In this document: positions 1 through 64,000 of the stretch, piece by piece
Numbering within the stretch: the first letter of the stretch is position 1
How the letters are laid out: each line of letters opens with the position of its first letter
Assembly: GCA_011052015.1 (NCBI GenBank)
Contig: DRJZ01000051.1
Span: 828 to 64,827, forward strand
DNA from: Acidiferrobacteraceae bacterium
Lineage (GTDB): Bacteria; Pseudomonadota; Gammaproteobacteria; HyVt-429
DNA: 64,000 nucleotides
Reading direction: 5' to 3'
Notes under the pieces: generated by a model
What the model was told of the DNA's origin: nothing
Databases searched by the model: none
Seen by the model: only the letters and a program-made list of their open reading frames with translations
Program-made: the position numbers and the translations under genes

Positions 1-13
1 TGGCCATGTACAA

Positions 14-211
14 GTGGACAGCGTGGACCTGGGGGCCGGTGAAGGCGCTTTTGCCGATGGCCATAAAGTGGTTCGCGTGGAGGTGATTCCAGCCTTCATG
101 CTCCAGGACCTGTTTCCGCGACCCGGCCAACTTGACCCCAGAACCCTGAAATTACTCGGCACCCTCAAAGGCGAACTTAGCAACAAAAATGTTGAGTGTG
201 AAGTGAAGTAA
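14..211 (+). CDS. 3' end of an unidentified CDS (frame open to the left window edge)
   Basis: Reading frame open from position 2 to stop at 209-211; 65-aa tail has no family motif I recognise. Confidence 0.25.
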   Translation: MDSVDLGAGEGAFADGHKVVRVEVIPAFMLQDLFPRPGQLDPRTLKLLGTLKGELSNKNVECEVK

Positions 212-532
212 ACCTTTTCTCCCTCCCGCCTGCCCCTTCTTAAACTAATGGGTACGAAAGTTATCCGGCATAATCAACTCCCGCGACTCAGCACCACCCA
301 CACCTATTGGTCCAGCGAAACCATGACCAAAGCACTACAGGCGCCAAAACCCGTAGAATAATAGGACAGCACCGAAACAATAAACTGCTATCCCCTTAGC
401 GCACCCCCTCTTTCTGGATCCCGATATACCCTCTCAAAGGGGTGCTAAAATGGGCCCACCTGTGGGGAAAGGGGCAAATATAATTTCTTCTGGGTGTGAA
501 CTGGGTCACAGAATCACCACATCAAAAACGGT

Positions 533-1366
533 ATGGTAGCGGCTAACAGAAGATGGGAAGACATTGAAAGTCTTGACAAACGCGGGGAACATAAACAGCG
601 TCAAAACCCCACGTGGGATGGCAACGATGAGGGCACTAAGATGCATCTAACAAATGGCACTATCGATCCCAAGAGATCGTTGGCCTGGCGCCACGCCGTG
701 TCGGCACTAATCGTGACGCTGCTCAGCCTTGGCAGTTCTTCGGCCATAGCAGAATCGACCTCTATAGGGCGCGTCTTGACCGGAGACATTACAGCCACTG
801 GCAAAGATCGGCCAATACAGACCCGAAAAGTTGTCGGCGGTGAGGCATTTGTGAGTGGCGAGACCCTCACCACCCAAGATAAACACGCGGTGATCGGCTT
901 TAATGACGGCACCAAGATGACCCTGCGCGCTCACACCGAGTTGGTCATCACCTCATACCGCTATGGCTATGGCCAGGGTGAGGCCCTGTTCAGCCTGAAC
1001 AAAGGCGGCATAAGAGTTTCCACGGGCAAGATCGCAGAAAACAATCCATCAAAGTTTCGCGTTAGTACGCCCTACGGTGATCTTGCCCTGCCCGACCCCT
1101 ATGCCAAGGGTCTGGCCTGTGCCGAGGGATGCGACTACGACGCCGGTCGACCCAAGGGCCCTGACACCTCAGCCGGGCATGTGGCCTTTTGTAAAGGCAA
1201 AGTCACAATTACGCGGAAAGATCACCCCCCCACTGCAATCAAGGCCGGCGATCAACTTGAAAGGGGTAATACCATAGCGGTCGGTCGCAATGGGCTTGCG
1301 GTACTGGCACTCACCGATGGCCAGCGAAGAACCCTCAAGCCCAACGAAAGCTATACCATCAGATAG
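533..1366 (+). CDS. FecR-domain secreted protein
   Basis: Signal-peptide-like segment (SLAWRHAVSALIVTLLSLGSSSAIA) followed by a FecR-type beta-rich motif (VVGGEAFVSGETL...GTKMTLRAHTELVI...GEALFSLNKGGIRVSTGKI); probable true start at the internal ATG near 641 (MHLTNG...). Confidence 0.5.
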   Translation: MVAANRRWEDIESLDKRGEHKQRQNPTWDGNDEGTKMHLTNGTIDPKRSLAWRHAVSALIVTLLSLGSSSAIAESTSIGRVLTGDITATGKDRPIQTRKVVGGEAFVSGETLTTQDKHAVIGFNDGTKMTLRAHTELVITSYRYGYGQGEALFSLNKGGIRVSTGKIAENNPSKFRVSTPYGDLALPDPYAKGLACAEGCDYDAGRPKGPDTSAGHVAFCKGKVTITRKDHPPTAIKAGDQLERGNTIAVGRNGLAVLALTDGQRRTLKPNESYTIR

Positions 1367-1544
1367 GTTACCCGGTAGACGGAATGACCATGTTCGGTCG
1401 ACCTGGAAGGTTTCAACCTAAGCTTGGGCCGTGTCTAAATCTAATGGCCTTAAATCTACTCCATCTAATTGAGACCAACATTATTATCGAAATTACTGGC
1501 TTATGAAGTTAAAATAAAACAAAAATCTGGGAGGAGATCTTACT

Positions 1545-2690
1545 ATGGCGTCCAACCGCGACAAAGCGAAAAATATTAATCACTGCCACGCCATCATACT
1601 TGCACTTAGTCTAATAGCCTGGGGACATCCGGCATGGAGTCAAAGTGATGCCAAATACAGCGCACAAATATATAAAAAAAACTGTGCCGCCTGCCATGAC
1701 ACGGGTAATGCCGGTGCACCCCCTCTTAGTGATGCAGGCAATTGGGATAACCGTCTCAGTTGGCCCCGCTGGGTCACCAACCGGCGCGTGATTAATGGCT
1801 ATGGCACCATGCCCCCCCGTGGCGGCAATAATGCCCTGTCAGACCAAGACGTCAAGGATGCGGTGACCTACATGATCGCGCGTATAGAAGCGGGGCCACA
1901 AAAAGAAGCCGAAAACCCAAAAAAGACATCTCGCCGCAACAAAAATAAAGCAACGCCAAACAATGGCAAGTATCACAAACCACCGCAAAACCGGGAAACG
2001 CCCAAAGACAGCTACGGGGATGAGGTCCGCCTGGGCAAGAAGATTTTCACCCAAACCTACAAATATGCGCGTCGCTATGTCGGCAATGAAATGAGTTGTG
2101 CCAACTGTCACCTGGATGCGGGCCGCAAGCCCAATGCCGCCCCGATGTGGGCGGCCTATGGTATGTATCCCGCCTATCGACGCAAAAATGATCGCACCAA
2201 CACCCTGCAAGAACGCATCCAACAATGTTTCCGGTTTAGCTTAAACGGTATTTCACCGGCCCTGGACGCACCGGAACTACGCGCACTCACGAGCTATATG
2301 CATTTTATTTCCAAAGGTGTACCCGTAGGGGTAAACATGCCAGGACGCGGTTACCCGCAAATCAAAAAGACCGGATTTGACCCCAACCCCGCTCGAGGCG
2401 AAACGGTTTATAAAACCAGATGCACATCCTGTCATGGCTCGAACGGTAAAGGCAAAAATAGGCCCGGCGGAGGCTATATCTACCCTCCCCTCTGGGGCGG
2501 TGATTCATACAACAAAGCCGCCGACATGTATCAGATTAAACATCTGGCTGGGTTCATCAAGACCAACATGCCTAAAGATCAGGAAGGGTCTCTGAGCGAC
2601 CAGCAAGCCCTGGACGCCGCCGCCTATATCAACACCCAACTGCGGCCCGGGGACCCCCGTAAGGGCCTCATCCAGAGCCTGTTTGACTGA
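1545..2690 (+). CDS. tsdA: Triheme c-type cytochrome: N-terminal cytochrome c5-like domain fused to TsdA-like diheme thiosulfate dehydrogenase
   Basis: GGAGGAG RBS 7 nt before ATG 1545; signal peptide; three CXXCH motifs (CAACH, CANCH, CTSCH); c5-like N-domain (NCAACHD...GAPPL...GYGTMPPRGG...DVKDAVTYMI); C-terminal part has TsdA-like features (Cys 39 residues after first heme His, PPLWGGDSYNKAADM after second heme); stop TGA 2688-2690 overlaps next ATG. Confidence 0.6.
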   Translation: MASNRDKAKNINHCHAIILALSLIAWGHPAWSQSDAKYSAQIYKKNCAACHDTGNAGAPPLSDAGNWDNRLSWPRWVTNRRVINGYGTMPPRGGNNALSDQDVKDAVTYMIARIEAGPQKEAENPKKTSRRNKNKATPNNGKYHKPPQNRETPKDSYGDEVRLGKKIFTQTYKYARRYVGNEMSCANCHLDAGRKPNAAPMWAAYGMYPAYRRKNDRTNTLQERIQQCFRFSLNGISPALDAPELRALTSYMHFISKGVPVGVNMPGRGYPQIKKTGFDPNPARGETVYKTRCTSCHGSNGKGKNRPGGGYIYPPLWGGDSYNKAADMYQIKHLAGFIKTNMPKDQEGSLSDQQALDAAAYINTQLRPGDPRKGLIQSLFD

Positions 2691-5539
2691 TGAACGCCAT
2701 GACGCAAACTATGATGCAAAAATTCTTCCCCTTTATGCAGTGGCTACCCTCTCTTGGGCAGACCACCCTGCGCCCGGACATGGAGGCGGGGTTCGTCGGT
2801 GCGATTTTGATCCTGCCCCAGGCCATCGCCCTGGCCACCCTCGCCGGTATGCCTCCGGAGTACGGTATCTATACCAGCATCTTCCCGGTCATCATTGCCA
2901 TGTTTTGGGGGTCATCATGGCATACCCTGTCCGGGCCCAATACGGCAGTCTGTGTGCTGATTGCATCATCGGTGGCCCCCTTCGCCGCCATCGGCAGCGA
3001 ACAATATATTGGCTTTGTGCTCGCACTGACATTCATGGCCGGTGCAATACAGTTAGCGGTAGGAAGCCTGCGCTTAGGGGCCATACTCGATTTCGTGTCC
3101 CACACAGTAATCTCCGCCATTGTGCTGGCGGTGGGCCTGATCATCATTGTATTTGCGGCCAACGCCCTGCTGGGGGTGTTAAGCAATCTGGACGAACCCT
3201 TTTATATTCGGCTTCACCAGATCATCCACGATATCCCCCGGGCCAATGGCTATGCCCTGTTGGTGGGAGGGCTCACCATTATCTCCGGCTTGGTAGCACG
3301 GCATTACTGGCGACGTTACTCCCTGGTCATTGCCGTGGCCGTGGGCATGTTGTCGGCGGGGGTCATCAACCTGCTTATGGGCTCGGCCTCCAGCGAACTG
3401 GAACTGCTCGGTACCCTCAGCATATCTGCGTTACCCTTTTCCGCCCCCTCCTTCGACCTGGGTTCCATGGCGGTGCTCAAGGAACTGGTAGCCAGCGCCC
3501 TCTCTATCGCCTTTCTGGGCCTGATGCAGACCATCGTAATCTCGCGTTCCATTGCCGCCAAATCTGGTCAACTTATCGAGACCAACCAAGAGATTATTGG
3601 CCAGGGCCTGGCCAATCTGGTGGCGCCCTTTGTTTCCAGCTTCGCGGGCTCCGGTTCCTTCAATCGTAGCGCCGCACACTACGATGCCGGCGCCAAGACA
3701 CCCATGGCCGCAGTTTATGCGTCGCTCTTTTTGCTGTTAGTGGTGCTCATCGCCACCAAACTGATTGCCTACATCCCCCTGGCCGCTGTGGCCGGCGCCC
3801 TGATTTTAGTCGGCATCGGCCTCATTGATGTTAAAGAAATCAAACAGGTGTTGCGCTCACGCCAAGAAGCGGTCATCTTCTTTATGACCTTCATCAGCTC
3901 CCTGGTCCTGGGACTGAATGCCGGTGTCTTTATTGGCGTACTGCTATCACTGGTAATCTATCTTTGGTACGCCTCTACACCCAATATTGTACTCGAAGAA
4001 CAGACCGCTCGGGACGGGCGACGGGTGAACATCATCACCGTCGATGGCGGCCTGTTTTTTGGTTCGGTACGCCACGTTGAACGGGTGCTCGCAAATCTAG
4101 GCGAAAGAGACGGCTATGATGGCAATCTGATCATCAGAACAGACCATATGACCTACATGGATGTTCCTGGCGCGGCACTGATCGCTGCTGAGGCTAAACG
4201 GCGCCGACAGCACAATGGTCACTTGTATATCTTTGTTACCCAACAAAAAATATCGGATGCACTTGGTCAATCCACCTTCTTTGATGAATTTGGTAAGGAT
4301 CACATTATAGAACGCAATCAAGACCACCCTATGAAAGATGTGTTATACCCCTCAAGAATAAAAAAACCCGCCAGTAGCACACAGACTAATGGCTCTGAAA
4401 AAAAAACCAATTCCCTATCACAATCTCACTCTAAAGATTTAAATGAAACTGCGACATTGGCCTCAAGCTTACAAAACACAAAACTCTTTTCCTTGCTCAA
4501 TACAGAACAAATCGAAACTTTGCTTAAAGACTCACCTATACAACATGGCAACACCGGCACCATCATCACCGATCCCGAAACTCCCATGTCCGGACACTTT
4601 GTGTTGTTGGAGGGTCGCGTTGATATCGAGCGCCTGTGGTCACTCCCTAAAGGTGGCGCCAAACGTACTAGCAGTATCATGGACCCCAATCAGGAAAATT
4701 CGGGTATCGCTATTCTACAGGCTTCGGGTCATGGTGTGCGCATCACCGCTAATGGTGTGATCACCTACCTTTTTATTGACTGCGAAAAGTTTGACTCACT
4801 TTTGGGCTGGAACCAACAACTTGCCGATATGGCCGAAACTGACCCGGAAATATCACGCCGCATGTCCCTTATAAAACATGCCGCTCTATTCCGCCAGCTT
4901 CCCCTGGAAAACCTCAAACAGGCCCTACAAAGCATGACTCCCCGGGACGTAAAGGGAGGAGAAACCATTGTACGCCAAGGTGAAACCGGTACTAGCTATT
5001 TCTTGATTGAGAGCGGTGAAGCCGGTGTGTGGAAAAAAGACACCTTTAGCGATGATACGGTCTACGCCAATACCATCGCGCCTGCGGCGCGCTTGGGTCC
5101 GGGGGAAGGCTTTGGTGAAGAGGCCTTGTTACAAAATGGCTTTCGAAGCGCTACTGTAATGATGACCACGCCGGGCCGGTTACTGGTGATGGACAAGCAG
5201 CACTTTGACGCCCACATCCGACCCTCGTCCATTAAAATGATTAGTCCCAGCGAGGCCATCAGATTTATCAAGGATAGCAAGGTGCAGTGGCTCGACTGCC
5301 GGTACGATCTGGAATATTCCGAAGCCCACATCCCCAATGCCTTGCATGTACCGTTAGATCAACTAAGGGAACAGCTTGCAGGCCTTGATCGCACCAAGCC
5401 ATGCATCGTTTATAGCCGCAATGAGCGCCGCAGCCGTGCAGCTGCGTTTTTGCTCACGGAACATAACTTCAACATCAAGGTACTGAAAGGCGGAATTATG
5501 CATTGGCCTTACGATCTCGAAGATGGAAAAACCGGGTAA
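2690..5539 (+). CDS. SulP-family anion transporter with STAS domain fused to two cNMP-binding-like domains and a C-terminal rhodanese-homology domain (catalytic Cys replaced by Ser)
   Basis: N-terminal SulP permease hydrophobic core (EAGFVGAILILPQAIALATLAGMPPEYGIYTS...), STAS-like region (VNIITVDGGLFFGSVRHVERV...), S/T/K-rich linker, canonical cNMP phosphate-binding cassette (FGEEALLQNGFRSATV), rhodanese fold ending PCIVYSRNERRSRAAAF (Ser where the active-site Cys is expected). Confidence 0.8.
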   Translation: MNAMTQTMMQKFFPFMQWLPSLGQTTLRPDMEAGFVGAILILPQAIALATLAGMPPEYGIYTSIFPVIIAMFWGSSWHTLSGPNTAVCVLIASSVAPFAAIGSEQYIGFVLALTFMAGAIQLAVGSLRLGAILDFVSHTVISAIVLAVGLIIIVFAANALLGVLSNLDEPFYIRLHQIIHDIPRANGYALLVGGLTIISGLVARHYWRRYSLVIAVAVGMLSAGVINLLMGSASSELELLGTLSISALPFSAPSFDLGSMAVLKELVASALSIAFLGLMQTIVISRSIAAKSGQLIETNQEIIGQGLANLVAPFVSSFAGSGSFNRSAAHYDAGAKTPMAAVYASLFLLLVVLIATKLIAYIPLAAVAGALILVGIGLIDVKEIKQVLRSRQEAVIFFMTFISSLVLGLNAGVFIGVLLSLVIYLWYASTPNIVLEEQTARDGRRVNIITVDGGLFFGSVRHVERVLANLGERDGYDGNLIIRTDHMTYMDVPGAALIAAEAKRRRQHNGHLYIFVTQQKISDALGQSTFFDEFGKDHIIERNQDHPMKDVLYPSRIKKPASSTQTNGSEKKTNSLSQSHSKDLNETATLASSLQNTKLFSLLNTEQIETLLKDSPIQHGNTGTIITDPETPMSGHFVLLEGRVDIERLWSLPKGGAKRTSSIMDPNQENSGIAILQASGHGVRITANGVITYLFIDCEKFDSLLGWNQQLADMAETDPEISRRMSLIKHAALFRQLPLENLKQALQSMTPRDVKGGETIVRQGETGTSYFLIESGEAGVWKKDTFSDDTVYANTIAPAARLGPGEGFGEEALLQNGFRSATVMMTTPGRLLVMDKQHFDAHIRPSSIKMISPSEAIRFIKDSKVQWLDCRYDLEYSEAHIPNALHVPLDQLREQLAGLDRTKPCIVYSRNERRSRAAAFLLTEHNFNIKVLKGGIMHWPYDLEDGKTG

Positions 5540-5609
5540 GTTGAAGCCGGAGATTATTTGACACCATACTGAAGCAGCCTGGCATTAACAAAAAAAGGGG
5601 GCAACCCAG

Positions 5610-6704
5610 ATGAAAAAACTACTCAATCGACTCAAAGCGGAAAAGCTGTTTTCAATGCTGACCGAAAAACAGCTCCACACAGTCCTGGAACACAGCAAAA
5701 TCTGCAATGCCGAGGCCGGAGACGTGGTTTTCCCTCCTGACGAACCCATCACCCACTATCTCGTTATTGTTGATGGCGAACTTGGCTGTGAACGCCAATA
5801 CACCAACGCCGACGGCCAACAAGAATTCCGCCGCAGGGTACTGAAGGGCTGCGAGGCAGAGGGTGAGATCGCTGTACTCACCGCTGCGGGTCGCGGTTGC
5901 ACCGCGAGCGCCTTAACTCCTCTACGCTACATGCTGATCGAAGGCGATCTGATCGACGTATTTCTCGGCTGGAACCAGCAAGTGTCCCGCGCCATCGTCA
6001 ATGACCCTGAACTCACTCACCGCGCCAAGCTCGTTAAACAGGTCAACGTCTTTCATCAATTGCCCCTGGAAAACATCCAAGCGGCCTTCAAACGCATGTC
6101 AACAATTGAAGTGGGTGCCGGAAACACCGTGGTCAACGAGGGGGATTCCGGGGACTGCTACTATGTGATCGAAACCGGCACCGCAGAAGTATGGCGAACC
6201 GATCCCTTCACCGACGAAACCAAACTGGTTGCAGAATTTGGCCCTGGAGACGCCTTTGGGGAAGAGGCCTTGCTGCAAAATGCCCTGCGCAATGCCACCG
6301 TTAAAATGACATCGCCGGGGAGCTTGCTGGTACTCCAAAAATCCGACTTTGATGAATTGGTGCAACCCAAGTTTCTCCAGGAAGTCGAGGCCGATGTTGC
6401 CCGGGATATGGTCGATCAGGGCAAGGCAAAATGGCTGGACTGCCGGTACGAAATGGAATACGAAGAATCTCGCATACCCAATGCCCCCCTCATCCCCCTG
6501 GACCGCATTCGAGAAAACACCCATAAGCTGGATTCCGACTCCACCTACATCGTCTACTGCCGTAGCGGTCGGCGCAGCAAGGCAGGGGCATTCTTGCTGC
6601 GCGAGCGAAATATTAAGGCCCTGTCCATGATTGGAGGCATCGCTAACTGGCCTTTTGAAATCGATGCCGAAGCCATAGATTTAACCGATACCCACACCAC
6701 GTAA
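5610..6704 (+). CDS. Standalone tandem cNMP-binding-domain / rhodanese-domain protein (paralog of the C-terminal module of the upstream SulP fusion), active-site Cys present
   Basis: AAGGGGG RBS before ATG 5610; FGEEALLQNALRNATV phosphate-binding cassette; rhodanese loop YIVYCRSGRRSKAGAF (CRxGxR type); about 45-50% aa identity to residues ~600-949 of the 2690..5539 protein. Confidence 0.75.
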   Translation: MKKLLNRLKAEKLFSMLTEKQLHTVLEHSKICNAEAGDVVFPPDEPITHYLVIVDGELGCERQYTNADGQQEFRRRVLKGCEAEGEIAVLTAAGRGCTASALTPLRYMLIEGDLIDVFLGWNQQVSRAIVNDPELTHRAKLVKQVNVFHQLPLENIQAAFKRMSTIEVGAGNTVVNEGDSGDCYYVIETGTAEVWRTDPFTDETKLVAEFGPGDAFGEEALLQNALRNATVKMTSPGSLLVLQKSDFDELVQPKFLQEVEADVARDMVDQGKAKWLDCRYEMEYEESRIPNAPLIPLDRIRENTHKLDSDSTYIVYCRSGRRSKAGAFLLRERNIKALSMIGGIANWPFEIDAEAIDLTDTHTT

Positions 6705-6878
6705 CCCTGAGTCATTCGACCGCCTCATGGAAAAACTCTTTGCTCTACTGCTAATCAAAAGACACGAACGAGGCCATGTGCTCTATTTTGTGTTGGTCTA
6801 CCTATTGCTCGGGGTCGGTATGGCGCTGGGTCGGGGCACGGGAGTTGTCCGACAGTAAGCATGCAATTTAAGCCAGCG

Positions 6879-9275
6879 CTAGATTACAGCCGCACTATTG
6901 CTGCCTTTTTCCCGGAGTCGTGCAAAAGCGATGAAAGCCGCCATATAGATGACCAGCGCTATCAGAAATAATAATTTAAATCCGATATATAGCGTCAACA
7001 CAACGCTCAGGACTCCTCCAATTACGGTAAACAGACCGTTCATGCCCCATGCCCATGGTATGGCGCCTTTTGGTTGATCCTGGATCGCCAATATACCCAG
7101 AGGCAGAGGCATGCCCATGAATATACCCAGGGGAATTATCATTGCTAATGATATCCCGATCCTTATCCAGATGGGTTCTTGCAGGAACGTATTAAATATC
7201 CAATGGTACGAGAATAGAAAAACAATCCCTATTGTCGCTATTCCGATAAATGGCCAATACCATTTATTTTTAACATCGATACCCAATTTCTGGGCTGCCA
7301 GACTGCCTAGTCCTGCCGCCAAGAGTAATGCAAACACGACCGTCGAATAGGTGTAAAGTGGATACCCGATCAGCTTCATGAACATCTGGATAAACATTAA
7401 TTCGATAATGATGAATCCAGCCCCAAGACATGAGAAATAAATGAGAGTCGTGGTTTTGGAATTCCAATGCGCCCGCCCCGCACTTGAATAATAGAGAGGG
7501 GCAACAATAAATAACACGATAAATATTAATGATGCGTAGCTTGTGATCACCAGGTGGAATATTTCTCGTGGAATACCCAGTTTACTAAGTTGTGAATTTA
7601 ACAGCGACGCGGTTGAGTAATCCATGTAAACGCCGCTTCCAGGCATTATTTTCTCGGTACTCTTGCGGAGGAAGTTGAAGAACGGTCTATTGTCGGTAGA
7701 GGCGAAAATATTGAACGGACTTTTTTCTATCGTTTCGGGAGATAACCTGCCGCTAAAATACTCGTCTGGGAGATATCTATTTTCACCGGATAAAGGATCC
7801 TCAACCAACTCTCTCTTTGAAATGATGCTATTCATTTCCGTGACTTCTTTTTGTGTCCAGGGACTCATTTTGACCATAAATGTGGGTAGATTGTCCTGAA
7901 ACCCTTTTGTTTTGTTTTGATAAACCAAAACGTGTTGCCTGAAGCTCGTGTAACCCAGTTTTCTCCAGGCTGCGGCGGCAGTGGTAACCATGCGTGGATA
8001 TACATGGTGGTTTATTTGCAGGACGCCATCTTTCTTCAGGTGCCTGAAATACTCTATATAGGCTTCGACGGTCTGGAGATAGGTTGTCGCCATTGCTCCA
8101 TTGCCCGCCGCGATGCTTGAGCTTGTGTGGTTGCTGAATATCTGGATGATGTCGTATCTCTTATTTTCCGATCTCAGGAAGCTTCTACCTTCCCCTTTGA
8201 GGTAGTTCACATTAGGATGATTGTAGATTTGTCCATTGTATGACGCGTATTTCTTCTTACCCAGTTCCACGACATAACCGACCAGTTCGATGGCGTCGAT
8301 AGTGGCTGCACCATAGGTAAGCGCCGCTTTGACTTCCTGCCCACCGGCACTGCCGATGACGAGAACGTCCTGTTGGCTATCACGCTTGAGATAATGTGAT
8401 GCAATGACAGCCGGATGCGTAAATTGTTGCCGATAATTTGCCGGCAGCCCCTTGCGCAGTTTCTTAAAATTACCATCGAACTTGACGACAACACTTGTCT
8501 GTGACCCTCCGTCATATAGAATATCTTTTCTTGCTTCAAAACCCGCCACGTCTATCTTCGATACCGGATCCCAATGGGTCAATTCTATTTTTCCCAGTAA
8601 TCGTAGTGTCCTGATGTTCCGCTTATCGCCGTGCGCCTTAAATACGAAGTAATCGGCCGAAGACACAAAGGGTGCGACTATACATGCCGTACCAATAACT
8701 AGCGCCACGTTTCGCCATACAATGTGCTTCGCAAATAAGCCCGACGCGATAATGCAAATCCCACCCACCATAAACAATAGGCCACCTGGACCCACATATG
8801 GCAAAAATGGAATAATAGCAATGCTGCCGAGACCCGCACCGATCAGGTCCCAGAAATACAGCGTTCGGATATTCGATGCGTACTTGGAAAAAAGAATCGC
8901 AAATACACTGCCCGAGAAGAAGAACGGTAAGGCCAGCACAAAATATACTATAAGTATAAGAAACACACCCTTTTTCGGATCAGAGAATAAAATATCAAAA
9001 TCAAAGTCCAGGTAATTTAATACAGGAAGTATTACTATGCTGAAAACACCGAATGCAAAGGCCATCACAGATAATCTGAATGCCGGGTCCTTGTGTGCAG
9101 CCAGCGGCTTTAAAGATAAATATATACCTGCCAGGGCAAAGCAGAACAAGGCGAGTGTTATCACCATATACGCCATGTGCGGAGCCCACAGCGAATCAAA
9201 TATCTTAATTAAAGTTAGTTCCAGCATCAAGGTTGCGAAAGCAACCATGAACAGTGCAACCTTGGTTTTAATCAT
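6879..9275 (-). CDS. Fused MFS-like membrane domain / spermidine-synthase-like (PABS methyltransferase-fold) integral membrane protein
   Basis: Many predicted TM helices at both ends; central Rossmann/PABS-like motif (VLVIGSAGGQEVKAALTYGAATIDAIELVGYVVELGKKKY...YDIIQIF); markedly AT-rich codon usage relative to the neighbours. Confidence 0.5.
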   Translation of the reverse strand: MIKTKVALFMVAFATLMLELTLIKIFDSLWAPHMAYMVITLALFCFALAGIYLSLKPLAAHKDPAFRLSVMAFAFGVFSIVILPVLNYLDFDFDILFSDPKKGVFLILIVYFVLALPFFFSGSVFAILFSKYASNIRTLYFWDLIGAGLGSIAIIPFLPYVGPGGLLFMVGGICIIASGLFAKHIVWRNVALVIGTACIVAPFVSSADYFVFKAHGDKRNIRTLRLLGKIELTHWDPVSKIDVAGFEARKDILYDGGSQTSVVVKFDGNFKKLRKGLPANYRQQFTHPAVIASHYLKRDSQQDVLVIGSAGGQEVKAALTYGAATIDAIELVGYVVELGKKKYASYNGQIYNHPNVNYLKGEGRSFLRSENKRYDIIQIFSNHTSSSIAAGNGAMATTYLQTVEAYIEYFRHLKKDGVLQINHHVYPRMVTTAAAAWRKLGYTSFRQHVLVYQNKTKGFQDNLPTFMVKMSPWTQKEVTEMNSIISKRELVEDPLSGENRYLPDEYFSGRLSPETIEKSPFNIFASTDNRPFFNFLRKSTEKIMPGSGVYMDYSTASLLNSQLSKLGIPREIFHLVITSYASLIFIVLFIVAPLYYSSAGRAHWNSKTTTLIYFSCLGAGFIIIELMFIQMFMKLIGYPLYTYSTVVFALLLAAGLGSLAAQKLGIDVKNKWYWPFIGIATIGIVFLFSYHWIFNTFLQEPIWIRIGISLAMIIPLGIFMGMPLPLGILAIQDQPKGAIPWAWGMNGLFTVIGGVLSVVLTLYIGFKLLFLIALVIYMAAFIAFARLREKGSNSAAVI

Positions 9276-9504
9276 TCTCGCACCCTTCAGATAATAAATT
9301 CCTGATTATTTTTGTGCATTTTGAAACAATCTACGCCTACTTAATCAATGCCTGTCTCACAAGATCAAAGCCATATGACAGATAAAATTATTGGCGACGG
9401 AGTAATAAAAACTTCCTCTATCTCAATAAACTCGCTATGGTTTCCCCATAAATTTTCCTGAAGAGCCATAAAACATAACATGAATGATACTACAGACACG
9501 CTAT

Positions 9505-9550
9505 CTATGACATGCCTTTCTCTGTGAGCTCCGTGCCTCCGCGGCAAAGA
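9505..9550. repeat. Single arm of the REP-like family (TCTCTGTGAGCTCCGTGCCTCCGCGG)
   Basis: Shares the CTCTGTG..CTCCGTGCCTC core with the arms at 49767-49924 and shorter versions at 12745-12785 and 28428-28468. Confidence 0.45.
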
Positions 9551-9637
9551 GAAGGCTGTATTCATATTTGCTCACAGCATTGGGTTAAAACCCATTAAAC
9601 CCAGTTTATTAGGGGACAAGAAAAGAGGAGGTGTTGC

Positions 9638-11305
9638 ATGTTAAATATTCAAATTAGTTTTGGTAAGGCAGCGGCGATCACGGTAGGTCTTGCCCTATTG
9701 CTTTACAAGTTATGGCTGGTCGAGGTTCATGATCTCTTCATGATAGGCAGCCCCATGGATGACCTGTTTTTTGTGCGTTCCGCCCAAGAATTGCTGGCCG
9801 GTAACTGGCTGGGCCGCTATACACAATACACGCTGATGGCCGGACCGGTCTACTCCATGTGGATCGCCCTGTGCTACCTGCTCGCAGTGCCCTTACACGT
9901 GGGCCAGCAACTGCTTTATGCCGGCGCTTCCCTGGTGACGGTTCTGGCCCTGTATCCGGTGGTGAGGCATAAGGGTTGGTTGCTGCTTGCCTTCGCCTAT
10001 CTTTTATTTAACCCCTTTACCTATGACTATTCATCGTCTGCCGGCGCCTTCCGGTTGGGGATTTACCCGGCCCTTGCGTTGCTGGTAATCGGGTGCGCCA
10101 TTGGCCTATATACGCGGGCCACGGTCCCCCGGGGCAAACCGTTGCCGTGGGCCGTGGGCCTCGGGGTGGCCTTGGCGGCGTTTTGGTATACACGCGAGGA
10201 GGGTATATGGATCGTGCCGGCGTTAGTGCTTACCGGCTTGTTTGTGGCCATACACGGCCGCACCCGCGGGCAGCGCCGCTGGACCTGTATTTTAGGCTTG
10301 CTCGCGGTGCCTCTGCTGATCTGGACGGGTTCATTCCTTGCGCTTGGGTATATGAATTGGAAGCACTACGGCATCTTCACCGACCTCGAGATCAAGAGCA
10401 CCGAATTCAAGTCAGCCTATAGCGCCTTGATCAGTGTGCGCAGCAATAAACACCAACGGTACTACCTGTTGGAGGCTCCGGTGAGTACCGCTCTAATCAA
10501 GGTGAGCCCTGCGTTCCGGGAGATCAAGCTTTATGTTGGTAAACTTCCTGCCTCGGTTTTTATCTGGTCCCTGCGCGATGCGGTGCAGGCAGCCGGGTAT
10601 TATGACCATGCCGGAAACGATGATCGAAAAAATGGACCGAAGACATTGGATTTTTATAAAAGGTTGGGCGATGAGATTCACCGGGCATGCGATACGGGGC
10701 AATTGACCTGTGATCGGTTGCTGTCATCGTTTGTCCCCGCGTGGACCGAGGAGTATAACCGTGAAATCTTTCCTACCCTTTACGATGTCACCAGAAAGTT
10801 ATTGACATTTGATGGCTTCGATCCGCGCATGCTCGCGAAATGGGTCAGCAGTGATCCCTATGACACATCTTGGTTGTTTACCTATATCACCGGCGAGCGG
10901 TTGCGTACCACCGATCCGGCTGTGCTCAGCAAAGTGCCCGAGGCGCACAGAGAATTTGAGGACATGAAGACTCATCGCCTCCTGCGCATCGGCCGCGACT
11001 ACTACCAGAATCTATTGCCATGGTTGTTTTGGCCCAGCGTAGTCGTGATATTGTTGGTTGCCCTCGTGGAGGCGATCAAAAGAAGAATGTCGCAAGTGAC
11101 AGTGGCTGCATTGATCGTGTTAGCGGCCCTCGTGTCGCATATCACGATTATCTCGCTGGTCGCGATGATGTCGACATTCGCACAGCGCTATTTGTTCGCT
11201 TCCTATCCTTTTGTCATTCTGGTCGTAATCCTGAGTGCGATTATGGTAGTACGCGTTATCACCACTTTGCGCGGCGGTATTGATGACATGGGCAATAGGA
11301 CATGA
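9638..11305 (+). CDS. GT-C fold glycosyltransferase-like polytopic membrane protein (ArnT/PMT-like)
   Basis: N-terminal TM followed by a DD/E motif in the first loop (PMDDLFFVRSAQELLAGNWLG), multiple TM helices, periplasmic domain, two C-terminal TM helices. Confidence 0.4.
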   Translation: MLNIQISFGKAAAITVGLALLLYKLWLVEVHDLFMIGSPMDDLFFVRSAQELLAGNWLGRYTQYTLMAGPVYSMWIALCYLLAVPLHVGQQLLYAGASLVTVLALYPVVRHKGWLLLAFAYLLFNPFTYDYSSSAGAFRLGIYPALALLVIGCAIGLYTRATVPRGKPLPWAVGLGVALAAFWYTREEGIWIVPALVLTGLFVAIHGRTRGQRRWTCILGLLAVPLLIWTGSFLALGYMNWKHYGIFTDLEIKSTEFKSAYSALISVRSNKHQRYYLLEAPVSTALIKVSPAFREIKLYVGKLPASVFIWSLRDAVQAAGYYDHAGNDDRKNGPKTLDFYKRLGDEIHRACDTGQLTCDRLLSSFVPAWTEEYNREIFPTLYDVTRKLLTFDGFDPRMLAKWVSSDPYDTSWLFTYITGERLRTTDPAVLSKVPEAHREFEDMKTHRLLRIGRDYYQNLLPWLFWPSVVVILLVALVEAIKRRMSQVTVAALIVLAALVSHITIISLVAMMSTFAQRYLFASYPFVILVVILSAIMVVRVITTLRGGIDDMGNRT

Positions 11306-11889
11306 TGTCGGTATAGCGGGTTTAACACACAGAGCCGTCCGGCAAGTATTACACGCAACAACGGGTTACGCACCAGTGTCGGGATTGCAATGCAGGGCAA
11401 TGGCGACACAATGTTGCAATTGCGCACGCTCGTCCATACACAAAAGTTTGTTTATGCCTGGACGCGAATGGTGCAACAGGTCTATGGATATCCGGATATG
11501 CGATGGATTTGCTGTAGTGCGGGATATCCTACAGCGTACCGTGCACAGCTACCTGCCCCTACTGAATTATACCGATCGGCAGGCGACCGGTATTCGGTGC
11601 CTCAGCCTGTCCCGTTGCATCGGTAGGGTGATCAATCCTGCAGAGGACCGTTTTAGGGAGAACGATCCGGTCACCATGCGACTCCCGCTCTATGCAGCAG
11701 AGCACGAAAACGAACTATGGACGTGTTTCTTTAAGGGAAGGCTCAGTGGGGTAAAAAGAATCATCAATTAACAAAAGTGCCCATATGTCTATTACTCATG
11801 GAATAAAACTACCCCCCTATAACGTCTACTAAAGTGATTTGAAGAAACCTCACTTTCAGAAACCTCTAGGAGATAAACCCGTGACCAAG

Positions 11890-12351
11890 ATGAAACGCAG
11901 AGCATTTCTCAAGGGCAGCATGGCTGGGAGTGTGCTCGCCATAGCGGTCGGCGCCGGGCTACTGCGCCCTACCCAAGTCATGGCCAGCCAATGGCCGGAT
12001 AAGGCCTTTAAAGCACGCAACCTCGCCGATGCGGTCAACAGTCTATATGGCAGTTCAGACGTTGCGGACAGCAAAGCTATCAAGATTCGTGCGCCTTTAC
12101 AGGCAGAAAATGGCGCCAAGGTGCCAATTCAGATCCTCACCGATCTACCAGCAGAATCTATTGCCGTCTTTGTTAAGGAAAACGCCATGCCCTTGGCAGG
12201 GCGCGCCAATCTGCGCAATGCCAGTGGTTTTTTTAGTACCCGTATCAAGATGGGTAAGAGTTCCGATGTGGTCGCTGTGATCAAATCAAAAGGCAAGCTC
12301 CACTCAACCAAGCTGGCGATTAAAGTCACTGTAGGTGGTTGCGGCGGCTAA
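11890..12351 (+). CDS. soxY: SoxY sulfur-carrier protein, copy 1
   Basis: Tat-like signal MKRRAFLKG; C-terminal GGCGG swinging-arm motif; ORF track starts at 11839 but ATG 11890 (MKRRAFLKG) is the likely start. Confidence 0.85.
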   Translation: MKRRAFLKGSMAGSVLAIAVGAGLLRPTQVMASQWPDKAFKARNLADAVNSLYGSSDVADSKAIKIRAPLQAENGAKVPIQILTDLPAESIAVFVKENAMPLAGRANLRNASGFFSTRIKMGKSSDVVAVIKSKGKLHSTKLAIKVTVGGCGG

Positions 12352-12388
12352 CCCATTTCGATATTGATATTTAAAGAGGAATATAATC

Positions 12389-12706
12389 ATGGCAAGAAAG
12401 ACTAAAGTACGCACCCGCATGCAAGACGGCAAAGTCGAAGTATTGATTCTGATCACCCACCCCATGGAGACCGGCCTTCGCTCTGATAAAAAAACCAAAC
12501 AAAAGATCCCGGCCCACTTCATTCAAACCCTGGATGTCATCCTGAATGGAGAACCGGTGGCCAACGCCGAACTGGGGATAGGCATCTCTACCAACCCATT
12601 ACTGGGTTTCCGTCTCAATTCGGCGAAAACCGGTGATAAACTACAAATTAAATGGAAGGATAACAAGGGGGAGAGTGGAACCATCAACAGCAAAGTCGAT
12701 CTCTGA
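12389..12706 (+). CDS. soxZ: SoxZ, copy 1
   Basis: 105 aa, immediately downstream of soxY; about 50% identical to SoxZ copy 2 (ITHPMETGLRSDKKTKQKIPAHFIQ..., GESGTIN). Confidence 0.85.
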   Translation: MARKTKVRTRMQDGKVEVLILITHPMETGLRSDKKTKQKIPAHFIQTLDVILNGEPVANAELGIGISTNPLLGFRLNSAKTGDKLQIKWKDNKGESGTINSKVDL

Positions 12707-12830
12707 TCAAAACCTTTATTGATGTGTTACTACTCTGTATCCCCGTGTCCTCTGTGGTGAAAAATTGTGCACGGAGCACCCTGATTCCTTGGTGGCTTGA
12801 AGACGACGGTGTCCAAGGAGCAATAAGCAC

Positions 12831-13208
12831 TTACTCGTTTTCGGTCAATCGCTCGTAGTGGGATTGAAACAATATCTCCAAGTCATTGATCACCTCCATA
12901 GCCGCCCGTCCTTCCATGACATGCTGGGATACCAGGGCGGTTGATTCGTTCATAAGCTCGGTGGCGTCTATCATTGGATAGGTGATGGTAAGGCGTTGAA
13001 TGGCCTTTACCACGGTTTCTTCCCCCGGCCGTGGAATCGATAGCGGCTCCTTCACCCCAGAGTCTCTATGCACCCCACCCTCTTGAGCGTGCAAAAACTC
13101 GGCAAAATCCAGCAGGCTAGTCCGTTTGGCGTCCGTCAAACCCTGAAAGATTGCTGCCAATCGGTGACTTGGGTTCCCGCTCATCACTCTTCTTGATGTC
13201 GACATCAC
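12831..13208 (-). CDS. Hypothetical small protein, translationally abutting the LysR gene
   Basis: 125-aa ORF starting 3 nt after the LysR stop; no recognisable motif. Confidence 0.35.
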   Translation of the reverse strand: MMSTSRRVMSGNPSHRLAAIFQGLTDAKRTSLLDFAEFLHAQEGGVHRDSGVKEPLSIPRPGEETVVKAIQRLTITYPMIDATELMNESTALVSQHVMEGRAAMEVINDLEILFQSHYERLTENE

Positions 13209-13210
13209 CG

Positions 13211-14134
13211 CTAACTTGATCCCTCATCAACACCGGTCTTTTGTTTTTCACAGTGGTCGTGGGCAAAACCCATGAACTCTTCCATGGCCCGCAGACGAAA
13301 TTTTTGGCGCTGATAGACCAGGGCAAAGGGCCTGACCAACGGAGGATCGAGCTTGACCGTTGCCAATGTCCCCAGACTGATTTCCTTGCCCAAGGTGGCC
13401 TCGGAAATAATCGAAATACCGAGACCCGCTTCCACCGCACTCTTTACCGACTCTGGGCTACCAAACTCCATGGCCACATTTATCTGACTTAGGCTGATAC
13501 CATTTTGCTCGAGGTAATTTACGATAAAATCGCGCGTACCTGAACCCTCTTCCCGGCATATAAATGGATAACCAGTCAAGTCTGCCGCGCCAATCGAGAT
13601 CTGGCCCGCCAGTTCGTGACCATTGGGACAGATCAGCACTAAATTGTCGTGCCAACAGACCTCCACAACCAGATTCTTGTTGCTCACCGGTGATTCGACG
13701 ATCCCTATGTCAACCTCATTATTTTCCACCATGTGGACAATGCCTATAGAATTGGATACCCTGACGCGGATCTTGACCTCTGGAAATTGCTTCTGAAATT
13801 CTCCTAACAGAGCGGGTATCACATATTCTGCGATCGTGGTGCTGGCCCCTATCAGCAACAGACCCATAATATCGCCAGTCAGCCGCCGTACCTCATTTTC
13901 CATTTCGTTGTACAACGCGATAATACGGTCGGCATATTGGTAGACCTGCTCACCGGCATCGGTCAGGTTAATCTTGTTGTGGGTACGATCAAACAGGCGG
14001 GTATTGAAGTATTCTTCCAACTGCCGGATCTGAAATGTAACCGCCGGCTGGGTCATGTGCAAAGAATCCGCCGCCTTAGTAAAACTCAGCAAGCGGGCGA
14101 CGGTATAAAAAACCTGTAGGCGGCGATCAGCCAT
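13211..14134 (-). CDS. LysR-family transcriptional regulator
   Basis: N-terminal wHTH (LQVFYTVARLLSFTKAADSLHMTQPAVTFQIRQLEEYFNTRLFDR) and LysR substrate-binding domain. Confidence 0.85.
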   Translation of the reverse strand: MADRRLQVFYTVARLLSFTKAADSLHMTQPAVTFQIRQLEEYFNTRLFDRTHNKINLTDAGEQVYQYADRIIALYNEMENEVRRLTGDIMGLLLIGASTTIAEYVIPALLGEFQKQFPEVKIRVRVSNSIGIVHMVENNEVDIGIVESPVSNKNLVVEVCWHDNLVLICPNGHELAGQISIGAADLTGYPFICREEGSGTRDFIVNYLEQNGISLSQINVAMEFGSPESVKSAVEAGLGISIISEATLGKEISLGTLATVKLDPPLVRPFALVYQRQKFRLRAMEEFMGFAHDHCEKQKTGVDEGSS

Positions 14135-14334
14135 GAAATATCACCCCGATGGAAAGGTCATGAGTTTTGCTTATCGGGATGCCAAATACAAGAAAAAAAA
14201 GCGGTCGGGCCTATTTTTTTGCTCTTCAGGATATTGTGGATCCTTCATTAAAGAATAATGGACCTCGCAAAGACATCAAGCCCGCAAAGTCAGAGGTTCC
14301 TTACATTCTTTGCCTCTTTTCTCTACAACTAAAA

Positions 14335-15453
14335 CTAAAACCCGTCCAGCTTCAAGCGTAGATCCGTTGGACTACTGGCATGGTCGAGGGCCACCTCTTC
14401 GCTGATTTCACCCTGGCGGCACAACGTAAAAAGGCTCTCATCGAAGGACAACATGCCCTCTCCCAAACTGCCCTTTTTGATCATATCGTTGATTTCCTTG
14501 CCTTTGAGGGGATCCAGGATGAGTTCACGAATCAAGGCAGACACGGTCATCACCTCCGTGGCCACAACCCGTCCTTCGCCGCTGTGACGGGGCAATAGAC
14601 GCTGGGCCACGACAGCATACAAGTTTTGTGCAATTTTGGAGCGTATGGTGGGCTGTGCCGCTGCTGGAAACACCGAGATCATACGAGTGATTGTCTCTGC
14701 CGCTGCCGGTGCGTGCAGGGTGGTGAAAACCAGGTGGCCCGTTTCGGCTGCGGTGAGCGCAATCTCCATGGTTTCATAATCGCGCATCTCACCCAGCAAT
14801 ATGACATCCGGGTCCTCGCGCAAGGTGGCGCGCATGGCGCCGGCAAAATTATTGGCGTCCACTCCAATTTCACGTTGCGAGATAATGGAGCGTCGTTCTG
14901 TAAACAAAAATTCAACGGGATCTTCGATGGTCAGTATGTGCTTGGCGTATTTGTCATTAATCTCATTAATCAACGACGCCAGAGAAGTAGATTTACCCGA
15001 CCCCGTGGCGCCAGTGAAAATGACCAAACCCCGCTCCAGATCCACAAGACGGTTTACAATATCGGGTAACTTCAGCTCATCGGGTTTTGGAACCTCGGTG
15101 TTGATGACCCGCAAAGCCATAGCAATAGAACCGCGTTGGTAATACACATTAACCCGGACCCGGCCAATGCCCTTCAAACCAATAGACAGGTCCACCTGGT
15201 AGTCTTCCTGAAACTGATCCCAGTGACTAGGCGCCATAATGGTCTGGGCCAACTCTTCCATGAAGGTCAAACTCAACATGGGATACTCATTAACCGGCCG
15301 CAATACTCCATCGACCCGGAGAATGGGAGGCGCCTTGGTCCGCAGATGAATATCCGACGCCTTCTCACGGTTGGCGTGATCCAGAATCGCACTGAGGAAT
15401 CGCAGCGGGTTGCCTAATTGGGCGGCGGCCTGCGGGTTACTTGCTTCAGCCAT
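14335..15453 (-). CDS. pilU: PilT/PilU-family type IV pilus retraction ATPase (PilU-like)
   Basis: Walker A GATGSGKST, ILTIEDPVEF, Asp box, LGEMRD, His box TGHLVFTTLHA; C-terminal DLRLKLDGF resembles PilU. Confidence 0.8.
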   Translation of the reverse strand: MAEASNPQAAAQLGNPLRFLSAILDHANREKASDIHLRTKAPPILRVDGVLRPVNEYPMLSLTFMEELAQTIMAPSHWDQFQEDYQVDLSIGLKGIGRVRVNVYYQRGSIAMALRVINTEVPKPDELKLPDIVNRLVDLERGLVIFTGATGSGKSTSLASLINEINDKYAKHILTIEDPVEFLFTERRSIISQREIGVDANNFAGAMRATLREDPDVILLGEMRDYETMEIALTAAETGHLVFTTLHAPAAAETITRMISVFPAAAQPTIRSKIAQNLYAVVAQRLLPRHSGEGRVVATEVMTVSALIRELILDPLKGKEINDMIKKGSLGEGMLSFDESLFTLCRQGEISEEVALDHASSPTDLRLKLDGF

Positions 15454-15614
15454 GTCCTATCCTTTATTGCTCTGAGCTCAGCCTGGATACTACCCCATAG
15501 CATTGCTGAATTCAGATAAAAGACCGCAGTTCAAAATATTCGCGTCTGGAAAGGCGCTCCTCCAAGGGGGAAAAATACCCTGGCCCCTACAGAAGCGAGC
15601 TCACGATCAAACTA

Positions 15615-15732
15615 AAGAAATTCTGATCAATTGAACTTGAACCGCCAAGATGCCAAGAATTTTCTTTATAAAAACCAACAATCTATTAGCTTGGCGACCT
15701 TGGCGGTTTGAGCGCATTAATCAGAGGTTCCC
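15615..15732 (+). mobile_element. MITE-like element copy 1 (imperfect 17-bp TIRs, TA target duplication, internal CGCCAAG repeats)
   Basis: TA|AAGAAATTCTGATCAAT...ATTAATCAGAGGTTCCC|TA; near-identical copies at 25352-25476 and 52660-52800. Confidence 0.6.
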
Positions 15733-15740
15733 TATAAATA

Positions 15741-15764
15741 AAAAGGGGCGCATGCGCCCCTTTG
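15741..15764. terminator. Bidirectional rho-independent terminator (GGGGCGCATGCGCCCC palindrome flanked by A/T runs)
   Basis: Perfect 16-bp palindrome 15745-15760 with AAAA upstream and TTT downstream, in the convergent gap below the 15788-16345 gene. Confidence 0.6.
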
Positions 15765-15787
15765 AATTGTAGTGTGCAGACTTTCAA

Positions 15788-16330
15788 TTACGGACAGGCC
15801 GTCGTCTCGCTCGGCACCTTACCCACCAGCAACAAGAAGTTCTCGAACGGGCCCATGTTCTTCATGGCCTCCCACATTGGACCCTCGAAACCCAAACGCC
15901 CGAACATCATGGCCTTCATGGGGCCGTAATCACCGTTACCCATTTGAACCCAGCGCTGGGTCTTGGCATACATTACATAGTCAACACCGGTGTCAAGTTC
16001 CTTGTGTTGTACTGCTCCGCCGTAGGTGCACAGGGCTTTGCCGTCTTTCTGGGAAATGCTGACTTCCACCCGTGGGCTTTTTTCGCAATCGGAACGATAA
16101 AAATGGATAATCTTGTAACCCCGTCCCTTGTCATTACCTGCCCAACCGGACTTGGCCAACTCGTCGGTTAATACCGGGTCACCATTCCAGGCCTCACAGG
16201 CCGCAGTGGCCCATTCTGCCGACATCATCAGGGGACCCGCCTGGGCGGCGGGGACCCCCACCAACAGCAACCCAAGTCCCAGACCGACAGGCCACTGCCG
16301 GGTGGCACGCAACATTAAATTAAATCGCAT
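15788..16330 (-). CDS. Periplasmic SCP2-like (sterol-carrier/lipid-binding fold) protein
   Basis: Signal peptide MRFNLMLRATRQWPVGLGLGLLLVGVPAAQA; C-terminal SCP2 signature (YGPMKAMMFGRLGFEGPMWEAMKNMGPF). Confidence 0.5.
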   Translation of the reverse strand: MRFNLMLRATRQWPVGLGLGLLLVGVPAAQAGPLMMSAEWATAACEAWNGDPVLTDELAKSGWAGNDKGRGYKIIHFYRSDCEKSPRVEVSISQKDGKALCTYGGAVQHKELDTGVDYVMYAKTQRWVQMGNGDYGPMKAMMFGRLGFEGPMWEAMKNMGPFENFLLLVGKVPSETTACP

Positions 16331-16421
16331 TATGAAATCCTCCATCTTGATTTAAGCCCCGCACGCGTTGCCCAGGACTGTTTATTGTATGAGTATATTC
16401 TTCAACACTTAAATAGCCGGA

Positions 16422-16451
16422 GAAAAAAAGGGCCATGGTTTCCCATGGCCC
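16422..16451 (-). terminator. Rho-independent terminator downstream of the FadL-family gene
   Basis: GGGCCATGG-TTTC-CCATGGCCC perfect 9-bp stem followed by a T-run on the minus strand. Confidence 0.55.
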
Positions 16452-16485
16452 TGAATTTTAAGCTAGCTGTTAAGCAGTGCCCACC

Positions 16486-17778
16486 CTAAAAATTAAGGCC
16501 CACTGAAAAAGCATACTGCTTCATCTTGATCTCAATGGTCTCAGCCGGGTTCAACATACTGGGTCCGGAAACCGAGTTGCTGGGAGCATACATAACGGCC
16601 ACATTGAGCTGCTTACCATGACTCAAGTCTTTGCCGAAACCAAAGGTAAAGTGGTTTTCCACCACCCCAGGGGCCAGGATATTGAGGGTCACTTCAGACG
16701 GACTGATAGGCTGACTGCCGGTAGCAAAACCCGCACGCCAGGTCCAACCACCATTGGTCTTCCTCTGGTAACCGATCTTGAAAGCGGTCATATCATCCCA
16801 CCCAAAACCGGCACTGGCGCTGCCGCCAAGACAATTGGCCATCACACCCGCCATGCAGCCGGAGGTCAATACGCCACCGGGGTTACCCACTGCGTCTACA
16901 TCAGAGTACCAGATCTGCTGAATGTCAAAGGTTACCGCAGATTTGCTATCGGGTTTGAAAGCCAGACCGATAGTGGCGGTAGCGGGAATATCGAATTCAC
17001 CACCCTTAGGGAACAGACCCGCATACTTGTCCATCTTATTGCTAATCTTGGTCTGATAGGACGCGCCAAAACTAAGCTGCGAGTTCACCTTAGCCAGGAT
17101 ACCGATCTTGCCACCAAAACCCCAAGTGCTGTCTACACCGTTGTTGGATAGCTTGGTAGGCGCTACCGAAAACCCACCGAAGGCCGCCAGACCATCCGCC
17201 TTAAACCGGGAGTGGTTGATGATGCCGGTAATACCGATCGACACCGTGTCACTCACCTTACGGGCATAGGTGGTATTGATAAACAATTGCTTGTAATCAA
17301 TGCCGGCATTGGGGTCGCCTGCCCCAGCACCACCGAAGGTGCCAGCACCAAATGTGGTATCGGCATCGGTGTATTCTGAGTTCATACCACCATTACCGAA
17401 CACGGTAACACCAATAGAGCTATTTTTGTCCAGCATCTTGTTATAGGCAAAGTTCGGGATCAAAAAGACCTCGTTATCACTCTGCACCGGTCCGCCGACA
17501 AAGGGTGGAAAGCTGCCATTGGTGCCGGTAATGGTGTATTCACGAATGGGGTGAAACGACGTAATTCCAACAACGGTACTATTCCCCACCATAACCATAC
17601 CCGCAGGGTTGATGGCGCCGGTCATGGCATCCTGGGGCAAGGCCACACCAGCACCGCCCATGCTGCTCTGGATGGCTCCATAGCCGTGCGAAAAATAGCC
17701 CAGTGTCGCGTTGCTGACGGGTGATGTAAAACCCAGTGCGGCAGCCACAGCGAAAGCGAGTGTTGTTTTCTTGTTCAT
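16486..17778 (-). CDS. FadL/TodX/OmpP1-family outer-membrane channel for hydrophobic compounds
   Basis: Signal peptide; N-terminal GYFSHGYGAIQSSMGGAGVALPQDAMTGAINPAGM hatch motif; beta-barrel pattern with C-terminal Phe. Confidence 0.65.
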   Translation of the reverse strand: MNKKTTLAFAVAAALGFTSPVSNATLGYFSHGYGAIQSSMGGAGVALPQDAMTGAINPAGMVMVGNSTVVGITSFHPIREYTITGTNGSFPPFVGGPVQSDNEVFLIPNFAYNKMLDKNSSIGVTVFGNGGMNSEYTDADTTFGAGTFGGAGAGDPNAGIDYKQLFINTTYARKVSDTVSIGITGIINHSRFKADGLAAFGGFSVAPTKLSNNGVDSTWGFGGKIGILAKVNSQLSFGASYQTKISNKMDKYAGLFPKGGEFDIPATATIGLAFKPDSKSAVTFDIQQIWYSDVDAVGNPGGVLTSGCMAGVMANCLGGSASAGFGWDDMTAFKIGYQRKTNGGWTWRAGFATGSQPISPSEVTLNILAPGVVENHFTFGFGKDLSHGKQLNVAVMYAPSNSVSGPSMLNPAETIEIKMKQYAFSVGLNF

Positions 17779-18171
17779 TGCAAGACTCCTCCTCGGTAGA
17801 AACGGTCATAAGGGTGTCGCCACCCATTGGTAAGGGTCAGTCAAAAAACGATGGCCCAAGCTAAATACCTAAAATTTGCAACCGAATAACATTAAAACCA
17901 CCTCCTGCCCAATCTATAGGCTGATCGGATCAGCAGGGTCGAAAGAAATAATGGACCCATAATATAGGCGTGTCAATATATAATTGTATACTAACATAAG
18001 GATTTTTTGTTCTGGATTGTCGATGTCCCCAGGCTGGATTGGCTGCCTGAATCACTGCCAAGATCACTTCGCTTATGGCCACCCCAGACCATCCCCTGTT
18101 ATCACCCAAAAATGTAGATCAGGATAAGGGAAAAAGACAGTTACTTTAAAGAAAACGAAAGTTAGCTAAGC

Positions 18172-18206
18172 ACAAAAAAGGGCGCTGTTTCCACAGCGCC
18201 CTTTTT
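18172..18206. terminator. Bidirectional rho-independent terminator (GGGCGCTG-TTTCCA-CAGCGCCC) downstream of the DsrE-like gene
   Basis: 8-bp perfect stem flanked by A-run and T-run. Confidence 0.55.
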
Positions 18207-18238
18207 CATCCCTGGCAAACCCAGGCCTTCGATTTACA

Positions 18239-18721
18239 TCATATATAGAGGCTAATATCCGCTTCCCCGGCAAAGCCGAGAAACATGGAGGCACCGGCAA
18301 ACTCCACCCCATCAATAAACTCGCTGGGACCAAAATCAAACAGATCCACAGTCATCTGACAGCCGATCAACTTGACATCAGCCTCGACACACAGGCTGCG
18401 TAGTTCTTCCACGCTGGCTATACCCTTGGACTTCATCCGGGCTTTCATCATCACCGTCATCATGCTTTGCATACCGGGCAAGGCTTGTAACAACACCGGC
18501 ATGGGCACCGTCACCGGCCCCATCTTCATGGGCATCCCAGGATTGCCAAGGGAACTGATCTTGAGATTGAGATTTTTGCGCAACAGCTGGAGACCATAGA
18601 AAGTAAAAAAGATCTGCACCTCGAATCCCAGAGCGGCGGCCGTGGACGCCAGGATGAAGGGCGGGTAGGCCCAATCCAGTGTGCCCTTGGTCGCGATAAT
18701 TGCCATTTTCTTTTCTGCCAT
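18239..18721 (-). CDS. DsrE/DsrF-like family sulfur-relay protein (DsrE2/3-type)
   Basis: GGAGGTG RBS 5 nt before ATG at 18721 (MAEKKMAIIATKGTLDWAYPPFILASTAAALG...); conserved Cys in KLIGCQMT; about 160 aa. Confidence 0.55.
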   Translation of the reverse strand: MAEKKMAIIATKGTLDWAYPPFILASTAAALGFEVQIFFTFYGLQLLRKNLNLKISSLGNPGMPMKMGPVTVPMPVLLQALPGMQSMMTVMMKARMKSKGIASVEELRSLCVEADVKLIGCQMTVDLFDFGPSEFIDGVEFAGASMFLGFAGEADISLYI

Positions 18722-19126
18722 AACTTCACCTCCAATCAATAAAGTGTATGTTGTTACTCACCCGCCAAGCTGTATTTTCTACCCACCATGGTTATGCTCC
18801 TCCAAACTGTGCCAGCGGCTACCGATTTACATGGGTATAACGGGGTCTCAACCTGCGACCAGAGTCATCTCGACTGACACCCTGCGGCCAGTCTAGTACA
18901 TATATTAGCAAATCAGCAAATACTTTTTTAATAATATTATGTTAGTTTCCCTGGATACGGCCTAAGTTCAGTATTCCTGGATTTTTCGCTACAGTAAGTC
19001 TGAGGGGTGTAAAATTGACAGCGTTCAAACCCAAAACCCCAATCAGGGCCTGGATAAGGGAACGGCTTTACCACACAAGGGTCGAATGATAAGTACACAC
19101 AACTGTTTTAAGGCGTACAGCAATCC

Positions 19127-20593
19127 ATGATGACAAGCGCACGATACCTGAGCTTTTTGGGCACACTTTTTATAGCCACCATCGCCCCGGCAGGGGCCCA
19201 AGTCAGCGACCTGCCTGACTTGGGTGAGCAATCCGCTGCCATTATATCCATCGCCGAGGAACGGGAGTTGGGTGAAAATTTTATGCGTTCGGCCCACCAG
19301 CAGTTACGCTTCATAGATGACCCCGAACTCAATGGGTACATCCAGGCACTAGGCCAAAAGTTCGCTAAACTCAGTGGCTCCCAGCAAGAATTTCATTTTT
19401 TTATCATCAACGACAATAGCCTCAATGCCTTTGCAGTACCCGGAGGCTTTATTGGGGTGCATACCGGGTTGATCCTGGCGACACAGACCGAGGCCGAACT
19501 GGCCTCGGTGCTTGCCCATGAAACTGCCCACATCAGTCAACGCCATCTACCGCGAATGATCGCCCGGGCCAAGGAAAAAAGCTCCCTGCCCACTATTGCC
19601 GCGCTCATTGCCGCAGCCATGCTCGGTGGCCAGGCCGCCGAGGCGGCCATCGTCATGACTGCTGCAAAATCGGCCAAAAACCAACTCGATTACACCCGGG
19701 AGTTTGAACGTGAGGCGGACCGTATTGGTATGCAGATTCTGGCCAAGGCCCAGTATGAACCCCGCGCCATGTCCAGTTTTTTCCAACGCCTGCAGACCTC
19801 ATCACGAACCTATGATACGGGCGCCCCGGAGTTTTTACGTACCCACCCCGTTACTTCCAATCGAATTGCCGAGGCCCGTGCACGAGCCGATCGCTACCCC
19901 AAGACGTTTACTCAGGATAGTTCGGCATTCCATCACTTCCGCGCCCGAGTGCGGGTGCTCTCAAGTGACGACCCGGCACAGGCAGTCAACTATTTTGCCG
20001 GTGGTTTTAGGACTGGAAAAATCGCCGACGAAAACGCCCACCGCTATGGCTATAGTCTGGCCCTGCTCAAAGCTAACCGCCTCAGTGAAGCCAGCAAACA
20101 AGCAGCGCTTTTACTGTCACGCAATCCAGGCAAGGTCGATTACCAAATGCTTAAGGCCGAAATCGAAATGGCCATGGGACGCCTGAATGCATCCATCGGT
20201 CTGCTGGCCCGGGCTCACCAGTCCCATCCAGACAACCCCGTCATCAGCCAGCGTTATGCAGCAGCCCTGTTGCGAGGTGGACAAGCGAACAAGGCCAAAC
20301 AATTGCTGCGCAAGGTCTTACGTAAACATCCAGGTAATCCGATGCTCCAGAAAATGCTTGCCGCTGCCGCCGTAGACAGTGGCGACCCTTTAACCTCCCA
20401 TCGCGCCCTTGCGGAATTTTATTATCTAAACGGCAATGCCCGCGCCGCTATCGAGCAACTCATGATTGCAAATCGTTATACCAAAGGAAATTTTTACGAT
20501 CAGTCCGGTGTGGATGCGCGCATGCAAGAAATAAAAGGCGAAATAGCACGCTATAAAGACGACAAAGATGACAAGAAACACAAGAGCCACTGA
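19127..20593 (+). CDS. bepA: BepA/YfgC-type periplasmic M48 metalloprotease with C-terminal TPR domain
   Basis: Signal peptide; HEXXH in VLAHETAHISQRH; E..ADR motif; C-terminal TPR-like repeats; 488 aa. Confidence 0.75.
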   Translation: MMTSARYLSFLGTLFIATIAPAGAQVSDLPDLGEQSAAIISIAEERELGENFMRSAHQQLRFIDDPELNGYIQALGQKFAKLSGSQQEFHFFIINDNSLNAFAVPGGFIGVHTGLILATQTEAELASVLAHETAHISQRHLPRMIARAKEKSSLPTIAALIAAAMLGGQAAEAAIVMTAAKSAKNQLDYTREFEREADRIGMQILAKAQYEPRAMSSFFQRLQTSSRTYDTGAPEFLRTHPVTSNRIAEARARADRYPKTFTQDSSAFHHFRARVRVLSSDDPAQAVNYFAGGFRTGKIADENAHRYGYSLALLKANRLSEASKQAALLLSRNPGKVDYQMLKAEIEMAMGRLNASIGLLARAHQSHPDNPVISQRYAAALLRGGQANKAKQLLRKVLRKHPGNPMLQKMLAAAAVDSGDPLTSHRALAEFYYLNGNARAAIEQLMIANRYTKGNFYDQSGVDARMQEIKGEIARYKDDKDDKKHKSH

Positions 20594-20938
20594 CGACACA
20601 TTTTTCAGTTTGACTCAGCCTCCCTGGCCACCAAGGGGCGTCAAAATTTTGTCCAGATCCCTACTCACGACACCACCACAAACAAACGAGAATCAAGTAT
20701 ATTAGTAATTGCTAATATTACAATATGGGGCCCCGGCTTTTTTCTTCTTCCCCGATCGGGTTGCGCTCATCAATCTGGTGTGGTATTTCTTCTTTAGCAC
20801 TAACCAAAGCAGTTTCAGCTGCAGGCCCGAATCCAACAGGAAATCCAGCCGTATATAAGAAGACAACGATTTTGGTCCCTGTAAATTCTGGGTTAATTAT
20901 TCACAACTATTTATTCCCTATTCTACGAGGAGGATGTA

Positions 20939-21355
20939 ATGCGGAAATCCAGCACTTTCATTACCACCCTCGGTGCAGTTGCACTGATGATGGGTGGAAT
21001 GGCAATTGCACCGCAGGCAGTCGCGGTCGGCGAAATGCCGAGCAAGAAAGTCTGTAAATCAAAGCCCAAAGACCCCGTGGTCGCGGGTGGGTGCATCGCC
21101 ACTGACCGTAAAAAAGGCAATTGCATGGCTTGCCACAGCTTTGCTGGTCTAGAGAAGACCCGACTCCAATCCGGCAACGTTGGACCACCTCTCGTCGCCA
21201 TGAAACAACGCTTCAAAGACAAGAAAAAACTGCGTGCCCAAATCTGGGATGCCACCAAGGCTAACCCGCAGTCCATGATGCCGCCATTTGGTAGACATAA
21301 AATCTTGTCTGAAAAAGACATTGATCTGATTACCGCATGGGTGCTTAGCCTGTAG
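20939..21355 (+). CDS. soxX: SoxX monoheme cytochrome c
   Basis: Signal peptide, single CMACH heme motif, MMPPFG; first gene of a soxXYZA(B) array. Confidence 0.8.
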   Translation: MRKSSTFITTLGAVALMMGGMAIAPQAVAVGEMPSKKVCKSKPKDPVVAGGCIATDRKKGNCMACHSFAGLEKTRLQSGNVGPPLVAMKQRFKDKKKLRAQIWDATKANPQSMMPPFGRHKILSEKDIDLITAWVLSL

Positions 21356-21412
21356 TGGCAAAACAGATTTTAGTGGTAGCACAATTACACAGCTATGTAG
21401 GAGAAGGTAACA

Positions 21413-21880
21413 ATGAAACGTAGAACGTTTATGAAGGGCAGTCTTGCGGGAAGCGTACTGGCGGTTGCCGCCGGTAGTGGCCTGCTTAAGCCCACCGATG
21501 TCCTGGCAGCAGGGTGGCCGAAAGGGGCGTTTGACGCTCAAAGCGAAGCCGATATGCTGAGCAGCCTGTATGGCTCGAGCAGCGCCAGCGCTAGCGGAAA
21601 GATCCGTATTAAGGCCCCGATCCAGGCGGAAAATGGGCGCGTGGTGCCGGTTAAGGTACAGGCCAGTCTGGCTAATGTAGAATCCATTGCCGTCGCCGTC
21701 GCCAAGAACCCACGCCCCCTCGCCACTAGCGTCAATCTGAGCGGTGGTGCAACCGGCTATTACAGCACCCGCATTAAAATGGGCAAGACCTCTAAGGTCA
21801 CCGCCTATGTTAAAGCTGGCGGTAAACTGCATACGGCTTCCAAAACGGTGAAAGTGACCGTTGGTGGCTGCGGCGGTTAA
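21413..21880 (+). CDS. soxY: SoxY, copy 2
   Basis: Tat signal MKRRTFMKG; C-terminal VTVGGCGG. Confidence 0.9.
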   Translation: MKRRTFMKGSLAGSVLAVAAGSGLLKPTDVLAAGWPKGAFDAQSEADMLSSLYGSSSASASGKIRIKAPIQAENGRVVPVKVQASLANVESIAVAVAKNPRPLATSVNLSGGATGYYSTRIKMGKTSKVTAYVKAGGKLHTASKTVKVTVGGCGG

Positions 21881-21915
21881 GCCGGGCTTACGCTTAACAT
21901 ATCGAGGACTACGAA

Positions 21916-22227
21916 ATGGCTAGATTAACAAAGATCAAAACCAGGAAGCGTGGCGATACCACAGAAATCCTGGCACTGGTAAACCATCCTATGGAAACCG
22001 GTAGGCGCAAGAACAAAAAGACCAAGCAAAAGGTTCCGGCGCACTACATCCAGAAAATGACCTTCGAACTCAACGGCAAGGTAGTTGCGGAAGCGAGCTT
22101 GGGACCTGCGGTCTCCAAGAACCCTCTGACTGCCGTCACCGTCAAAGGCGCCAAAACTGGCGACAAAGTAAAGGTAAGCTGGACCGATAACAAGGGTGAA
22201 AGCGGCGGCGCCACAGGGGCCGTATAA
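21916..22227 (+). CDS. soxZ: SoxZ, copy 2
   Basis: 103 aa, LVNHPMETGRRKNKKTKQKVPAHYIQ; follows soxY. Confidence 0.9.
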   Translation: MARLTKIKTRKRGDTTEILALVNHPMETGRRKNKKTKQKVPAHYIQKMTFELNGKVVAEASLGPAVSKNPLTAVTVKGAKTGDKVKVSWTDNKGESGGATGAV

Positions 22228-22296
22228 CTTCAAACTTATTATGGGGATCGCCGGGTCGCTACGATTCGGCGGCATTCCAGCCTTAGGAGGAAAATA

Positions 22297-23115
22297 ATGA
22301 AGAAGCTTATTATTGCAGTAACGGCTCTTGGATTGCTGGCGTTTGGTTCGCTATCGGTCCAAGCTAGCCCTCAAAGTGACCTGAAAGCATTTCAGGGATA
22401 CTTTAAGAAAAACTTCCCAAAAATCAAATTCGACGATTTCTCAAATGGTCTTTATGCCCTTCCTGAGGCCGCCGACCGGCGCGCCGAATGGGAGGCCATC
22501 GAAGAATTCCCACCTTATGAGCTTGACCTCGCCAAGGGTAAGAAGTTTTGGGAGAAAAACAAGCTGGGTACCTGCTTTAAGAATGGCGGTGCCGGTATTG
22601 CCCAAAACTACCCCTACTGGGACAAGAAAAAGAAGGAAGTCCGCACCGCAGAGTTGGACATCAATGCCTGCTTGAAACGGCAAGGCAAAAAGCCTATCAA
22701 AAAAGGCAAATTGGCTACCGTAACCGCCTATTTCTATAACATGGCGCGGGGCAAACGGATCAAGATTGACGTGTCAGCTCCTGGCGCTATTGCCGAATAT
22801 GAGAAGGGCAAGCATTTCTTCTGGGCCAAGCGCGGCCAGTTGAACTTCTCATGCGCCAACTGTCACATCAGCGGGGCAGGCAAGCGGGTTGGCGGTAACA
22901 TCATGAGTACGGCTCTGGGTCACGGTACCGGTTTTCCGGCCTACCGCTCCAAGTGGGGCGGTCTGGGTACCATCCACCGCCGTTATAAAGGCTGCAACAA
23001 GCAGGTGCGGACTGCGCCATTAAAGCAGAACAACAAGACGTACCGTGCACTGCAACTGTATGAAACATATATGAATACAGGCCTGCCTTTGACGGCACCC
23101 AGTAACCGGTTCTAG
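22297..23115 (+). CDS. soxA: SoxA, monoheme type
   Basis: Signal peptide; single CANCH heme motif; Cys ligand in RRYKGCNKQVR; no second CXXCH. Confidence 0.85.
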   Translation: MKKLIIAVTALGLLAFGSLSVQASPQSDLKAFQGYFKKNFPKIKFDDFSNGLYALPEAADRRAEWEAIEEFPPYELDLAKGKKFWEKNKLGTCFKNGGAGIAQNYPYWDKKKKEVRTAELDINACLKRQGKKPIKKGKLATVTAYFYNMARGKRIKIDVSAPGAIAEYEKGKHFFWAKRGQLNFSCANCHISGAGKRVGGNIMSTALGHGTGFPAYRSKWGGLGTIHRRYKGCNKQVRTAPLKQNNKTYRALQLYETYMNTGLPLTAPSNRF

Positions 23116-23142
23116 CACCTACCGTAATAAAATGGGGTACCA

Positions 23143-23172
23143 AAGCCCGGCCCCAGTGGCCGGGCTTTTTTT
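23143..23172 (+). terminator. Rho-independent terminator after soxA
   Basis: AGCCCGGCC-CCAGT-GGCCGGGCT perfect stem followed by TTTTTTTT. Confidence 0.65.
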
Positions 23173-23319
23173 TAATAAGTTGCATGGGGATTCAGCGCAT
23201 AATTAAAACGTTTGGAATGGCCCTGAACCCTGTAGCGTTCTAGTTCTAGTGCGGGGTAACCCACTAAACATACGCTACTAAATAATTACAACAGACCGTT
23301 TGATGATGGAGCTAAGAAG

Positions 23320-25068
23320 ATGAGCCTTTCCCGACGTGAATTCCTCCAACTGCTGACTGCAGCCAGTGCCGCAGGATTCGCCCTGCCAGGCTGCGACAGC
23401 AGCAACACCACGACCGCGCATACCACAGCTTCATCTACCAACCCGGCCGACCCCTATGAGCTAAAGCCGTTTGGTAATGTTTCCTTTATGCACTTTACCG
23501 ACTGCCACGCGCAACTGCTACCCGTGCATTTTAGAGAACCCAACATTAACCTGGGTTTCGGTAGCGCCTATGGCAAGGCCCCGCATCTGGTAGGCGACAA
23601 GTTCCTGAAGCATTTCGGCATCAAACCCGGCACACGTGAGGCCCATGCCTTTACCTACCTGAACTATGTCGAAGCCGCGCAAAAATACGGCAAGGTCGGT
23701 GGCTTTGCCCATCTTGCCACCCTCGTCAAACAGATTAAGGCGCAGCGTCCAAACGCTCTACTACTCGACGGTGGTGACACTTGGCAGGGTTCGGCCACCG
23801 CACTGTGGACCAAGGGTCAAGATATGATAGATGCCTGTAAGCTTCTGGGCGTGGACGTTATGACCGGCCACTGGGAGTTCACCTATGGAGCCAAACGGGT
23901 ACAGGACATCATCAAGAATGATCTTGATGGCCATATAGAATTTCTAGCTCAAAATGTGGTGGAAACCACGTTTGAAGACCGCATTTTTAATCCCTATACC
24001 ATTAAAGAACAAAATGGCATCAAAATCGCGGTCATCGGCCAGGCCTTCCCTTACACACCGATTGCCAACCCACGTTACATGATCCCGGATTGGAGCTTCG
24101 GTATTCGTGATGAGGCCCTGCAAGAACTGGTTGACGAGGTGCGTGGCAAAGGGGCCCAAGTGGTAGTTATCCTGTCTCACAACGGCATGGACGTGGACCT
24201 CAAGATGGCTAGCCGGGTAACCGGTGTCGATGCCATCATGGGTGGTCACACCCACGACGGGGTTCCGGCGCCCAGTGTCATCAGCAACTCCAATGGCAAA
24301 ACCCTGGTTATCAACTCGGGCTCAAACGGAAAGTTCTTGTCGGTGCTGGACCTCGAAGTCAAAGGGGGCAAAGTTAGCGATTATCGCTTCAAGATGCTGC
24401 CGATATTCTCGAATCTCATCAAGGCCGATGCCCAGATGACTGCCCATATCAATAAGGTCCGTGCACCTTACAAGGCCAAACTTGAAGAAAAGCTGGCCAT
24501 CACCGACAGCCTGCTCTACCGGCGGGGCAACTTTAATGGCACCTTTGATCAACTGATTCTGAATGCCCAAATAGAGGTCCAGGGCGCTGATATGGCGTTT
24601 TCACCGGGATTTCGTTGGGGCGTGAGTCTACTACCGGGAGAGGCCATCACCCGTGAGGCCTTGATGTCTCAGACCGCAATCACCTACCCCAAGGCCACCC
24701 TCAACACAATAACGGGCGAAAACCTGAAGACCATCATGGAAGGCATCGCCGACAACCTGTTCCACGAAGATCCCTACTATCAGATGGGTGGAGATATGGT
24801 GCGAACCGCCGGATTAAAATACACCATTGACCCCACCGCAAAGATGGACCACCGAATCAGCGATATGGAGATAAACGGTTCAAAAGTAGAGGCCAGCAAG
24901 GAATATCTAGTCGCTGGCTGGGCTGCGGTTAACCCGGTACCGAAGGGTCGACCCATCTGGGACATCGTCGAGGAATACCTGAAATCCATTAAAGTCGTCA
25001 AAATAGACAAACCCAATGTGCCAAAATTAAAAGGGTCAAGCGGCAACCCAGGTATTGCAAGTATATAA
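23320..25068 (+). CDS. soxB: SoxB thiosulfohydrolase (5'-nucleotidase/metallophosphatase family)
   Basis: Tat signal SRREFLQLL; metallophosphatase motifs (FMHFTDCHAQL, GGDTWQGS, GHWEF, GGHTHD); 582 aa. Confidence 0.9.
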   Translation: MSLSRREFLQLLTAASAAGFALPGCDSSNTTTAHTTASSTNPADPYELKPFGNVSFMHFTDCHAQLLPVHFREPNINLGFGSAYGKAPHLVGDKFLKHFGIKPGTREAHAFTYLNYVEAAQKYGKVGGFAHLATLVKQIKAQRPNALLLDGGDTWQGSATALWTKGQDMIDACKLLGVDVMTGHWEFTYGAKRVQDIIKNDLDGHIEFLAQNVVETTFEDRIFNPYTIKEQNGIKIAVIGQAFPYTPIANPRYMIPDWSFGIRDEALQELVDEVRGKGAQVVVILSHNGMDVDLKMASRVTGVDAIMGGHTHDGVPAPSVISNSNGKTLVINSGSNGKFLSVLDLEVKGGKVSDYRFKMLPIFSNLIKADAQMTAHINKVRAPYKAKLEEKLAITDSLLYRRGNFNGTFDQLILNAQIEVQGADMAFSPGFRWGVSLLPGEAITREALMSQTAITYPKATLNTITGENLKTIMEGIADNLFHEDPYYQMGGDMVRTAGLKYTIDPTAKMDHRISDMEINGSKVEASKEYLVAGWAAVNPVPKGRPIWDIVEEYLKSIKVVKIDKPNVPKLKGSSGNPGIASI

Positions 25069-25088
25069 AAACCTGCATACATGAAAAT

Positions 25089-25118
25089 GAAAAGGGCTCC
25101 CTTAGGGGGCTCTTTTTT
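25089..25118 (+). terminator. Probable rho-independent terminator after soxB (imperfect stem plus T-run)
   Basis: AAAAGGGCTCCC-TTAG-GGGGCTCTTTTTT. Confidence 0.45.
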
Positions 25119-25175
25119 GTTGTCTAAATTTCGGGGATTTACCTCGAGGAAATTTAAGGTCGTGCAATATATATA

Positions 25176-25251
25176 TGGTGGGCCGTGCTGGGATCGAACC
25201 AGCGACCACCTGATTAAAAGTCGGGTGCTCTACCTACTGAGCTAACGGCCC
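25176..25251 (-). tRNA. tRNA-Lys (anticodon UUU)
   Basis: Reverse complement reads GGGCCGTTAGCTCAGTAGGTAGAGCACCCGACTTTTAATCAGGTGGTCGCTGGTTCGATCCCAGCACGGCCCACCA: 7-bp acceptor stem, GCTC/GAGC D-stem, CTTTTAA anticodon loop, GGTTCGATCC T-arm, encoded CCA. Confidence 0.8.
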
Positions 25252-25351
25252 ATAAAAAACTGTCGTGCGCTACGCGCCACGCGTGGCTTGTAGATTATAT
25301 TTCGGCAGGATTATACCCTCACGAGATTGTCCTGTCCCGTGAGAATAGCTA

Positions 25352-25476
25352 GGGAAATTCTGATCAATTGAACTTAAACCGCCAAGACGCCAAGAATTTT
25401 CTTTATAAAAATCAACAATCTATTAGCTTGGCGACCTTAGCGCCTTGGCGGTTGAGCGTATTAATCAGAGGCTCCC
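25352..25476 (+). mobile_element. MITE-like element copy 2, inserted next to tRNA-Lys
   Basis: TA|GGGAAATTCTGATCAAT...ATTAATCAGAGGCTCCC|TA; internal CCGCCAAGACGCCAAG ... CTTGGCGACCTTAGCGCCTTGGCGG. Confidence 0.65.
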
Positions 25477-25482
25477 TAGAAA

Positions 25483-26718
25483 TTATACTGCTTCGAGCTT
25501 GCGCATGGCCTTGGGTAGCATGCGCATATCCACCAACGAACTGACCAATGCAGCGTAAAAGTTGGCCTCGTCTTCGTACACCATTCGGTAATATTGAATT
25601 TTCATGGTTAAGGCACTGCCAAACACGATAGAGAAGAACACCAATATTGATCCAAGGGCCAACGTGGATATGCCAGTAATCGCCTGGCCGACGGTACAGC
25701 CCATAGCCAACACCCCACCCACACCCATCAGTACCGCACCCATGGCGTGCCTAAAGAAATCTCCAAATGAGGCAAACCACTCAATACTGAATCGTTTCGA
25801 GATAATGGCGTATAAAAACGACCCCACGATAACACCGAACAGGGCCATTACACCAAAGTTTATGAAGCTGACTTTAGTAGGGCTCGACAAATAGCGCCAG
25901 GTATCACCCGTGGGACTGACAAATGTATAGGACTGGGCCATCACCCGGCTTGGGATCTCATCGGCAAATTCAGCATAGGCTTTCCATTCCTCACCCATAG
26001 GGCCCGCAGTAATGTACCAACCCGCAATAATCACCAAACCAATGACAAATCCAGCGAGTACATTATCAAACCGGCTGCGAAAATCTGTGGATACAAACAC
26101 AAATATCGCCAGGGACAGGGCAATTAAGCCACCAAACACAAAATGCAACATAGAGGTATCCTCCATGCCGATCGCGCCACCGATAATAGCGCCAAGCTCC
26201 TGGCTCCCAATGCCCATTGCCGCCAAATCCACGGTCGTGGGCTGAATCCAGGGCATGAAATAATTGGTAAAAATACCTTCACCCGGCGCCAAGGGATCCT
26301 CTCCCCACAGCATCATATAGGCAGAAGCAGCAATAATAACGAGCACAACAATGGATTTGATATTGCCGCCACCGATACGTACCAGGGTACGCTGAGCGCA
26401 ACCACTCCCTAAGGTCATACCGATGCCGAACAAGGTGCCCCCCAGGACATACCGCAACCAGGCAAAATTGGCCGTACGATAAGGCGGGAAGGTCGCTGTA
26501 CCCAGTTCAATTTTGCCCAAATACTCAAGCAACAGCACACCAGCCAAGGCCACGGTCATAGCAAACACCCACGCCCGTAAACGTCCAGTGTCGCCCATAT
26601 TGACCCAGTCGGAGACCGCACCCATGGTACAAAAATTTGTTTTGAAAACTATCGCACCCATAAATACAGCGAGCAGGAATACGAGTAATAAAACTTGAAT
26701 ATGGATAGTAAATTCCAC
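25483..26718 (-). CDS. YeeE/YedE-family (TsuA-like) putative thiosulfate/sulfur-compound transporter
   Basis: Two internally repeated halves, each with the conserved Cys motif (FCTMGAVSD and GCTVGQAITGIS); highly hydrophobic, 411 aa. Confidence 0.7.
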   Translation of the reverse strand: MEFTIHIQVLLLVFLLAVFMGAIVFKTNFCTMGAVSDWVNMGDTGRLRAWVFAMTVALAGVLLLEYLGKIELGTATFPPYRTANFAWLRYVLGGTLFGIGMTLGSGCAQRTLVRIGGGNIKSIVVLVIIAASAYMMLWGEDPLAPGEGIFTNYFMPWIQPTTVDLAAMGIGSQELGAIIGGAIGMEDTSMLHFVFGGLIALSLAIFVFVSTDFRSRFDNVLAGFVIGLVIIAGWYITAGPMGEEWKAYAEFADEIPSRVMAQSYTFVSPTGDTWRYLSSPTKVSFINFGVMALFGVIVGSFLYAIISKRFSIEWFASFGDFFRHAMGAVLMGVGGVLAMGCTVGQAITGISTLALGSILVFFSIVFGSALTMKIQYYRMVYEDEANFYAALVSSLVDMRMLPKAMRKLEAV

Positions 26719-26843
26719 GATTTGTCACCTCAGGAAAACGCCGCCTAAAAGTGGCGGCGTCAGAAGAATTTTGTCTATTTTACTGACTTAGGGGCACACG
26801 ATCCAGCCGTGATATATGCCTTTAATATCAATAAGTTATAACC

Positions 26844-27539
26844 CTACCTGGCCGGATTATAACAAGTCGGGTCGGAGACACCGGCCTCGGCAAACCCGGT
26901 GGCCCGCAGTCGGCAAGAATCACATTGTGAGCATCCCCGGCCCCTCTCGTCTGGCGCATAACAAGAAATGGTCTGTGAATAATCCACGCCAAGTCGTAGT
27001 CCAAGCTTGATTATCTCGGCTTTAGTCATGTTGATTAAAGGCGCATGGATTTCAAAACCCTTGCCCTCAATGCCTTCGCGGGTACCGAGATTGGCAACAC
27101 CCTCAAAAGCCTGGATAAACTGCGGCCTACAATCTGGATAACCCGAGTAGTCCACCGCATTGGCGCCGATAAAAATGTGGTTTGCGTGTAACACCTCGGC
27201 CCAAGACAGGGCCATGGCCAGAAATACAGTATTGCGCGCCGGTACGTAGGTGACAGGTATACCTTGACTAGGCGTACAGGGTATCTCTATATCCCGATCG
27301 GTCAACGCAGACCCTCCCAATTGACCCATGGGGAGACTGAGTACCCGGTGTTGCCGGGCCCCGAGCTGTGCCGCAATTATCCGGGCCGCGTCCAATTCCA
27401 CTGCGTGGCGCTGACCATAGTCAAAGCTCAAGGCATAACAGTCAAACCCTTGCTCTCGGGCCAGTGCCAGGGTGGTTGCAGAGTCCAATCCCCCGGAAAT
27501 TAAGACTACTGCCTCAGGACAATCAGCGGCCATGGGCAC
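26844..27539 (-). CDS. queC: 7-cyano-7-deazaguanine synthase QueC
   Basis: PP-loop SGGLDS, YGQRH, C-terminal zinc-binding CxxC...C cluster ([17 protein letters not shown]); 231 aa. Confidence 0.9.
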
Positions 27540-28215
27540 CGTTCCACAATATCTTATGAAGCTGTATCTGCATACGCACAGCCAAGTGATCCTCCAATAT
27601 CCATTCCGCCAGATCGGTGGGGTTCAATTTTTTGTCCACTGGGGAGAACAAGACTTCACATACTGATGACAAACCATATTCTCTCAGTGTTTCTCTCGCC
27701 CATTCGTAGTCGGTACGATCTAGCAGCACAAATTTAACTTGGTCTTTCGCCCTGAGAAGTTGGATATTCTCACGGAGATTTCGGTCTCCTTCCCCAGACC
27801 CCGGTGTTTTTATATCCATAACAATAGACACCCGTGGGTCGATATCTTCTAGTGTCACTGCACCACTGGTCTCCAGCGAGACTTTATAAGCTTCATCACA
27901 CAAGGCGGCGAGTAATGGGCGGCATTGGCGTTGCGCCAGTGGTTCACCTCCGGTAATGGTGATATAGAGAGGATTGTAGCCTGCAACCTCGGTCAACACT
28001 TCGTGAATGTCCAGCCATTCGCCACCGCGAAAGGCATAACGAGTATCGCAATATACACAACGCAAGGGACAGCCGGTCAAACGAATAAAAACCGTGGGTA
28101 CACCAACGGTTCTGGACTCCCCCTGTAGGGAATAAAATATCTCTGTAATGCGCAGGCGGTCGGCAGCAGTGTCAACTCGCGTATCAAGGCTATTTTTTGA
28201 ATGTAGCGAGACCAT
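27523..28215 (-). CDS. queE: 7-carboxy-7-deazaguanine synthase QueE (radical SAM)
   Basis: [34 protein letters not shown] radical-SAM/QueE N-terminal signature. Confidence 0.85.
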
Positions 28216-28230
28216 GGCGCCTAAATTCTA

Positions 28231-28361
28231 GGGAAGCTCTGATTAATTCGTCATTCCGGCCGTAGCGAAGCGAAGAGCCGGAATCCAGAGTAGTAAAACC
28301 AATATGTTACTGGATTCCCGCTTTCGCGGGAATGACGGGCAGAAATTAATCAGAGGTTCCC
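28231..28361 (+). mobile_element. MITE-like element copy 4 (same TIRs, different internal hairpin cargo)
   Basis: TA|GGGAAGCTCTGATTAAT...ATTAATCAGAGGTTCCC|TA (16 of 17 positions match as a TIR); interior is two hairpins (CGTCATTCCGGC...GCCGGAATCC and GGATTCCCGCTTTCGCGGGAATGACG). Confidence 0.6.
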
Positions 28362-28587
28362 TAAGTAACACTTCTCTCGTATTGCACTTATTCGCCACGG
28401 AGGACACAGGGTGGTAACACATCTTTCTCTCTGTGACCTCCGTGGTGAAAAATATTGTCCGGGGGACACTGCTATTGGTCGCACTGACAGTGCATTTCAG
28501 AGAAGAGCTAAATTTTTCTATCACCCATTGATACTTAGGGCAAGAAATGCACAAGAATTAAGTCATTATTGCAACTGTTGGGTTAAG

Positions 28588-29319
28588 CTAAGGGTTATCT
28601 TTCTCCAAACGTCTTTTGGCTGATATCGCCACTTGGGTGCCAGGATATTGGTTGACTAAATCCTCCAGAGTCTGACGACCCTCATCAACCCTACCCAATT
28701 CCAATTGACTATAGCCAATCTTGAGTAAGGCATCAGGATATTTTTGGCTATCTGGATACTGCTTAATGAGTTTCTGAAACTCGACCAATGCGGCCTCAAA
28801 TTCCCGTGTAACGTAGTTAGCCTCGGCTATCCAATACTGGGCGTTTGGCGCAAACTGGCTACGTGGATGTTGTTCTAAAAACTCACTAAACGACTTTATT
28901 GAGTCACCGTAACGGCTCTGTTTGAGTAAATTAAAGGCAGCATCATAGGCCTGCTGCGCTTGGTCACCATCACCTGTATCTTCTGTCACCGGCCTCAGAT
29001 CATCTCCCTGAGACCCGAGTCTGGCCTGTTGTTGGCCAACGCCTGTGCTCGCTAAACGTTCCCGCTGTCTCAGGCGACGATCCAGGTCATCGTACAGTTC
29101 ACGTTGGCGTCGCTTAAGCGCATCCATGGCGTTTTGCTGTAGCTCAACCTGGTTACGTAATTGCTTAAGCTCGGCTTGCAAATCCTCGGTCTCCACCAGC
29201 AGGTCCACTGTCCGATTGCCAGTACTGGGGGCGCCCCCAGTACTGGCACAACTTGAAAGTATCAGGGCTGCGCCAGATGCCAGGCCAATGCGCAATAAAA
29301 CCGAATTACTGATCCTCAT
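28588..29319 (-). CDS. cpoB: CpoB/YbgF Tol-Pal-associated TPR protein
   Basis: Signal peptide, coiled-coil, C-terminal TPR repeats; last gene of the tol-pal operon. Confidence 0.75.
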   Translation of the reverse strand: MRISNSVLLRIGLASGAALILSSCASTGGAPSTGNRTVDLLVETEDLQAELKQLRNQVELQQNAMDALKRRQRELYDDLDRRLRQRERLASTGVGQQQARLGSQGDDLRPVTEDTGDGDQAQQAYDAAFNLLKQSRYGDSIKSFSEFLEQHPRSQFAPNAQYWIAEANYVTREFEAALVEFQKLIKQYPDSQKYPDALLKIGYSQLELGRVDEGRQTLEDLVNQYPGTQVAISAKRRLEKDNP

Positions 29320-29818
29320 AGAGTATCTCTACGCGTCTGTTGAGTTGCCATGCCGATTCACTATGGCCCAGAGCAACCGGCCGTTCCTCACCGTAGGAGG
29401 TGGTAGTAATACGGTCTGCGGCAAGCCCGTAGGCCTGCATCAACTTGGCCACTGCCTTGGCCCGCCTCTCACCCAATGCCAGGTTATATTCACGGGTACC
29501 ACGCTCGTCGGCATGGCCTTCGAGGGTCAAGGCAATCCCTGGATGATCAACCAGATAGGCCGCGTGGGCGGAGACAATGGCACGGTTTTGATCGTCCACC
29601 GCCGCTCTATCGAATTCAAAATAGACCCGTCGTTGGGAGGTCCTATCCACCGGCCCACCACCAAACTGTTCTCCCGCAACGCCTTCACCATTCACCGCAG
29701 CACCCGTGCTCACACCACGCTCGTCGACGGAGGCGTTAGATTTTTTATTTTTATTACCGCAACCAGACAAGCCTACTACCAACATTAAGGGTACGAGCAA
29801 TAAGATCTTCTTATTCAT
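29306..29818 (-). CDS. pal: Peptidoglycan-associated lipoprotein Pal
   Basis: Lipobox LSGC; OmpA-like C-domain (VYFEFDRAAV...LEGHADERGTREYNLALGERRA...NRRVEI). Confidence 0.9.
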   Translation of the reverse strand: MNKKILLLVPLMLVVGLSGCGNKNKKSNASVDERGVSTGAAVNGEGVAGEQFGGGPVDRTSQRRVYFEFDRAAVDDQNRAIVSAHAAYLVDHPGIALTLEGHADERGTREYNLALGERRAKAVAKLMQAYGLAADRITTTSYGEERPVALGHSESAWQLNRRVEILYEDQ

Positions 29819-29831
29819 AGTTTACACTCCT

Positions 29832-31178
29832 TCAGAACTTACGATTATACGGAGACCAGGCCGGTTCTCTCACATCCCCTTTCAGGAATCTCAATATTTG
29901 TTTGACCCGTCCGTCCGCCGATACGGCCGCCAGCACCCCACGGCCCCCCTGCTCAGTAGCATAGAGTATCATCCGGCCATTGGGAGCAAAACTAGGAGAT
30001 TCGTCCAGGGTGGCCTCGGTGAGGACATGCATGGCATTTTGCCTCAAATACAGCACTGCGATGCGATAGCGTCCTTTATTTGCGCTGACCAGAGTAATGG
30101 ATTGGCCATCCGCCGCATAGCTGGCCCGGGCATTATATTCGCCCTCAAAGGTGATACGCTGAGGCTTGCCCCCACTCACCGCAATGCGGTAAATCTGCGG
30201 CTTTCCGCTACGATCAGAGGTGAACACGATATGACGGCCATTGGGCGACCATGCCGGTTCAGTGTCGATGGCATGGTGGTGAGTCAGGCGGCGTAGTTGG
30301 CGGCTGCGTGGCGACAAGATATAGATTTCCGGATTGCCGTCCCGAGATAGCACCAGGGCCAGACGCTTACCGTCCGGGGACCAGGCCGGCGCGCTATTGA
30401 GGCCACGAAAGTCCGCCAGGCGTTCGCGGCTACCATCGGCCAAAGTTTGCACATAGACCATCGACCGCCGTTTCTCAAAAGAGACATAGGCCAGACGCTT
30501 ACCGTCCGGGGACCAGGCCGGTGACATAATGGGCTCTCCGGAATCCAGCACCGTTACCGGTTCATGGCCGTCGGCATCGGCGACCTGCAATAAAAACCGT
30601 CTTTGGCCACTGTCACTTTGCTCCACCGTCACATAGGCGATGCGGGTATCGAAGGCCCCGGGTTCACCGGTCAGTTTTTCGTATATAATATCGCTTATCT
30701 GATGGGCCACCTTGCGCATTTGCTTGGCCTTGACCACGTAGCGATAGCCTGCCAACTGTTTGCCTTTAAAAACATCAAACAATTGAAACTGCACTTGATA
30801 GCGGTTACTGCCGACACGTTGCACTTTGCCCACGGCAAGCGCCTCGGCCTTGATAAGGCGCCAATCCTTAAACTTCACCCCCGCCTGATCATGGGGTCGT
30901 GATAGAAAATCATCCTTATCGATACTCTCGAATCGACCGCTACGCACAAGATCGTCGCCAATAATCTTGGCCAAGTCCTGTGATGGCTTGCCCTCACCCT
31001 GCCAGGCAAAGGGTACAATGGCAATCGGTACGCCAGCCTCAACACCCTTGGTGATCTCAATCTTCAGAATCGCCATTGTCTGGCAGACCCACAACTGCAA
31101 ACCTATCCCCAATAACGTTGTTGTGATTAACTTTCTCATGTGTCTGTACTTCCTACCCTTTTTGCGGATCAAATTCAA
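29832..31178 (-). CDS. tolB: TolB
   Basis: Repeated PAWSPDG beta-propeller blades ([39 protein letters not shown]). Confidence 0.9.
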
Positions 31179-32001
31179 AATCGATTACACTAAAAAACTC
31201 GGCCAGTTCCGGGTTACTGGGCAACGGCAAGGGTGTAGCCTTTTTTACCGCGTTCTCTACAGACCGGTCAAATATGGCATTGCCGCTTGATTGCACCACC
31301 CGCACTGTTAGCACCTCTCCACTTGGGGTAAGCCTCACACGCAAAACGGCCTTGAGCCCTGTCTTCGCACCGGGTGGCCGTATCCAGAATCGTTCCACCC
31401 GCTGTCTAATGAGCGGTTCATATCTATTCAGTTCACCCTGAGCCTGTCGCTGCAGTTGCTCTTTTCGTAAGAGTGCCTGCAGGGCCTTCTCAGCTTGCCT
31501 GCGCTTACGCTGCGCGGTCAACTTATTTGCATGTGCCTTGCGTTTTTTCTCTATCTGTTCCCTTTTTTTCTTCTTTGTTAGTTTTTTCTTCTTTCTCTCA
31601 GCCGGTTTTCTGGCCTCCAGAGTCTTTCTCTTTTTCTCCAATGCCTTTTTCTTTTTATCTAGCGCTTGTTTTTTCTTTAGCTCAACAAGACGCCTTGCTT
31701 TAGCCTTACGTTTTTTTTCTGCCTTTTTTTCTGCCAGGGCGGCTTGCCTAACCAGTTCCTTCAATCGTGCCTTTTCTTTTTTCGCGGCACTTTTCCTGGC
31801 AGCCTCCTTTTTCTTGATGCGATCAAGCTCTTTTTGGACCTTTCCCTCGTCTACGAGGGTGGCTTGCACTACCTTCTTATCATCTATCTGATGGTTATTG
31901 CTGGGGATAAGTTGCCAATCAAAGCTAATCCCCAAAACTAACAACACCAGGACATGCACCAATATGGCATATATAAACGCCCTGCCGTAACCTTCGCTCA
32001 C
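31153..32001 (-). CDS. tolA: TolA
   Basis: N-terminal TM helix, long Lys/Ala/Glu-rich low-complexity helical region, C-terminal TolA domain; positioned between tolR and tolB. Confidence 0.75.
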
Positions 32002-32009
32002 CTGTCGTG

Positions 32010-32423
32010 CTACTTTTCTGGGGGCTCGGTTACCAAGCCGACACTTTTTACCCCTGCCTGTTGCAGAATCACCATGGCCTTGATCACCGCCTCATAGACG
32101 ACCGCCTTGTCACCTCGCACCATGAATTCGGTCTCCTGCCTACGTCTTTTTACAGCGGCCACCTTCACGCCCAGATCACCTGGTACGGTGGCTTGGGTGT
32201 CGTCATTAACGAAATAGTTACCCTGTTTGTCAACAGTAACCACAAAGGGTTCCGAATCCTGCGTAGGTACTGGGTCACTCACCGCCTGTACCATATTCAC
32301 CTTAACGCCCTGGGTCAGTAGTGGCGCGGTAACCATAAAAATAATCATCAGAACCAGCATGACATCAATATAGGGCACTACATTAATCTCACTCATAAGA
32401 CGCTTTTTACGCCGATGATACAT
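32010..32423 (-). CDS. tolR: TolR
   Basis: ExbD/TolR family: EINVVPYIDVMLVLMIIFMVTAP. Confidence 0.85.
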   Translation of the reverse strand: MYHRRKKRLMSEINVVPYIDVMLVLMIIFMVTAPLLTQGVKVNMVQAVSDPVPTQDSEPFVVTVDKQGNYFVNDDTQATVPGDLGVKVAAVKRRRQETEFMVRGDKAVVYEAVIKAMVILQQAGVKSVGLVTEPPEK

Positions 32424-33135
32424 GGGCTTGTTCTTTTTTTACGATGACTTGACGGTTGACGATACTGAGAAACTCTTCCATAAATATGGCATAGCGGCTT
32501 TCCAGCCGTTCCACATGGCTGGAGAAACGATTGTATGTGATCACCGCAGGTATGGCGGCAAATAATCCCATGGCGGTAGCAATGAGGGCCTCGGCAATAC
32601 CCGGCGCCACACTCGAAATGGTGGCCTGATGCAAGGTACCCAGGGAACGAAATGAATTCATGATGCCCCATACGGTACCAAATAAACCCACGTAAGGGCT
32701 GGTGGAGCCCACAGAAGCCAAAAACGGCAGATGGGTCTCCAGTTCATCCAACTCGCGGCTCAGGGCCACGCGCATGGCGCGTTGCACGCCTTCAACAATG
32801 TCGGCGCGATCGATCCCTGATTTCTGGTTGAGACGGGTGTACTCACGGTAGCCTGATACGAAGATGCTGGCCATGCCGGTAGGCGCCTTAGGTCTTTTTG
32901 ACCAATCTGAATAGAGCTGGGCCATATCCCCACCTGACCAGAAGCTGTCCTCAAACCGAGTAGCGTTAGACCGGGCAAGACGCAGACTGAACCACTTTTG
33001 AAAAATCATGGTCCAGGACAGGATTGATGCAACCAATAACAACAGCATGACCAATTGGACCACTAAGCTGGCTTGGGTGACCATGCTGATCAAGGACAGG
33101 CTATGCTCAGAGGCAGTGAGGGTCAATTTTTCCAT
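32407..33135 (-). CDS. tolQ: TolQ
   Basis: MotA/TolQ/ExbB family: three TM helices, [10 protein letters not shown] motif. Confidence 0.85.
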
Positions 33136-34181
33136 GTCTCACCAAAAATGGATCGTTGTGGTTGTTTTAGGTCGGCGGGTGGCTGTAGCCCGAGGTGAAT
33201 CCAGGCCCGCGCCGTGGCGATGCGCCCCCGGGGGCTACGCATAAGAAAGCCCTGTTGTATCAGAAAAGGCTCAATCACATCCTCAATGGTGCCCCGCTCC
33301 TCACCGATGGCAGCGGCCACATTGTCCAGGCCCACCGGGCCGCCGGCAAACTTTTTGATCACCGCAGAAAGTAGCTTGCGGTCAAGCACATCAAAACCCT
33401 CCTCATCCACTTCCAGCATGGCCAGTGCATCTATCGATAGCTCATCCGTCAGCCGACCTGTGCCTTTCACCTCGGCATAGTCCCTGACCCGGCGCAACAA
33501 CCGATTGGCAATACGCGGCGTCCCTCTGGAGCGACGTGCAATAGCCTCTATGCTGGTATCGTCTGCCTCCACACCCAGAATTTGGGCCGAACGGGACACA
33601 ATTTGGGTTAACTGCTCGGGGCTGTAAAACTCCAGGCGCTGAACGATACCAAATCTATCACGCAACGGTGAGGTCAATAAACCGGCCCGTGTGGTTGCCC
33701 CCACCAGGGTAAACGGGGGCAAGTCGATCTTGATGGATCGGGCCGCCGGTCCCTCCCCGATCAGGATGTCGATCTGAAAGTCCTCCAGGGCAGGATAGAG
33801 GATCTCCTCCACCACCGGGCTGAGACGGTGAATCTCATCCACGAAAAGCACGTCACGGGGTTCCAGATTGGTCAGCAGGGCTGCCAGATCTCCGGGACGC
33901 TCCAGCACCGGCCCAGAGGTCTGGCGCAGGCCGACACCCATTTCGTGGGCAACGATATGCGCCAAGGTGGTCTTGCCCAATCCGGGGGGGCCAAAGAACA
34001 GCACATGGTCGAGGGCCTCGCCACGATTCCTGGCGGCGCTGATAAAGATCTCCATTTGTCGGTGCAGTGATTCCTGGCCAACAAAATCTTTTAGTCGCTG
34101 GGGTCGCAACCCAGGATCGGCGACTTGGTCATCACCCTCGTGCGTCGGCGCCGGTGAGACCAATCGATCATTCTCAATCAT
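33123..34181 (-). CDS. ruvB: Holliday-junction helicase RuvB
   Basis: AAA+ Walker [18 protein letters not shown], RuvB C-terminal winged helix. Confidence 0.95.
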
Positions 34182-34777
34182 GATGCCCGCACCATACCTT
34201 TAAGGGCTTGCCGGATGATTTCTTCGCTGGTGCCCTCTTTCGCGTCCGCAGCACGCACCGCGCGGGACGCTTCCTGAGGTTTATAGCCCAATGCGATCAA
34301 GGCGCGCACCGCCTCCGCCGCCGGATCGAGTGTAGCGGCGGACTGCCCCGCCACACTCACCCCTTCTGAAGATTGCGGCAATACCCGGTCACGCATCTCA
34401 ACAATGAGACGTTCAGCGGTCTTACGCCCAATCCCAGGGACCTGAGTGAGACGGGCCACATCTTCGTTGGTCACGCAGGCGGCAAATTCTTCCGTGCTGA
34501 GTCCGGACAAGATAGCCAAGGCCACTCGCGGCCCAATACCATTGACGCGCAACAAACTCCTGAACAGTTCCCGTTGCGGACGACGACTGAAACCATAGAG
34601 CAAGTGGGCATCATCGCGCACTACCAGGTGCGTGTGTAGAGTGACCTGACTACCGCTATCGGGCAGATCATAGAAAGTCGTCATCGGGGCCTCAAGCTCA
34701 TAACCCACACCACTGACTTCTAACATCAATAATGGTGGTTGCTTGACTAACAATGTACCTCGTAATTGACCGATCAT
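34178..34777 (-). CDS. ruvA: RuvA
   Basis: MIGQLRGTL...GVGYEL N-terminus, HhH motifs ([12 protein letters not shown]); stop overlaps ruvB. Confidence 0.9.
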
Positions 34778-35292
34778 GATCGGACCACCTTGAGCGCCCT
34801 GGCCGCTTGGTCAAGGCGCTGGGCGCCACCCTGGGTACTATGGATATAGCATATGGCACAGGCCAATGCATCGGCAGCATCTTCCTGGGGGGGGGCTGCG
34901 AGTTTTAATAATATTTGCACCATATGTTGCACCTGCTCCTTGGCGGCATGGCCCCTGCCTACCACCGCCTGCTTGATCTGCAAGGCTGTGTACTCTGATA
35001 CCGGCAGACCCTGATTCACCCCGGCGCAGATCGCTGCGCCACGTGCATGGCCTAAAATCAAAGCAGATTGTGCATTGCGTGCAATAAACACCTTTTCCAC
35101 TACAATGATATCCGGCTGGTGGGTTTCAATGACCTCATACACACCGTCATAGATTACTTTGAGTCGTTGGGGTAATACGTCTGTAGGGGCCTTGACCACA
35201 CCACTGGCCACATAGGCGAGATTCCCAGCTGATATATCGACCACACCAAATCCAGTCAATCTTGAACCAGGATCTATACCCAGTACCCGCAT
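34774..35292 (-). CDS. ruvC: RuvC resolvase
   Basis: [18 protein letters not shown]-terminus, RNase-H fold; 172 aa. Confidence 0.9.
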
Positions 35293-35319
35293 TATTCGCT
35301 TCGTAGTTCCACAGTCACA

Positions 35320-36072
35320 TCAACCTGCCTCTAATTGGGCCACTACCTCATCGGGGATGTCGGCATTGGTATAGACCTCCTGGACGTCATCCAGCTCCTC
35401 CAGAGCATCAACCATTTTAAGCATACGTTCCGCGTCAGCACCCGTTAAAGCCGCATCGGTACTGGCACGCATGGTGATTTCGGCAAGTTCGGGTTTTAGG
35501 CCCTGTTGCGCTAACGCATCGTAAACGGATTGGAATTGTTCGGGTGGTGTGGTGACTTCAATGCCACTGTCCTCGTCACTGACCACGTCATCGGCGCCCA
35601 CATTGACCGCGATCTCCATAATCTGTTCCTCGTCACTCCCCTGGGGAAAGGTGAGTAGTCCAATTTTATTAAACAAATAGGCCACCGATCCATCGGTACC
35701 AAGATTACCACCATGTTTGGTAAAGGCGTGTCGTACTTCGCTCACGGTGCGGTTGCGATTATCGGTGGCACACTCCACCAGCACCGCTGCACCGCCCGGG
35801 CCATAACCCTCGTAGCGGGCATCTTCATAACTGACCCCTTCAAGCTCACCGGTGCCCCGCTTGATGGCGCGGTCCACATTATCCTTGTTCATGTTTTGAC
35901 CTAGGGCCTTGTCCACTGCGGCACGCAGACGCGGGTTGCCCTCAGGATCACCCCCCCCCATGCGGGCGGCTACGGTGATCTCACGGATCAGCTTGGTAAA
36001 TACCTTGCCCCGTTTGGCGTCTTTGGCCGCCTTGCGAAAACGAATGTTGGCCCACTTGCTGTGTCCTGCCAT
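35320..36072 (-). CDS. yebC: YebC/PmpR-family transcriptional regulator
   Basis: [10 protein letters not shown]...[11 protein letters not shown] signature; 250 aa. Confidence 0.9.
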
Positions 36073-36185
36073 GAGAGTCCCGTTTACTTATTGATTTATA
36101 TAGCTAAGTTCTGCCCATCCCAACTCTTTGATGGCACTCAGAGTGTACCATTGTCATCCGGTGCCCCCAAGCCGCATCGGGGACG

Positions 36186-37964
36186 TTAAACTTCCCTTAT
36201 GGGCTTACGTAGTTTGATATTGAGTTCGCGCAATGGGGCATCGTCCACCACACCCGGCGCCTCGGTCATCAGGCAAGAGGCCTTCTGGGTCTTGGGAAAT
36301 GCAATCACATCCCGTATCGAATCCGCGCCGGTCATCATCGCGGCAATTCGATCCAGACCAAATGCAATACCGCCGTGAGGAGGTGCGCCATATTTCAGGG
36401 CATCTAACAAAAAACCAAACTTCTGCCGTGCCTCTTCGGCATCAATACCCAGAATTGTGAACACCTTCTGTTGTATCTCGGGCTGATGAATACGGATTGA
36501 TCCACCACCGATCTCGCTGCCATTGAGCACAATATCATAGGCACGGGAAAGGGTGCCTACCGGATCGGAATTCAATTTATCCACACTCGAATCGGCAGGG
36601 GCAGTAAAGGGATGGTGCAGTGCCTGTAGACGTTTGGCGTTTTCGTCATACTCAAACATGGGGAAATCAACTACCCACACCGGGAACCACCCCTCCTTAA
36701 GCAAGCCGAGATCTGCGGCCAGGCGGTCACGGAGCGCACCTAAGACATCATTGACGATCCGGGCCTTGTCTGCCCCGAAGAACACCAGGTCACCATCTTC
36801 TGCGCCACAACGTTCCATGATCGATCCGATGACGTCATCGGGCAGAAACTTGAGGATAGGCGATTGCAATCCCTCTCGACCCTTGGCCACTTCGTTGACC
36901 TTAATGTAGGCAAGACCCTTGGCGCCATATTGGCCGACAAAATCAGTATAGCCATCAATGACCTGACGGCTAAGCACGCTGCCCTGAGGCACCCGTAGGG
37001 CCGCCACCCGTCCGCCAGGGTTATTGGCCGGACCAGCAAATACCTTGAATTCCACCGCCGCCATCAGGTCGCCCACATCTACCAATTCCAGCGGGTTACG
37101 CAGATCGGGCCGGTCACTTCCGTAACGGCAAATGGCCTCTTGATAACTCATGCGTGGAAAAGGGTCAGGGAGTGTCACCTCCAGAACGTTCTTGAAAACG
37201 TCCCGCAACATGCTCTCCATCAAAGAGATCACATCTTCCTCGTTGACAAAACTCATTTCCACATCAAGCTGGGTAAACTCCGGCTGCCGATCGGCCCTCA
37301 AATCTTCATCCCGGAAGCAACGCGCAATCTGAAAATACCTTTCGAACCCCGCCACCATAAGCAGTTGCTTGAATAACTGGGGCGACTGGGGCAAAGCGAA
37401 AAAATATCCGGGATGGGTACGGCTGGGCACAAGATAATCTCGCGCACCTTCCGGTGTCGACTTCGTCAGGATCGGGGTCTCAATCTCTACAAATTCCAAA
37501 TCTTCAAGAAAGCGGCGCAGATTGCGAGTCATGGCGTGACGCAAACGCAGGTTTTTTTGCATTTTATCCCGGCGCAGATCGAGATAGCGGTAGCGTAGCC
37601 GAACCTCCTCTCCCACATCGTCCTCGTCCAATTGAAACGGTAGCGCCTCGGAACGGTTCAGAACCTTTAAGCCCTGAGCTAACACCTCGACTTCGCCGCT
37701 GGGCAAATTGGCATTGATGGTCCCCTCGGGACGGTGTCTGACTTTTCCGCTGATCTGAAGTACATACTCGCTACGCAGGTGCTCGGCAACAGTAAAGATG
37801 GTCGCGTCATCCGGATCAAACACCACTTGAACCAGCCCATGCCGGTCACGCAAGTCTACAAAAATGACACCACCATGGTCCCGCCTGCGATGGACCCAAC
37901 CACAAAGCTCCACCATTTGGTCAATATGGCTGGCATTTAACTGCCCGCAATATAAACTGCGCAT
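36186..37964 (-). CDS. aspS: Aspartyl-tRNA synthetase
   Basis: Class II aaRS motifs ([30 protein letters not shown]); 592 aa. Confidence 0.95.
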
Positions 37965-37969
37965 GATAT

Positions 37970-38602
37970 TTATTTCCTCTTTTTGGCCGTTTTACCGGCA
38001 ACTCCATCGGGCACAACAACACCGGCAGACATGATAAGTTTTAATCCAGCATCAATACTTAAGTTAACATCAATCACATCGTCGAGTGGCACCATAAGGA
38101 AATACCCTGAGGTGGGATTGGGTGTGGTAGGGACAAACAAATTCACCAGTTTACTCCCGACCTTGTTTTCAACATCTGTCACCCCGGTACCGGTAACAAA
38201 GGCCAGGGTCCACATGTCCCGGCGAGGGTATTCCACCAGGACCACTCTACGAAACGACTGGCCCGAGCTGGAAAACAAGGTTTCCAATACCTGCTTGACC
38301 GCAGAATAGATAGACCGCACCAGGGGAATGCGCGCCAACAGATCTTCACCGATGCGTACCAGTTGGCGGCCAAAGAGATTGGCGGCCACCATTCCCGTAA
38401 TAAGCACTACCAACACGGTCAGCACCACGCCCAAACCAGGGATCTTGAACCCCAACAAATTCTCCGGCCGGTAGGCCATGGGCAACAACACCAGGCTACG
38501 ATCCATCAAATCCACCAGGAATTTGACAATCAAGACCGTGACCCCCAGGGGCACCCAGACCAGCAGCCCGGCGAAAAAATAGCGTCTTAGAGATAACATC
38601 AT
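37970..38602 (-). CDS. DUF502-family membrane protein
   Basis: Two N-terminal TM helices then the conserved DUF502 region ([19 protein letters not shown]...VVLVEYPR). Confidence 0.6.
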
Positions 38603-38877
38603 GATTTTGATGGGGTGGAACTACCACCCTTTGTTGATGGGGTGGAAGTGCTGTTCTTTGTCTCGGTGGGTTTAGCCGATTTAGGTTTACTGCCGCTATT
38701 TTTGAAGTCAGTCTCGTACCAACCAGAACCCTTTAGCCTGAACCCAGCAACGGACAACAGCTTTTTCAACTTCGCCTCACCACATTCTGGACAATCCATC
38801 TTGGGTGGCTCATTCATCTTCTGAATGACCTCAAGTCGGTGTCCACAAGCATCACACTCGTACTCGTAGATCGGCAT
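38599..38877 (-). CDS. FmdB-family zinc-ribbon protein
   Basis: [17 protein letters not shown]...CPECG zinc ribbon with Ser/Thr/Lys-rich tail. Confidence 0.6.
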
Positions 38878-39170
38878 ACATACCTCCTGCTTATAACATA
38901 AGCTGATCAGCGGATCCTAAGCTGGCTCAGACTGAATAATGGCTTGAACTAAAAGTGGGACTCCACTTCATATTTTTCGACTGCTTAGCTGCCCGCTGAC
39001 CGTAAATAGATCAGAATGCCAACTCCACCACGGCAATGCCGTGAGCAGAGGAGACCCACCAGGAAGCTATCTTCCACTAACCCACGGCCGGTGAGAATGG
39101 CTCCGCAGATGGCGAACCGACCGGCGATTATAGTCGTTGCGCGACCACAACACACCTATTCCTAAGGGGG

Positions 39171-40547
39171 TTAGCTGCCGGCAATAGTGAGGTTGTCTAT
39201 CAGCAATGATCCGGTACGTATATTCTTGCGAATATCCACATCCTGACCCACTTTTATGATCCCTTGAAACATGTCCTGGAGCTTACCTGCCACCGTAATC
39301 TCATCGACCGGATGCTGGATCTCACCGTTTTCGACCCAAAATCCTGCCGCACCACGAGAATAGTCACCGGTTAGAATATTCACACCAAACCCAATCAACT
39401 CTGTGATCAATAGCCCTGTGCCCATGGCGGCGAGCAGACCGGATAGATTGTCCTCGCCGGGTTTGATAATCATGTTATGTACCCCGCCAGCATTGCCGGT
39501 AGACTGCAAGCCCAGTTTGCGCGCCGAGTAACTGTCCAACAGATAACCTTGCAATATGCCATCTGTCACCAGATCACGCGGGTGGGTGGTAACCCCCTCA
39601 TTGTCGTAGGCACTGCTCCCCAGTCCACGGCATATATGAGGATTTTCATGGATCTGGACATGGGGGGCAAACAGCTGCTTGCCCTGGTGATCCACCAGAA
39701 ACGACGCCTTGCGGTATAGATTGCTTCCTTGGATCGCCGCACCCAAGTGGCCTAATACGCTGGATGCAATGGGCGCCTCAAAAACAACCGGGGCCTTGCG
39801 GGTGGAAAGTTGACGTGCATCCAATCGACGTAGGGTGCGCTGCGCCGCCTGCGCTCCCACCGTCTCGGCCAAATCTAAATCCTGCGCCCGTCTTGCCACG
39901 CTATACCACTGATCCCGCTGCATACCACGGTCATCCTGGCCCACCACGGCACAACCCAGACTGTGCCGGCTGGATCGTTGCCCAGCTAAAAATCCGTGGC
40001 TATTGGCATAGACCTCAATGCCCTCATGACTGGACAAAGTGGCCCCTTCGGAATTGATAATGCGCTTGTCACTGTCCCGGGCCACCTGTTCGCAGCTTTG
40101 CGCCACTTCGATGGCCTGGGGAACCGTCAGGTCCCAGGGATGGTGAAGGTCGAGATCCAATATCCGTGTGGCCATCTGTTCCTTGTCCGCCAACCCCCCA
40201 AAGGGGTCTTCGGCGGTATAACGCGCAATACTACAGGCGGCTTGCACGGTGTCACGCACTGCCTGGGGACTAAAATCCGAGGTACTGGCAGAACCGCTAT
40301 GGTCGCCAAAAAAGACAGTAATACCTAAAGACTTGTCACGATTATGCTCTATGGTTTCTACATCACCCAGACGCACGGTCACCGAGAATCCTCGACTAGC
40401 ATGGGCGGCGGCCTCAGCGCTACTGGCGCCCCGTGACTTGGCCTGGGCCAACGCACTTTCTACCAGCGTGGATAAGTCCGCCTGCAACGCATCATTGATG
40501 TAGGTCTCTGTCACCGCAGAGCCATTTTTAGAAGTAGATAACGTCAT
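39171..40547 (-). CDS. pmbA: PmbA/TldE metalloprotease
   Basis: TldD/PmbA-family fold; paired with tldD downstream. Confidence 0.8.
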   Translation of the reverse strand: MTLSTSKNGSAVTETYINDALQADLSTLVESALAQAKSRGASSAEAAAHASRGFSVTVRLGDVETIEHNRDKSLGITVFFGDHSGSASTSDFSPQAVRDTVQAACSIARYTAEDPFGGLADKEQMATRILDLDLHHPWDLTVPQAIEVAQSCEQVARDSDKRIINSEGATLSSHEGIEVYANSHGFLAGQRSSRHSLGCAVVGQDDRGMQRDQWYSVARRAQDLDLAETVGAQAAQRTLRRLDARQLSTRKAPVVFEAPIASSVLGHLGAAIQGSNLYRKASFLVDHQGKQLFAPHVQIHENPHICRGLGSSAYDNEGVTTHPRDLVTDGILQGYLLDSYSARKLGLQSTGNAGGVHNMIIKPGEDNLSGLLAAMGTGLLITELIGFGVNILTGDYSRGAAGFWVENGEIQHPVDEITVAGKLQDMFQGIIKVGQDVDIRKNIRTGSLLIDNLTIAGS

Positions 40548-40573
40548 TTGATACCATTCCCTTCAAGCTTTTT

Positions 40574-42016
40574 TCAATCACCAACCTGGGTCCCACCTAC
40601 CGTAAGACCATCAATGCGTAGAGTCGGTTGCCCCACCCCCACCGGCACACTCTGACCTTCCTTACCACAGGTGCCGACACCACTATCGAGTTCCAGATCA
40701 TTTCCGACCATGGCCACGCGGGTAAGTACATCCGGACCATTACCAATAAGCGTGGCGCCTTTAACCGGCCGAGTGACCTTCCCATGTTCGATGAGATAGG
40801 CTTCACTGGCAGAAAACACGAATTTGCCCGAGGTAATATCCACCTGACCACCACCGAAATTTACCGCATAGAGCCCCTTATCCACCGAGGCAATAATTTC
40901 CTGCGGATCATATTGCCCTGCAATCATAAAGGTGTTGGTCATGCGCGGCATGGGAAGATGGGCATAAGATTCACGCCGCCCATTGCCGGTGGGTGGCACA
41001 TTCATCAAACGGGCGTTCATATTATCCTGCATGTAGGCGGTGAGAATGCCGTTCTCTATGAGCACAGTACGTTGGGCCGGTGTGCCTTCGTCATCTATGG
41101 TTAAGGAACCTCGACGATCTTTCAGGGTGCCATCATCCACCACGGTGCACTGATCCGAGGCGACCTTTTCCCCCATCCGGCCGCTAAAGGCAGAGGTGCC
41201 CTTGCGGTTAAAGTCTCCTTCCAGACCATGACCAATGGCCTCATGCAATAAGATACCGGGCCAACCCGGACCCAACACCACGGTCATGGAACCGGCCGGG
41301 GGTTCGTCGGCCTCAAGATTGACCAAGGCCTGGCGCACGGCCTCGCGGGCGTAACCCAAGGCCTTGTCCGAATCCAGAAAATAGTCGTATCCGCAACGAC
41401 CACCTCCACCGGCATGGCCTTGCTCACGACGCCCATTTTGTTCAACAATGACGGTGACATTGAGTCGAACCAAGGGCCGGATATCCGCTGCCAATACACC
41501 ATCGCTGCGTACCACCAGAATTTGTTCAAAGCTCGCAGCCACATTGGCCATGACTTCCTTGACCCGGGTGTCCTGGGCACGGGCCTCGGCCTCTACCTGC
41601 TCAAGCAATGCGATTTTGTCATCGTCTTTCAGGCTGGCCAATGGGTCCAACGAGGAGTAAAGCGCCGGCGCCTTGACGCCCTGCCAGACCATGGCGGCCT
41701 GCTTGCCATCCCCACTTTGGGCAATAGCCCGTGCGGCCCGTGCAGCATCCAGCAAGGCGGGGATCTGTAACTCATCTGAGTAGGCAAACCCGGACTTTTC
41801 CCCCATCACGGCACGTGCGCCCACACCTTGATCGATGCTGTGACTGCCGGATTTCACCTGCCCTTCTTCCAGGGACCAGGCCTCGTGCCGGCTGTATTGG
41901 AAATACAGGTCTGCGTAGTCCATTGCCGGCCCATAGAGCTGACCAATGAGCCGGTCCAGTTCCGAATCACCAATCCCGGCGGGTTCCAATAAGCTTTGTT
42001 TGACTTGCTCTAACAT
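40574..42016 (-). CDS. tldD: TldD metalloprotease
   Basis: TldD family with HEAIGHGLE metal-binding motif; 480 aa. Confidence 0.9.
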
Positions 42017-42834
42017 CTTAGTGTGATACCTATCTTGCGATGCTGAATGCTGGGAAGCTTTTTGCGGATGGACTTCAATTCACCCAAATCCAGATCGGCA
42101 ATCACCAAGCCCTCACCCGTTTTACATCGATTCAGAATATTGCCCCACGGGTCCACTACCATACTGTCGCCGTGAGTTGAGCGGCCATTGGCATGCCGCC
42201 CCCATTGGGCTGCCGCCACCACAAAAGCGCTGTTCTCAATGGCACGGGCGCGTAGCAACACCTCCCAGTGCGCCTGCCCGGTAAGCGTCGTAAATGCAGC
42301 GGGAATCAAAAACACTTCGGCCCGCCTATCCAACATGGCGCGAAACAGTTCGGGAAAACGCAAGTCATAACAAACTGCAACACCCAATCTGCCGTGGGGC
42401 GTGTCCAGCACAACGATGTCTTTACCCGCAGTATAGTAATCCGTTTCCCGGTAAGACTCGCCCCCATCCAATTCCACATCAAATAAATGAATCTTGTCAT
42501 AACGGGCACGGCTCTTCCCCTGGGGGTCGAACAGCAGACAACTGCTACACAATTTATCATGTCCGTCATTGAGCAAGGGGAGAGTCCCTCCCACCAGCCA
42601 AAGCCCATGCTGCCGGGCCATGGCCGCCAGAAAGTCCTGGATTGGACCGGCCCCCGGGGTTTCACGAGACCGCCAACGTGCGTCGTCATCGCGAGGCATG
42701 AGGGCAAAGTTTTCCGGCAACAGGACTACCTCGGCACCGGCGCTATGCGCCTGGGAGATCAAGTCCCCGGCGCGGGCAAGATTTTCCGAAACCTCGGTGC
42801 CCGAGGTCATTTGTATCGCGCCAACACGGGTCAC
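42010..42834 (-). CDS. Carbon-nitrogen hydrolase family (Nit/omega-amidase-like)
   Basis: Nitrilase-superfamily catalytic triad context (E in LPENF, K, C in [11 protein letters not shown]). Confidence 0.8.
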
Positions 42835-43187
42835 TGGGTTGGCGCGCCAGGCTGGATCTCCAGCACCATCATATCGGCCTTACCGGAACCGGGCTCAAGG
42901 ATCATCCGCGAGGAAGCCACCCCCAAACTGACTAACCAATCCCTCAGCTGCCCAGCCCAAGTCACTCCCTGATCACCACCTGGATAGCGAATATTGATAC
43001 TGCTATCGGGGGCCAACTCAACGGCCTTCATCAGTTTTTTTAGCGGGGCAAGTTCAATCACCTTTTGACCGCGATCCATCTGTTTCCATTGCTCTAAGGG
43101 CAAGGAGATACTTTCGGCCACAACCATGGCAGGTAAAACCAAAACGAATATAAGGACTGCTCGAATCATATAAGCGAAGCATAGCAT
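42831..43187 (-). CDS. Hypothetical secreted protein
   Basis: Signal-peptide-like N-terminus; stop overlaps the nitrilase-family start (operon member between yhdP and nit). Confidence 0.4.
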   Translation of the reverse strand: MLCFAYMIRAVLIFVLVLPAMVVAESISLPLEQWKQMDRGQKVIELAPLKKLMKAVELAPDSSINIRYPGGDQGVTWAGQLRDWLVSLGVASSRMILEPGSGKADMMVLEIQPGAPTQ

Positions 43188-43194
43188 CCTCCTA

Positions 43195-46100
43195 TCAACC
43201 CTGGGAATGGCTCTCTACTCGAGTCATAGCGGGATCATCCCAGGGACCGGTGACCACATAGTGATATTTCACCAGACCGGATAATTGTTTTTTAAATACC
43301 TTTTGGAACAAGAAGATGGCAGCGCCTGTGGCCGGACTACCCAGGACACTCCCGGCAATCGCCAGATTACCCCCCAATCGTGGGATCACGGTCAACTCAA
43401 GATCATAATCCTCGGTAACGATACCACTACGTCCAACAATTCGAATATCCGCAGTCGGGCCAAGCAGGCTCAAATCCTGAGTATAGGCGGTGCCATTTTC
43501 GATCTGCAGCCCACCGCTAATACGATCAAAGGCAAAGCCTTTGGAAAAGACATCAGTGAAGTCGAGTCGTAATCGACGCGCCAGGGCGTCCAGATTAAAC
43601 AGGCCCAAAAATCGACCCGCGCCGGGATCCACTTTGGGGAAACGGCCTTGGCTGGCATCAACCTGAATGCTTGCGTTCACCGTGTCCAGATTAAAATTCT
43701 GTAACCCACCCGACCAATCCAGGTCCACCTGCAATTTTGCATGGCCGCCCTCCACCTGTCCTGGCAGACTCCAATCTTGCAGGCTCTTGCCTATATCAGT
43801 AGTTTTCATCTCAATGTGATACTGGGATCGACCTTTGTCCGGTCGTGTTTGCCATTGGCCATAAGCCGACAAGGAAGAATGTGGCTTACTGAGATCAAAT
43901 TTTTCCACACGCCAACCATGCTCTATGGGTGACGCACTCAACTCCATCTTGCCCAGCGCCAAATCACCATAACGGAACCGTTGCGCCTGAATTTTTAATT
44001 CGGGTAAATCAGATCGGGATGCTGCGGTGGAAAGAGGTGAAGTCGTCTTACCAGTTTCGGCGACGCCCTTGGCCCAATAAAGATGTTCCAACTGCAGTTC
44101 CAGTTGTTTTTTGGCATCACCCCACAAAAAATCAAAATCACCTGCAATCTCGGCAGCAGAGATTGACCCTTGCCAACGATTGTATTTATCACGACTACCG
44201 CTTAGATGAACATCGGAAAATTGACGATCAAAGAACCTTAAAGTTCCCACATTGCTGCTCAACCTGCTAATACCTGCATCGGCCCGTAAATTGCTGCGCT
44301 GTGTGATGGGTTTTAAATAGGCCAACCACTTATCCAAATCGACCTCATCCAGCGCCACATGCAAACCGACACCCTTCTCCCTGGTGGTCTTTGCGGTGAC
44401 ACTACCCACCACGATTTGCCCACGCTCCAAAACCGCTTCACTTGCTTGGCGCCGAAACCACAACTGGCCATTTAACCGATCATGGATACGAAAACTGACA
44501 TCACGCCCCGTCCCGCCATGGAAACGCGTCTTGACACGCAAGGGCCATACATCACCGGCAGCTTTATCTAAGGGTGCCGGTGCAGTCGAATAGACCTCAT
44601 ACAAATTTGATGCCACACTGAGTTCACCGCCGTCCTCACCCAGGCGCAAGCTTCCATGCCAATCTGCTTCACCATTGAGCGGTGCAACCAATTCTTTTCC
44701 AAGCAGCTGATCCAGGTTCTTGATTCGGACGCGTCCACTCATATTAACCACCACCGTGGGAATCAGGCCTGGCCTGGGTGTTGACACGGATAGCAAGGCC
44801 TTACCTCCCAAGACCTTTACAGGTAGCGACCCACTGCGCACCTCGGTTTCACTAAACGATAGGGGGCCCGTTAGACCGGAAATCTCTATGCCACCACCCA
44901 ACCGTAGGGCTGCATTATTAAACATATAGCGCCCCGACACACGACTGGCTTTTGGGTTTTTAATCGGCACCTCAACGCTGATGTCTAAGACCCCTTGACC
45001 ACGCCCACTCATTGCTGCAAGCGCAACACGCGCTTTCTTAAATAACGGCCCACTCTGTAAAAACTCTACTACCCGGTCAAACCCACCTTCCAACCGCCCG
45101 GAAACTTTTATTACCTTTTTGGGGTCTTTAAAATTATTAATTCGCACATTGACATTGGATGTGCTCAGTCCATTTACCAGGGCATGACTTCCAGTAACCA
45201 GCAAGCCAGCCTTTTCAAACAATAAGTCTGCGTTGGCTTGCTCAGCCTTTGGCCAGCCCGGCGCATAATCAAGTACCCCGCCAGTCACCCGAGCGTGAAC
45301 CTTAAATTCACCTGGCCTGTTTATAAACGGCCATTCGCGCACGTTCCCTTTATAATAAAGGCTCCCATTGACTACCTTGCCAGCAATGATAGCCCGATTT
45401 AACCAACGAACCGTTTTAGGCCTAAGTCGTCTGCTGGGGATATAACGAGACGCATGGCTAACATCCCCTTCACTGAAAGCTGCCTCAAGGAAAAGATACG
45501 GAGAAATAGATCGATCAAATGGCACACGAGCTTCAAATTTACCCGTACCCTGACCATCTTCATTACCAACGGCAAGTTTTTTACCCGTCACTTGCCAATG
45601 ATCAGAACTTTTCTTCCATATAATTTCACCTCGCGCAAAACCTACCGGCAAGGGTTGCTCAAACAATCTGGGGAACTCTACCATAGCGCTTTTTGTGTCA
45701 AGCTCGAATCGTCCGCCGGTTTTATGTAACGACAACAATCCATTTGCACCACGCACCCCAGGAAATTTCTTATAGGGTAATACTGAAGCATTGACCAACC
45801 TGGCATCCAGCTGAAAGGCCTCCGGTTTTTTCCAGCCTCCTTTCAGCAATAGCCTTAGATCGCGGACCTCGCCGCCAGGCTGTAACTGTTGAATGATCCG
45901 GACGGGTTTACTGTCGCTTCTTAATTTGTTGATAAGCGCAACCATATCTTGCACGCGAACCCGGTCCACATGAAATGATAGCTCTTTTTTGTCACTTCTA
46001 AGTTTTGCTCTTAAATGACCCGCCGACCAAGGTTTGTCTTCAAACCACAAGTTCAGGTGGTCGATATCGAATTGCCAGCCATTTGATTCACGCTGCCACA

Positions 46101-47142
46101 GAAAATGACCCTCCAGGTTTTTTACCTGGAAGGGTGTACGCAGATCGTCTAAATCAGTTTTGAATCTTTTTATACCCACAGCACCGTTAGCGCGCTCTAA
46201 GCGCCCCGCCGCCCATAAAAATCTAGCCTTGGCGTTAATCTTTCCTGTTAAGGTCCGAGGCAGTTGTTCTCTGATGATTTTGGGCAATCGATCAATGTCG
46301 AGTGTCGCCACTTCAAAATCGAGCTTGCCGCGCCAATCTGTATCGATAAGGGGTATCCCCTCGATATCCGCCGATACCGAAAGACTTTCTGAGACTACAT
46401 CAATGAGTTGCGCAGACCCGTTAAAACGATGATGACTGCCATCGTTCTCCAGCTTGAGCGTCAGACTGGAGAGATTGATCGGCAGTCCTCCAGATTGCTT
46501 GTCCACCCACATCACCTCACCGTCTTCAATGAGGATTTTGTTTTGCCGGAACAACCAATTGACAAATGACTTGCCACCGGTGCCTTTAATGTTATCCTTA
46601 CCCCGGTCACTTGGCGTAATGTCACCAAACTCTATGCTGCCATCTTCAAGCCGAGTAACCTGCAATGATGGCCGCACCAGAATCAGGTCATCCAATACCA
46701 GCTCCCCAATCAACAAGGGTAAAGTGGCAACACGAATTTTTACCGCATCAAGACGAATGGCAATTTTGCGTCCGTCTTCGGATAACAAATAGAGATCTTC
46801 GACCAGCAGACGGGGGTAGAGGCCATGCCAATAGGCTTCGAGTTTCCCTATACGCACCGGGCGATTGGATTTTTGGGACAAATAGGTCTCTATTTCAGCC
46901 TTTTTATCACCCAGAGAAGGTAACCAAACCTTTAAAACCACCACCACCACAGTCACCAGAACCAGAAAAATCAAGCCCATATTCCGCAACCAGCGACCAC
47001 ATCGACGCAGATGGGGTCCACTCGCCCTGGAGGCAGGGTGGTCCATTAATTTCTTGACGTGTGGATTACGAAAGAGGCTCAATGCACAGGATCCTGGTAA
47101 ATAGTGTTGGCTGCTGCTGTTTGGTGGTGGCCGAGGTCCCAT
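43195..47142 (-). CDS. yhdP: YhdP-like (AsmA-family/DUF3971) large inner-membrane-anchored periplasmic protein
   Basis: About 1300 aa, single N-terminal TM, beta-rich repetitive body; conserved synteny tldD ... yhdP-rng-maf; true start probably an internal ATG (MDHPASR... or MGLIFLVLV...). Confidence 0.7.
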   Translation of the reverse strand: MGPRPPPNSSSQHYLPGSCALSLFRNPHVKKLMDHPASRASGPHLRRCGRWLRNMGLIFLVLVTVVVVVLKVWLPSLGDKKAEIETYLSQKSNRPVRIGKLEAYWHGLYPRLLVEDLYLLSEDGRKIAIRLDAVKIRVATLPLLIGELVLDDLILVRPSLQVTRLEDGSIEFGDITPSDRGKDNIKGTGGKSFVNWLFRQNKILIEDGEVMWVDKQSGGLPINLSSLTLKLENDGSHHRFNGSAQLIDVVSESLSVSADIEGIPLIDTDWRGKLDFEVATLDIDRLPKIIREQLPRTLTGKINAKARFLWAAGRLERANGAVGIKRFKTDLDDLRTPFQVKNLEGHFLWQRESNGWQFDIDHLNLWFEDKPWSAGHLRAKLRSDKKELSFHVDRVRVQDMVALINKLRSDSKPVRIIQQLQPGGEVRDLRLLLKGGWKKPEAFQLDARLVNASVLPYKKFPGVRGANGLLSLHKTGGRFELDTKSAMVEFPRLFEQPLPVGFARGEIIWKKSSDHWQVTGKKLAVGNEDGQGTGKFEARVPFDRSISPYLFLEAAFSEGDVSHASRYIPSRRLRPKTVRWLNRAIIAGKVVNGSLYYKGNVREWPFINRPGEFKVHARVTGGVLDYAPGWPKAEQANADLLFEKAGLLVTGSHALVNGLSTSNVNVRINNFKDPKKVIKVSGRLEGGFDRVVEFLQSGPLFKKARVALAAMSGRGQGVLDISVEVPIKNPKASRVSGRYMFNNAALRLGGGIEISGLTGPLSFSETEVRSGSLPVKVLGGKALLSVSTPRPGLIPTVVVNMSGRVRIKNLDQLLGKELVAPLNGEADWHGSLRLGEDGGELSVASNLYEVYSTAPAPLDKAAGDVWPLRVKTRFHGGTGRDVSFRIHDRLNGQLWFRRQASEAVLERGQIVVGSVTAKTTREKGVGLHVALDEVDLDKWLAYLKPITQRSNLRADAGISRLSSNVGTLRFFDRQFSDVHLSGSRDKYNRWQGSISAAEIAGDFDFLWGDAKKQLELQLEHLYWAKGVAETGKTTSPLSTAASRSDLPELKIQAQRFRYGDLALGKMELSASPIEHGWRVEKFDLSKPHSSLSAYGQWQTRPDKGRSQYHIEMKTTDIGKSLQDWSLPGQVEGGHAKLQVDLDWSGGLQNFNLDTVNASIQVDASQGRFPKVDPGAGRFLGLFNLDALARRLRLDFTDVFSKGFAFDRISGGLQIENGTAYTQDLSLLGPTADIRIVGRSGIVTEDYDLELTVIPRLGGNLAIAGSVLGSPATGAAIFLFQKVFKKQLSGLVKYHYVVTGPWDDPAMTRVESHSQG

Positions 47143-47173
47143 TATACCGGCTTGGAGGGATGGGGTCCTGCCG

Positions 47174-48655
47174 CTACATCAAAACGATATCAAACTCTTC
47201 CTGGTGGTACTGGGACTCCACCTGCAGATGGATGGGACGACCAATAAACTCCTGTAATTTCACCAGACTCTCCGATTCTTCATCAAGCAGCAGATCGACA
47301 ACCCACTGTGATGCCACCACCTGATACTCTTTGGCGTCAAACTGGCGCGACTCACGCAAAATATCTCTAAAGATCTCATAGCATACCGTCTGCGGAGACT
47401 TCAGCACTCCACGGCCACTACAGATGGGACAGGTCCCACACAGGACCCGTTCCAGACTTTCCCTGGAACGCTTGCGGGTGACCTCGACCAAACCCAGGGG
47501 TGACATCGTGGTGACCGAGGTTTTAACGTGATCGTGGGCCAAGGCCTTTTCCAGGGCGCGCATAACCTGACGCTGATGTTCCACCTCCTGCATATCGATA
47601 AAATCAATGATGATGATGCCACCAATATTGCGCAAACGAAGCTGACGAGCAATGGTCTGTGCCGCCTCAAGATTGGTTTTATACAGGGTCTCTTCAAGAT
47701 TACGGCGACCCACAAAGCCACCGGTATTCACGTCCACTGTGGTCATGGCCTCAGTCTGATCAATAATCAAAAAACCACCCGATTTAAGCATCACCTTTTT
47801 CTCTAAGGCCTTCTGTATCTCATCTTCCACCGAGTGCAGATCAAAAATGGGGCGCTCGCCCGGGTAGTATTCGATCCGGTCTTTGACCTCGGGTATCAGC
47901 TCTTCGGCAAATTTCTGGGCCTTCTGAAAGGTCTCGCGTGAATCGATACGCACCTTTTCTACTCGTCCCCCTACGAGATCGCGCATAAACCGCATGGCCA
48001 AAGACAAATCTTCGTGGACCAGGCTTTTGGCCGGTGAGTTCTTGATTTGCTCGCGAATCTTGGCCCAGGTGCGGTTTAGAAACAAGATATCGCTCTTAAA
48101 TTCATCGAGGCTTACCGTCTCGGCCATAGTGCGGACAATGTAACCACCCTCTATCTGGTCCCCCATTGCACGACGCACAGTGGTCCTTAATTGCTCGCGC
48201 TCCTGGGCATCCTCAATTCTTTGTGAGACTCCAATGTTGTTGGAATACGGCAGGTAAACTAAGTTACGTGCCGGAATGGCAATCTGGGTCGTGAGTCGGG
48301 CACCCTTGGTGCTTATAGGGTCTTTCACAACTTGAACTATAATATCCTGGCCTTCCCGAAGCAGTTGGTCAATCGACTTGGTTTCTTCGCCACTTTCATG
48401 CCCATTGCCGTTATCCTCTGACTGACCTTCCTGGATAATATCCGACGCATGCAAAAAGGCGGTGCGCTCTAAGCTGGCGTCGACAAATGCGGCCTGCATA
48501 CCCGGCAATATGCGCACCACCGTTCCTTTGTATAGATTGCCTACTAACCCCCGACTACTGGTGCGTTCTATATGCACCTCTTGCAAGACACCGTTCTCCA
48601 CCACCGCAACCCGTGTCTCTTGTGGGGTAACATTGATCAGTATCTCTTCGCTCAC
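47174..48655 (-). CDS. rng: Ribonuclease G
   Basis: S1 domain N-terminus, RNase E/G catalytic domain; 493 aa. Confidence 0.85.
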   Translation of the reverse strand: MSEEILINVTPQETRVAVVENGVLQEVHIERTSSRGLVGNLYKGTVVRILPGMQAAFVDASLERTAFLHASDIIQEGQSEDNGNGHESGEETKSIDQLLREGQDIIVQVVKDPISTKGARLTTQIAIPARNLVYLPYSNNIGVSQRIEDAQEREQLRTTVRRAMGDQIEGGYIVRTMAETVSLDEFKSDILFLNRTWAKIREQIKNSPAKSLVHEDLSLAMRFMRDLVGGRVEKVRIDSRETFQKAQKFAEELIPEVKDRIEYYPGERPIFDLHSVEDEIQKALEKKVMLKSGGFLIIDQTEAMTTVDVNTGGFVGRRNLEETLYKTNLEAAQTIARQLRLRNIGGIIIIDFIDMQEVEHQRQVMRALEKALAHDHVKTSVTTMSPLGLVEVTRKRSRESLERVLCGTCPICSGRGVLKSPQTVCYEIFRDILRESRQFDAKEYQVVASQWVVDLLLDEESESLVKLQEFIGRPIHLQVESQYHQEEFDIVLM

Positions 48656-48656
48656 G

Positions 48657-49238
48657 CTAGGTTATCCCGATTTTCTTGAACAAACTTGAGACCTCGAATA
48701 AAGGCAGTCCGACCACTCCGGTGTAGCTGCCCTCCAATCGAGATATAAAAGCCGCAGCACGACCTTGTATCCCATAACCCCCGGCCTTGTCCATCGGCTC
48801 ACCGCTGTCCCAATAACGTACAACGTCCTGATCCGACAGGCGATCAAAGCTTACTTTGCTAAGACTCAATACCCCATAGTCCCGATCATCGGCGTTGATA
48901 TTCACTGCGGTCATCACCTCATGAGTGGTCCCCGACAAGCGCCTCAACATATCGATACCGTGGGTGCGATTCCGGGGTTTGCCGAGGATTTCCCCATCAA
49001 TCACAACACAGGTGTCTGCGCCTAAAATAGGCATTATCACCATACCCTGCTTACTGATTTGAGTATTCGCGGCAGAGGATTTCTCTTGGGCCATCCGGGT
49101 CACAAAATGTTCTGCGGTCTCTCCCTTAGCAGGGTGTTCGGGGACATCGACAACGAACACCTCAAACTCGATACCCATTTGACGCAACAATTCCTGGCGC
49201 CGGGGTGATCGGGATGCAAGATAGAGTGATGGCTGCAT
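48657..49238 (-). CDS. maf: Maf-family nucleoside triphosphate pyrophosphatase
   Basis: LYLASRSPRRQELL N-terminus; 193 aa. Confidence 0.85.
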   Translation of the reverse strand: MQPSLYLASRSPRRQELLRQMGIEFEVFVVDVPEHPAKGETAEHFVTRMAQEKSSAANTQISKQGMVIMPILGADTCVVIDGEILGKPRNRTHGIDMLRRLSGTTHEVMTAVNINADDRDYGVLSLSKVSFDRLSDQDVVRYWDSGEPMDKAGGYGIQGRAAAFISRLEGSYTGVVGLPLFEVSSLFKKIGIT

Positions 49239-49248
49239 AGGCTGGGCC

Positions 49249-49719
49249 TCAGGCTCGATGATAGGGCAGATTGTTCAAAATACTCCAGGCGCGGTACAAC
49301 TGCTCCGCCACCACCACCCTTACCAGGGCGTGGGGCAGAGTCAATGCCGACAACGACCAGGTCTCTTCGGCTCTGTCCAGGCATTGGGTATCGAGGCCGT
49401 CCGGCCCACCAATCACCACCGCCACGTCCTGCCCTTGTCCCAACCAGGTGTTTAGCGCATCGGCCAGTTGTTGGGTGGAACGGGATTGGCCCCTCACATC
49501 CAGGGCAATCAAACGATTATGCTTTGGTACGGCCCGCAAAATGGCATCGCCTTCAATTTTTTTAAGCTGACTGGGGCCCGCAGATTTTATCCGTTTAGCC
49601 ACGGGGATTTCCAAAAGTTCCAGACGGCACTGGTGTGGGAGACGCCGTGCATAATCCCGATACCCCATGTCGACCCAATCTGGCATACGCGTCCCCACCG
49701 CCACTATCGTAATGCGCAC
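49249..49719 (-). CDS. rlmH: 23S rRNA (pseudouridine1915-N3)-methyltransferase RlmH
   Basis: SPOUT-fold RlmH signature; 156 aa. Confidence 0.9.
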   Translation of the reverse strand: MRITIVAVGTRMPDWVDMGYRDYARRLPHQCRLELLEIPVAKRIKSAGPSQLKKIEGDAILRAVPKHNRLIALDVRGQSRSTQQLADALNTWLGQGQDVAVVIGGPDGLDTQCLDRAEETWSLSALTLPHALVRVVVAEQLYRAWSILNNLPYHRA

Positions 49720-49766
49720 CGGCCAGACCCCAACGAATCGTAATTATGAATAAGGCCTTCTCTTCG

Positions 49767-49924
49767 CCACTGAGGCACGGAGAACACAGAGAAAAACATG
49801 TAGTTAAAGCGTATCGCATCATCATTCATGACCATGCAGAACAAGGGGGTATGCCCGGAACCATCATGATGGCCAGTAGCCATAGCATACAAGGTCATTC
49901 TCCGTGTTCTCCGTGCCTCAGTGG
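49767..49924. repeat. REP-like long inverted repeat pair (21-bp arms separated by about 116 bp)
   Basis: CCACTGAGGCACGGAGAACAC (49767-49787) and GTGTTCTCCGTGCCTCAGTGG (49904-49924) are exact reverse complements; related single arms occur elsewhere in the window. Confidence 0.7.
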
Positions 49925-49966
49925 CGATGTGCCTGCTTACCTACTCAATATGAAGTACTCACAGGA

Positions 49967-50329
49967 CTATTCTGAGTCCTGACGTTGTGCCTCCACCTTA
50001 GAGATCAGGTCACGACTCCACAACTTTTCAAGATCATAAAAAGAACGGGTCGCTGGTAACATTACATGCAATATCAGGTCACCAAAATCGACAAGCACCC
50101 ATTCGCCTTCTTGTTCACCCTCCATTCCCAACGGCCGATGGCCATGTTCTTTCATTGCATCTATGGTTTTATCGGCCATGGCCTTCACATGCCGACTGGA
50201 GGTGCCCGTTGCGATAACCATAAAATCGGCGATATCCGTCATCTGATGGACATCTAAAACCTGTATATCCTGCGCTTTTAAGTCCTCAAGTGCGGTCACC
50301 ACGATACCTCGCATTTCTTCGGCTTGCAT
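49967..50329 (-). CDS. rsfS: Ribosomal silencing factor RsfS (Iojap)
   Basis: MQAEEMRGIVVTALEDLKAQDI...MVIATGTSSRHV...LGMEGE...WVLVDFGDLILHVM; the 176-aa ORF track is an upstream over-extension. Confidence 0.8.
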   Translation of the reverse strand: MQAEEMRGIVVTALEDLKAQDIQVLDVHQMTDIADFMVIATGTSSRHVKAMADKTIDAMKEHGHRPLGMEGEQEGEWVLVDFGDLILHVMLPATRSFYDLEKLWSRDLISKVEAQRQDSE

Positions 50330-50352
50330 AATGCCTGTCATTCCCCCCGTAT

Positions 50353-51003
50353 TCACGTCTTCGTGTACAATTGATGTTGTTGGATATAGTGAAGCACCGT
50401 AACCGGTAACATCGTCTCTACATCCACTTGCTCGGCCAGTCGGTTTCGAATTTGAGTCGCGGAAATATCCACCGGCGACACTTCTTGTACATAACATTGC
50501 CCCGAACTGACCCTTAGAAACTCACTTCGTTGTCGACAATGAATCTGCTGGGCCCAACTCGGTAATGCGGCCTGGACCCCAGGCCGCTGCATCACGACGA
50601 TATTGGCCAACCCCAGCACATCTTGCCAACGATGCCAGGTGGGCAGATTCACAAAGGCATCCATCCCCATGATGAGGCAAAATGTAATTGTAGGGCGTTC
50701 ATCACGCAGATCCTTCAGGGTATCCACCGTATAGGACACATTTGACCGCCGCAGTTCCCGATCATCAACAACAAACCCGGCATAATCTGCGACGGCCAAA
50801 CGGACCATTTCCAGGCGATGAACGGCATCGGCCACTGTGGGTTGGCGGTGGGGGGGCAAGGCACAGGGGATAAATCGAACGCTATCCAAACCCAAGGCCT
50901 GTTGAAGCTCAACAACGGGCCACAGGTGTCCAAAATGAATGGGGTCGAAAGTACCGCCAAAAAGACCAATCACGAAAAGAGGGTAGGCCCACTGCTGTCC
51001 CAC
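50353..51003 (-). CDS. nadD: Nicotinate-nucleotide adenylyltransferase NadD
   Basis: IGLFGGTFDPIHFGHL (H/T)xGH motif. Confidence 0.85.
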   Translation of the reverse strand: MGQQWAYPLFVIGLFGGTFDPIHFGHLWPVVELQQALGLDSVRFIPCALPPHRQPTVADAVHRLEMVRLAVADYAGFVVDDRELRRSNVSYTVDTLKDLRDERPTITFCLIMGMDAFVNLPTWHRWQDVLGLANIVVMQRPGVQAALPSWAQQIHCRQRSEFLRVSSGQCYVQEVSPVDISATQIRNRLAEQVDVETMLPVTVLHYIQQHQLYTKT

Positions 51004-51327
51004 AAGTCGACAAGATGTGCTCCAACCATCACTCCGGGCCGTTGCTTTGTCATTCCGAGTGCAGCGAGGACTCTCAACCTGCTTAACAAAGGCAATAAAC
51101 TCAACGGGTTAAGATCCTTCGACGCCTTGCGCCTCAGGATGACTAAAATCGAGTATAGCGATGGCGCTTTCATGTCCTCACACAACTCATTAGCGTGTAA
51201 CCACTGAAGTAACAGCATTTTAATGCGCTTTCGTGATTATCAACTGGGACAGTAGTGGGGTAGGCCATATTCCAGGATGATCATCAACGCACCACCTCTG
51301 GGCTTGGCAACAGACGTGCATCGACTG

Positions 51328-52611
51328 TTATTGACGAATATGACCGTCACCCAAGACAATATACTTTTGATTGGTCAGACCCTCAAGACCCACAGGGCCA
51401 CGCACATGCAGGCGATCGGTGCTAATCCCAATCTCCGCGCCCAGGCCATATTCAAACCCATCGGCAAAACGTGTCGAGGCGTTGACCATAACAGAACTGG
51501 AATCGACTTCCCGCAAAAACCGGTTGGCCCTGTTTAAATCTGCCGTCACAATAGTATCCGTGTGACCCGACCCGTGTTGACGAATGTGGGCAATGGCATC
51601 ATCGATATGATCAACTATTCTGATAGACAGGATGGGGGCCAGATATTCCGTGTCCCAATCTTCCTCGGTGGCAGACTTGATCTTTGGAAGATGTTCTCGG
51701 GTGCGTTCACAACCGCGCAACTCCACGCCTTCAGCCTGGTACAGACTCTCTAAACGGGCCAACACCGGCCCGGCTTCAGATGCCGCAATCAATAAGGTCT
51801 CCATGGTATTACAGGTGCCATAGCGCTGGGTCTTGGCATTAAATGCAATGGCAATGGCCTTTTGGGTGTCGGCACCGGCATCAATATAGACATGACATAT
51901 GCCGTGCAGGTGCTTGATCACCGGCACCGTGGCGTCGCGGCTGACACGCTCGATAAGGCCCTTGCCGCCACGGGGAATGATCACATCCACACTATCGTTC
52001 ATGGTAATCAAGGCGCCCACTGCGGCGCGATCGGTCGTGGCCATGACCTGCACTGCATCGGCACACAGGCCTGCCGCTGCAAGACCCTTATGCACGCAAT
52101 CGGCAATCATTTGATTGGAATGATAGGCCTCAGATCCACCTCTCAAAATAGCCACATTGCCGGCCTTGAGACATAACCCGGCCGCATCGGCAGTCACATT
52201 GGGACGTGACTCATAAATAATACCGATAACGCCCAGGGGCACGCGCATCTTACCCACCTGAATGCCAGAGGGGCGGTAGTGAAGATCGGTGATCTCACCT
52301 ACCGGGTCCGGTAACTCTGCAATCTGGCGCAGGCCTTCGGCCATAGCGGTGATACGGGCCGTATTGAGCTCCAGGCGATCTAGCAAGGCACTATCAAGAC
52401 CCTGTTTCTGAGCGGCCTCCAGGTCTTTGGTGTTGGCATCCAGCAAGGCCTGGCTAGAGGTCTCAATGGCCTCGGCGGTGGCGATCAGGGTTTGATTCTT
52501 TTTGTCGCTCGTTGCCCTGGCCAACTCCCCGGCAGCACTACGGGCACGACGCCCCACCTCGGCCATCAACTGGCCGATATCGGAATCAGAGATTGTCTGT
52601 GTCAATGCCAT
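51328..52611 (-). CDS. proA: Gamma-glutamyl phosphate reductase ProA
   Basis: Aldehyde-dehydrogenase-fold ProA signature ([18 protein letters not shown], catalytic CN in [15 protein letters not shown]); start probably MALTQ... (ATG near 52611). Confidence 0.9.
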
Positions 52612-52659
52612 AATATGTACCCGCCGATTATAACCGCCTCGGGACCACCCCTCCACCTA

Positions 52660-52800
52660 GGGAACCTCTGATTAATACGTTCAACCGCCAAGGCGCCAAG
52701 GCGCCAAGGTCGCCAAGCTAGTAAATTGTTGATTTTTATAAAGAAAATTCTTGGCGCCTTGGCATCTTGGCGGCTCAAGTTCAATTGATCAGAATTTCCC
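52660..52800 (-). mobile_element. MITE-like element copy 3 (opposite orientation, one extra CAAGGCGCCAAG unit)
   Basis: TA|GGGAACCTCTGATTAAT...ATTGATCAGAATTTCCC|TA; sits between proA and holA, flanking TA 52801-02 lies inside the holA stop codon. Confidence 0.65.
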
Positions 52801-53837
52801 TAGAGCGGTTTGAGGCCACATAGACGCAGGCTAAACCGTTCCAGCTCAAGCCAAATATCCCCGTCCCGCCGCCCCTTGAGCACCCGATCCAGCCGCGCTA
52901 CCCACTGGATCATGCCTAACCATGCCGAGGCCGAAAACCGGGACAAGGCGGCGCCAACCTTAGGGGCACGCTGGGACCACACTCGATGGGCCTTGAAGAC
53001 CTGAGCACGAGACCGGCCGGCAGCGATCTCGCAAGCGATGGCCTGTAGAGCATGCACCTCCCGGCGCAAGGCCCAAAGCGCAAGGACAGGCTCAGTGCCT
53101 TCGGCGCGCAGGTTGTGGATCACCCGCAGGGCCTTGCTGGCCTGTCCCAACAAGCAGGCATCGACCAACGCATAAACATCGAAGCGTGCATTGTCGGCAA
53201 TGCTCGAACGGGTAGTAGCCAGATCTATGCTTCGATCCGGACACAATAGGTCCAGTTTATCGATCTCTTGGGCTATCCCCAAGAGGTTCCCACTTAGGTA
53301 ATAGGCCAGCTCCTCTATCACACCGGGCTGAGCGATCAATCCCCGCGATTTGAGTCGCCGACCAATCCAGTCTGGAATCTTGTCCTCGGCGACAGGCCAG
53401 CAAGGAACGTTCACGCCGACCCCATCTAAGGCCTTAAACCAGCGGCTTTGTCTGGCGGACTTATCCAATCGCCCGCAAACAACCAGCAACAGAATATCTT
53501 CGGGGGGTTGTTCGGCCCACTGTGTCAACACACCACCACCCACATCGCCGGGCCGACCGTTGGCAATACGCAATTCTACAACGCGCCTTTGGCTAAACAG
53601 CGAACCGGTGTGACAGTCTTGAGTCAGCTGCCCCCAATCAAATCTGGGGTCCACCGTATACACCCTTCGCTCATCAAAACCCTGGCTACGGGCGCAATGG
53701 TGGATGGCGTCCACAGACTCCTCCACCAGCAAAGTCTCATCGCCAAAGACAAGATAGACCGGCGCCAGAACACCTTTGACGTGGACGCCTATTTGTTGCG
53801 GATTGACTATCATGAGTAATCTGCGTAACCGGCACAA
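52800..53837 (-). CDS. holA: DNA polymerase III delta subunit HolA
   Basis: HolA N-terminal pattern (PVYLVFGDETLLVEESVDAI); position between lptE and proA as in Pseudomonas-type synteny. Confidence 0.75.
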   Translation of the reverse strand: MCRLRRLLMIVNPQQIGVHVKGVLAPVYLVFGDETLLVEESVDAIHHCARSQGFDERRVYTVDPRFDWGQLTQDCHTGSLFSQRRVVELRIANGRPGDVGGGVLTQWAEQPPEDILLLVVCGRLDKSARQSRWFKALDGVGVNVPCWPVAEDKIPDWIGRRLKSRGLIAQPGVIEELAYYLSGNLLGIAQEIDKLDLLCPDRSIDLATTRSSIADNARFDVYALVDACLLGQASKALRVIHNLRAEGTEPVLALWALRREVHALQAIACEIAAGRSRAQVFKAHRVWSQRAPKVGAALSRFSASAWLGMIQWVARLDRVLKGRRDGDIWLELERFSLRLCGLKPL

Positions 53838-53904
53838 ACGCCGGTCTTTTGTTGTTCAACAATAGCCGTTAAAGTGACAGGCGGCAACTAAGCCGCCTGG
53901 GTGA

Positions 53905-54396
53905 TTATCTTGAAATGGCCGCAAGTTGACGAATGATCTGCAGGGCCGCAGCCTTCTCCATGTCCTGGCGCAGATAAGTCTCCTCACTTTCCTTGGCCAA
54001 CACCTGCGTGCTGTCAAAGTTGTAATCGCGCTGTTTCTGGACGCGTTGATCGGCCAGCAACTTGTTACCACCCTTGTCCGTCACATTAAAATTTAATTCA
54101 TAGTTCAGCACGTAGCCTGTAACTTTGCCGCGTGTATCCACTGTGCGCACAATTCGATTGTACTTAATGTTAGTGATCCGAAGCACTGTGGCGGCGCCAT
54201 CGGAAGATCCGGCGGGTGCATTTCCGGAACTGCTTAACTGTTCCTGCATAATGCCGGCAAAAGAGGCGTCAGAACTCTTCACGTAGACCGGTGACACCTT
54301 GCTCGATAACTGCACCTTGCCGCGAAGATGAAATCCGCAGCTCTGCACGGCCGCGAGGATAAGGCTTATAGTTAGTATTGTCAGTACACGTTTCAT
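53905..54396 (-). CDS. lptE: LPS-assembly lipoprotein LptE
   Basis: Lipobox and the classic SCGFHLRG motif. Confidence 0.85.
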   Translation of the reverse strand: MKRVLTILTISLILAAVQSCGFHLRGKVQLSSKVSPVYVKSSDASFAGIMQEQLSSSGNAPAGSSDGAATVLRITNIKYNRIVRTVDTRGKVTGYVLNYELNFNVTDKGGNKLLADQRVQKQRDYNFDSTQVLAKESEETYLRQDMEKAAALQIIRQLAAISR

Positions 54397-54551
54397 TGGG
54401 GGCCACTCCAGAATATTTTCAGACAGGCATTATAAACACTATGGGTACCGCGAATAAATTATTAATTCCCGGTTTTAGCTAATTGTAAGCATAGCTCAGG
54501 ATAACTTGTTGATATTATAATGGTTTTATATCGCAACCATGGTAAACGGTG

Positions 54552-57041
54552 TTATCCGGCAACAATATTAACCAGGCGTCCAGGCACCACAATCACCTTC
54601 TTAACCGCCAAACCCTGCAAATGGCGTTTGACGCCTTCACTCGCCAGCGCCAGGGTTTCGACCTGAGACTTATCGGCATCTGTCGGCACTTCGACCCGAC
54701 TCCGTACCTTGCCATTGACCTGAACCACATATTCGACACTGTCTACCAGCAACGCCCCAGGATCGACCTGTGGCCAGGATGCATTAATGATGGCCGTACC
54801 ATAGCCCAGATCCTCCCATAAAACGTGGGTCAAGTGAGGTGTAATAGGCGCCAATATTCGCAACAAGATACTTACTCCTTCCGCCACCACGGCCTTATCC
54901 ATATCGGACTCGATCACCGGGTACTTTTGCAATGCCGTGAGCATTTTCATGGCTGCTGACACCACCGTATTGAATTGTTGCCGGGAATAGTCAAAATCCG
55001 CCTGTTTGAGTATCTGGTGAACTTGGCGTCGGCTATGGGTCTGGGTCTCGTTGATCTGGCTCCAGTCAATCGCGTCTTCAGGGCTTGCGTTGAAGGTCTG
55101 TAGCCACTCCCGTTGCTGATAGGCAAAGGCCCATAACTTCTTCAAAAATCGATAGGCCCCTTCTACCCCCGAATCTGACCACTCCAGGGACTGATCGGGC
55201 GGCGCAGCAAACACAATAAAGAGCCTTGCGGTGTCAGCGCCATATCTATCCACCAGGGCCTGGGGGTCCACCGTGTTGCCCTTGGACTTTGACATCTTGG
55301 CGCCATCCTTGAGGACCATGCCCTGGGTGAGCAACTTGACGAAGGGTTCATCGTTGACCACAAGACCCTGGTCACGGAGCAACTTGTTATAAAACCGTGC
55401 GTACAACAAATGCAAAATGGCGTGCTCGACCCCCCCCACATATTGGTCTACCGGCAACCAATATTGAGCCCGCCCATCCAACATGGCCTTATCATTATCC
55501 GGACAACTGTATCTGGCGAAATACCATGACGACTCCATAAAGGTATCGAAGGTATCGGTCTCCCGTTCAGCATCGCCACCGCACCTGGGACAAGCCACCA
55601 ATCGAAATGTGTCCAATTGCTTAAGAGGAGATTGCGCTCCATCAAGACTGACGTCATCTGGCAGGCGTACTGGCAAATCCTCGTCCGCTACCGGCACGGT
55701 GCCACAGGCCTTGCAATAGATCATGGGGATCGGTGCGCCCCAATAGCGTTGCCGGGATACGCCCCAATCACGTAACCGATAATTGACCTGTCGCCCCCCC
55801 AGATCCATTGAGTGCAGCTTGTCCGCCACCGCAGAAAAGGCCTGCCCGGAAGTCAAATCATTAAACGGGCCTGAATCCACTAATACCCCCTTGCCGGTGT
55901 AGGCACATTCATCCACCAGATGGGCCTGGGCAGGGTTGTCAGCCGGTACCACCACTACCTTAATGGCAAGGGTATACTTATGGGCAAATTCCCAGTCCCG
56001 CTGATCATGGGCGGGTACCGCCATGACTGCACCTTCGCCATAGGCCATGAGTACAAAATTGGCCACCCACAGGGGAAGGGTCTCACCGGTAATGGGGTGG
56101 CGCACCTTGAGTCCGGTGTCGGCACCTCGTTTCTCCATGGCCTCCATGGCCGCCTCGGAGACCTCCATGGTCTTGCACTCGTCTATGAAGGCGGCGATTT
56201 TTTTGTCTGATTGTGCCGCCTTTTGGGCCAGTGGGTGCTGCGGCGCCACCGCCACGTAGGTCACACCCATTAGGGTATCAGGACGAGTGGTAAAGACCTT
56301 CAGCACCCCACCGCCATCAGCACTATCAAAAGGAAAGTGAATCTCAACACCCTCAGAGCGGCCTATCCAGTTGCATTGCATGGTAACGACCTTCTCCGGC
56401 CAACCCTCCAAGGTATCCAGGTCGGCCAGCAGCGGTTCGATGTAGTCGGTGATCTTCATAAACCACTGCGGGATATCCTTTTTTTCCACTGGCGTATCAC
56501 ACCGCCAACAGCATCCATCGATGACTTGCTCATTGGCCAGCACGGTCAAGTCCTTGGGGCACCAATTGACCGGCGCGGTCTTTTTGTAAACCAGACCCTT
56601 CTCATATAGCCGGATAAAAAACCACTGTTCCCACCGATAATAATCCGGGTCGCAGGTGGCCAATTCCCGATCCCAATCGTAGGCAAAACCCAGCCGCTTT
56701 AACTGACGCCGCATATAATCGATATTCTCACGGGTCCATTTGGCCGGCGGCACCTTATTCTTGATCGCGGCGTTTTCAGCGGGCAGGCCAAAGGCATCCC
56801 AGCCCATGGGTTGGAGCACATTCTTGCCTAGCATGCGTTGCTGTCGCGCAATGACATCACCCAGGGTGTAATTACGAACGTGGCCCATGTGTAGCTGTCC
56901 CGACGGATAGGGGAACATGGACAGGCAATAATACTTCTCGCGATCGGGGTCTTCGCTGACACAGAACATGCCTTCGCTTTCCCATACTTCCTGGGTCGCG
57001 GTTTCTATGGCTTGGGGGTTGTATTGAGGGTCCATTGGCAT
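54552..57041 (-). CDS. leuS: Leucyl-tRNA synthetase
   Basis: HMGH and KMSKS motifs; near-colinear with E. coli LeuS throughout. Confidence 0.95.
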
Positions 57042-57084
57042 CGGCAGTTTTAGAAATGCAGTCCTTTAGGATAATTTATGGGCG

Positions 57085-57130
57085 ATTCGGACGAATGCTT
57101 GGCTCTCGCAAAGGCGCCAAGCACGCAAAG
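57085..57130 (+). repeat. Left copy of a ~45-bp direct repeat (partner at 58860-58905) flanking a 3-gene islet; contains the MITE-internal GGCGCCAAG motif
   Basis: CTCGCAAAGGCGCCAAGCACGCAAAGGAAAAGGCAGCTATGGTC versus CTCGCCAAGGCGCCAAGTGCGCAAAGGAAAAACGGCTACGGTG (about 80% identical, same orientation). Confidence 0.55.
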
Positions 57131-57304
57131 GAAAAGGCAGCTATGGTCAATCGCTTTATTAAACAATCCAGCTATTCTACCCCACAAGGGGTGCACCGAG
57201 GTCTGCGGGCTTAGCACCTTTGCGAGAGAAGTTAGATATCAAATCATACGCTGGATCGTTTACTTGGCCAAACTTTCCCCCAGGTTTTTCTGAGGAGGCG
57301 TAGT

Positions 57305-57676
57305 TTAGTCGGCAAAAAAGACTTGCAACAATTTTGCTACCATCACCGGCACGATAACCGTATGTCTATTTTTATTTTTCATGAGACGTAGATTCATAGA
57401 CACATCAACCGATGGGTTTTCCGTGAGGTTAAATATAATGTCAACCTTGTCGCCAAGATCTACCAGATCCAGAGCGTCTTCAAATACGGGAATATTGTTT
57501 TGTGCGAACCCCAGGGCGATGGGCGAATCTAAATGGCGATCCGCCACAGCCACGATCTTGACCGGTGCATTTTTAACCTGCGTTTGCTCAAGCAGCATCT
57601 CGGCAAATAATTCACCAATTTCGCCAAGTCCAACCAAGGCTACTCTAATATCACCATTTACTGTGTCATCAGCCAT
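57305..57676 (-). CDS. Short NAD(P)-binding Rossmann-domain protein, possibly a truncated dehydrogenase
   Basis: IRVALVGLGEIGELF (GxGxxG), acidic VAVADR 20 residues later, then DIIFNLTENPSV; only 123 aa and ends close to the flanking repeat. Confidence 0.4.
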   Translation of the reverse strand: MADDTVNGDIRVALVGLGEIGELFAEMLLEQTQVKNAPVKIVAVADRHLDSPIALGFAQNNIPVFEDALDLVDLGDKVDIIFNLTENPSVDVSMNLRLMKNKNRHTVIVPVMVAKLLQVFFAD

Positions 57677-57830
57677 CGGATTTTGTGCCTCTTGTTACTA
57701 TAATCTCAAGAGCGCTTCTATCAATCCCCTTACCCCATAAGGAGGGCTCTTTTTAGTACCCCCTTGAGAGATAGAGGGGATTACCCATTAACAGAAAGTG
57801 TCCTTAAGTTCGTTGACCGTGCACTATTGC

Positions 57831-58178
57831 TTAATCACTGCTATCTGTGTCCCCGGCCGGCCGAATAGTCACCTCAAGGGCCGCACGCCCACTGGGCCAC
57901 TCAGAAAAAGGGAAGGGCGCCTCATCAGAATTATAGGTAAGGTACTGCAATATCTGATAGACATACATCCCCAATTGTGCGCCAAAGTCCAACGTCCGCT
58001 GATTCCGCGAACCGGTAAACAGCGTCATAACGACTTGGAACAGCACCACCGCCGCGATCAGAATCTCAACCACGTTAAACACCACAAAATAAAAAACCAT
58101 ATACACCAACCGTAACCACGTGGCTGGGTTGAGTAGGTTGTCTTTAATTTCGTCACTCATTACCTTCTCATTTTCCAT
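57831..58178 (-). CDS. DUF4389-like small membrane protein
   Basis: WLRLVYMVFYFVVFNVVEILIAAVVLFQVVMTLFTG...YLTYNSDEAPFPFSEWP, which matches my recollection of the DUF4389 signature. Confidence 0.5.
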   Translation of the reverse strand: MENEKVMSDEIKDNLLNPATWLRLVYMVFYFVVFNVVEILIAAVVLFQVVMTLFTGSRNQRTLDFGAQLGMYVYQILQYLTYNSDEAPFPFSEWPSGRAALEVTIRPAGDTDSSD

Positions 58179-58194
58179 ATCTATATCCTAAAAA

Positions 58195-58704
58195 TTAAGC
58201 TCCACCTATGTTGTCCCATATTTCATCTCCTACAATACCCAACTCCCGGTCCCACACCAAGCGCCCGATATTTTTAAATTTCGCCACCGAAATCGCCCCT
58301 CGGCGGCTACGTCGGCCGCCTTTGGCATTACTTAACTCGGCAAGGATATCATCTCGTTGCGCCTCATAGATTTCACAAGACTCGTACTGATCATCCATCA
58401 GGACCAATAACACACTATCCCATTCCTGATCGATCTTGATTTGGCCGACACGCTGTCCAGATTTTTTTTCGTCGAATACGACCCGGCCCTTAATCTGGAT
58501 CTTCTTGCCCTTGCGCTCACCCTTACCAATGGCATCGTAACCGCCTGCCTGTCCCTGAACCACCTCAAGTCCCAATATTTCTGCAGCATCATACTGGGCA
58601 ATCTCGGCACTGATACCGCCCAAAGACTTCCCCGTTGCCTGGCGGTAGTCTCGAGCGAGCCGACGCGCCTCACCAATCAGCTTGGATACCGAGTAGACCC
58701 CCAT
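58195..58704 (-). CDS. Hypothetical protein (169 aa)
   Basis: ORF with good coding periodicity, no confidently recognisable family; weak D...(E/Q)xK-like pattern (GYDAIG...KKIQIKGR). Confidence 0.4.
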   Translation of the reverse strand: MGVYSVSKLIGEARRLARDYRQATGKSLGGISAEIAQYDAAEILGLEVVQGQAGGYDAIGKGERKGKKIQIKGRVVFDEKKSGQRVGQIKIDQEWDSVLLVLMDDQYESCEIYEAQRDDILAELSNAKGGRRSRRGAISVAKFKNIGRLVWDRELGIVGDEIWDNIGGA

Positions 58705-58859
58705 GAATTCAACCCCCCTGGCGAACCGAACCAGTCGGCACAGTGTCCATTATTTAGGAAACCAGGGTCCCAAGTAAACCCGGCGGCTGCATAAATTGCC
58801 TCCTCAAGAAAATCTGTGGGGAAAAATACAGCCCAGTGTATGCTTTGAGAGTCGATACT

Positions 58860-58905
58860 CTCGCCAAGGCGCCAAGTGCGCAAAGGAAAAACGGCTACGG
58901 TGACG
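58860..58905 (+). repeat. Right copy of the islet-flanking direct repeat
   Basis: See the 57085-57130 feature. Confidence 0.55.
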
Positions 58906-59803
58906 CCCCTGTTTTCAGCACGGCCTTGGGGTCTCGGACATACTCAGCCATGGAACCATCATAGAGGCTCACCTGAGTAAAACCCAGGTGCCGCAACACC
59001 AGATAGGATTGCGCAGCGCGATGGCCCGAGCGGCAATAGGTGATCACCGGGGCTGACTTATCCTTTACGCCGATGGCCGCCAGGCTCGCCAAGAGGTCAA
59101 TACGATCTTTGAGCTTGAATCCGGCATTGAACCCCACCGATTGATCCCAAGGCCACCACCGAGCGCCGGGGATATGGCCACTGGGCTTGTTGTGTTTCTT
59201 GAGATTCTCGTTTCCCAAATATTCTTCTTTGCTGCGCACATCCAGTAACACCGCCGTACGCTTGTCTCTGGCAATAACAACCTCTTCCAACTTGGCATCG
59301 TTGGCACGGCCAGCAAGCTTGGTACGCCAATACTGGTTTGGCTTTGGTAATGTGGGGGCCGCCACCACCTTGCGGCCTTCCAGCACCCATCGCACCAAAC
59401 CACCGTCCATCACCGAAACCTGGCGGTGGCCAATACGCTCGAGCTCCCAAAATAGGCGGCCCGCTTGCAGGCCACCCATATCATCGTAGATAACCACATG
59501 GTGGTCGGCGGTGATCCCCATCAGGCCTAGAACTTTAATTAAATGTTGATCGGGCACCCGCACACTAACCCCGTCCTTGCGTGTATAGACAATGGCAGCG
59601 TAGGGCAGGTAAACAGCGCCAGAAAGATGGAAACGCTGGTATTGGGTATCCTCCACCGCCATATCCACCAGCAACAACTTGGGATCGTCCATATGCTTGG
59701 CGACCCAGGCAGTATCCACCAGGACCGGCGCCGCCAAGCCTGTCAGGGGGGTAACAAACACGAGTAGCGATATAACCTTTAGGAAATTGATTCTCATAAT
59801 CAT
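58895..59803 (-). CDS. Periplasmic tandem-rhodanese-domain thiosulfate/3-mercaptopyruvate sulfurtransferase (SseA/PspE-like)
   Basis: Signal peptide; two rhodanese domains, the second with active-site loop YCRSGHRAAQ (CRxGxR). Confidence 0.8.
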   Translation of the reverse strand: MIMRINFLKVISLLVFVTPLTGLAAPVLVDTAWVAKHMDDPKLLLVDMAVEDTQYQRFHLSGAVYLPYAAIVYTRKDGVSVRVPDQHLIKVLGLMGITADHHVVIYDDMGGLQAGRLFWELERIGHRQVSVMDGGLVRWVLEGRKVVAAPTLPKPNQYWRTKLAGRANDAKLEEVVIARDKRTAVLLDVRSKEEYLGNENLKKHNKPSGHIPGARWWPWDQSVGFNAGFKLKDRIDLLASLAAIGVKDKSAPVITYCRSGHRAAQSYLVLRHLGFTQVSLYDGSMAEYVRDPKAVLKTGASP

Positions 59804-59814
59804 GCAGTCTGTAC

Positions 59815-60522
59815 TTAGTGTGGGGTCAAATATGCGGCGGCCGTAGTTGTCAAACCATCAAAACAAGCACGGTAGTGCCTGGTCTGCATCACCCCATTTT
59901 TTTCGTCAATGGCATAGGCAATCTCTACATCATCCAGACTTAGTTCGACCTCCTTACCATCGAGATTACCTTCACATTGTTCAAAAAGACGATTTCCGGT
60001 GGCATCAAAACCTCGAAACGCATGGAGGTCACCATTGTACTGGTGCAAAAAGATGAGGGTCTGGCTGGGGGCATTTCGGTGCGTCGGCAAATAAGTTGCG
60101 GAATAATCACGCACTACATGCCCCTGGTCATCGTAAACATTGACAGAAATACTGTGAATACGATCTCGGGGCATTTTGGGTTCCTCCTCCTTGAACATTG
60201 ACAGCACCTTATCCAGGCCCCCTTTTTCCGCCTCCCGCTCCCACTGTATTACACTCAGTAATTTCCCTGACTTCTTGTCGTAATAACTGATCTCTTCGTA
60301 AAACTCTGGATGACGCGGATAACCACCAATACGTGACACCTGCCTGATCTCGTACTTCACCTGCGCCGTGTTGTGCAGATCATAAAGCACATCAACAAAA
60401 CGATTCCACCGCACCACATGAGAATCACTACCGCCAATCTGAAAACTTGTATCGGCCAACACAGGCAATAACCCACCTAAAAAGATGGCGCCGCTAACAA
60501 GTATTATTCGTGCCCGCATCAT
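59815..60522 (-). CDS. Hypothetical secreted protein immediately upstream of the rhodanese gene
   Basis: Signal peptide (MMRARIILVSGAIFLGGLLPVLA); no recognisable domain; 12-nt gap to the rhodanese start. Confidence 0.45.
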   Translation of the reverse strand: MMRARIILVSGAIFLGGLLPVLADTSFQIGGSDSHVVRWNRFVDVLYDLHNTAQVKYEIRQVSRIGGYPRHPEFYEEISYYDKKSGKLLSVIQWEREAEKGGLDKVLSMFKEEEPKMPRDRIHSISVNVYDDQGHVVRDYSATYLPTHRNAPSQTLIFLHQYNGDLHAFRGFDATGNRLFEQCEGNLDGKEVELSLDDVEIAYAIDEKNGVMQTRHYRACFDGLTTTAAAYLTPH

Positions 60523-60651
60523 TGATTTCCTCTAGTATATTTAGAAGTGCCCAGAAGTGAATTTCACCGCCTATTGATCATTGCCAATCAATGCGCCCCT
60601 ACCCAATCATAGACCGCTCAATCTGGAAATTGTTTCAGATGATCATCGTGC

Positions 60652-61059
60652 CTATGGGCCCAGGTGTATCACAATCTGACGCGACCCCCCGTGGCGTCGA
60701 TGCTCCCAAAGATATATCCCCTGCCAAACCCCCAATGCCAATCGACCGTTGACTATGGGAACCGATAAACTGGTCGCAGTGAGCACGCTCTTGATATGGC
60801 CCGGCATATCATCCGGGCCTTCCATGATATGGGTGTACAACGAATCACCCTCTGCCACCAATCGGTTCAACCAATTCTCCAGGTCACGGCATACCGATGG
60901 ATCAGCATTCTCCTGAATAATAAGGCTGGCTGAGGTGTGGCGGCTAAACAGGGTGCATAAACCCTCGTCGATACCTGCCCTGGAAACAATGGTCTCTACA
61001 TCGGTGGTGAAATCATGCAAGCCCTGGCCACCGGCGTGGACATCAATCTGATAGATCAT
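60652..61059 (-). CDS. yjbQ: YjbQ/UPF0047-family protein
   Basis: Characteristic UPF0047 sequence (LCTLFSRHTSASLIIQENADPSV...HIMEGPDDMPGHIKS); 135 aa. Confidence 0.75.
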   Translation of the reverse strand: MIYQIDVHAGGQGLHDFTTDVETIVSRAGIDEGLCTLFSRHTSASLIIQENADPSVCRDLENWLNRLVAEGDSLYTHIMEGPDDMPGHIKSVLTATSLSVPIVNGRLALGVWQGIYLWEHRRHGGSRQIVIHLGP

Positions 61060-61117
61060 GGGCTAAAACACCACACCGGTCATAAATAACCCCGCCGCAA
61101 GCAAGCGGGGTATTAAT

Positions 61118-61215
61118 CGAAAGAACGTTCTAAACCGCCAAGACGCCAAGGACACCAGAAAAATATGTCTGCCAACACTTTGGCGCGCTTGGCATCTTGG
61201 CGGTTCAGCATTAAT
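61118..61215 (+). repeat. Decayed MITE-like remnant (internal CCGCCAAGACGCCAAG...CTTGGCATCTTGGCGG core between ATTAATC motifs, GGGAA termini missing)
   Basis: Core matches the interior of copies 1-3; TIR ends degenerate. Confidence 0.4.
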
Positions 61216-61248
61216 CATGGCAAGCTGTGGGCACACAACCCTCAGAGA

Positions 61249-61707
61249 TTAAAACCATCGACGGGTCCGGGTAGCCTCCAAGGCCTCAGCTCGATCATAG
61301 GCCGCCTTTGCCGCCTGGTCTTCACCGAGCTCCTTGCGGGCATCGCCCATCAGGCGCCAATTCCGAATCCTTAAAGCCTGCTTGTCACCCGCAAGGGTGT
61401 TCGACTTGGCAGTCAAGGCGACCACCTGCCGAAATTGTTCCTGGTCATAGCGCAAGTCTGCCAACGCCGTCCATAACCCAGCATTACCAGGCTCAATACG
61501 TAGCGCCCGCTCATACAGACCGGCGGCATTGTCAAAACGTCCGGCCTGCTTTTCCTGGCTGGCGGCATCGGCCAGGGCCTGCACCACCTGCTTACCAGAC
61601 ATACCAGTTTGTGGGCGCACAGTGTAACGGTCCACGGGACAGGCCGTAAGCAACAAACATGACAATCCTAAAACCAAATGAAGGTGTCGGTAGGAATGCA
61701 TCGTCAT
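61249..61707 (-). CDS. TPR-repeat lipoprotein, LpoP-like candidate PBP1b activator
   Basis: Lipobox LLLTAC; TPR-like repeats; start/stop overlap with the upstream mrcB (ATGA junction at 61704-61707). Confidence 0.5.
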   Translation of the reverse strand: MTMHSYRHLHLVLGLSCLLLTACPVDRYTVRPQTGMSGKQVVQALADAASQEKQAGRFDNAAGLYERALRIEPGNAGLWTALADLRYDQEQFRQVVALTAKSNTLAGDKQALRIRNWRLMGDARKELGEDQAAKAAYDRAEALEATRTRRWF

Positions 61708-64000
61708 TTTCCGAAAATTCTTTTAAACCAAACCGGTTTTTTTCCTGCGGCACAGGGCGCCATCTGTTCGGGCGCCGACCCCTTAATAAAGGGTAGCTCT
61801 ATTGCTTGAGAACAACCTGCACCGGCCTTGAGACCCGACTCCAGATCAATGGCTACATTGATCACCTGCCCGGGTTGCCCCAGCTTTAAGGGTATCAGAG
61901 ACAGACGGCGCATCATATTCCCCCATACCCGCAACGCCCCGCTGGCGCCGGTCAGCCCCACAGGCTGGTTATCGTCCCGCCCCAACCACACCACCGCAAG
62001 CCGGTTACCCGTAAAACCTGCAAACCAACTATCTCGATAGTCATTGGTGGTCCCCGTCTTGCCAGCAATATTGAGCGCTGCTGGCATCATCGTCATCAGA
62101 CCGCGCCCAGTCCCTTGGGAAATAACCCGCTGTAAAGCCGTGTTTAACAAATACACCGGCTCGGGTTGGAAACGTTGCTGCAACTTCAACTCATAACGCT
62201 TAAGGGGGACACCGTCTTCGGTAAGGACAGCGCGCACCGTGCGCAAAGGAAATCGAAAACCCCCACTTGCCAGGGTATGATACATCCTGGTGACCTCCAA
62301 TGGCGTCAGTGTCACAGCCCCTAATAAAGTGGAGGCGTAAGGTTTTAGATGACGCTCAATACCCAGCTTACCCAGCGTCTTAAGTACCGACTCTAATCCC
62401 AACTCCAAACCCAGCCGGGCGGAGGCAACGTTGTAGGACCGCGCCAACACCTGATACAGGGCCACCTGGCCATGAAATTTTCTGTCATAATTTTGTGGCG
62501 ACCAATCAGGGGCACCGGCACTCTTCCAGATGAGTGGATCATCGTTGAGCAAGGTGGCCAGGGTATAGCGACCGGGTTGGGCCAAGGCGGTCAAAAATAT
62601 CGCCGGCTTAATTAAAGACCCGACTTGACGTTGGGCATCCAGGGCACGATTAAATCCCGCGTAGTCGGCATCCCGTCCGCCCACCACCGCCAAGACCTCG
62701 CCATCGCCCACATTGGTCACCACCACCGCTGCCTGGAGTTGCCCCGAGTCTTCGCCCTGGGACGGGTCGAGATATTTTAGTACGCTCTCGACCGCCCGTT
62801 CTGCCGCCTCCTGCACACCTAGATCCAGGGTCGTAAACACCTGGAGGCCCTCGGAACGCAGGTCCTCGTCCAGATAATCCCGGCGTAATTGTCGATGCAC
62901 TAGGTCCAGATAGGCACTATGACCACTACCTTGGTTCAAGGGTTTTTCCGTCACCCCCAGGGGGGCCTGTTGCGCCAACCGATGCTCCTGTTCACCGATA
63001 AACCCCTGAGTAAACATCTCCCGGAGGGTGAGATTGCGCCGATCAGTAGCACGCTCGGGGTGTCGGCGCGGATTAAAAAAGGAGGGACCCTTGATCATAC
63101 CCACCAACATGGCAAGCTGTGGCATCTCGAGTTCCCGTAGGGGTCGACCAAAATAGAACTGACTGGCCAGACCAAATCCATGGATGGCGCGGGGTCCCTG
63201 CTGACCGAGATAGATCTCATTGATATAAGCCTCGAGGATCTCCTCCTTGTCATAGTGAAATTCCAGCAACAGGGCCATGATCAGCTCTACAAGCTTACGC
63301 CGCAGAGTGCGCTCGGCACTAAGATAGAAATTCTTCACCAACTGCTGGGTCAGAGTGCTGCCGCCTTGCACCGCCTTACCGGCACGCAGATTGACAAAAA
63401 ACGCACGCGCCAACCCCCGCAGAGCCACGCCATGGTGGGCAAAGAAATCGTGGTCTTCAATGGCTATCAGAGCCGATACCAGGTAGGCGGAAACATCGGT
63501 AATCTTTACCGGTATCCGGTCTTCATGGTGACCAGGATAGATACTTCCCACCATGACAGGCTCAAGTCGCAGCAAGGGTAAATCAACGCTGCCCGCAACC
63601 TGTTGCAGGACACTCACCTCGCCCCGGCGTATCGTCAACCGAAATCGTAACGATGCTTGTTTGCTGTCCCAAAACCGGAACGGACGGGACACAATGATAA
63701 AAACCCCGGCCGTATATTGATAAGTCCCCGGCCGCTGGGCCAAAGCCTGGCGCCGATAACCCAAGGTTTTGAGTTCTTCCAGCAAGCGACCCGGCTCCAA
63801 CCGCAGCCCCACATACAACTCCAGGGGCCGGGCATAGACATGGACCGGCACCGCCCAGCGCCGGCCTTCAAATTTTTCCCGCACCACAGCATCCAGATGA
63901 ATAACCCAAAAAACAAAGGCCAAACCGGCGCCGAGCAGGCCATAGCGCCATAGACGCCGACGCCAGATTCTATTTTGAAACCTAGTGTAGTGCCCTGAAT
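61704..64000 (-). CDS. mrcB: Penicillin-binding protein 1B (class A PBP with UB2H domain), 5' end beyond the window
   Basis: UB2H-like region, GT51 motifs (EDHDFFAHHG, GGSTLTQQL), transpeptidase SLIKP, KTGT; reading the frame upstream of the listed start gives a TM helix (LWRYGLLGAGLAFVFWVI) and the frame stays open to position 64000. Confidence 0.85.
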   Translation of the reverse strand, partial: SGHYTRFQNRIWRRRLWRYGLLGAGLAFVFWVIHLDAVVREKFEGRRWAVPVHVYARPLELYVGLRLEPGRLLEELKTLGYRRQALAQRPGTYQYTAGVFIIVSRPFRFWDSKQASLRFRLTIRRGEVSVLQQVAGSVDLPLLRLEPVMVGSIYPGHHEDRIPVKITDVSAYLVSALIAIEDHDFFAHHGVALRGLARAFFVNLRAGKAVQGGSTLTQQLVKNFYLSAERTLRRKLVELIMALLLEFHYDKEEILEAYINEIYLGQQGPRAIHGFGLASQFYFGRPLRELEMPQLAMLVGMIKGPSFFNPRRHPERATDRRNLTLREMFTQGFIGEQEHRLAQQAPLGVTEKPLNQGSGHSAYLDLVHRQLRRDYLDEDLRSEGLQVFTTLDLGVQEAAERAVESVLKYLDPSQGEDSGQLQAAVVVTNVGDGEVLAVVGGRDADYAGFNRALDAQRQVGSLIKPAIFLTALAQPGRYTLATLLNDDPLIWKSAGAPDWSPQNYDRKFHGQVALYQVLARSYNVASARLGLELGLESVLKTLGKLGIERHLKPYASTLLGAVTLTPLEVTRMYHTLASGGFRFPLRTVRAVLTEDGVPLKRYELKLQQRFQPEPVYLLNTALQRVISQGTGRGLMTMMPAALNIAGKTGTTNDYRDSWFAGFTGNRLAVVWLGRDDNQPVGLTGASGALRVWGNMMRRLSLIPLKLGQPGQVINVAIDLESGLKAGAGCSQAIELPFIKGSAPEQMAPCAAGKKPVWFKRIFGK

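Follow-up and report, generated by a model that had tools for sequence, protein, structure and literature searches.

Previous reports describe TsdA as a bifunctional enzyme, thiosulfate dehydrogenase and tetrathionate reductase (PMC5146829), and it has so far been regarded as a periplasmic enzyme that acts by itself or together with TsdB. In the cytoplasm, sulfurtransferases of the Rhd, TusA and DsrE types feed rDsr or sHdr in sulfur oxidisers (PMC11094781, PMC4175335), and such sulfurtransferases react with tetrathionate (PMC4175335). YeeE is a thiosulfate importer that is partnered by the sulfurtransferase YeeD (PMC11073785). The passage of sulfur across the inner membrane, from periplasmic Sox, TsdA or sulfur globules to cytoplasmic oxidation, is nevertheless a long-standing gap. 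Fusions of SulP transporters to carbonic anhydrase or rhodanese were reportedly noted in the 2004 family survey of Felce and Saier, and we know of no characterised SulP that transports either thiosulfate or tetrathionate.

In a stretch of 64,000 nucleotides from an Acidiferrobacteraceae bacterium (the window), we analysed a unit in which a TsdA-type cytochrome, a SulP transporter and a protein with two cNMP-binding (CNB) domains and a rhodanese domain are encoded one after the other. The unit is real, conserved and assembled from known parts; the combination is new. The arrangement had been suspected to be undescribed, and a search of freely available full texts returned no TsdA-SulP linkage and no SulP-CNB-rhodanese protein, nor was a TsdA tied to a dedicated transporter found in the literature searched.

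All three genes, and all features given below, lie on the forward (+) strand, and an ORF check returned exactly the coordinates and strand given in the earlier note: gene 1 at 1545-2690 (381 aa), gene 2 at 2690-5539 (949 aa) and gene 3 at 5610-6704 (364 aa). A Shine-Dalgarno sequence of the cytochrome gene, GGAGGAG, can be read at 1530-1536, 8 nt 5' of the ATG at 1545. The TGATG claimed for the tsdA/sulP junction is present at 2688-2692, the stop TGA (2688-2690) and the start ATG (2690-2692) having one base in common, and such an overlap is a sequence signature of translational coupling. Gene 3 begins, as had been said, 70 bp past sulP (spacer 5540-5609) with its own ribosome-binding site, AAGGGGG at 5594-5600, nine nt 5' of its ATG. 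Within the spacer there is, in addition, a perfect TTGACA hexamer (about 5557-5562) without a good -10 partner. A promoter and terminator scan flagged neither in the spacer, and since the counts of both did not exceed those of shuffled controls, these scans are uninformative on operon structure. No RNA element or riboswitch was found in positions 1-13000 at Rfam gathering scores. Neither the upstream FecR-domain genes nor the downstream membrane-protein genes are conserved with the unit, and they were therefore excluded from it.

Gene 1 encodes a triheme periplasmic cytochrome, as indicated by Pfam/NCBIfam and PDB matches. It consists of a signal peptide (residues 1-32, ...AWS/QS), a c5/c551-like monohaem domain (about 40-113; CAACH at 1683-1697), a Lys/Asn/Pro-rich linker (114-150) and a TsdA dihaem core (152-372; CANCH at 2097-2111 and CTSCH at 2421-2435), the three CxxCH motifs standing at residues 47, 185 (CANCH) and 293 (CTSCH). 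The cytochrome had been called TsdA-like, with HMM searches proposed as the check, and these agree: PF21342 scores 44.7 bits against a cut-off of 27, the family matches are Cytochrome_CBB3/c5-like at 40-110 and SoxA-TsdA_cyt-c at 181-261, and solved TsdA structures match over 145-372 (5lo9, E=7e-55; 4wq7, E=5e-46), residues 152-368 aligning to 16-235 of the Allochromatium vinosum enzyme, AvTsdA (E=5e-46), and to 245-480 of the Marichromatium purpuratum fusion protein, MpTsdBA (E=7e-55). The active-site Cys228 (codon 2226-2228), in RIQQCFRFSLNG, aligns to the haem-1 Cys ligand of AvTsdA in RIGDCFERSLNG, and the haem-2 Met ligand is kept, IKTNMP aligning to IKHKMP of AvTsdA (K-T-N-M, 2556-2573). 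Since both residues are intact, the gene 1 product should be able to turn periplasmic thiosulfate into tetrathionate and back. The narrower claim of periplasmic thiosulfate oxidation is not established, TsdA enzymes being bifunctional (PMC5146829). For the N-terminal domain the matches are monohaem c-556/c-555/c5/c6 proteins (1e-12 to 1e-5); a TsdB origin was rejected, because the TsdB half of 5lo9, matched by genuine TsdB-like genes at 2e-26, gives no significant match to this domain. An identity as SoxA was also rejected (54 bits against the TIGR04484 cut-off of 110). Gene 1 encodes a true TsdA-type enzyme that carries one more monohaem domain at its N-terminus; this triheme form is common to about 25 protein clusters.

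Gene 2 encodes a SulP/SLC26 transporter with STAS and a tail of tandem CNB and rhodanese domains, the architecture that had been read from the sequence and that PF00916, PF01740 and the alignment to gene 3 bear out. The transmembrane core (residues 27-400, nt 2768-3889) matches PF00916 Sulfate_transp at 240 bits over the whole model (1-380/380), and structure prediction gives a 14-helix-type core. The STAS domain (445-539, nt 4022-4306) matches PF01740 at 31 bits against a cut-off of 22.6; domains of the STAS type serve as modules for regulatory interactions (PMC6497670). A disordered linker (556-584) leads to a degenerate CNB-A (about 589-715, nt 4454-4834), to CNB-B (cNMP_binding match at 752-841), whose phosphate-binding cassette FGEEALLQNGFRSATV is intact (nt 5111-5158), and to a rhodanese-homology domain (852-939, nt 5243-5506, coextensive with the Pfam match). 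In the PDB, SLC26 members match at 2e-48 to 1e-20, the closest solved being prestin, SLC26A11 and plant SULTR. TIGR00815 sulP scores 274 bits against a cut-off of 380, and identities as BicA (117 bits against 880) and DauA (168 against 614) were rejected. On these scores the protein is a member of the SulP/SLC26 superfamily that falls in no characterised substrate class.

Gene 3 encodes a stand-alone CNB-A/CNB-B/rhodanese protein, predicted to be cytoplasmic (Pfam cNMP_binding twice, Rhodanese at 261-347; AlphaFold pLDDT 80.5). It re-encodes the SulP tail, as claimed: residues 590-944 of SulP align to 4-352 of gene 3 at 39% identity (E=1e-92). The term "duplicated module" holds insofar as the two are paralogous; at this identity they are an old pair with a division of labour and not a simple repeat. 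A recent tandem duplication was rejected on the same identity, only a 65-nt motif at 77% identity being left at the DNA level. The best structural matches to residues 1-255 of gene 3 are the tandem CNB-A/B domains of PKG and of the regulatory subunits of PKA (E about 1e-18). PDB titles indicate that nucleosides are the ligands of some PKA-R homologues, and for the CNB domains of gene 3 a cNMP is the predicted ligand. The two cNMP-binding-like domains noted in SulP are both present, the first without the ligand-binding Glu. Pfam gives no match on this first domain, which aligns to CNB-A of gene 3 with a confidently predicted fold (pLDDT about 80-85); its cassette, SGIAILQASGHGVRITA, lacks the conserved Glu, whereas gene 3 keeps G-E...R (GEIAVLTAAGRGCTA, 5862-5906), and across most of the family the CNB-A cassette is degenerate. 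CNB-B (PF00027, 56 bits in SulP and 86 in gene 3) reads G-E-x-A-x(6)-R-x-A-T in both proteins (FGEEALLQNALRNATV in gene 3, 6255-6302), with the spacing of the PKA motif FGELALIYGTPRAATV. FGEEALL....R[NS]ATV is nearly invariant in 33+37 homologues, and G-E...R-x-A-T is invariant in the stand-alone family.

The rhodanese of gene 3 (PF00581, 54.7 bits) carries the active-site loop C317-RSGRRS (Cys codon TGC, 6558-6560), and 33 homologues show no variation in C317-RSGRR-S. SulP has Ser909 (AGC, 5414-5416) at the catalytic Cys position, in YSRNERRS, and because of this replacement the fused domain would be incapable of sulfurtransferase chemistry. The cytoplasmic sulfurtransferase chemistry proposed in the earlier note is thus retained for gene 3, the only member of the unit for which it is predicted to be possible, and given up for the rhodanese built into SulP. 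A sequencing error was rejected, as the same Ser occurs in the independently assembled relatives P0002 (L002) and P0003 and in a second clade. The fused Cys is kept in 31 of 37 family members, the change to Ser having arisen in two separate clades, and a neighbouring stand-alone copy with Cys accompanies five of the six Ser loci and none of the Cys-type loci, an association that comprises two independent clades only. That the Cys copy is kept next door indicates that cysteine chemistry is under selection, with which sensing via that Cys would also be compatible. Against an 87%-identical relative, dN/dS is 0.04-0.12 in every domain of the SulP tail (0.10 in the Cys-less rhodanese, 0.12 in CNB-A), values that come from one pair only, with dS close to saturation in some segments. 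They suggest that purifying selection still acts on the Cys-less domain, and a decaying pseudo-domain was rejected on them. By its Ser909, its retained Arg-rich loop and this selection, the fused tail of this lineage is a non-catalytic pseudo-rhodanese; it is probably an anion-binding, docking or regulatory scaffold.

A neighbourhood comparison had been suggested across Chromatiales and Ectothiorhodospiraceae; given the source of the window, it must take in Acidiferrobacteraceae. The three genes, proposed to form one system, behave as one evolutionary unit: where SulP is at least 55% identical to the window protein, tsdA lies directly 5' of its gene in 17/17 evaluable loci, and it does so in 3/6 at 45-55%, in 9/15 at 38-45% and in 2/48 below 38%. 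In an all-against-all clustering TsdA was the sole widely shared neighbour (24 of 63 loci). About 11 loci repeat the overlap of stop and start by 1 nt, as TGATG or TAATG (L002, L004, L005, L006, L007, L008, L010, L013, L039, L082), and L011 has a 4-nt overlap, ATGA. Adjacency and overlap are kept across Gammaproteobacteria, Magnetococcales and metagenomes, and since the arrangement recurs in dozens of independent assemblies it is not due to chance. The module occurs in three interchangeable architectures: fused with Cys, split, and, as in the window, fused with Ser plus a free Cys copy. The fused form counts about 80 protein clusters, the split form has TsdA, SulP-STAS and CNB-CNB-Rhd as consecutive genes, and a dispersed form occurs in MAGs of Magnetococcales and Chromatiaceae; together they give Rosetta-stone support to a partnership of SulP and module. 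Five fused SulPs at 45-48% identity are without TsdA. The free module has independent links to sulfur metabolism: in 8 betaproteobacterial loci it adjoins "Sulf_transp" genes of the YeeE/YedE type, and in Nitrospirota it adjoins TsdA and a DsrE-like gene. As SulP is missing where TsdA and the CNB-Rhd protein are paired in Nitrospirota, the module is not strictly dependent on the transporter. The Ser-type tail by itself gave no matches in a metagenome scan, and a second scan with motifs of the transmembrane core gave mostly generic SulPs, which were taken as a negative control set. Carriers are almost all uncultured MAGs, so that the system has been seen so far by genome mining only.

The window also encodes soxYZ, soxA (22297-23115; 189 bits, TIGR04484 cut-off 110) and soxB, in agreement with the sulfur oxidiser that had been supposed, here of Sox type. 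A separate PF04143 gene (YeeE/YedE-type transporter) lies at 25483-26718. With periplasmic Sox and this transporter, an extra import route is not obviously required. Pfam found no PF04143 or TusA domain in the three genes of the unit.

We hypothesize that the three genes are expressed together as one sulfur-oxyanion unit, in which thiosulfate/tetrathionate transport is coupled to TsdA, tuned by a cyclic nucleotide and directed to a rhodanese, a reading to which we give an even chance. The Sec-exported triheme TsdA would catalyse the thiosulfate/tetrathionate interconversion on the periplasmic side, with the fused c5-like domain as a built-in electron-transfer partner of the core, as TsdB is in TsdBA fusions. 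SulP would carry a substrate or product of TsdA (thiosulfate or tetrathionate) across the inner membrane, by family precedent most probably inward. At its cytoplasmic mouth a rhodanese Cys may accept either sulfane sulfur or a thiosulfonate and hand it on, a hand-over for which the sulfurtransferase-importer partnership of YeeD and YeeE serves as the model. Gene 3, the conservative paralogue, would supply the catalytic cysteine in trans to the Cys-less SulP tail, and cNMP bound to CNB-B may tune transport or transfer. The substrate and direction of SulP and the gating by a cyclic nucleotide are what we infer from sequence. Only tentatively, and with a low probability in our own estimate, can this be extended to a dedicated route in which the TsdA-linked SulP clade and the cNMP-controlled rhodanese would bring sulfur from periplasmic thiosulfate or tetrathionate to cytoplasmic protein-bound persulfide or thiosulfonate, a so far unrecognised entry to rDsr/sHdr oxidation in many uncultured sulfur oxidisers, under second-messenger control, with the Ser tail as a scaffold, itself a pseudoenzyme, that brings the active sulfurtransferase to the transporter.

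The linkage of TsdA, SulP and rhodanese would also be explained if thiosulfate (or sulfite) were made in the cytoplasm and exported by SulP at the site of synthesis, for periplasmic TsdA to oxidise to tetrathionate for electrons; in one variant the rhodanese would join a persulfide and sulfite, after the pattern of the SQR-PDO-rhodanese route. The inside-negative membrane potential favours anion efflux. In L082 a PDO-like gene (Lactamase_B+Rhodanese) is found 4 kb downstream, a metallo-beta-lactamase-fold gene stands directly 3' of the fused SulP in L021, and for thiotrophs SulP has often been put forward as a sulfate exporter (PMC10952691). However, no SQR or PDO gene is among the scanned ORFs of the window. 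To our knowledge, moreover, the biochemically characterised prokaryotic SulPs (BicA, DauA, SLC26Dg and Rv1739c) are all importers. The free module also adjoins YeeE/YedE-type genes, of which the characterised member, YeeE, imports (PMC11073785), and we consider export unlikely.

The CNB-CNB-rhodanese module might instead read cNMP and, through persulfidation of its Cys, cytoplasmic sulfane sulfur, and regulate the transporter or other targets only, without metabolic carrying of sulfur. Its PKA-R-like tandem CNB architecture, the regulatory nature of STAS (PMC6497670), its occurrence in Nitrospirota loci that lack SulP and next to other transporters, and the retention of the Cys-less tail under selection all fit such a sensor. 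The invariance of the catalytic CRSGRRS loop in the stand-alone family and the adjacent Cys copy in five of the six loci whose fused copy has lost its Cys argue against it, and we regard it as quite improbable. Finally, SulP could be an ordinary permease for sulfate, sulfite or bicarbonate (in assimilation, sulfate export or carbon uptake) whose adjacency to tsdA has no mechanistic meaning. The database name, "SulP family sulfate permease", and the weak matches to the BicA and DauA models speak for this; but those scores are the ones that fell below their cut-offs, and adjacency and overlap are conserved in this clade, yet adjacency is found in only two of the 48 distant SulPs (below 38%). We hold this explanation to be very unlikely.

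A SulP clade that sits almost obligately behind tsdA thereby becomes a concrete, testable candidate for a thiosulfate/tetrathionate transporter together with its cytoplasmic acceptor. The unit would also be the first hint of cyclic-nucleotide control over dissimilatory sulfur traffic, and the series of fused (Cys), split, and fused (Ser) plus free (Cys) forms offers a natural experiment in pseudoenzyme evolution.

In comparison with known systems, the dihaem core of gene 1 aligns full length with AvTsdA (4wq7) and MpTsdBA (5lo9), with the haem-1 Cys motif and the haem-2 Met in common, and the Asn that precedes this Met in K-T-N-M is also found in the Campylobacter jejuni enzyme, CjTsdA, and in MpTsdBA (PMC5146829). 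Like MpTsdBA, gene 1 bears a fused N-terminal cytochrome domain, but where MpTsdBA has a c4-type dihaem TsdB (four haems), gene 1 has a single c5/c551-like haem (three haems). Gene 2 shares the Sulfate_transp core and STAS with the SulP/SLC26 proteins BicA, DauA, SLC26Dg, plant SULTR and prestin, and differs from them by a CNB-CNB-rhodanese tail of about 390 residues after STAS and by its linkage to tsdA. The tandem CNB-A/B of gene 3 resembles that of PKA-R and PKG; the output of PKA-R is a kinase-inhibitory segment, whereas here it is a rhodanese. With the Rhd/TusA/DsrE sulfur relays gene 3 has in common a single-domain rhodanese, a basic six-residue loop and a sulfur-oxidising host, although the unit has no TusA or DsrE gene and its rhodanese is joined to cNMP sensors and a transporter. 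YeeE(TsuA)/YeeD(TsuB) likewise pairs a sulfur-oxyanion transporter with a small cytoplasmic Cys-sulfurtransferase in fused and split versions (PMC11073785), and the pairing here, with transport predicted, is analogous. The folds are unrelated (SLC26 versus YeeE, rhodanese versus TusA-like YeeD), and the resemblance is one of functional analogy only, to which the present unit adds a cNMP-binding module and a link to a periplasmic redox enzyme.

Gene-neighborhood comparison bore out the earlier note's reading of the three genes as one unit, which is both real and conserved. The comparison drew on 168 related loci, found in species-representative genomes and metagenomes or through exact-protein look-ups; where the upstream sequence sufficed, a locus was scored for a TsdA gene on the same strand directly upstream of SulP and was binned by SulP core identity to the window protein. 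TsdA preceded SulP in 17/17 loci at ≥55% core identity, in 3/6 at 45-55%, in 9/15 at 38-45% and in 2/48 below 38%. In all-against-all neighbor clustering TsdA was also the only widely shared neighbor of the module of two cyclic-nucleotide-binding (CNB) domains and a rhodanese (24 of 63 loci). The carriers are metagenome-assembled genomes (MAGs) of Gammaproteobacteria (including Ectothiorhodospiraceae and Chromatiaceae), Thiobacillaceae and Magnetococcales. Comparative evidence for the predicted functional TsdA-SulP link is strong. The earlier note knew of no description of the TsdA operon arrangement, and a full-text literature search returned none of the linkage. The unit is assembled from known families (TsdA, SLC26, CNB, rhodanese), and the coupling and its series of fused, split and pseudoenzyme forms appear undescribed in the searchable literature.

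All three genes lie on the + strand exactly where they had been placed: the cytochrome (gene 1) at 1545-2690 (381 aa), SulP (gene 2) at 2690-5539 (949 aa) and the stand-alone CNB-CNB-rhodanese (gene 3) at 5610-6704 (364 aa). The reported stop/start overlap amounts to one base, the A common to TGA (2688-2690) and ATG (2690-2692), and a 1-nt TGATG/TAATG overlap is also found in L002 (the locus of a close relative), L004-L008, L010, L013, L039 and L082. Gene 3 does follow a 70-bp spacer with its own ribosome-binding site, AAGGGGG, nine nt before the ATG; a putative site for gene 1, GGAGGAG, can be read at 1530-1536 (+). No Rfam family reached its gathering score in window positions 1-13000, and promoter and terminator scans did no better than shuffled sequence, so that operon structure is not readable from such signals. 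A perfect TTGACA hexamer within the spacer (5557-5562), without a convincing -10 partner, might serve gene 3 as a weak internal promoter.

Gene 1 has three CxxCH motifs (residues 47, 185 and 293). Its residues 152-372 match solved TsdA structures end to end (MpTsdBA 5lo9, E=7e-55; AvTsdA 4wq7, E=5e-46), with the active-site cysteine (RIQQC228FRFSLNG) and the heme-2 methionine both within the alignment. Given this alignment, and a SoxA equivalog score of 54 bits, far under the cut-off of 110, gene 1 is TsdA and not SoxA, in agreement with the original TsdA-like call. The heme-2 environment, K-T-N-M, is of the C. jejuni/M. purpuratum type and not the Lys-Met type of A. vinosum. TsdA enzymes are bifunctional, and sequence does not reveal their bias (PMC5146829). 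In structure-sequence matches the N-terminal domain (aa 40-113) resembles monoheme c-556, c-555 and c5 cytochromes; a TsdB origin was ruled out, the TsdB half of 5lo9 giving no significant match, which makes the protein a triheme "c5-TsdA" rather than TsdBA. This form recurs at the same length and coverage in about 25 protein clusters, and is present in L002, L083, L086, L167 and L168. A Sec signal peptide is suggested by the N-terminal sequence, MASNRDKAKNINHCHAIILALSLIAWGHPAWS/QS.

Pfam, structure matches and an AlphaFold model together show that the four C-terminal domains proposed for SulP (STAS, two CNB-like, rhodanese) are real. Pfam places Sulfate_transp at aa 27-400 (240 bits), STAS at 445-539, cNMP_binding at 752-841 and Rhodanese at 852-939. 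Two stretches of the tail, the fused module, match PKA/PKG tandem CNB domains, and the model (pLDDT 79.8) contains, after a folded core and STAS, a disordered linker at 556-584, a pair of beta-barrel domains of CNB type and, last, a rhodanese fold. Among solved structures, prestin, SLC26A11 and AtSULTR4;1 are the nearest; SulP reaches none of the curated cut-offs for sulP, BicA and DauA, and thus fits no known substrate class. Two features had been overlooked: the cassette of the first CNB domain (CNB-A), SGIAILQASGHGVRITA, is without the ribose-binding glutamate, and Ser909 (AGC; YSRNERRS) occupies the active-site position of the rhodanese. The cassette of the second (CNB-B), FGEEALLQNGFRSATV, is canonical. 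The earlier interpretation accordingly stands for the unit but not for its fused rhodanese, which Ser909 predicts to be catalytically dead. A decaying domain was ruled out, as dN/dS against an 87%-identical relative is 0.04-0.12 in every tail domain, indicating purifying selection; the sequence argues for a maintained pseudo-rhodanese.

Gene 3 repeats the module, as had been proposed, with two CNB domains and one rhodanese in Pfam and 39% identity to SulP residues 590-944. Its AlphaFold model (pLDDT 80.5) best resembles the tandem CNB-A/B of PKA regulatory subunits and PKG (E about 1e-18). The CNB-B residues G217, E218, R227, A229 and T230 and the loop C317-R-S-G-R-R-S323 do not vary among 33 homologues of this large family (>600 matches at E≤1e-10). 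The SulP tail is cytoplasmic by the established SLC26 topology, and the gene 3 protein should be so too, since it has no signal peptide. Fused tails from other genomes are 53-57% identical to window gene 3 versus 40-44% to the window's own tail; hence the free copy is conservative and the window's fused copy divergent. The sole DNA-level trace of module duplication is a 65-nt direct repeat (5277-5341 and 6421-6485, 77% identity) coding for the rhodanese-domain start, with conserved WLDCRY(D/E)(L/M)EY...IPNA.

Three architectures were encountered. In the fused form, the majority of about 80 clusters, TsdA is followed by SulP-STAS-CNB-CNB-rhodanese with a catalytic cysteine, a residue present in 31 of 37 aligned members. 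In the split form TsdA, SulP-STAS (565-569 aa, with 55-56% identity to the window core) and CNB-CNB-rhodanese (YCRSGRRS) are consecutive genes (L167, L168); L037 (Magnetococcales) and L045 (Chromatiaceae) have a few genes intervening before the free module. The window type combines a Ser fused tail with a free Cys copy. In a neighbor-joining tree without support values, Ser variants are found in two separate clades of fused SulPs (window/P0002/P0003, P0002 being from L002, and P0048/P0052/P0055). In the window, L002 and L082 the free Cys copy follows SulP, and in L083 and L086 it precedes tsdA in divergent orientation; the remaining Ser locus, L085, has none within its 10-kb contig; no Cys-type fused locus has an adjacent free copy within the available flanks. 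The contrast (5/6 versus 0/13, Fisher p=5e-4) is overstated by this p value, since only two evolutionary events are involved and some Cys-locus flanks are incomplete. L167 (3792-12213) and L168 (5582-13971) each have two convergent TsdA-SulP pairs with a hypothetical and a thioredoxin-like gene between them, one pair with a 470-aa triheme TsdA, SulP-STAS and free CNB-rhodanese, the other with a 383-387-aa triheme TsdA and SulP-STAS, module absent.

The partners of the free module are all sulfur-related, and it is not bound to one transporter family. At eight loci in betaproteobacterial MAGs (Rhodoferax, Hydrogenophaga and others) its neighbor is a YeeE/YedE-family "Sulf_transp" gene (PF04143, E=2e-59), in most cases encoded on the other strand; shared ancestry may contribute to this pattern, as the carriers are interrelated. 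The pair, often with a LysR regulator, was seen in L012, L025, L028, L032, L058 and L059 (Comamonadaceae and other betaproteobacterial MAGs). Nitrospirota (Magnetominusculus and relatives) have PAS, TsdA, CNB-rhodanese and a DsrE-like protein with signal peptide in that order, and no SulP nearby. This order, with a TsdA-like diheme cytochrome, a CNB-rhodanese of about 350 aa (YCRSGRRS) and a 162-aa DsrE-like protein, is kept in L048, L050, L051, L053, L054, L055 and L057 (Nitrospirota/Candidatus Magnetominusculus). A further SulP branch has only transmembrane and STAS domains (L037 2832-11065, L045 251-7831, L094, L095, L097, L098, L099, L104). Its operon is conserved and comprises a tsdB-like c4 diheme cytochrome, tsdA (1-3 copies), sulP, and DsrE-like protein(s) and a SoxB paralogue (193 bits, under the 550 cut-off), the last two with signal peptides. 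We found no description of this operon, whose SoxA homologue, small Cys-protein and SoxB homologue recall a system similar to Sox that uses a DsrE-type carrier.

The organism is a Sox-type sulfur oxidizer, as had been supposed: soxY (11839-12351), a second copy (21413-21880), both above the SoxY_true cut-off, soxZ (12389-12706), soxA (22297-23115, 189 bits) and soxB (23320-25068, 855 bits) lie in the window, so that periplasmic Sox is present besides TsdA. A YeeE/YedE-family "Sulf_transp" gene is convergent at 25483-26718 (-). A 302-aa tandem rhodanese (58895-59803, -), with weak likeness to 3-mercaptopyruvate sulfurtransferase (97 bits, cut-off 250), is predicted to be a further cytoplasmic sulfurtransferase of this genome segment. 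Gene 3 and soxYZ are separated by a block of lower GC (6879-11771; 0.42-0.47 versus about 0.52-0.57 around), which looks like an insertion because in the 87-92% identical L002 soxYZ directly follows gene 3 after about 180 bp (11096-11276). The block contains, on the minus strand, a 798-aa polytopic membrane protein that weakly matches a spermidine-synthase-like domain; it also holds a 555-aa membrane protein without Pfam match and a 163-aa ORF. FecR-domain proteins with a weak LapA-type retention-module match occur in the window (533-1366), L001 (1-1038) and L002 (3436-5684), directly upstream of tsdA in the window and L002, and were not found at other TsdA-SulP loci.

We propose a mechanism that joins a periplasmic TsdA whose catalytic residues are intact, a SulP that appears translationally coupled and of a TsdA-specific clade, and a cytoplasmic PKA-R-like cNMP sensor-rhodanese, fused to SulP or encoded beside it interchangeably. 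SulP would carry thiosulfate or tetrathionate, and a rhodanese cysteine at its cytoplasmic face would take sulfane sulfur from the former or thiosulfonate from the latter, in like manner to DsrE3A and TusA (PMC4175335). Binding of cNMP to CNB-B would modulate SulP transport or rhodanese sulfur acceptance, and the window's Ser tail would be a scaffold or anion-binding regulator for the gene 3 enzyme. Beside the invariant cysteine loop of the free copies, a purely regulatory module seems distinctly unlikely.

Import through SulP, uncertainty about the substrate included, has in our judgment an even chance of being correct, and is favored because characterized prokaryotic SulPs are, to our knowledge, importers. 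Export, in which SulP would deliver cytoplasmic thiosulfate to TsdA, agrees with the synteny just as well but is rather unlikely; a generic permease unrelated to TsdA, set beside the conserved linkage, is improbable. For import, the closest functional analogy is YeeE/YeeD, a thiosulfate importer requiring a cytoplasmic Cys-sulfurtransferase partner (PMC11073785).

Follow-up and report, generated by a model that had tools for sequence, protein, structure and literature searches.

TsdA serves as a model enzyme for catalysis at a Cys-ligated haem and, within the sulfur cycle, for the thiosulfate/tetrathionate shunt. The route by which its electrons reach the respiratory chain depends on the organism and is only partly known; TsdB, a HiPIP or free monohaem cytochromes serve as partners. 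The reported acceptor of Allochromatium vinosum TsdA (AvTsdA) is a separate HiPIP, and the related type I SoxAX complexes contain three haems in total. TsdA enzymes are bidirectional, and an Asn-Met site at haem 2 is common to the reduction-biased TsdA of Campylobacter and the oxidation-biased TsdBA of Marichromatium. In the substrate pocket, Arg119 is invariant, Ser127 is invariant in TsdA and the third position is Arg109 or a Lys (PMC4423706). Among the small cytochromes of Chlorobaculum tepidum, c-554 delivers to the reaction centre the electrons released by thiosulfate oxidation, and the electron donor of c-556 is the Rieske protein (PMC10172866).

The gene considered here is found at 1545..2690 (+) of the window, i.e. 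the whole stretch of 64,000 nucleotides that was analysed, and in the ORF listing of the window it is one complete frame of 381 amino acids plus stop with an ATG start. Its product, identical to NCBI HEC12202.1 ('c-type cytochrome [Acidiferrobacteraceae bacterium]'), is very probably a TsdA with a tethered c5-like domain. By direct reading of the sequence, a Shine-Dalgarno-like GGAGG is present at 1530..1534 (+), 10 nt before the ATG at 1545; the promoter and terminator scan gave nothing above shuffled background, and a weak sigma-70-like match at 1487-1515 is not above chance level. A Sec-type signal peptide is predicted at aa 1-32 (nt 1545..1640, +), with cleavage between AWS and QS; read by eye, the N-terminus, MASNRDKAKNINHCHAIILALSLIAWGHPAWS followed by QS, has a basic n-region, a hydrophobic core of 13 residues and small residues at -3/-1. 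The solved relatives of the protein are all periplasmic cytochromes.

Three CXXCH motifs are found in the protein, CAACH (aa 47-51), CANCH (aa 185-189) and CTSCH (aa 293-297), and Pfam assigns the domains Cytochrome_CBB3 to aa 40-110 (whole-protein E 2.9e-29), SoxA-TsdA_cyt-c to aa 181-261 (E 1.3e-11) and Cytochrom_C to aa 283-364 (E 4.4e-20). Each motif lies inside a cytochrome domain that Pfam scores as significant, so the motifs are not fortuitous, and the proposal of the sequence-only reading, three CXXCH in a single secreted polypeptide, is borne out. The strings which it quoted (NCAACHD, GYGTMPP, DVKDAVTYM and PPLWGGDSYNKAADM) are all found exactly as written, and it was also right to describe a triheme protein with one extra haem domain and not a diheme TsdB, as there is a sole extra CXXCH.

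The identification of the C-terminal 230 residues as TsdA is supported by sequence, predicted fold and aligned catalytic residues. This part comprises about residues 151-381; aa 145-372 align to residues 245-480 of Marichromatium purpuratum TsdBA (MpTsdBA, 5lo9) with an E of 7e-55, a match that covers only the TsdA half of 5lo9, and the E against AvTsdA is 5e-46. The AF2 model of the 381-aa protein (pLDDT 86) matches 4wq7 with a TM of 0.89 and an rmsd of 2.6 Å over 233 columns, so that in the predicted structure, too, the TsdA fold is recovered.

The TsdA catalytic domain (aa 151-262, nt 1995..2330, +; Pfam PF21342 and alignment to AvTsdA and MpTsdBA) contains the CANCH of haem 1 with His189 (nt 2097-2111, +) and Cys228 (nt 2226-2228, +), which alignment with AvTsdA predicts to be the distal ligand and catalytic Cys. 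This candidate ligand aligns with Av Cys123 (Cys96 in the mature protein; RIQQCFRFSLNG vs RIGDCFERSLNG), is invariant in both the 68-sequence and the 32-sequence alignments and lies exactly 39 residues after His189, the spacing that had been noticed beforehand. On the residue roles given in PMC4423706, Lys214, Arg224 and Ser232 of the same domain (+) form the predicted substrate pocket. The electron-transfer domain (aa 263-381, nt 2331..2687, +; Pfam PF00034, alignment and fold match) contains the CTSCH of haem 2 with His297 (nt 2421-2435, +) and the pair Asn341-Met342 (Met at nt 2568-2570, +), which aligns to Av Lys208-Met209 and is the predicted haem-2 distal site. A Met-containing string after the second haem, pointed out by the sequence-only reading, is indeed present; the predicted ligand is, however, M342 in the motif KTNMP (Asn341-Met342-Pro343) and not M328, which ends 'AADM'.

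The aligned AvTsdA residues, in precursor numbering, are His80, Cys123, Arg119, Ser127, His191 and Met236, and among 32 triheme relatives they vary little or not at all: C228 and R224 are kept in 32/32 and S232 in 31/32, while position 214 (Av Arg109) is Lys in 23/32 and Arg in 6/32, and N341 and M342 are both found in 32/32. Alignment to A. vinosum TsdA, put forward as a check on the first assignment, thus finds the Cys ligand position and the Arg/Ser pocket matched, and the Asn-Met motif at haem 2, where AvTsdA has Lys-Met, is kept among the relatives.

The N-terminal part of the mature protein is a monoheme class I cytochrome c domain (aa 33-116, nt 1641..1892, +; Pfam PF13442), with its CAACH at nt 1683-1697 (+) and Met89 (nt 1809-1811, +), in the GYGTMPPRGG loop, as the predicted axial ligand. 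Its assignment to the c5/c-555 group is supported by the comparison with solved structures, i.e. c-556 (8hn3, E 1e-13), c-555 (4j20, E 3e-11) and c5 (1cc5, E 4e-6), and by Foldseek, where the modelled domain matches 8hn3 with TM 0.83 and rmsd 1.6 Å and 4j20 with TM 0.79; TM values to structures of the group range from 0.75 to 0.83. The features of the group, a CXXCH near the N-terminus, a four-helix class I fold (model helices at aa 30-51, 64-71, 75-84 and 100-116) and the GYGTMPPRGG Met loop, are all present. All 32 triheme relatives have C47, C50 and H51, and 30/32 have M89; in P0023 and P0027 Ile replaces the Met ligand. In the alignment, the Cys-x-x-Cys disulfide of c5 sensu stricto (Azotobacter/Shewanella type) is absent after the Met loop, where the domain has GGNNALSD vs GGMCTDCTD of Shewanella c5, and the only cysteines of the domain are the CXXCH pair. 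The domain resembles the disulfide-free c-555/c-556 type more closely, and the description of the N-terminal 110 aa as c5-like stands for the c5/c-555 group and not for c5 proper. A search with this domain alone in a 5.8-billion-protein index, limited by the word index, gave one match.

The two parts are connected by a flexible, low-complexity, K/N/P-rich linker of about 35 residues (aa 117-150, nt 1893..1994, +; GPQKEAENPKKTSRRNKNKATPNNGKYHKPPQNR), in agreement with the linker described from the letters alone. In the AF2 model aa 122-139 have pLDDT < 50 and are predicted to be disordered. Among the 32 relatives the linker is 29-146 residues long and its sequence is unconserved; its end (YHKPP...TPKD) already belongs to a conserved stretch that extends the TsdA core on its N-terminal side.

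The reading that we favour, with some reserve, is that of a TsdA-family thiosulfate dehydrogenase, periplasmic and with three haems, that works in the oxidative direction and in which a mobile electron-transfer domain of its own replaces TsdB. Its catalytic activity, electron route, oxidative direction and physiological acceptor are inferences. By homology, haem 1 (His189/Cys228) would convert two thiosulfate molecules to tetrathionate via a Cys-S-thiosulfonate intermediate, with Arg224, Ser232 and Lys214 positioning the substrate; the two electrons would then pass to haem 2 (His297/Met342) and from there to the haem of the N-terminal domain (His51/Met89). Architecture and analogy suggest this domain as the electron acceptor: on its disordered tether of ~35 residues it would probably be a built-in mobile carrier, whose docking may alternate between the haem-2 face of TsdA and a respiratory acceptor (for instance a cbb3-type oxidase or some other cytochrome of high potential), thus doing the job of a separate diheme TsdB, or of the fused TsdB in TsdBA.

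The gene is translationally coupled to the following one, its stop TGA at 2688-2690 overlapping the next ATG at 2690-2692 (TGATG). The second gene (2690..5539, +) encodes, according to Pfam, a SulP-family anion transporter of 949 aa fused to STAS, cNMP-binding and rhodanese-like domains; on TIGR00815 it scores 274 bits, under the 380-bit cut-off. It is followed at 5610..6704 (+) by a gene for a 364-aa protein with cNMP-binding and rhodanese domains, a paralogue of the C-terminal region of the transporter, with the CRSGRRS active-site loop intact and with counterparts also in L001 and L004. In 25 non-redundant loci of this TsdA clade, whether or not the extra domain is present, a SulP-family transporter gene invariably comes next after the TsdA gene, and in most cases its product also carries fused cNMP-binding and rhodanese domains; no such neighbour is found at canonical tsdB-tsdA loci. 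None of the triheme loci has a tsdB over the 6-10 kb covered, nor has the 64-kb window, and among the more distant TsdA loci examined most have tsdB directly upstream. A separate small cytochrome gene upstream of the diheme clade members was considered as a general feature and rejected, since it is present in L005 and absent in L006. The Acidiferrobacteraceae are sulfur-oxidising lithotrophs, and the window also contains soxY, a soxX-like gene, soxA, a soxB-like gene and a gene for a YeeE/TsuA-like transporter; in the closest relative, soxYZ come directly after the TsdA-SulP cassette. These genes, those of the window and those beside the cassette of the closest relative, are counted with the family as oxidative context.

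As TsdA is bidirectional and Asn-Met occurs both in the Campylobacter enzyme, which is biased to reduction, and in that of Marichromatium, biased to oxidation, direction is not given by the sequence, and the same protein could be a periplasmic tetrathionate reductase, in which the N-terminal domain would be the point of electron entry from the bc1 complex or periplasmic cytochromes, with transfer to haem 2 and then haem 1, and the thiosulfate formed would be imported by the SulP-rhodanese transporter. This is the strongest of the alternatives, though an unlikely one. The bidirectionality of TsdA, and the Asn-Met site of the reduction-biased C. jejuni enzyme, agree with it; the best solved relative of the N-terminal domain, c-556, receives electrons from the Rieske protein (PMC10172866), and thiosulfate uptake would be in keeping with the directly downstream gene, whose transporter product has a rhodanese (thiosulfate sulfurtransferase fold) on the cytoplasmic side. 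However, MpTsdBA, which is also Asn-Met, has been reported to be an oxidation enzyme, the genomic setting is that of a Sox-containing sulfur oxidiser, and thiosulfate is only a putative substrate of the SulP transporter.

TsdA and the SulP transporter probably handle the same sulfur oxyanion pool. A broader proposal, speculative and rather unlikely, is that (c5-)TsdA and the SulP-STAS-cNMP-rhodanese protein form an undescribed two-gene cassette. In it, interconversion of thiosulfate and tetrathionate in the periplasm would be coupled to the transport, gated by cyclic nucleotides, of a sulfur oxyanion (thiosulfate being the most plausible) and to the cytoplasmic processing of that anion by the rhodanese domain of the transporter; the clade, which is TsdB-less, would have several ways of connecting to the respiratory chain, the tethered cytochrome among them. 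If this is true, TsdA would fall into two functional classes, the canonical tsdB-tsdA one and another that is linked to a transporter. The SulP linkage of the clade is a more interesting lead than the fusion itself, and, should the transporter-rhodanese neighbour prove to be functionally linked, it would give a hypothesis open to test on which anion these SulP proteins of sulfur oxidisers carry.

Of the 120 nearest protein clusters (90% identity), 31 have the same three-haem layout, and they come from many samples; all 31 relatives derive from metagenomes or MAGs (JGI, ENA, Logan and NCBI assemblies), and one of them is a syntenic locus, 78% identical. The count of 31 among the best 120 matches is firm, that of 37 in a wider set approximate. 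Thus, the fusion of a single-domain acceptor to TsdA, which the sequence-only reading presented as a variant architecture, exists as described and is not a one-off. The distances of N-terminal domain and core co-vary (Mantel r 0.59, reached by 0/2000 permutations), and this co-variation, together with the recurrence, counts for a c5-like-TsdA fusion that is real and selected. The remaining 89 of the 120 nearest members of the SulP-linked clade are without the extra domain, which is therefore not essential to clade function. In an NJ tree of the TsdA cores, without bootstrap, triheme and diheme proteins are interleaved. P0251, a candidate for a TsdA with a C-terminal c5-like domain, was rejected: it is membrane-anchored, with three c5-like repeats and no TsdA core. 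A literature search on triheme TsdA or on tsdA-SulP linkage found nothing relevant, 'SulP' having mostly matched 'sulphur/sulphide'.

Other fusions are known among TsdA relatives: 22/267 are TsdBA fusions, and P0146, P0167 and P0179 are triheme TsdAs with a single TsdB-like domain (65-92 bits on the TsdB-domain profile). These make it conceivable that the N-terminal domain of the present protein is a degenerate TsdB, left when an ancestral tetrahaem TsdBA lost one haem domain, but such an origin is very improbable. TsdB-domain profiles give this domain 9.3 and 12.8 bits vs 63-83 between TsdB domains, while its own family profile scores its members at ~117-124 bits; the PDB search with the domain at E<=10 did not return the TsdB half of 5lo9, and BLASTP at E 1e-3 gave zero matches in any tetrahaem relative. 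A half-TsdB origin was rejected by the HMM and hhalign comparison, and the two tandem c4-like His/Met domains homologous to TsdB that characterise TsdB/TsdBA are not found, one extra CXXCH being present. The domain is an analogue of TsdB and not a TsdB remnant.

It is likewise very improbable that the C-terminal diheme region belongs to SoxA, the c4 type or another diheme family and resembles TsdA in look only. Weak, sub-threshold matches do exist to the diheme QcrC of bc complexes and to SoxA, where the TsdA part reaches 54.1 bits on the SoxA equivalog TIGR04484 (cut-off 110), over aa 174-262 only. The genuine SoxA of the same window, encoded separately at 22297-23115, scores instead 188.9 bits on that model, and the region aligns in full length to two solved TsdAs (E 1e-46 to 1e-55), with Cys ligand and Arg/Ser pocket kept, and matches the fold of 4wq7 with the TM of 0.89. 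An artefactual joining of a small cytochrome gene and tsdA, by frameshift, assembly chimera or wrong start, can be practically dismissed: nothing specific speaks for it beyond the MAG source, where such errors occur, whereas the frame is unbroken, RBS and signal peptide are present at the N-terminus only, and the layout is shared by 31 independent clusters, the syntenic locus included.

The c5-like-linker-TsdA layout is a modest domain-shuffling variation on a well-known enzyme. As a natural fusion, it points to a c5/c-555-type partner class for a large TsdB-less clade, and it provides a self-contained construct for the study of intramolecular electron transfer and catalytic bias.

Among the described systems, M. 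purpuratum TsdBA (5LO9) shares with the 1545..2690 product a cytochrome module N-terminal to TsdA on one secreted chain and the Asn-Met haem 2; however, it has four haems and a diheme, c4-like TsdB, whereas here there are three haems and a single c5/c-555-type domain, which has nothing in common with the TsdB half beyond the class I fold, and the linker is long, of low complexity and predicted to be disordered. A. vinosum TsdA (4WQ7, 4V2K) has the same two-domain fold, the His/Cys catalytic haem position and the equivalents of Arg119/Ser127, but it is diheme only, with a Lys-Met haem 2 (ligand switch) instead of Asn-Met and Arg109 instead of Lys214. C. jejuni TsdA has a similar Asn-Met haem-2 environment and no TsdB partner, monohaem cytochromes c being thought to be its redox partners; these are separate proteins and the enzyme is mainly a tetrathionate reductase, while in the product studied here the monohaem domain is covalently tethered. 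Chlorobaculum tepidum c-556 and c-554/c-555 (8HN3, 4J20), and the wider c5 group (1CC5, 5B6Q), show the four-helix fold and the G-x-M-P-x-x-G-G loop of the N-terminal domain; c-556 and c-554 are free-standing or lipid-anchored carriers of a phototroph, whereas in the present protein the domain forms part of an enzyme chain. Finally, SoxAX (Rhodovulum sulfidophilum, 1H31; E 6.5e-10) has a homologous Cys-ligated catalytic cytochrome domain (PF21342), but it conjugates thiosulfate to SoxY and not to a second thiosulfate, and the window contains a separate true SoxA gene with a SoxX-like one.

The triheme protein, 381 aa long and starting at an ATG, is encoded by the sole long ORF at 1545-2690 on the forward strand. 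A GGAGG precedes the ATG by 10 nt, and the TGA stop overlaps the start of the next gene (TGATG). Other-frame ORFs overlapping it, at 1839-2225 (reverse strand) and 2377-2595 (forward strand), arise as side effects of this coding frame. The three CXXCH motifs noticed by the sequence-only reading are indeed found in one polypeptide, at residues 47, 185 and 293, and all the strings that it quoted occur in the translated ORF. Each motif lies within a significant Pfam cytochrome domain, namely Cytochrome_CBB3 (best match, aa 40-110), SoxA-TsdA_cyt-c (aa 181-261) and Cytochrom_C (aa 283-364), and thus they are not a chance pattern. Read by eye, the N-terminus resembles a Sec signal peptide with its cleavage site following AWS. 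The protein is identical to HEC12202.1, a "c-type cytochrome" of an Acidiferrobacteraceae MAG, and 78% identical to NOZ10726.1.

On the basis of sequence matches and predicted fold, the C-terminal two-thirds are a TsdA. A search of all PDB sequences aligned aa 145-372 with the TsdA half of 5lo9, the TsdBA of Marichromatium purpuratum (E 7e-55), and aa 152-368 with Allochromatium vinosum TsdA (AvTsdA, E about 5e-46). The AlphaFold2 model, built from a 68-sequence alignment, reaches a mean pLDDT of 86 and exceeds 90 in each folded part; in a Foldseek comparison, its C-terminal part superposes on 4wq7 at a target TM of 0.89 and rmsd of 2.6 A. Residue roles (PMC4423706) were mapped through the PDB-search alignment: in AvTsdA precursor numbering, His80, Cys123, Arg119 and Ser127 correspond to His189, Cys228, Arg224 and Ser232, Arg109 to Lys214, His191 to His297 and Lys235-Met236 to Asn341-Met342. 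The Cys placed by the earlier reading 39 residues after the first TsdA-haem His is Cys228, relative to His189, and its alignment with AvTsdA Cys123 leaves no case for another diheme family lacking this position. Lys in place of Arg109 is a substitution reported for some TsdAs (Grabarczyk et al. 2015, PMC4423706), and the Asn-Met pair at haem 2 is of the kind known from the enzymes of Campylobacter, Marichromatium, Thiomonas and Halomonas. Across 32 triheme relatives, all the mapped ligand and pocket residues show little or no variation. Against the SoxA equivalog model, with its cut-off of 110 bits, the protein scores only 54, while a separate, genuine monohaem SoxA of the window (22297-23115, TIGR04484) scores 189.

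The N-terminal domain (aa 33-116) is a c5/c-555-type cytochrome, not TsdB. A search with aa 33-128 alone ranked c-556 of C. tepidum first (E 1e-13) and its c-555/554 next (E 3e-11), followed by Shewanella c5/ScyA, c551, c6 and Azotobacter c5 (E 4e-6); its model superposes on 8hn3 with a TM of 0.83 and rmsd of 1.6 A. Positions conserved among its relatives are CXXCH, an AP, W67, R70 and the Met loop (G-x-M-P-x-x-G-G). The c5 resemblance first proposed thus holds for the c5/c-555 group but not for c5 proper, whose disulfide cysteines this domain lacks in the alignment, so that the nearest subtype is c-555/c-556. Met89 is retained in 30 of the 32 triheme relatives; the other two, P0023 and P0027, have Ile for the axial Met (G-I-P-S/A-S), and their extra haem may be differently ligated or five-coordinate.

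In 32 triheme proteins, the folded parts are joined by a segment of anything between 29 and 146 residues, which is not conserved; its composition is simple (K/N/P here, P/A/T/S in others), and pLDDT falls below 50 at aa 122-139. The motif at its end, Y-H-x-P-P...I-P-N-D, is conserved and recurs at the mature N-terminus of diheme relatives. Such features are typical of a flexible tether. Thiosulfate would be oxidised at the His/Cys haem by the mechanism described for TsdA (PMC4423706), with a Cys-S-thiosulfonate as intermediate; electrons would move on to haem 2 (His/Met) and from it to the tethered N-terminal domain, likewise His/Met, which could swing back and forth from the enzyme to an acceptor of the respiratory chain. 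Among solved structures, the nearest relatives of this domain are electron carriers of just this sort, whose donor is a thiosulfate-oxidation pathway in one case and a Rieske protein in the other (PMC10172866).

The same facts would permit the enzyme to run the other way and reduce tetrathionate, with electrons entering at the N-terminal domain. Asn-Met enzymes of both catalytic biases are known, so that sequence cannot settle the direction; the surroundings, rich in sox genes and belonging to a sulfur oxidiser, favour oxidation and make reduction the less likely direction. The window holds a partial Sox set: besides SoxA, it encodes SoxY (11839-12351), a SoxX-like monohaem protein of 138 aa (20939-21355) and a SoxB-like metallophosphoesterase/5'-nucleotidase (23320-25068), with a YeeE/TsuA-like "sulphur transport" membrane protein nearby (25483-26718, reverse strand).

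No tsdB is present in the 64,000-nt window. The gene overlapping the tsdA stop encodes a 949-aa SulP-STAS-cNMP-binding-rhodanese protein (2690-5539, forward strand), followed by a 364-aa cNMP-binding-rhodanese protein (5610-6704, forward strand). The rhodanese loop of the former (5230-5260, aa ~850-860) reads VYSRNERRS, with Ser for the catalytic Cys, only here and in L001, the closest, syntenic locus, whereas all other SulP fusions examined keep Cys; both loci also encode the separate paralogue, with an intact VYCRSGRRS loop. The pair looks, from sequence, like a duplication followed by decay of the SulP-fused copy. Between the paralogue gene and soxY lie genes for a 798-aa multi-pass membrane protein (6879-9275, reverse strand) and a 555-aa protein (9638-11305, forward strand), both without a Pfam match at E<=1e-4; since soxYZ follows directly in L001, this roughly 5-kb block looks like an insertion. 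Immediately upstream of tsdA, a FecR-domain protein of 277 aa is encoded (533-1366); L001 has two such genes at this place, preceded by a two-partner-secretion pair, and more distant triheme loci have none.

In a survey of 86 TsdA loci, sulP lies directly downstream, on the same strand, of every tsdA with a core sharing about 51% identity or more with the one here, the sole exception being a fused-TsdBA locus (L025). This class comprises 25 non-redundant loci, triheme or diheme (L001, L002, L004-L006, L008, L010-L024, L026-L029), and the window shows the same arrangement; the tsdA stop and sulP start often overlap. In the nearer members SulP also carries STAS, cNMP-binding and rhodanese domains in one polypeptide, and the outlying ones are from Ideonella, Variovorax, Burkholderia and Rhodocyclales. 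tsdB is missing from all but three, the tsdB-tsdA-sulP loci L021-L023 (Ca. Thiosymbion, a Chromatiaceae MAG and one other). Of the less similar cores (47-52% identical; Pseudomonas, Stutzerimonas, Rhodanobacter, Paraburkholderia and others), nearly all are accompanied by an upstream or fused tsdB, with no sulP next to them. Thus, the triheme form is a sub-variant within a clade of TsdAs that lack TsdB and are linked to a transporter gene; no published account of this linkage was found. In L005, a Gammaproteobacteria MAG locus, a diheme tsdA-sulP pair is closely preceded by a gene (107-385) for a secreted monohaem cytochrome of 92 aa (NCDRCH, no Pfam match), which may be a separately encoded partner; no counterpart was found upstream in L006. 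A 420-kb metagenome contig (L004) carries two divergent triheme tsdA-sulP pairs about 6 kb apart, at 8001-9443 (long linker, 480 aa) and 15346-16503 (reverse strand; short linker, 385 aa).

That a single acceptor domain fused to TsdA is a variant architecture, as first interpreted, was essentially right. Of the 120 database clusters that match best, 31 share this three-CXXCH layout (363-487 aa) and the other 89 carry two motifs; no cluster carries four. The triheme variant is recurrent in uncultured Gammaproteobacteria; all its sources are metagenomes or MAGs, with carriers among GTDB species representatives in SZUA-467, PMV_4.23, UBA6920 and an "Oligoflexales" MAG. Distances of N-terminal domain and core co-vary (Mantel r 0.59, 0/2000 permutations), and therefore the two parts have long been co-inherited. 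An origin of the N-terminal domain as a TsdB remnant is rejected, since profiles of both TsdB domains from 22 tetrahaem relatives score 63-83 bits against each other and only 9 and 13 on this domain (whose own family profile gives about 120 bits on its members), and the TsdB half of 5lo9 is absent from its PDB matches even at E<=10; it is at most a functional analogue of TsdB.

An exhaustive search of 50%-identity representatives returned TsdA cores as diheme proteins alone, in TsdBA-type 2+2 form and in one heptahaem protein of 937 aa, a c5-like domain plus a TsdB pair plus TsdA (other architectures: P0146, P0167, P0179, P0134). P0146, P0167 and P0179 are triheme TsdAs with a single N-terminal TsdB-like domain (65-92 bits on the TsdB-domain profile); a single-haem module was thus fused to TsdA more than once, and these modules came from different cytochrome stocks. 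Searchable reviews and primary papers yielded no description of any of these forms, mentioning only TsdA, TsdB and Marichromatium-type TsdBA, and the triheme variant carries no annotation beyond "c-type cytochrome" or "thiosulfate dehydrogenase". The triheme TsdA is a new and, it seems, so far undescribed form of this known enzyme family, to a specialist plausible more than surprising, and the conserved tsdA-sulP(-cNMP-rhodanese) cassette is a more novel lead than the fusion.

Follow-up and report, generated by a model that had tools for sequence, protein, structure and literature searches.

The window, the whole 64,000-nucleotide stretch of an Acidiferrobacteraceae MAG that was analysed, carries on its plus strand a gene for a TsdA-type cytochrome, a gene for a SulP transporter with a long C-terminal fusion, and a gene for a paralogue of the fused part:

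1545..2690, plus strand: tri-haem c-type cytochrome, mono-haem N-terminal domain and TsdA-type core (Pfam, PDB matches)
2690..5539, plus strand: SulP-STAS-CNB(degenerate)-CNB-rhodanese fusion, 949 aa, HEC12203.1 (uninterrupted ORF, Pfam)
2768..3889, plus strand: SulP/SLC26 membrane transport domain, aa 27-400 (PF00916, E 4.5e-71)
4022..4306, plus strand: STAS domain, aa 445-539 (PF01740, 31.1 bits, cut-off 22.6)
4457..4849, plus strand: first CNB-like domain, degenerate, aa ~590-720 (aligned to its counterpart in the paralogue)
4943..5212, plus strand: second CNB domain, aa 752-841 (PF00027, E 2.9e-15)
5243..5506, plus strand: rhodanese homology domain without catalytic Cys, aa 852-939 (PF00581, E 9.4e-18)
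5297..5299, plus strand: Cys870 of LDCRYDLEY, matching in position the 'backdoor' Cys of Cdc25 (alignment, PDB motif match)
5414..5416, plus strand: active-site loop residue Ser909 (AGC), in place of the catalytic Cys (alignment to homologues)
5423..5425, plus strand: Glu912 (GAG), at a nearly invariant loop Gly position (CRxGxR to SRNERR)
5610..6704, plus strand: CNB(degenerate)-CNB-rhodanese paralogue, 364 aa, HEC12204.1 (ORF, Pfam, alignment to the fusion)
6390..6650, plus strand: rhodanese domain of the paralogue, aa 261-347 (PF00581, E 1.5e-14)
6441..6443, plus strand: Cys278 of the paralogue, backdoor position (alignment)
6558..6560, plus strand: Cys317 (TGC), predicted persulfide-forming nucleophile of the paralogue (aligned to solved rhodaneses)

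Judged by spacing, the order tsdA-like cytochrome, sulP fusion, paralogue is an apparent operon. The stop codon of the cytochrome gene overlaps the start codon of the transporter gene (TGATG), the paralogue starts 70 nt downstream of the fusion ORF with a Shine-Dalgarno-like AAGGGGG ahead of it, and the fusion and paralogue genes are not separated by any terminator-like site. The cytochrome has a signal-peptide-like N-terminus, three CxxCH motifs and Pfam matches to SoxA-TsdA_cyt-c, Cytochrome_CBB3 and Cytochrom_C. Its core is of the TsdA thiosulfate dehydrogenase/tetrathionate reductase type: residues 145-372 matched TsdA of A. vinosum (4WQ7, E 4.6e-46) as well as TsdBA in its TsdA part (5LO9, E 7e-55), and the haem-ligating Cys was kept, with QQCFRFS opposite QGCFRYS (motif CFR[FY]S). 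A product with a di-haem SoxA/TsdA-type core, CxxCH motifs and the ligating Cys is predicted to be a TsdA. A tsdA-type gene overlaps the start of the fusion in five lineages (the window locus, L003, L005/6, L008 and L011); L005/6 also has tusA upstream.

The fusion belongs to SulP/SLC26 by domain order, a Sulfate_transp membrane domain being followed by STAS; its scores lay below the cut-offs of TIGR00815 (sulP; 273.8 bits against 380), DauA (167.7 against 614) and BicA (116.9 against 880). Full-length orthologues of the 949-aa protein were retrieved. In the AF2 model (pLDDT 92 overall, 90-96 across the rhodanese domain) the first CNB (CNB1) consists of a beta-roll and helices. The second (CNB2) has an intact phosphate-binding cassette, FGEEALLQNGFRSA (aa 808-821), where the paralogue has FGEEALLQNALRNA; with the beta-roll and FGE...R[ST]A cassette that characterise PF00027, this domain would be expected to bind a nucleotide. 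A Foldseek search with the model returned tandem-CNB regulatory subunits of PKA and PKG (E ~1e-18) and no solved CNB-CNB-rhodanese protein. The TM scores were low (about 0.3-0.4) owing to a different arrangement of the domains. Like the CNB-A/CNB-B pair of those subunits, aa 590-845 are predicted to adopt a tandem CNB fold, with FGE...RSA in CNB2. Unlike them, the window protein is bacterial, its CNB1 lacks the FGE...RxA cassette, and its output is a rhodanese and a transporter, not a kinase. This is a SulP family with a PKA-R-like tandem CNB and a rhodanese tail, the genes of which are translationally coupled to TsdA-type genes in several sulfur-oxidiser lineages. The initial annotation recognised the rhodanese domains and missed both CNB domains, as well as the Gly-to-Glu912 co-substitution described below.

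Simpler relatives of this architecture were also compared. SulP-STAS-rhodanese fusions of ~720 aa (P0182, P0205) share with the window protein SulP, STAS and, behind them, a cytoplasmic domain that resembles an enzyme and has a relation to the presumed substrate; the window protein differs in the PKA-R-like tandem CNB placed between STAS and rhodanese, in a gene start that overlaps a tsdA-type gene, and in a rhodanese without the Cys. SulP-carbonic anhydrase fusions are reportedly covered by the TCDB description of 2.A.53 and by Felce and Saier in 2004. A literature search on SulP with rhodanese, STAS or CNB, or on TsdA with SulP, gave generic genome descriptions and no paper with the window architecture or operon.

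The downstream gene had been taken for a standalone rhodanese. It encodes instead a copy of the whole module, three domains that are paralogous to the fusion throughout its C-terminal 360 aa (39% identity, 355 residues aligned) and that place Cys317 opposite Ser909. The loop region of the paralogue reads YIVYCRSGRRSKAGAF (aa 313-328, nt 6546-6593), and C317-R-S-G-R-R matches the canonical CRxGxR loop of active sulfurtransferases, as had been proposed. The paralogue domain resembles E. coli GlpE and PspE in size and in its CRxGxR-type six-residue loop, across which PspE aligns. Both window domains fell short of the equivalog cut-offs for GlpE (23.4 and 22.3 bits against 102) and PspE (18.8 and 25.3 bits against 102; NCBIfam NF001195, NF007627 and TIGR02981 tested), and both differ from these enzymes in lying C-terminal to two CNB domains and in having a Cdc25-like DCRY Cys; the fused copy differs further in its missing loop Cys.

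Membership of the fused domain in the rhodanese homology family is clear (PF00581, 65 bits against a cut-off of 22.2). Its loop region reads KPCIVYSRNERRSRAAAF (aa 904-920, nt 5399-5449), so that the Cys that opens CRxGx[RT] in active sulfurtransferases is absent from S-R-N-E-R-R. HMMER alignments set both Ser909 and Cys317 opposite the loop Cys of PspE (2JTQ, VYCNAGRQS), 3TP9 (VYCRTGGRS), and 3GK5 or 3IWH. Across 243 homologous modules the catalytic column contained Cys in 234, Ser in 8 and Gly in 1. Ser in a column otherwise dominated by Cys is far from chance, and the substitution reported by the initial annotation is confirmed. The loop Gly column is Gly in 231 of the 243 homologues; the window protein and the four Ser variants of the module family among the retrieved proteins all have Asp or Glu there, against 3 of ~237 Cys forms. 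The column of the backdoor position likewise holds Cys in 231/243.

The remainder of the fused domain is well preserved, again as claimed earlier. Only S909, E912, I929 and G779 depart from positions conserved at ≥80% in the fused module, and two of the four lie in the loop, which has kept its length together with R910, R913, R914 and Ser915. Between the window and its relative L003 the rhodanese domain is 88% identical, with a dN/dS of 0.079 (~0.08) compared with 0.093 for the whole protein. The low dN/dS, the few departures at conserved sites and the presence of the same loop in relatives indicate that the fused rhodanese is under strong purifying selection and is not decaying.

The AGC codon of Ser909 is a single base from TGC, and a real Cys might in principle be concealed by faulty sequencing or assembly or by a shifted frame. 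The fusion ORF is uninterrupted, and the independent MAG locus L003, which is 87% identical and separated by a dS of ~0.8, has the identical codons AGC...GAG in the same 949-aa frame. Ser was conserved in two further metagenomic orthologues, the fragments L001/P0001 (SRSDRRS) and L010/P0197 (SRGERRS), at ~50% identity. The independent assemblies refute an artefact, the probability of which we regard as negligible.

These four sequences (window, L003, L001 and L010, the last two being fragments) form the Ser clade, which was monophyletic with the loop masked at a bootstrap of 66%, a moderate level of support. The Ser variant P0015 never grouped inside it and encodes Ser with TCC, where the window clade uses AGC. 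A 6-residue insertion in the second CNB is specific to the Ser clade. Cys is kept in six full-length fusions (P0121, P0122, P0123, P0124, P0126 and P0129), in L004 and in four shorter or partial fusions. Because these proteins carry Cys, Ser is the derived state and the canonical CRxGxR loop, still present in most relatives, is ancestral; an inactive transporter-attached domain, as first envisaged, is therefore not a property of the family. The combined change of Cys to Ser and Gly to Asp/Glu is recurrent, with at least three independent origins. The notion that Ser might be the norm of a separate, active subfamily holds in part: Ser with Asp/Glu is the norm in one small, conserved subclade, and nothing points to catalytic activity there. 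In a word-index protein search with a Ser-clade profile only P0001 and P0197 carried Ser and all others Cys. A metagenome scan with the Ser-clade alignment recovered no new member of the clade, only distant modules of ≤36% identity, none of them with SulP or TsdA nearby.

Non-catalytic rhodanese domains are well known, so a change of Cys to Ser would alone be unsurprising, and the window system is a variation on the theme of the inactive rhodanese domain and no new kind of system. Given two changes in the loop and conservation of the rest, the fused domain is most likely a catalytically dead pseudo-rhodanese. The argument is by analogy: active and inactive rhodanese domains are told apart by the Cys (PMC7274447), and replacement of Cys by Ser abolishes the sulfurtransferase activity of TSTD1 (C79S) and the phosphatase activity of Cdc25B (C473S) (PMC7274447). 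The fused domain has the features of inactive rhodaneses, namely a rhodanese fold, a replaced loop Cys and a multidomain setting. The Pfam description of PF00581, as quoted in PMC4351059, gives examples: in tandem rhodaneses the N-terminal domain, and in MAPK phosphatases the non-catalytic domains. As in those proteins, an intact fold lacks Cys at the first loop position and is attached to other parts as a non-catalytic module. The window domain differs in having Ser and a Gly-to-Asp/Glu change in a loop that otherwise retains the sulfurtransferase signature, in its recent derivation from an active-looking ancestor within one orthologous family, and in being accompanied, in the adjacent gene, by a copy of the same three-domain module that does carry the Cys.

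Two other sources of catalysis were considered. Cys905 (PCIVYS) as a replacement nucleophile was rejected, the residue being limited to the window and L003 and absent from P0001 and P0197. Alternatively, Ser could act as the nucleophile and Asp/Glu as the general base of a new site in the Arg-rich pocket, which might for example hydrolyse or transfer a sulfo- or phospho-ester. The recurrent appearance of Ser with Asp/Glu and the strict conservation of the rest of the pocket would suit such a site. Against it, one transition suffices to turn GGN into GAN, which makes the change easy, and the variant P0128 (SNSEKRA) has lost part of the Arg/Ser signature. To our knowledge, no rhodanese-fold enzyme uses Ser, and we consider a new catalytic site very improbable.

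The motif [LV]DCRY..EY..HI..A of the module aligns with VDCRYPYEYEGGHIKTA of Cdc25B, and the best PDB matches of the window motif LDCRYDLEY were to the Cdc25B sequence VDCRYPYEY. In the rhodanese fold of Cdc25 a disulfide joins the backdoor Cys to the catalytic one (Buhrman et al. 2005, cited in PMC4351059). The backdoor-position Cys is nearly invariant in the module family, and in the fused copy its partner is absent. The module differs from Cdc25 in its six-residue loop of the sulfurtransferase type (C-X4-R, against C-X5-R in Cdc25), and the sequence similarity is limited to the DCRY motif.

We propose, with moderate confidence, that the fused domain is a pseudo-rhodanese serving as a scaffold or regulatory domain of the transporter tail, and that persulfide chemistry is supplied in trans by the Cys paralogue. 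An ancestral fused rhodanese with a canonical CRxGxR loop of the thiosulfate-sulfurtransferase type would have been altered at two positions in the window clade, Cys909 to Ser and Gly912 to Glu, with the rest held under purifying selection. The tail would then have retained the dead domain for a structural or regulatory role, as a scaffold or a surface for docking. Glu912, with its acidic side chain, probably neutralises the former anion cradle, and the fused domain is for that reason probably no anion sensor. Thiol chemistry, in the form of a persulfide on Cys317, would come from the apparently co-transcribed free CNB-CNB-RHOD paralogue, where a Cdc25-like backdoor switch at Cys278 is possibly involved. 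By associating with the transporter tail, the paralogue would link anion flux to the sulfane-sulfur or redox state of the cytoplasm and to a cyclic-nucleotide signal. Candidate anions are thiosulfate, tetrathionate, sulfite or sulfate, the flux of which may run alongside periplasmic TsdA activity.

Two observations count against a dead scaffold. The backdoor-position Cys870 has been kept although its catalytic partner was lost, and the retained R910, R913, R914 and Ser915 would also fit continued binding of an anion. The latter point leads to the main competing explanation, that the Ser-rhodanese is a non-covalent ligand sensor that gates SulP allosterically, holding thiosulfate, sulfite or sulfate in the Arg-lined cradle without turnover in the manner of a substrate-trapping mutant, while the paralogue acts as an independent sulfurtransferase. 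The unchanged loop length, the strong purifying selection and the location of the domain on an anion transporter encoded beside TsdA all favour a sensor. However, every independent Cys-to-Ser lineage of the module has replaced the loop Gly, a residue otherwise so conserved, with Asp or Glu, which brings a negative charge into the cradle. We therefore regard a sensor as doubtful. The initial annotation had suggested a sensor or docking module; docking is retained in the scaffold proposal, and the acidic residue in the anion-binding loop weakens the sensor.

Gene order bears on the link between the two proteins. A co-directional Cys paralogue directly follows the Ser fusion in all four Ser-clade loci (window, L003, L001 and L010), and in a split form (L093/L094) a gene for FHA-SulP-STAS is followed after 23 nt by a free CNB-CNB-RHOD(Cys) gene. 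The occurrence of the module as a separate gene right after FHA-SulP-STAS supports a functional partnership between transporter and module, and the link between fusion and paralogue suggested earlier is strengthened by the synteny and by this split-gene relative. Among the distant CNB-RHOD genes that stand alone (L013-L018), no SulP neighbour was found, which confines the transporter link to the subfamily that includes the window proteins.

A division into an inactive fused and an active free domain, previously put forward, is no general rule. A strict equivalence of Ser fusion and adjacent paralogue was rejected on three loci. L005/L006 of a different clade pairs a Cys fusion with a neighbouring paralogue in convergent orientation, so that a paralogue alone does not entail loss of Cys. 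As far as the available sequence extends, no Cys paralogue lies next to the Ser variants P0128 (L009) and P0015 (L002), and trans-complementation is accordingly no general requirement. These unaccompanied Ser variants also suit the view that the rhodanese is a structural relic needed only to let the tail fold or oligomerise, with neutral loss of Cys and an unrelated regulator next to it, as do the degenerate loops (e.g. CNDSSQS, GEEPGGS) of distant CNB-CNB-RHOD modules fused to other proteins. Retention of Cys in nearly all modules, within a highly conserved CRxGxR loop, shows that the Cys is clearly not neutral in general. Tandem synteny that persists in the Ser clade across 50-87% identity and the split arrangement of SulP-STAS and CNB-CNB-RHOD point to partnership, and the repeated change of Gly to Asp/Glu looks directed, unlike drift. 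A relic thus appears quite unlikely.

For the preferred pseudo-rhodanese scaffold, the predicted dead fused domain and the predicted live free paralogue amount to a natural experiment that separates a scaffold role from thiol chemistry. The repeated change of Cys to Ser with Gly to Asp/Glu offers a sequence signature by which inactive or re-purposed rhodanese domains might be predicted. SulP, CNB and rhodanese beside TsdA point to an unstudied step of transport or regulation in the thiosulfate/tetrathionate metabolism of sulfur oxidisers, and the CNB tail suggests a possible role for cyclic nucleotides in that metabolism.

A bolder and fairly improbable reading is that the pair of Ser and Asp/Glu marks a rhodanese in a functional state of its own. 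Such a domain would form a heteromeric switch with the Cys paralogue, in which it is the fixed half, and the switch would put the transporter under joint persulfide/redox and cyclic-nucleotide control. The carboxylate would then be a permanent 'loaded-state mimic' in the anion/persulfide cradle, or part of a new Ser/acid site. If so, the locus would represent an undescribed regulatory system of dissimilatory sulfur oxidation, built on a TsdA-coupled SulP transporter of thiosulfate/tetrathionate.

The entire 364-aa paralogue aligned with aa 590-944 of the fusion (39% identity, E 1e-92, BLASTP). The downstream gene, described in the initial annotation as a standalone rhodanese, instead copies the whole CNB-CNB-rhodanese tail (CNB, cyclic-nucleotide-binding domain). 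The exact proteins carry the accessions HEC12202.1, HEC12203.1 and HEC12204.1, from an Acidiferrobacteraceae MAG.

Features of the locus (window coordinates; aa, residues of the named protein)
1545-2690: tri-haem cytochrome, TsdA-type, with an extra N-terminal mono-haem domain, directly upstream of the fusion
2690-5539 (+): fusion ORF, 949 aa
Fusion aa 27-400: Sulfate_transp (Pfam, E 4.5e-71)
Fusion aa 445-539: STAS (Pfam)
Fusion aa 752-841: cNMP_binding, the single clear one (Pfam)
Fusion aa 852-939: Rhodanese (Pfam, E 9.4e-18)
5610-6704 (+): paralogue ORF, 364 aa, with two cNMP_binding stretches and Rhodanese at aa 261-347 (Pfam)
11839-12706, 22297-25068 and 25483-26718: sulfur-oxidation neighbourhood genes

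In the BLASTP alignment, Ser909 of the fusion (VYSRNERRS; codon AGC, nt 5414-5416) paired with Cys317 of the paralogue (VYCRSGRRS; codon TGC, nt 6558-6560). In alignments with the solved rhodaneses PspE 2JTQ, 3TP9, 3GK5 and 3IWH, both residues fell on the loop Cys. Both loop peptides of the initial annotation were thus of the right sequence and in the right place. A 328-aa ORF in another frame (2683-3669, +) shares its span with the initial third of the SulP gene, and the homologous locus L003 has a similar one (5925-6506). The ORF is most likely an artefact that arises from the GC-rich composition of the membrane domain.

L003, from a second MAG (Gammaproteobacteria bacterium M_MetaBat.112), has the gene order of the window and a 949-aa orthologue, 87% identical, with an identical SRNERRS loop. 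Between the two loci (Nei-Gojobori, dS ~0.8), dN/dS was 0.079 for the Ser-rhodanese domain, 0.093 for the whole fusion and 0.042 for the rhodanese of the paralogue. Strong purifying selection thus acts on the fused domain. A sequencing error hiding a Cys, the case the initial annotation had raised against its own reading, is excluded. Across an alignment of 243 homologous modules, the residue at the catalytic position was Cys in 234, Ser in 8 and Gly in 1, and that at the loop Gly position was Gly in 231, Glu in 8, Asp in 3 and Pro in 1. The window clade departed from sites conserved at 80% or more at just four positions (S909, E912, G779 and I929, the last Ala in 94%), so that nearly all of the change lies in the active-site loop. 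Given this conservation pattern, a purely neutral relic is unlikely.

In a word-index search with the tail, an exhaustive HMMER search with the whole fusion and a profile search with the Ser clade, Ser was limited to the window, L003 and five further proteins.

Further proteins with Ser at the catalytic position
P0001 (locus L001): loop SRSDRRS
P0197 (locus L010): loop SRGERRS
P0015 (locus L002): loop SREDRRS; free 361-aa protein
P0128 (locus L009): loop SNSEKRA; 834-aa fusion
P0218: loop SNTSRRA; SulP-STAS-rhodanese, other architecture

P0001, truncated by a contig end, is the C-terminus of an orthologous fusion, since it starts with HPMKDVLYPSR, the post-STAS linker of the window protein. 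Ser is no general property of transporter-attached domains: every other full-length SulP-STAS-CNB-CNB-rhodanese fusion (P0121, P0122, P0123, P0124, P0126, P0129, L004) has a Cys and Gly loop, as do the partial or shorter fusions P0016, P0131, P0161, P0133 and P0212. By this distribution, Ser is derived and belongs to a small clade. With P0182, P0205 and P0229, P0218 belongs to a separate family of ~720-aa SulP-STAS-rhodanese proteins without CNB domains, found by HMMER with the whole fusion; P0229 has an additional metallophosphoesterase-like region.

In a neighbour-joining bootstrap tree with the loop columns masked, the window protein, L003, P0001 and P0197 grouped in 66% of replicates; this clade joined P0128 in 8% and P0015 in 0/200. 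Since P0015 never joined the clade and the Ser codons differ (AGC in the window clade, TCC in P0015), Cys-to-Ser change arose at least twice, and probably three times, in the CNB-CNB-rhodanese module. Gly to Asp/Glu accompanied every such origin, and an acidic residue stood at that position in just 3 of ~237 Cys forms. The coincidence is suggestive and not overwhelming, because GGN to GAN needs one transition.

Each of the four Ser-clade loci has a co-directional paralogue directly after the fusion. The gap was 70 nt in the window, with a Shine-Dalgarno-like sequence and no terminator-like site, 38 nt in L001 (paralogue loop CRSGRRS) and 16 nt in L010, whose contig holds only the N-terminus of the paralogue. 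No such neighbour was found at the Cys fusions L004, L008, L011 and L012; at the Cys fusion L005/L006 a paralogue of a different clade is convergent. In L093 (181-3577) and L094 (99-3495), a 768-aa FHA-SulP-STAS gene without CNB or rhodanese domains is followed after 23 nt by a free CNB-CNB-rhodanese(Cys) protein, P0004. This pair represents the window's system in split form, and a Rosetta-stone argument from it suggests that free CNB-CNB-rhodanese proteins partner these transporters. The N-terminal FHA is a phosphopeptide-binding domain. The module also forms the N-terminus of 1,100-1,750-aa proteins annotated without function, from marine and sediment metagenomes (L017, L019, L020, L023, L024, L028, L030-L032, L040); related 670-750-aa proteins (L021, L025-L027, L029, L037, L041) have strongly degenerate loops, e.g. 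VCGEEPGGS.

The fused domain is best explained as a conserved pseudo-rhodanese. Cys-to-Ser substitution abolishes activity in TSTD1 and Cdc25B (PMC7274447). The domain has lost its nucleophile and acquired a carboxylate within the anion cradle, with all else kept, and would serve the transporter tail as a structural or regulatory part; Cys chemistry would come in trans from the paralogue, which is putatively co-transcribed and is likely to dock on the transporter. The residues, their conservation, the polarity and recurrence of the change, the synteny and the split-gene relative are observed directly; inactivity, docking, substrate and nucleotide binding are inferred from them. The main rival, a non-covalent anion sensor, is compatible with the loop arginines still present, but the acidic substitution weakens it. 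A novel Ser chemistry is possible and has no known precedent.

In an AF2 model of the fusion's tail (aa 590-949, 78 homologues; pLDDT 92, pTM 0.77), the active site forms an ordinary strand-loop-helix. In Foldseek searches with this model, the first two domains resembled the tandem CNB fold of PKA and PKG regulatory subunits (E ~1e-18), and no solved structure had the CNB-CNB-rhodanese arrangement. CNB1 is without a phosphate-binding cassette; CNB2 of both proteins retains one intact (FGEEALLQNGFRSA and FGEEALLQNALRNA), a motif well established as the cassette of CNB domains. The Ser clade shares a 6-residue CNB2 insertion (DTFSDDTVYANTIAPAARLGPG vs DPFTDETKLVAEFGPG in the paralogue; window 4943-5212, aa ~789-795), where pLDDT dips to 75-81.

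Both rhodanese domains carry LDCRY..EY, with Cys870 of the fusion at 5297-5299 and C278 of the paralogue at 6441-6443. The best PDB matches of the motif were the Cdc25B strand VDCRYPYEY, and its Cys is kept in 231/243 homologues, including the fused copy, though the partner Cys is gone there. It corresponds to the backdoor Cys of Cdc25, in keeping with the chain numbering, here in rhodaneses whose loop is sulfurtransferase-type. Motif match and conservation together suggest, by analogy, that the Cys forms, the paralogue among them (C278 and C317), have a Cdc25-like thiol switch. In Cdc25 a disulfide links the catalytic Cys to the backdoor Cys nearby (Buhrman et al. 2005, as cited in PMC4351059).

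Rhodanese homology domains without activity are already a known kind, and SulP-STAS-rhodanese fusions are present in databases and are listed in TCDB. Since our literature search found no paper on them, four features appear new: the SulP-STAS-CNB-CNB-rhodanese architecture coupled to tsdA, the pairing of a predicted dead fused copy with a predicted live free paralogue, the recurring Ser and Asp/Glu signature, and the Cdc25-like Cys within a sulfurtransferase-type domain. Nor did the search turn up a publication that connects TsdA with a SulP transporter.

The tsdA-type stop overlaps the fusion ATG as TGATG (2688-2692). Residues 145-372 of the cytochrome matched TsdA from Allochromatium vinosum (4WQ7, E 4.6e-46) and, within TsdBA (5LO9, E 7e-55), its TsdA half; the Cys of CFR[FY]S is part of the match. 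Among loci whose sequence extends upstream of the fusion, which excludes L004 and L012, a TsdA-type gene takes the same overlapping position in L003, L005/L006, L008 and L011 and is absent in L007 and L009; tusA lies further upstream in L005/L006.

The window also carries soxYZ, soxA, a soxB-like gene and a YeeE-type sulfur transporter, a set that fits a sulfur-oxidising organism. SoxY has a GGCGG C-terminus and exceeds the TIGR04488 cut-off; the others are a probable soxZ, a SoxA-type cytochrome, a SoxB-like member of the 5'-nucleotidase family and, on the minus strand, a YeeE/YedE-type sulfur (thiosulfate) transporter. Two membrane-protein genes (6879-11305) separate the paralogue from soxYZ: one (798 aa, minus strand) has a middle domain weakly resembling spermidine synthase, and the other (555 aa) has no family match. 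Because soxY directly follows the paralogue in L003, the pair looks to have been inserted in the lineage of the window. A LysR regulator (13211-14134, -), scoring 272.9 bits against a cut-off of 250 for NF040786 ('selenium metabolism-associated LysR'), stands beside the same genes in L003.

Follow-up and report, generated by a model that had tools for sequence, protein, structure and literature searches.

Within the 64-kb stretch of Acidiferrobacteraceae DNA that we analysed (the window), a complete gene for a 798-aa protein lies at a locus with SulP, cNMP/rhodanese, GT-C and SoxYZ genes as its neighbours (Table 1). The gene product matches, at 100%, a MAG protein from Acidiferrobacteraceae that is annotated 'hypothetical protein' and carries the locus tag ENI80_02995. 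The ATG start codon is supported by homolog alignments, which begin at residue 1. The divergent GT-C neighbour has a host-like GC3 (0.656). We considered it as a conserved partner of the 798-aa gene and rejected it, as it was without a relative at any of 80 homolog loci. A 43-aa ORF at 6727-6858 was also considered, as the remnant of a truncated transporter, and was discarded with no supporting match among the fetched loci.

The spacer between the two divergent genes presumably holds the promoters of both. It had been described as AT-rich and its GC is indeed low, but the other 25 spacers span values that include it (mean GC of all 26, 0.467, sd 0.042), and three of them are at or below 0.405. 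Promoter-like sites were no commoner in it than in shuffled sequence. A riboswitch or structured leader was rejected for the spacer, which had no Rfam match and showed ordinary folding (z −0.62). The one weak Rfam match (E 0.11) in the scanned region falls within the gene, not the spacer.

Table 1. Features of the locus (window positions; residue numbers refer to the 798-aa protein)
Feature	Positions	Strand	Assigned from
Complete gene, 798-aa protein (MFS fold with inserted PABS-like domain)	6879..9275	-	ORF, ATG start
Residues 1-181, N-terminal six-helix half of MFS fold	8733..9275	-	
Residues 185-204, extra transmembrane helix 7, out to inserted domain	8664..8723	-	hydropathy, DSSP, charge-bias parity
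Residues 208-565, PABS-fold domain, predicted extracytoplasmic	7581..8654	-	
Residues 378-397 (Q-I-F-S-N-H-T-S-S-S-I-A-A-G-N-G-A-M-A-T), replacing PABS catalytic box and gate-keeping loop	8085..8144	-	alignments to 6qmm/1uir, residue frequencies
Residues 570-596, extra transmembrane helix 8, back from inserted domain	7488..7568	-	hydropathy, DSSP, charge-bias parity
Residues 607-797, C-terminal six-helix half of MFS fold	6885..7457	-	
Divergent intergenic spacer, 362 bp, GC 0.395	9276..9637	.	
Divergent neighbour, 555-aa orphan GT-C-fold glycosyltransferase (ArnT/PMT-like)	9638..11305	+	

Architecture of the 798-aa protein

In the AF2 model of the protein (pLDDT 86.9, pTM 0.87), the two six-helix halves together form the 12-helix MFS fold. 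Fold search alone revealed this relationship: unlike known MFS transporters, the protein was not recognised by MFS sequence models, Pfam MFS_1 giving E 0.19 on the C-half and no match on the N-half. Invariant residues are found in both halves, namely the intramembrane E19, D27 and an LYFWDLxGA motif (D143) in the N-half and E625, R705 and a WAW..NG motif in the C-half. The C-half also weakly resembles the membrane domain of long-form SpeE (NCBIfam PRK03612). An internal duplication of the membrane halves was not accepted, as they are colinear only by eye (profile-profile E 0.07, in register 0.55). Between the halves lie helices 7 and 8, both long and of high hydrophobicity. On this model, the gene product is a 14-helix inner-membrane protein in which helices 1-6 and 9-14 make up a canonical MFS transporter, and helices 7 and 8 hold a domain of ∼360 residues, derived from the aminopropyltransferase fold, on the predicted extracytoplasmic face.

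Profile scans, the AF2 model and fold search thus bear out the succession of membrane, PABS-like and membrane regions given in the preliminary description. Its comparison with a 'fused MFS/spermidine synthase' fits less well, as no NCBIfam model of that name matched. Like the MFS-SpdSyn-like fusions, the protein joins an MFS-type membrane domain to a SpdSyn-like domain; the fusions treated by Li et al. 2019 are said to have an apparently non-polyamine function. In contrast to these fusions and to PRK03612, the domain here is set between the MFS halves on two extra helices rather than at the C terminus, its catalytic box is altered and a motif scan saw no speD nearby. Extra central helices or large extracytoplasmic inserts occur in other MFS proteins, among them the 14-helix DHA2 transporters EmrB and QacA, the POT family with its HA-HB hairpin and SV2A, and LtaA, Spns and MHAS2168 are MFS proteins that handle lipids. 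To our knowledge, no solved MFS structure has an enzyme-fold domain in the central-hairpin loop.

Retained and lost residues of the inserted domain

The inserted domain consists of a beta-hairpin N-subdomain and a Rossmann core, the whole two-subdomain fold of PABS SpeE enzymes (T. thermophilus 1uir, T. maritima 1inl, human SpdS 2o06). All of the top 50 Foldseek matches were aminopropyltransferases, over about 300 columns, as was every significant match of the core by sequence or fold. An HMM search for Spermine_synth and MFS had been proposed earlier; it did return a weak PABS match, but Pfam Spermine_synth (PF01564) stayed at 20.4 bits, under its gathering cutoff of 22.9, and MFS_1 was not significant. 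Matches in the NCBIfam scan were limited to PRK00811, PRK03612 and speE, all far under their cutoffs (speE equivalogs, 33.8 vs 260 and 22.6 vs 249.55 bits).

Much of the nucleoside site of PABS SpeE is retained. The domain has a glycine-rich loop, an LDGxxQ-like motif (D255..Q259) and a mobile loop after strand 4. The adenosine-binding residues are present: at the ribose-binding Glu position (E330) every aligned relative has E or D, and E362-G363, part of a GEG in place of GDG, is conserved among them. E330, E362, R364 and D375 are kept down to 24% identity, and R364 is invariant in 114/114 distant relatives.

In contrast, both hallmark Asp residues are gone. In alignments to 6qmm and 1uir, the PABS GGG(D/E)G motif falls on G308-S-A-G311-G312-Q and the catalytic Asp of the D-S-S-D-P box, after strand 4, on F380. 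Position 311 was never acidic in three overlapping sets of aligned relatives (G or A in 82/82 and 80/80; G97/A16/S1 of 114), nor was position 380, which is F, Y or M in the subfamily, with F, S, V and T frequent there in distant relatives. Against solved structures, profile matches end just before the catalytic box. The acidic residue of GGG(D/E)G makes PABS enzymes selective: it recognises the amine of the aminopropyl group in dcSAM and keeps SAM out. With the dcSAM-selecting and the catalytic Asp both lost, the inserted domain is, as judged from its residues, not a spermidine synthase. The gene, a real one, therefore encodes an uncharacterised envelope protein rather than a polyamine synthase.

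What the domain has gained, relative to PABS SpeE, are two motifs invariant in the subfamily, S381-N382-H383-T-S-S (residues 381-386) and N422-H423-H424, on or beside the predicted mobile loop; residues 382-397 are the sole internal stretch with pLDDT <50 in the AF2 model. The SNH and NHH motifs are confined to the subfamily. H383 aligns with the second Asp of the PABS box, and this position is Asp in 47 of the 114 distant relatives, which suggests that the chemistry may differ across the superfamily.

Composition and origin of the gene

The gene has a GC of 0.448 (window, 0.520). None of the other ORFs with 150 or more residues is as low (47 in all; mean 0.532, sd 0.028; the gene at z about −3), and GC steps sharply at both ends (0.54 to 0.41–0.49 to 0.57–0.61). 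Windows of 2.4 kb over the gene showed the top tetranucleotide deviation in the 64 kb (0.314, next independent value 0.278). In synonymous codon use, the gene was joint most deviant when the 15 ORFs with 400 or more codons were compared; we used this length-matched comparison alone, because the all-ORF statistic, in which the gene ranks 22/46, is biased upward for short genes. The atypical composition reported before us was thus confirmed in direction, but its extent had been overstated. The third positions, called strongly A/T-biased, are unbiased (GC3 0.499, z −1.9 against a window mean of 0.584 with sd 0.044). GC3 is lower still in three ORFs, one of them a 1315-aa core YhdP homolog (0.486), and the supposedly GC-rich flanking DNA has just about 52–54% GC. 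GC1 (0.471) is the lowest in the window, and amino-acid composition accounts for part of the GC deficit.

Nonetheless, the composition deviates beyond what the protein imposes. At 65 other homolog loci, used as a control, dGC3 was +0.016 ± 0.055; the value here is −0.106, the second most extreme of 66. As copies of the family normally match the GC3 of their host, this makes horizontal acquisition plausible. A relative that is 73% identical (P0002) has a GC of 0.449 and a GC3 of 0.500 among different neighbouring genes. Mean identity was higher to the Desulfobulbales clade (52.4%) than to gamma-labelled copies (47.1%), and the other Acidiferrobacteraceae copy is a mere 46% identical to that in the window. 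In a neighbour-joining tree, the window copy grouped with P0002 and P0003 (100% and 81% bootstrap). This group joined Desulfobulbales at 52% bootstrap; in 19% of replicates it paired with the other Acidiferrobacteraceae copy instead, leaving Desulfobulbales outside. Together, dGC3, P0002 and the Desulfobulbales affinity favour the horizontal acquisition that had been proposed, whereas the weak bootstrap value, the lack of mobility signs and the GC3 tell against it. At 0.499, GC3 lies inside the distribution of ORFs in the 64-kb window, technically the kind of outcome named beforehand as refuting it. We consider it plausible that the gene was acquired from a donor of lower GC and has been partly ameliorated.

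A native gene, with low GC caused by membrane-protein amino acids, low expression or local mutational bias, is a possible but more doubtful account. The low GC1 would fit, as the family-mean GC1 is itself −0.055 relative to the flanks, and so would a GC3 within the window range, in which yhdP is lower still. No tRNA was found in positions 1-20000, and around the gene there was no integrase, transposase or flanking repeat, short repeats being at chance level; island borders were accordingly rejected, with no tRNA and no meaningful direct repeats. A cNMP/rhodanese gene also lies 4 kb from the other Acidiferrobacteraceae copy. In a metagenome scan with the cNMP/rhodanese gene that flanks the window copy, the best homologs were 46–48% identical, too distant to count as close relatives, and none had the 798-aa gene. 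Against native origin stand the dGC3, which amino acids do not explain, the abruptness of the GC step, the tetranucleotide deviation, the match in GC to P0002 despite its different context and the low identity to the copy from the same bacterial family.

Membrane sidedness, proposed function and family context

MFS termini are cytoplasmic. The family-mean K+R count was 15.6 in terminus-side loops and 1.4 in the short loops of the opposite side. The inserted domain sits on this second, K/R-poor side, the charge bias of the N-half and that of the C-half agreeing independently. By C-half parity alone, loops 8, 10 and 14, with their strong positive charge, lie on the other side of the membrane from the domain. 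From this charge bias, residues 208-565 are predicted to lie outside the cytoplasm, a further difference from PABS SpeE, whose fold is here set within a membrane protein.

Our preferred reading, to which we give a probability of about 0.45, is that the protein couples a transporter to a non-canonical module outside the cytoplasm, which transfers to or binds envelope glycoconjugates, and that the copy in the window was horizontally acquired. The MFS part, whose invariant intramembrane E19 and E625 may work as in proton-coupled exporters of cationic substrates, would pass a donor or a substrate through the inner membrane to the outer domain joined to it, which would then bind it or transfer it onto an envelope glycoconjugate. 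A single protein would thus parallel what the MBOAT plus SGNH systems, such as AlgI/AlgJ/AlgX, PatA/PatB and DltB/DltD, do in modifying polymers after export. The likeness is one of function, a donor crossing the inner membrane and then passing onto an envelope polymer; the folds are unrelated, and donor, acceptor and catalysis are putative here.

Gene neighbourhoods are consistent with an envelope role at part of the loci. Family genes often adjoin GT2, MBOAT/AlgX, SGNH and MprF-like genes, and MprF-type LPG_synthase_TM and GDSL genes recur near family members. The Desulfobulbales gene directly adjoins an MBOAT and SGNH pair, in a same-strand cluster that encodes an AsnB-like protein (nearest to the XrtA/PEP-CTERM amidotransferase), MBOAT, AlgX-like SGNH, GT2, the family protein, a 700-aa HAD protein and a polyprenyl-phosphate-hexose-type GT2. 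A GT2 gene lies within 10 kb at 26 of 77 loci by raw count, 10 of them outside the Desulfobulbales clade. No partner gene is fixed family-wide, and many loci are without envelope genes.

It is unlikely, in our view, that the domain is instead cytoplasmic and, with SAM or dcSAM, alkylates some substrate other than a polyamine, which the MFS part then exports, an idea reportedly put forward for MFS-SpdSyn-like fusions in the 2019 work of Li et al. SAM is cytoplasmic and is not known to be available outside; an intact-looking nucleoside pocket (glycine loop, E330, E362-G363 and D375) is for this reason hard to square with an outer location. In addition, the segment directly after helix 7 is basic, and DSSP of the AF2 model gives residues 133-181 as one continuous helix, which, if taken as a single helix, would change the N-half parity. 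However, parity of the C-half by itself places the domain opposite the positive loops, the two extra helices are long and very hydrophobic, and the Asp residues for dcSAM selection and catalysis are missing. An AdoMetDC processing motif was found neither in the window nor at 108 loci, weak evidence, as the regular expression was an ad hoc one.

Still less probable is a non-catalytic relic that serves in ligand binding, gating or oligomerisation on a proton-coupled MFS exporter of a cation, for example a polyamine. At ∼50% overall identity, S381-S386, G391, G393-A394 and N422-H423-H424 are extremely conserved across phyla. Such conservation in a predicted mobile surface loop typifies an active or binding site rather than a scaffold, and the constancy of R364 among distant relatives also speaks against a relic.

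A more specific form of the preferred reading, in which the MFS half moves a SAM-type donor, or a lipid-linked substrate by flipping, across the inner membrane and the outer PABS-derived domain alkylates an envelope polysaccharide or glycolipid, with His/Ser in place of Asp, is a long shot. If true, a transferase of the SAM-dependent fold would be seen outside the cytoplasm for the first time, and glycan modification after export would gain a new class alongside MBOAT/SGNH O-acylation. A canonical membrane-anchored spermidine or polyamine synthase, as some source annotations have it, is very improbable: some relatives are labelled 'spermidine synthase' by JGI and the significant matches of the core are all aminopropyltransferases, but its scores lie under the Pfam cutoff and far under those of NCBIfam, the two Asp are missing from every aligned relative, the domain is predicted to be extracytoplasmic and the AdoMetDC motif search saw no speD-like gene nearby.

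An extracytoplasmic transferase or binding module, the preferred reading, would raise the question of which donor serves a nucleoside-binding-like Rossmann domain outside the cytoplasm and how it is delivered. Paired with the orphan GT-C, the 798-aa gene suggests that this sulfur-oxidising member of the Acidiferrobacteraceae modifies its envelope in a way not yet explored. Thousands of proteins carry the labels 'spermidine synthase', 'spermidine synthase domain-containing' or 'hypothetical'; those with the architecture described here do not belong among the polyamine-biosynthesis enzymes of a metabolic reconstruction. Full-text literature searches found nothing on this protein family, which, with the source searches, agrees with the earlier statement that no member has a defined function. 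The family comprises at least 3,581 clusters or representatives at 50% identity, from many phyla and with the same architecture. Its distribution is patchy, which favours horizontal origin of the copy in the window, with 423 loci among 185,579 species genomes of many phyla, and cultured carriers include Desulfogranum marinum, Desulfofustis glycolicus and Oceanibacterium hippocampi.

Architecture and topology of the 798-aa membrane protein

The preliminary description had placed membrane regions on both sides of a PABS-like core (PABS, the aminopropyltransferase or spermidine synthase fold) in a 798-aa membrane protein. Its open reading frame (ORF), which starts with ATG, has the coordinates proposed, and the product is identical to the 'hypothetical protein' ENI80_02995 of an Acidiferrobacteraceae MAG. 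Sequence models recognise the aminopropyltransferase core alone, and weakly: the Pfam Spermine_synth model scored 20.4 bits, under its cutoff of 22.9, the NCBIfam speE equivalogs fell far under theirs, and sequence HMMs did not detect MFS. Significant matches to solved structures were aminopropyltransferases in every case, with profile alignments ending just ahead of the catalytic box. Profile comparison found no significant mutual similarity between the membrane halves. The membrane/PABS-like/membrane layout was borne out by an AlphaFold2 model from 82 relatives (pLDDT 86.9, pTM 0.87) and by Foldseek, which matched the central domain over ~300 columns with aminopropyltransferases (for example, 1uir, 7xih, 1inl and 2o06). 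We put the probability that the protein is an MFS fold with an inserted PABS fold at about 0.9.

Family-mean K+R counts were 1.09, 2.80, 1.56, 1.20, 3.35, 2.61, 1.24 and 1.72 in the loops on the termini side and 0.01, 0.41, 0, 0.94, 0.07 and 0 in the short loops opposite, and the N- and C-halves independently agree on sidedness. As MFS termini are cytoplasmic, this bias places the PABS-like domain, between helices 7 and 8, outside the cytoplasm, a sequence-based prediction that we consider likely; residues 133–181, a single helix per DSSP, are a caveat on the predicted sidedness.

Coordinates of the features (window positions unless residues or another locus are named)
Feature	Position	Strand	Size
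SoxA/TsdA-like multihaem cytochrome	1545-2690		
SulP sulfate-permease/STAS protein	2690-5539	+	949 aa
Stand-alone cNMP/rhodanese paralog	5610-6704	+	
Short ORF MEKLFALLLIKRHERGHVLYFVLVYLLLGVGMALGRGTGVVRQ	6727-6858	+	43 aa
Membrane-protein gene	6879..9275	-	798 aa
MFS fold, helices 1-6	residues 2-181		
Extra hydrophobic helix, bracketing	residues 185-204		
PABS-like domain	residues 208-565		
Extra hydrophobic helix, bracketing	residues 570-596		
MFS fold, helices 9-14 (canonical fold with helices 1-6)	residues 607-797		
Spacer	9276-9637		362 bp
GT-C gene	9638-11305		555 aa
soxYZ	from 11839		
Second most deviant tetranucleotide region	~20800-23600		
ORF inside that region	21149-21832	-	227 aa
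YhdP homolog	43195-47142	-	1315 aa
GT-C paralog cluster	L105 3580-10632		
Rokuibacteriota family member	L075 10001-12418		

Active-site residues and possible role

The active site was mapped by residue-level alignments to 6qmm and 1uir. The PABS loop GGG(D/E)G aligns to G308-S-A-G311-G312-Q, and the catalytic Asp after strand 4 aligns to F380, in a box reading I-F-S-N-H-T-S-S. In overlapping alignments of 82, 80 and 114 rows (the largest down to 24% identity), position 311 was Gly or Ala in every row but one (Ser), and position 380 was acidic in none. Adenosine-binding elements are kept (E330, E362-G363, D375 and D255..Q259), R364 is invariant, and S381-N382-H383-T-S-S and N422-H423-H424 are essentially invariant within the subfamily; position 383 is frequently Asp among distant relatives. 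PABS enzymes have a mobile gate-keeping loop, of which residues 382–397, the sole internal low-confidence segment of the model, are reminiscent. With its canonical residues replaced, the protein is a PABS derivative without the catalytic hallmarks that define aminopropyltransferases, and it is very probably not a canonical spermidine synthase.

The closest known systems are PABS enzymes, long-form membrane SpeE (NCBIfam PRK03612) and the MFS-SpdSyn-like fusions of unknown function reportedly described by Li and colleagues in 2019. Unlike in these, two extra helices hold the domain between the MFS halves, its predicted location is extracytoplasmic, and where the catalytic box would be it carries another sequence, itself conserved. 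We found no paper on the family, which gave 1,161 matches among scored candidates in a 90%-clustered database, 3,581 50%-cluster representatives at E <= 1e-30 (almost all full-length) and 423 loci across 185,579 species genomes, in Desulfobacterota, Gamma- and Alphaproteobacteria, Acidobacteriota, Nitrospirota, Ignavibacteria, Gemmatimonadota and other phyla. The architecture and active-site results open a large mis-annotated family to experiment.

No universal partner gene was found among the loci examined; envelope-glycan genes are recurring neighbours. A same-strand cluster in Desulfobulbales encodes an AsnB-like protein (nearest, the XrtA/PEP-CTERM amidotransferase), MBOAT (DltB-like), AlgX-like SGNH, GT2, the family member, a 700-aa HAD protein, a 77-aa ORF and a polyprenyl-phosphate-hexose-type GT2. 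By raw counts, GT2 lies within 10 kb of the family gene in 26/77 loci, 10 of them outside the clade with this cluster, and other recurring neighbours are genes for MprF-type LPG_synthase_TM, GDSL and additional MBOAT proteins.

The intramembrane carboxylates E19 and E625 are invariant, and we liken them to those of proton-coupled MFS exporters of cationic substrates. By this likeness, the membrane part would probably carry a donor or substrate outward, and the outer PABS-like domain might then bind it or transfer it onto an envelope glycoconjugate, by analogy with the export-then-transfer of MBOAT/SGNH pairs, one of which adjoins the family gene in Desulfobulbales. We propose such an envelope-modification role only tentatively. 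The main tension lies in the apparently intact nucleoside pocket of a predicted outer domain, as SAM is not known to occur outside the cytoplasm. This could be resolved if the transporter supplies the donor, if the pocket binds another ligand or if the topology prediction is wrong. In the last case, a possible alternative that the K+R bias speaks against, the PABS-like domain would be cytoplasmic and would alkylate a non-polyamine substrate exported by the MFS part.

Base composition and origin of the gene

An A/T-rich gene between GC-rich genes had been described. Several measures are indeed atypical: its GC of 0.448 (window, 0.520) is the lowest among 47 ORFs of >=150 aa (mean 0.532, s.d. 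0.028), and the 300-bp profile steps abruptly at both its borders, from ~0.54 (to 6850) to 0.41–0.49 over gene and spacer and 0.57–0.61 from 9700. The maximum tetranucleotide deviation in the 64 kb falls on 2.4-kb windows over the gene, and its synonymous codon use is joint most deviant among ORFs of >=400 codons. However, its third positions are unbiased rather than strongly A/T-biased (GC3 0.499; window mean 0.584, s.d. 0.044, z -1.9), three window ORFs lie lower, and the flanks are at ~52–54% GC. First codon positions (GC1 0.471) account for part of the deficit, as expected of a hydrophobic protein. One of the three ORFs is the YhdP homolog (Pfam E 3.8e-263; GC3 0.486), a core envelope gene, so low GC3 also occurs elsewhere in the genome. 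The spacer, described as an AT-rich divergent promoter region, is low in GC (0.395) but unexceptional among 26 spacers; no RNA family matched it, its folding is ordinary and promoter-like sites are not enriched over shuffled sequence. Elsewhere, the 227-aa ORF, which matched nothing in Pfam, departs furthest of all window ORFs in synonymous codon usage; it could be a spurious call or a further foreign segment.

As a control for protein effects, the family gene was set against the ORFs on either side of it in 65 other homolog-carrying genomes. The mean difference was -0.019 GC, wholly from GC1 (-0.055) and GC2 (-0.018), and +0.016 GC3 (s.d. 0.055), indicating that the family is normally compositionally matched to its host. 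The window copy differs by -0.083 GC and -0.106 GC3, second most extreme of the 66 loci. Its nearest relative (P0002, 73% identical) has the same composition (GC 0.449, GC3 0.500; flanks 0.52–0.54) and unrelated contig neighbours, a 133-aa ORF and a GMC oxidoreductase. Mean identity is 52.4% to Desulfobulbales-clade copies and 47.1% to gammaproteobacterial copies; the sole other Acidiferrobacteraceae copy is 46% identical. A neighbour-joining tree, which weakly favours horizontal origin, pairs the window copy with P0002 (100% bootstrap) and the homolog P0003 (81%), and this group joins Desulfobulbales at 52%. No tRNA, repeat or mobility gene was found at the borders, and a search for a genome close enough to show presence or absence at the locus gave flank homologs of 46–48% identity at best. 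Composition against the family norm, P0002 and the weak tree, without mobility signs, make acquisition from a lower-GC donor the somewhat likelier reading but leave it undemonstrated; the initial finding, AT-richness with horizontal acquisition, is a modest one and secure only in part.

The Rokuibacteriota family member, whose GC3 deficit against its flanks (-0.147) exceeds that of the window copy, is another candidate recent transfer. Two distinct copies on two short contigs of one Rhodospirillaceae MAG (L022 and L024) both nest in the Desulfobulbales clade, which could reflect binning contamination or transfer then duplication.

Neighbouring genes

The divergent GT-C gene, with host-like GC3 (0.656) and only 31 relatives, matched no Pfam, NCBIfam or PDB-sequence model. 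It was present beside 0/80 homologs of the membrane-protein gene, so the pairing is local. On another contig of this MAG, a paralog (73% identical) belongs to a conserved cluster, also found at loci L107 and L108, of AhpC/TSA, GT2, Polysacc_deac_1, (methyltransferase), LPG_synthase_TM (MprF-like flippase), GT-C and FemAB-like Acetyltransf_6 genes. The layout, which resembles ArnC/D/EF/T and Bordetella Lgm, suggests by analogy an undescribed lipid-linked aminosugar envelope modification.

A gap of 174 bp separates the cNMP/rhodanese gene from the 3' end of the membrane-protein gene and contains the 43-aa ORF, which one public assembly annotates. The ORF has the look of a truncated transporter N-terminus, but no match among the loci compared backed this. 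The SulP protein is fused to cNMP-binding and rhodanese domains; next comes the stand-alone paralog, in which a rhodanese domain accompanies two cNMP-binding stretches. Flanked by the multihaem cytochrome and soxYZ, these genes may form a cyclic-nucleotide-regulated sulfur-anion transport module.
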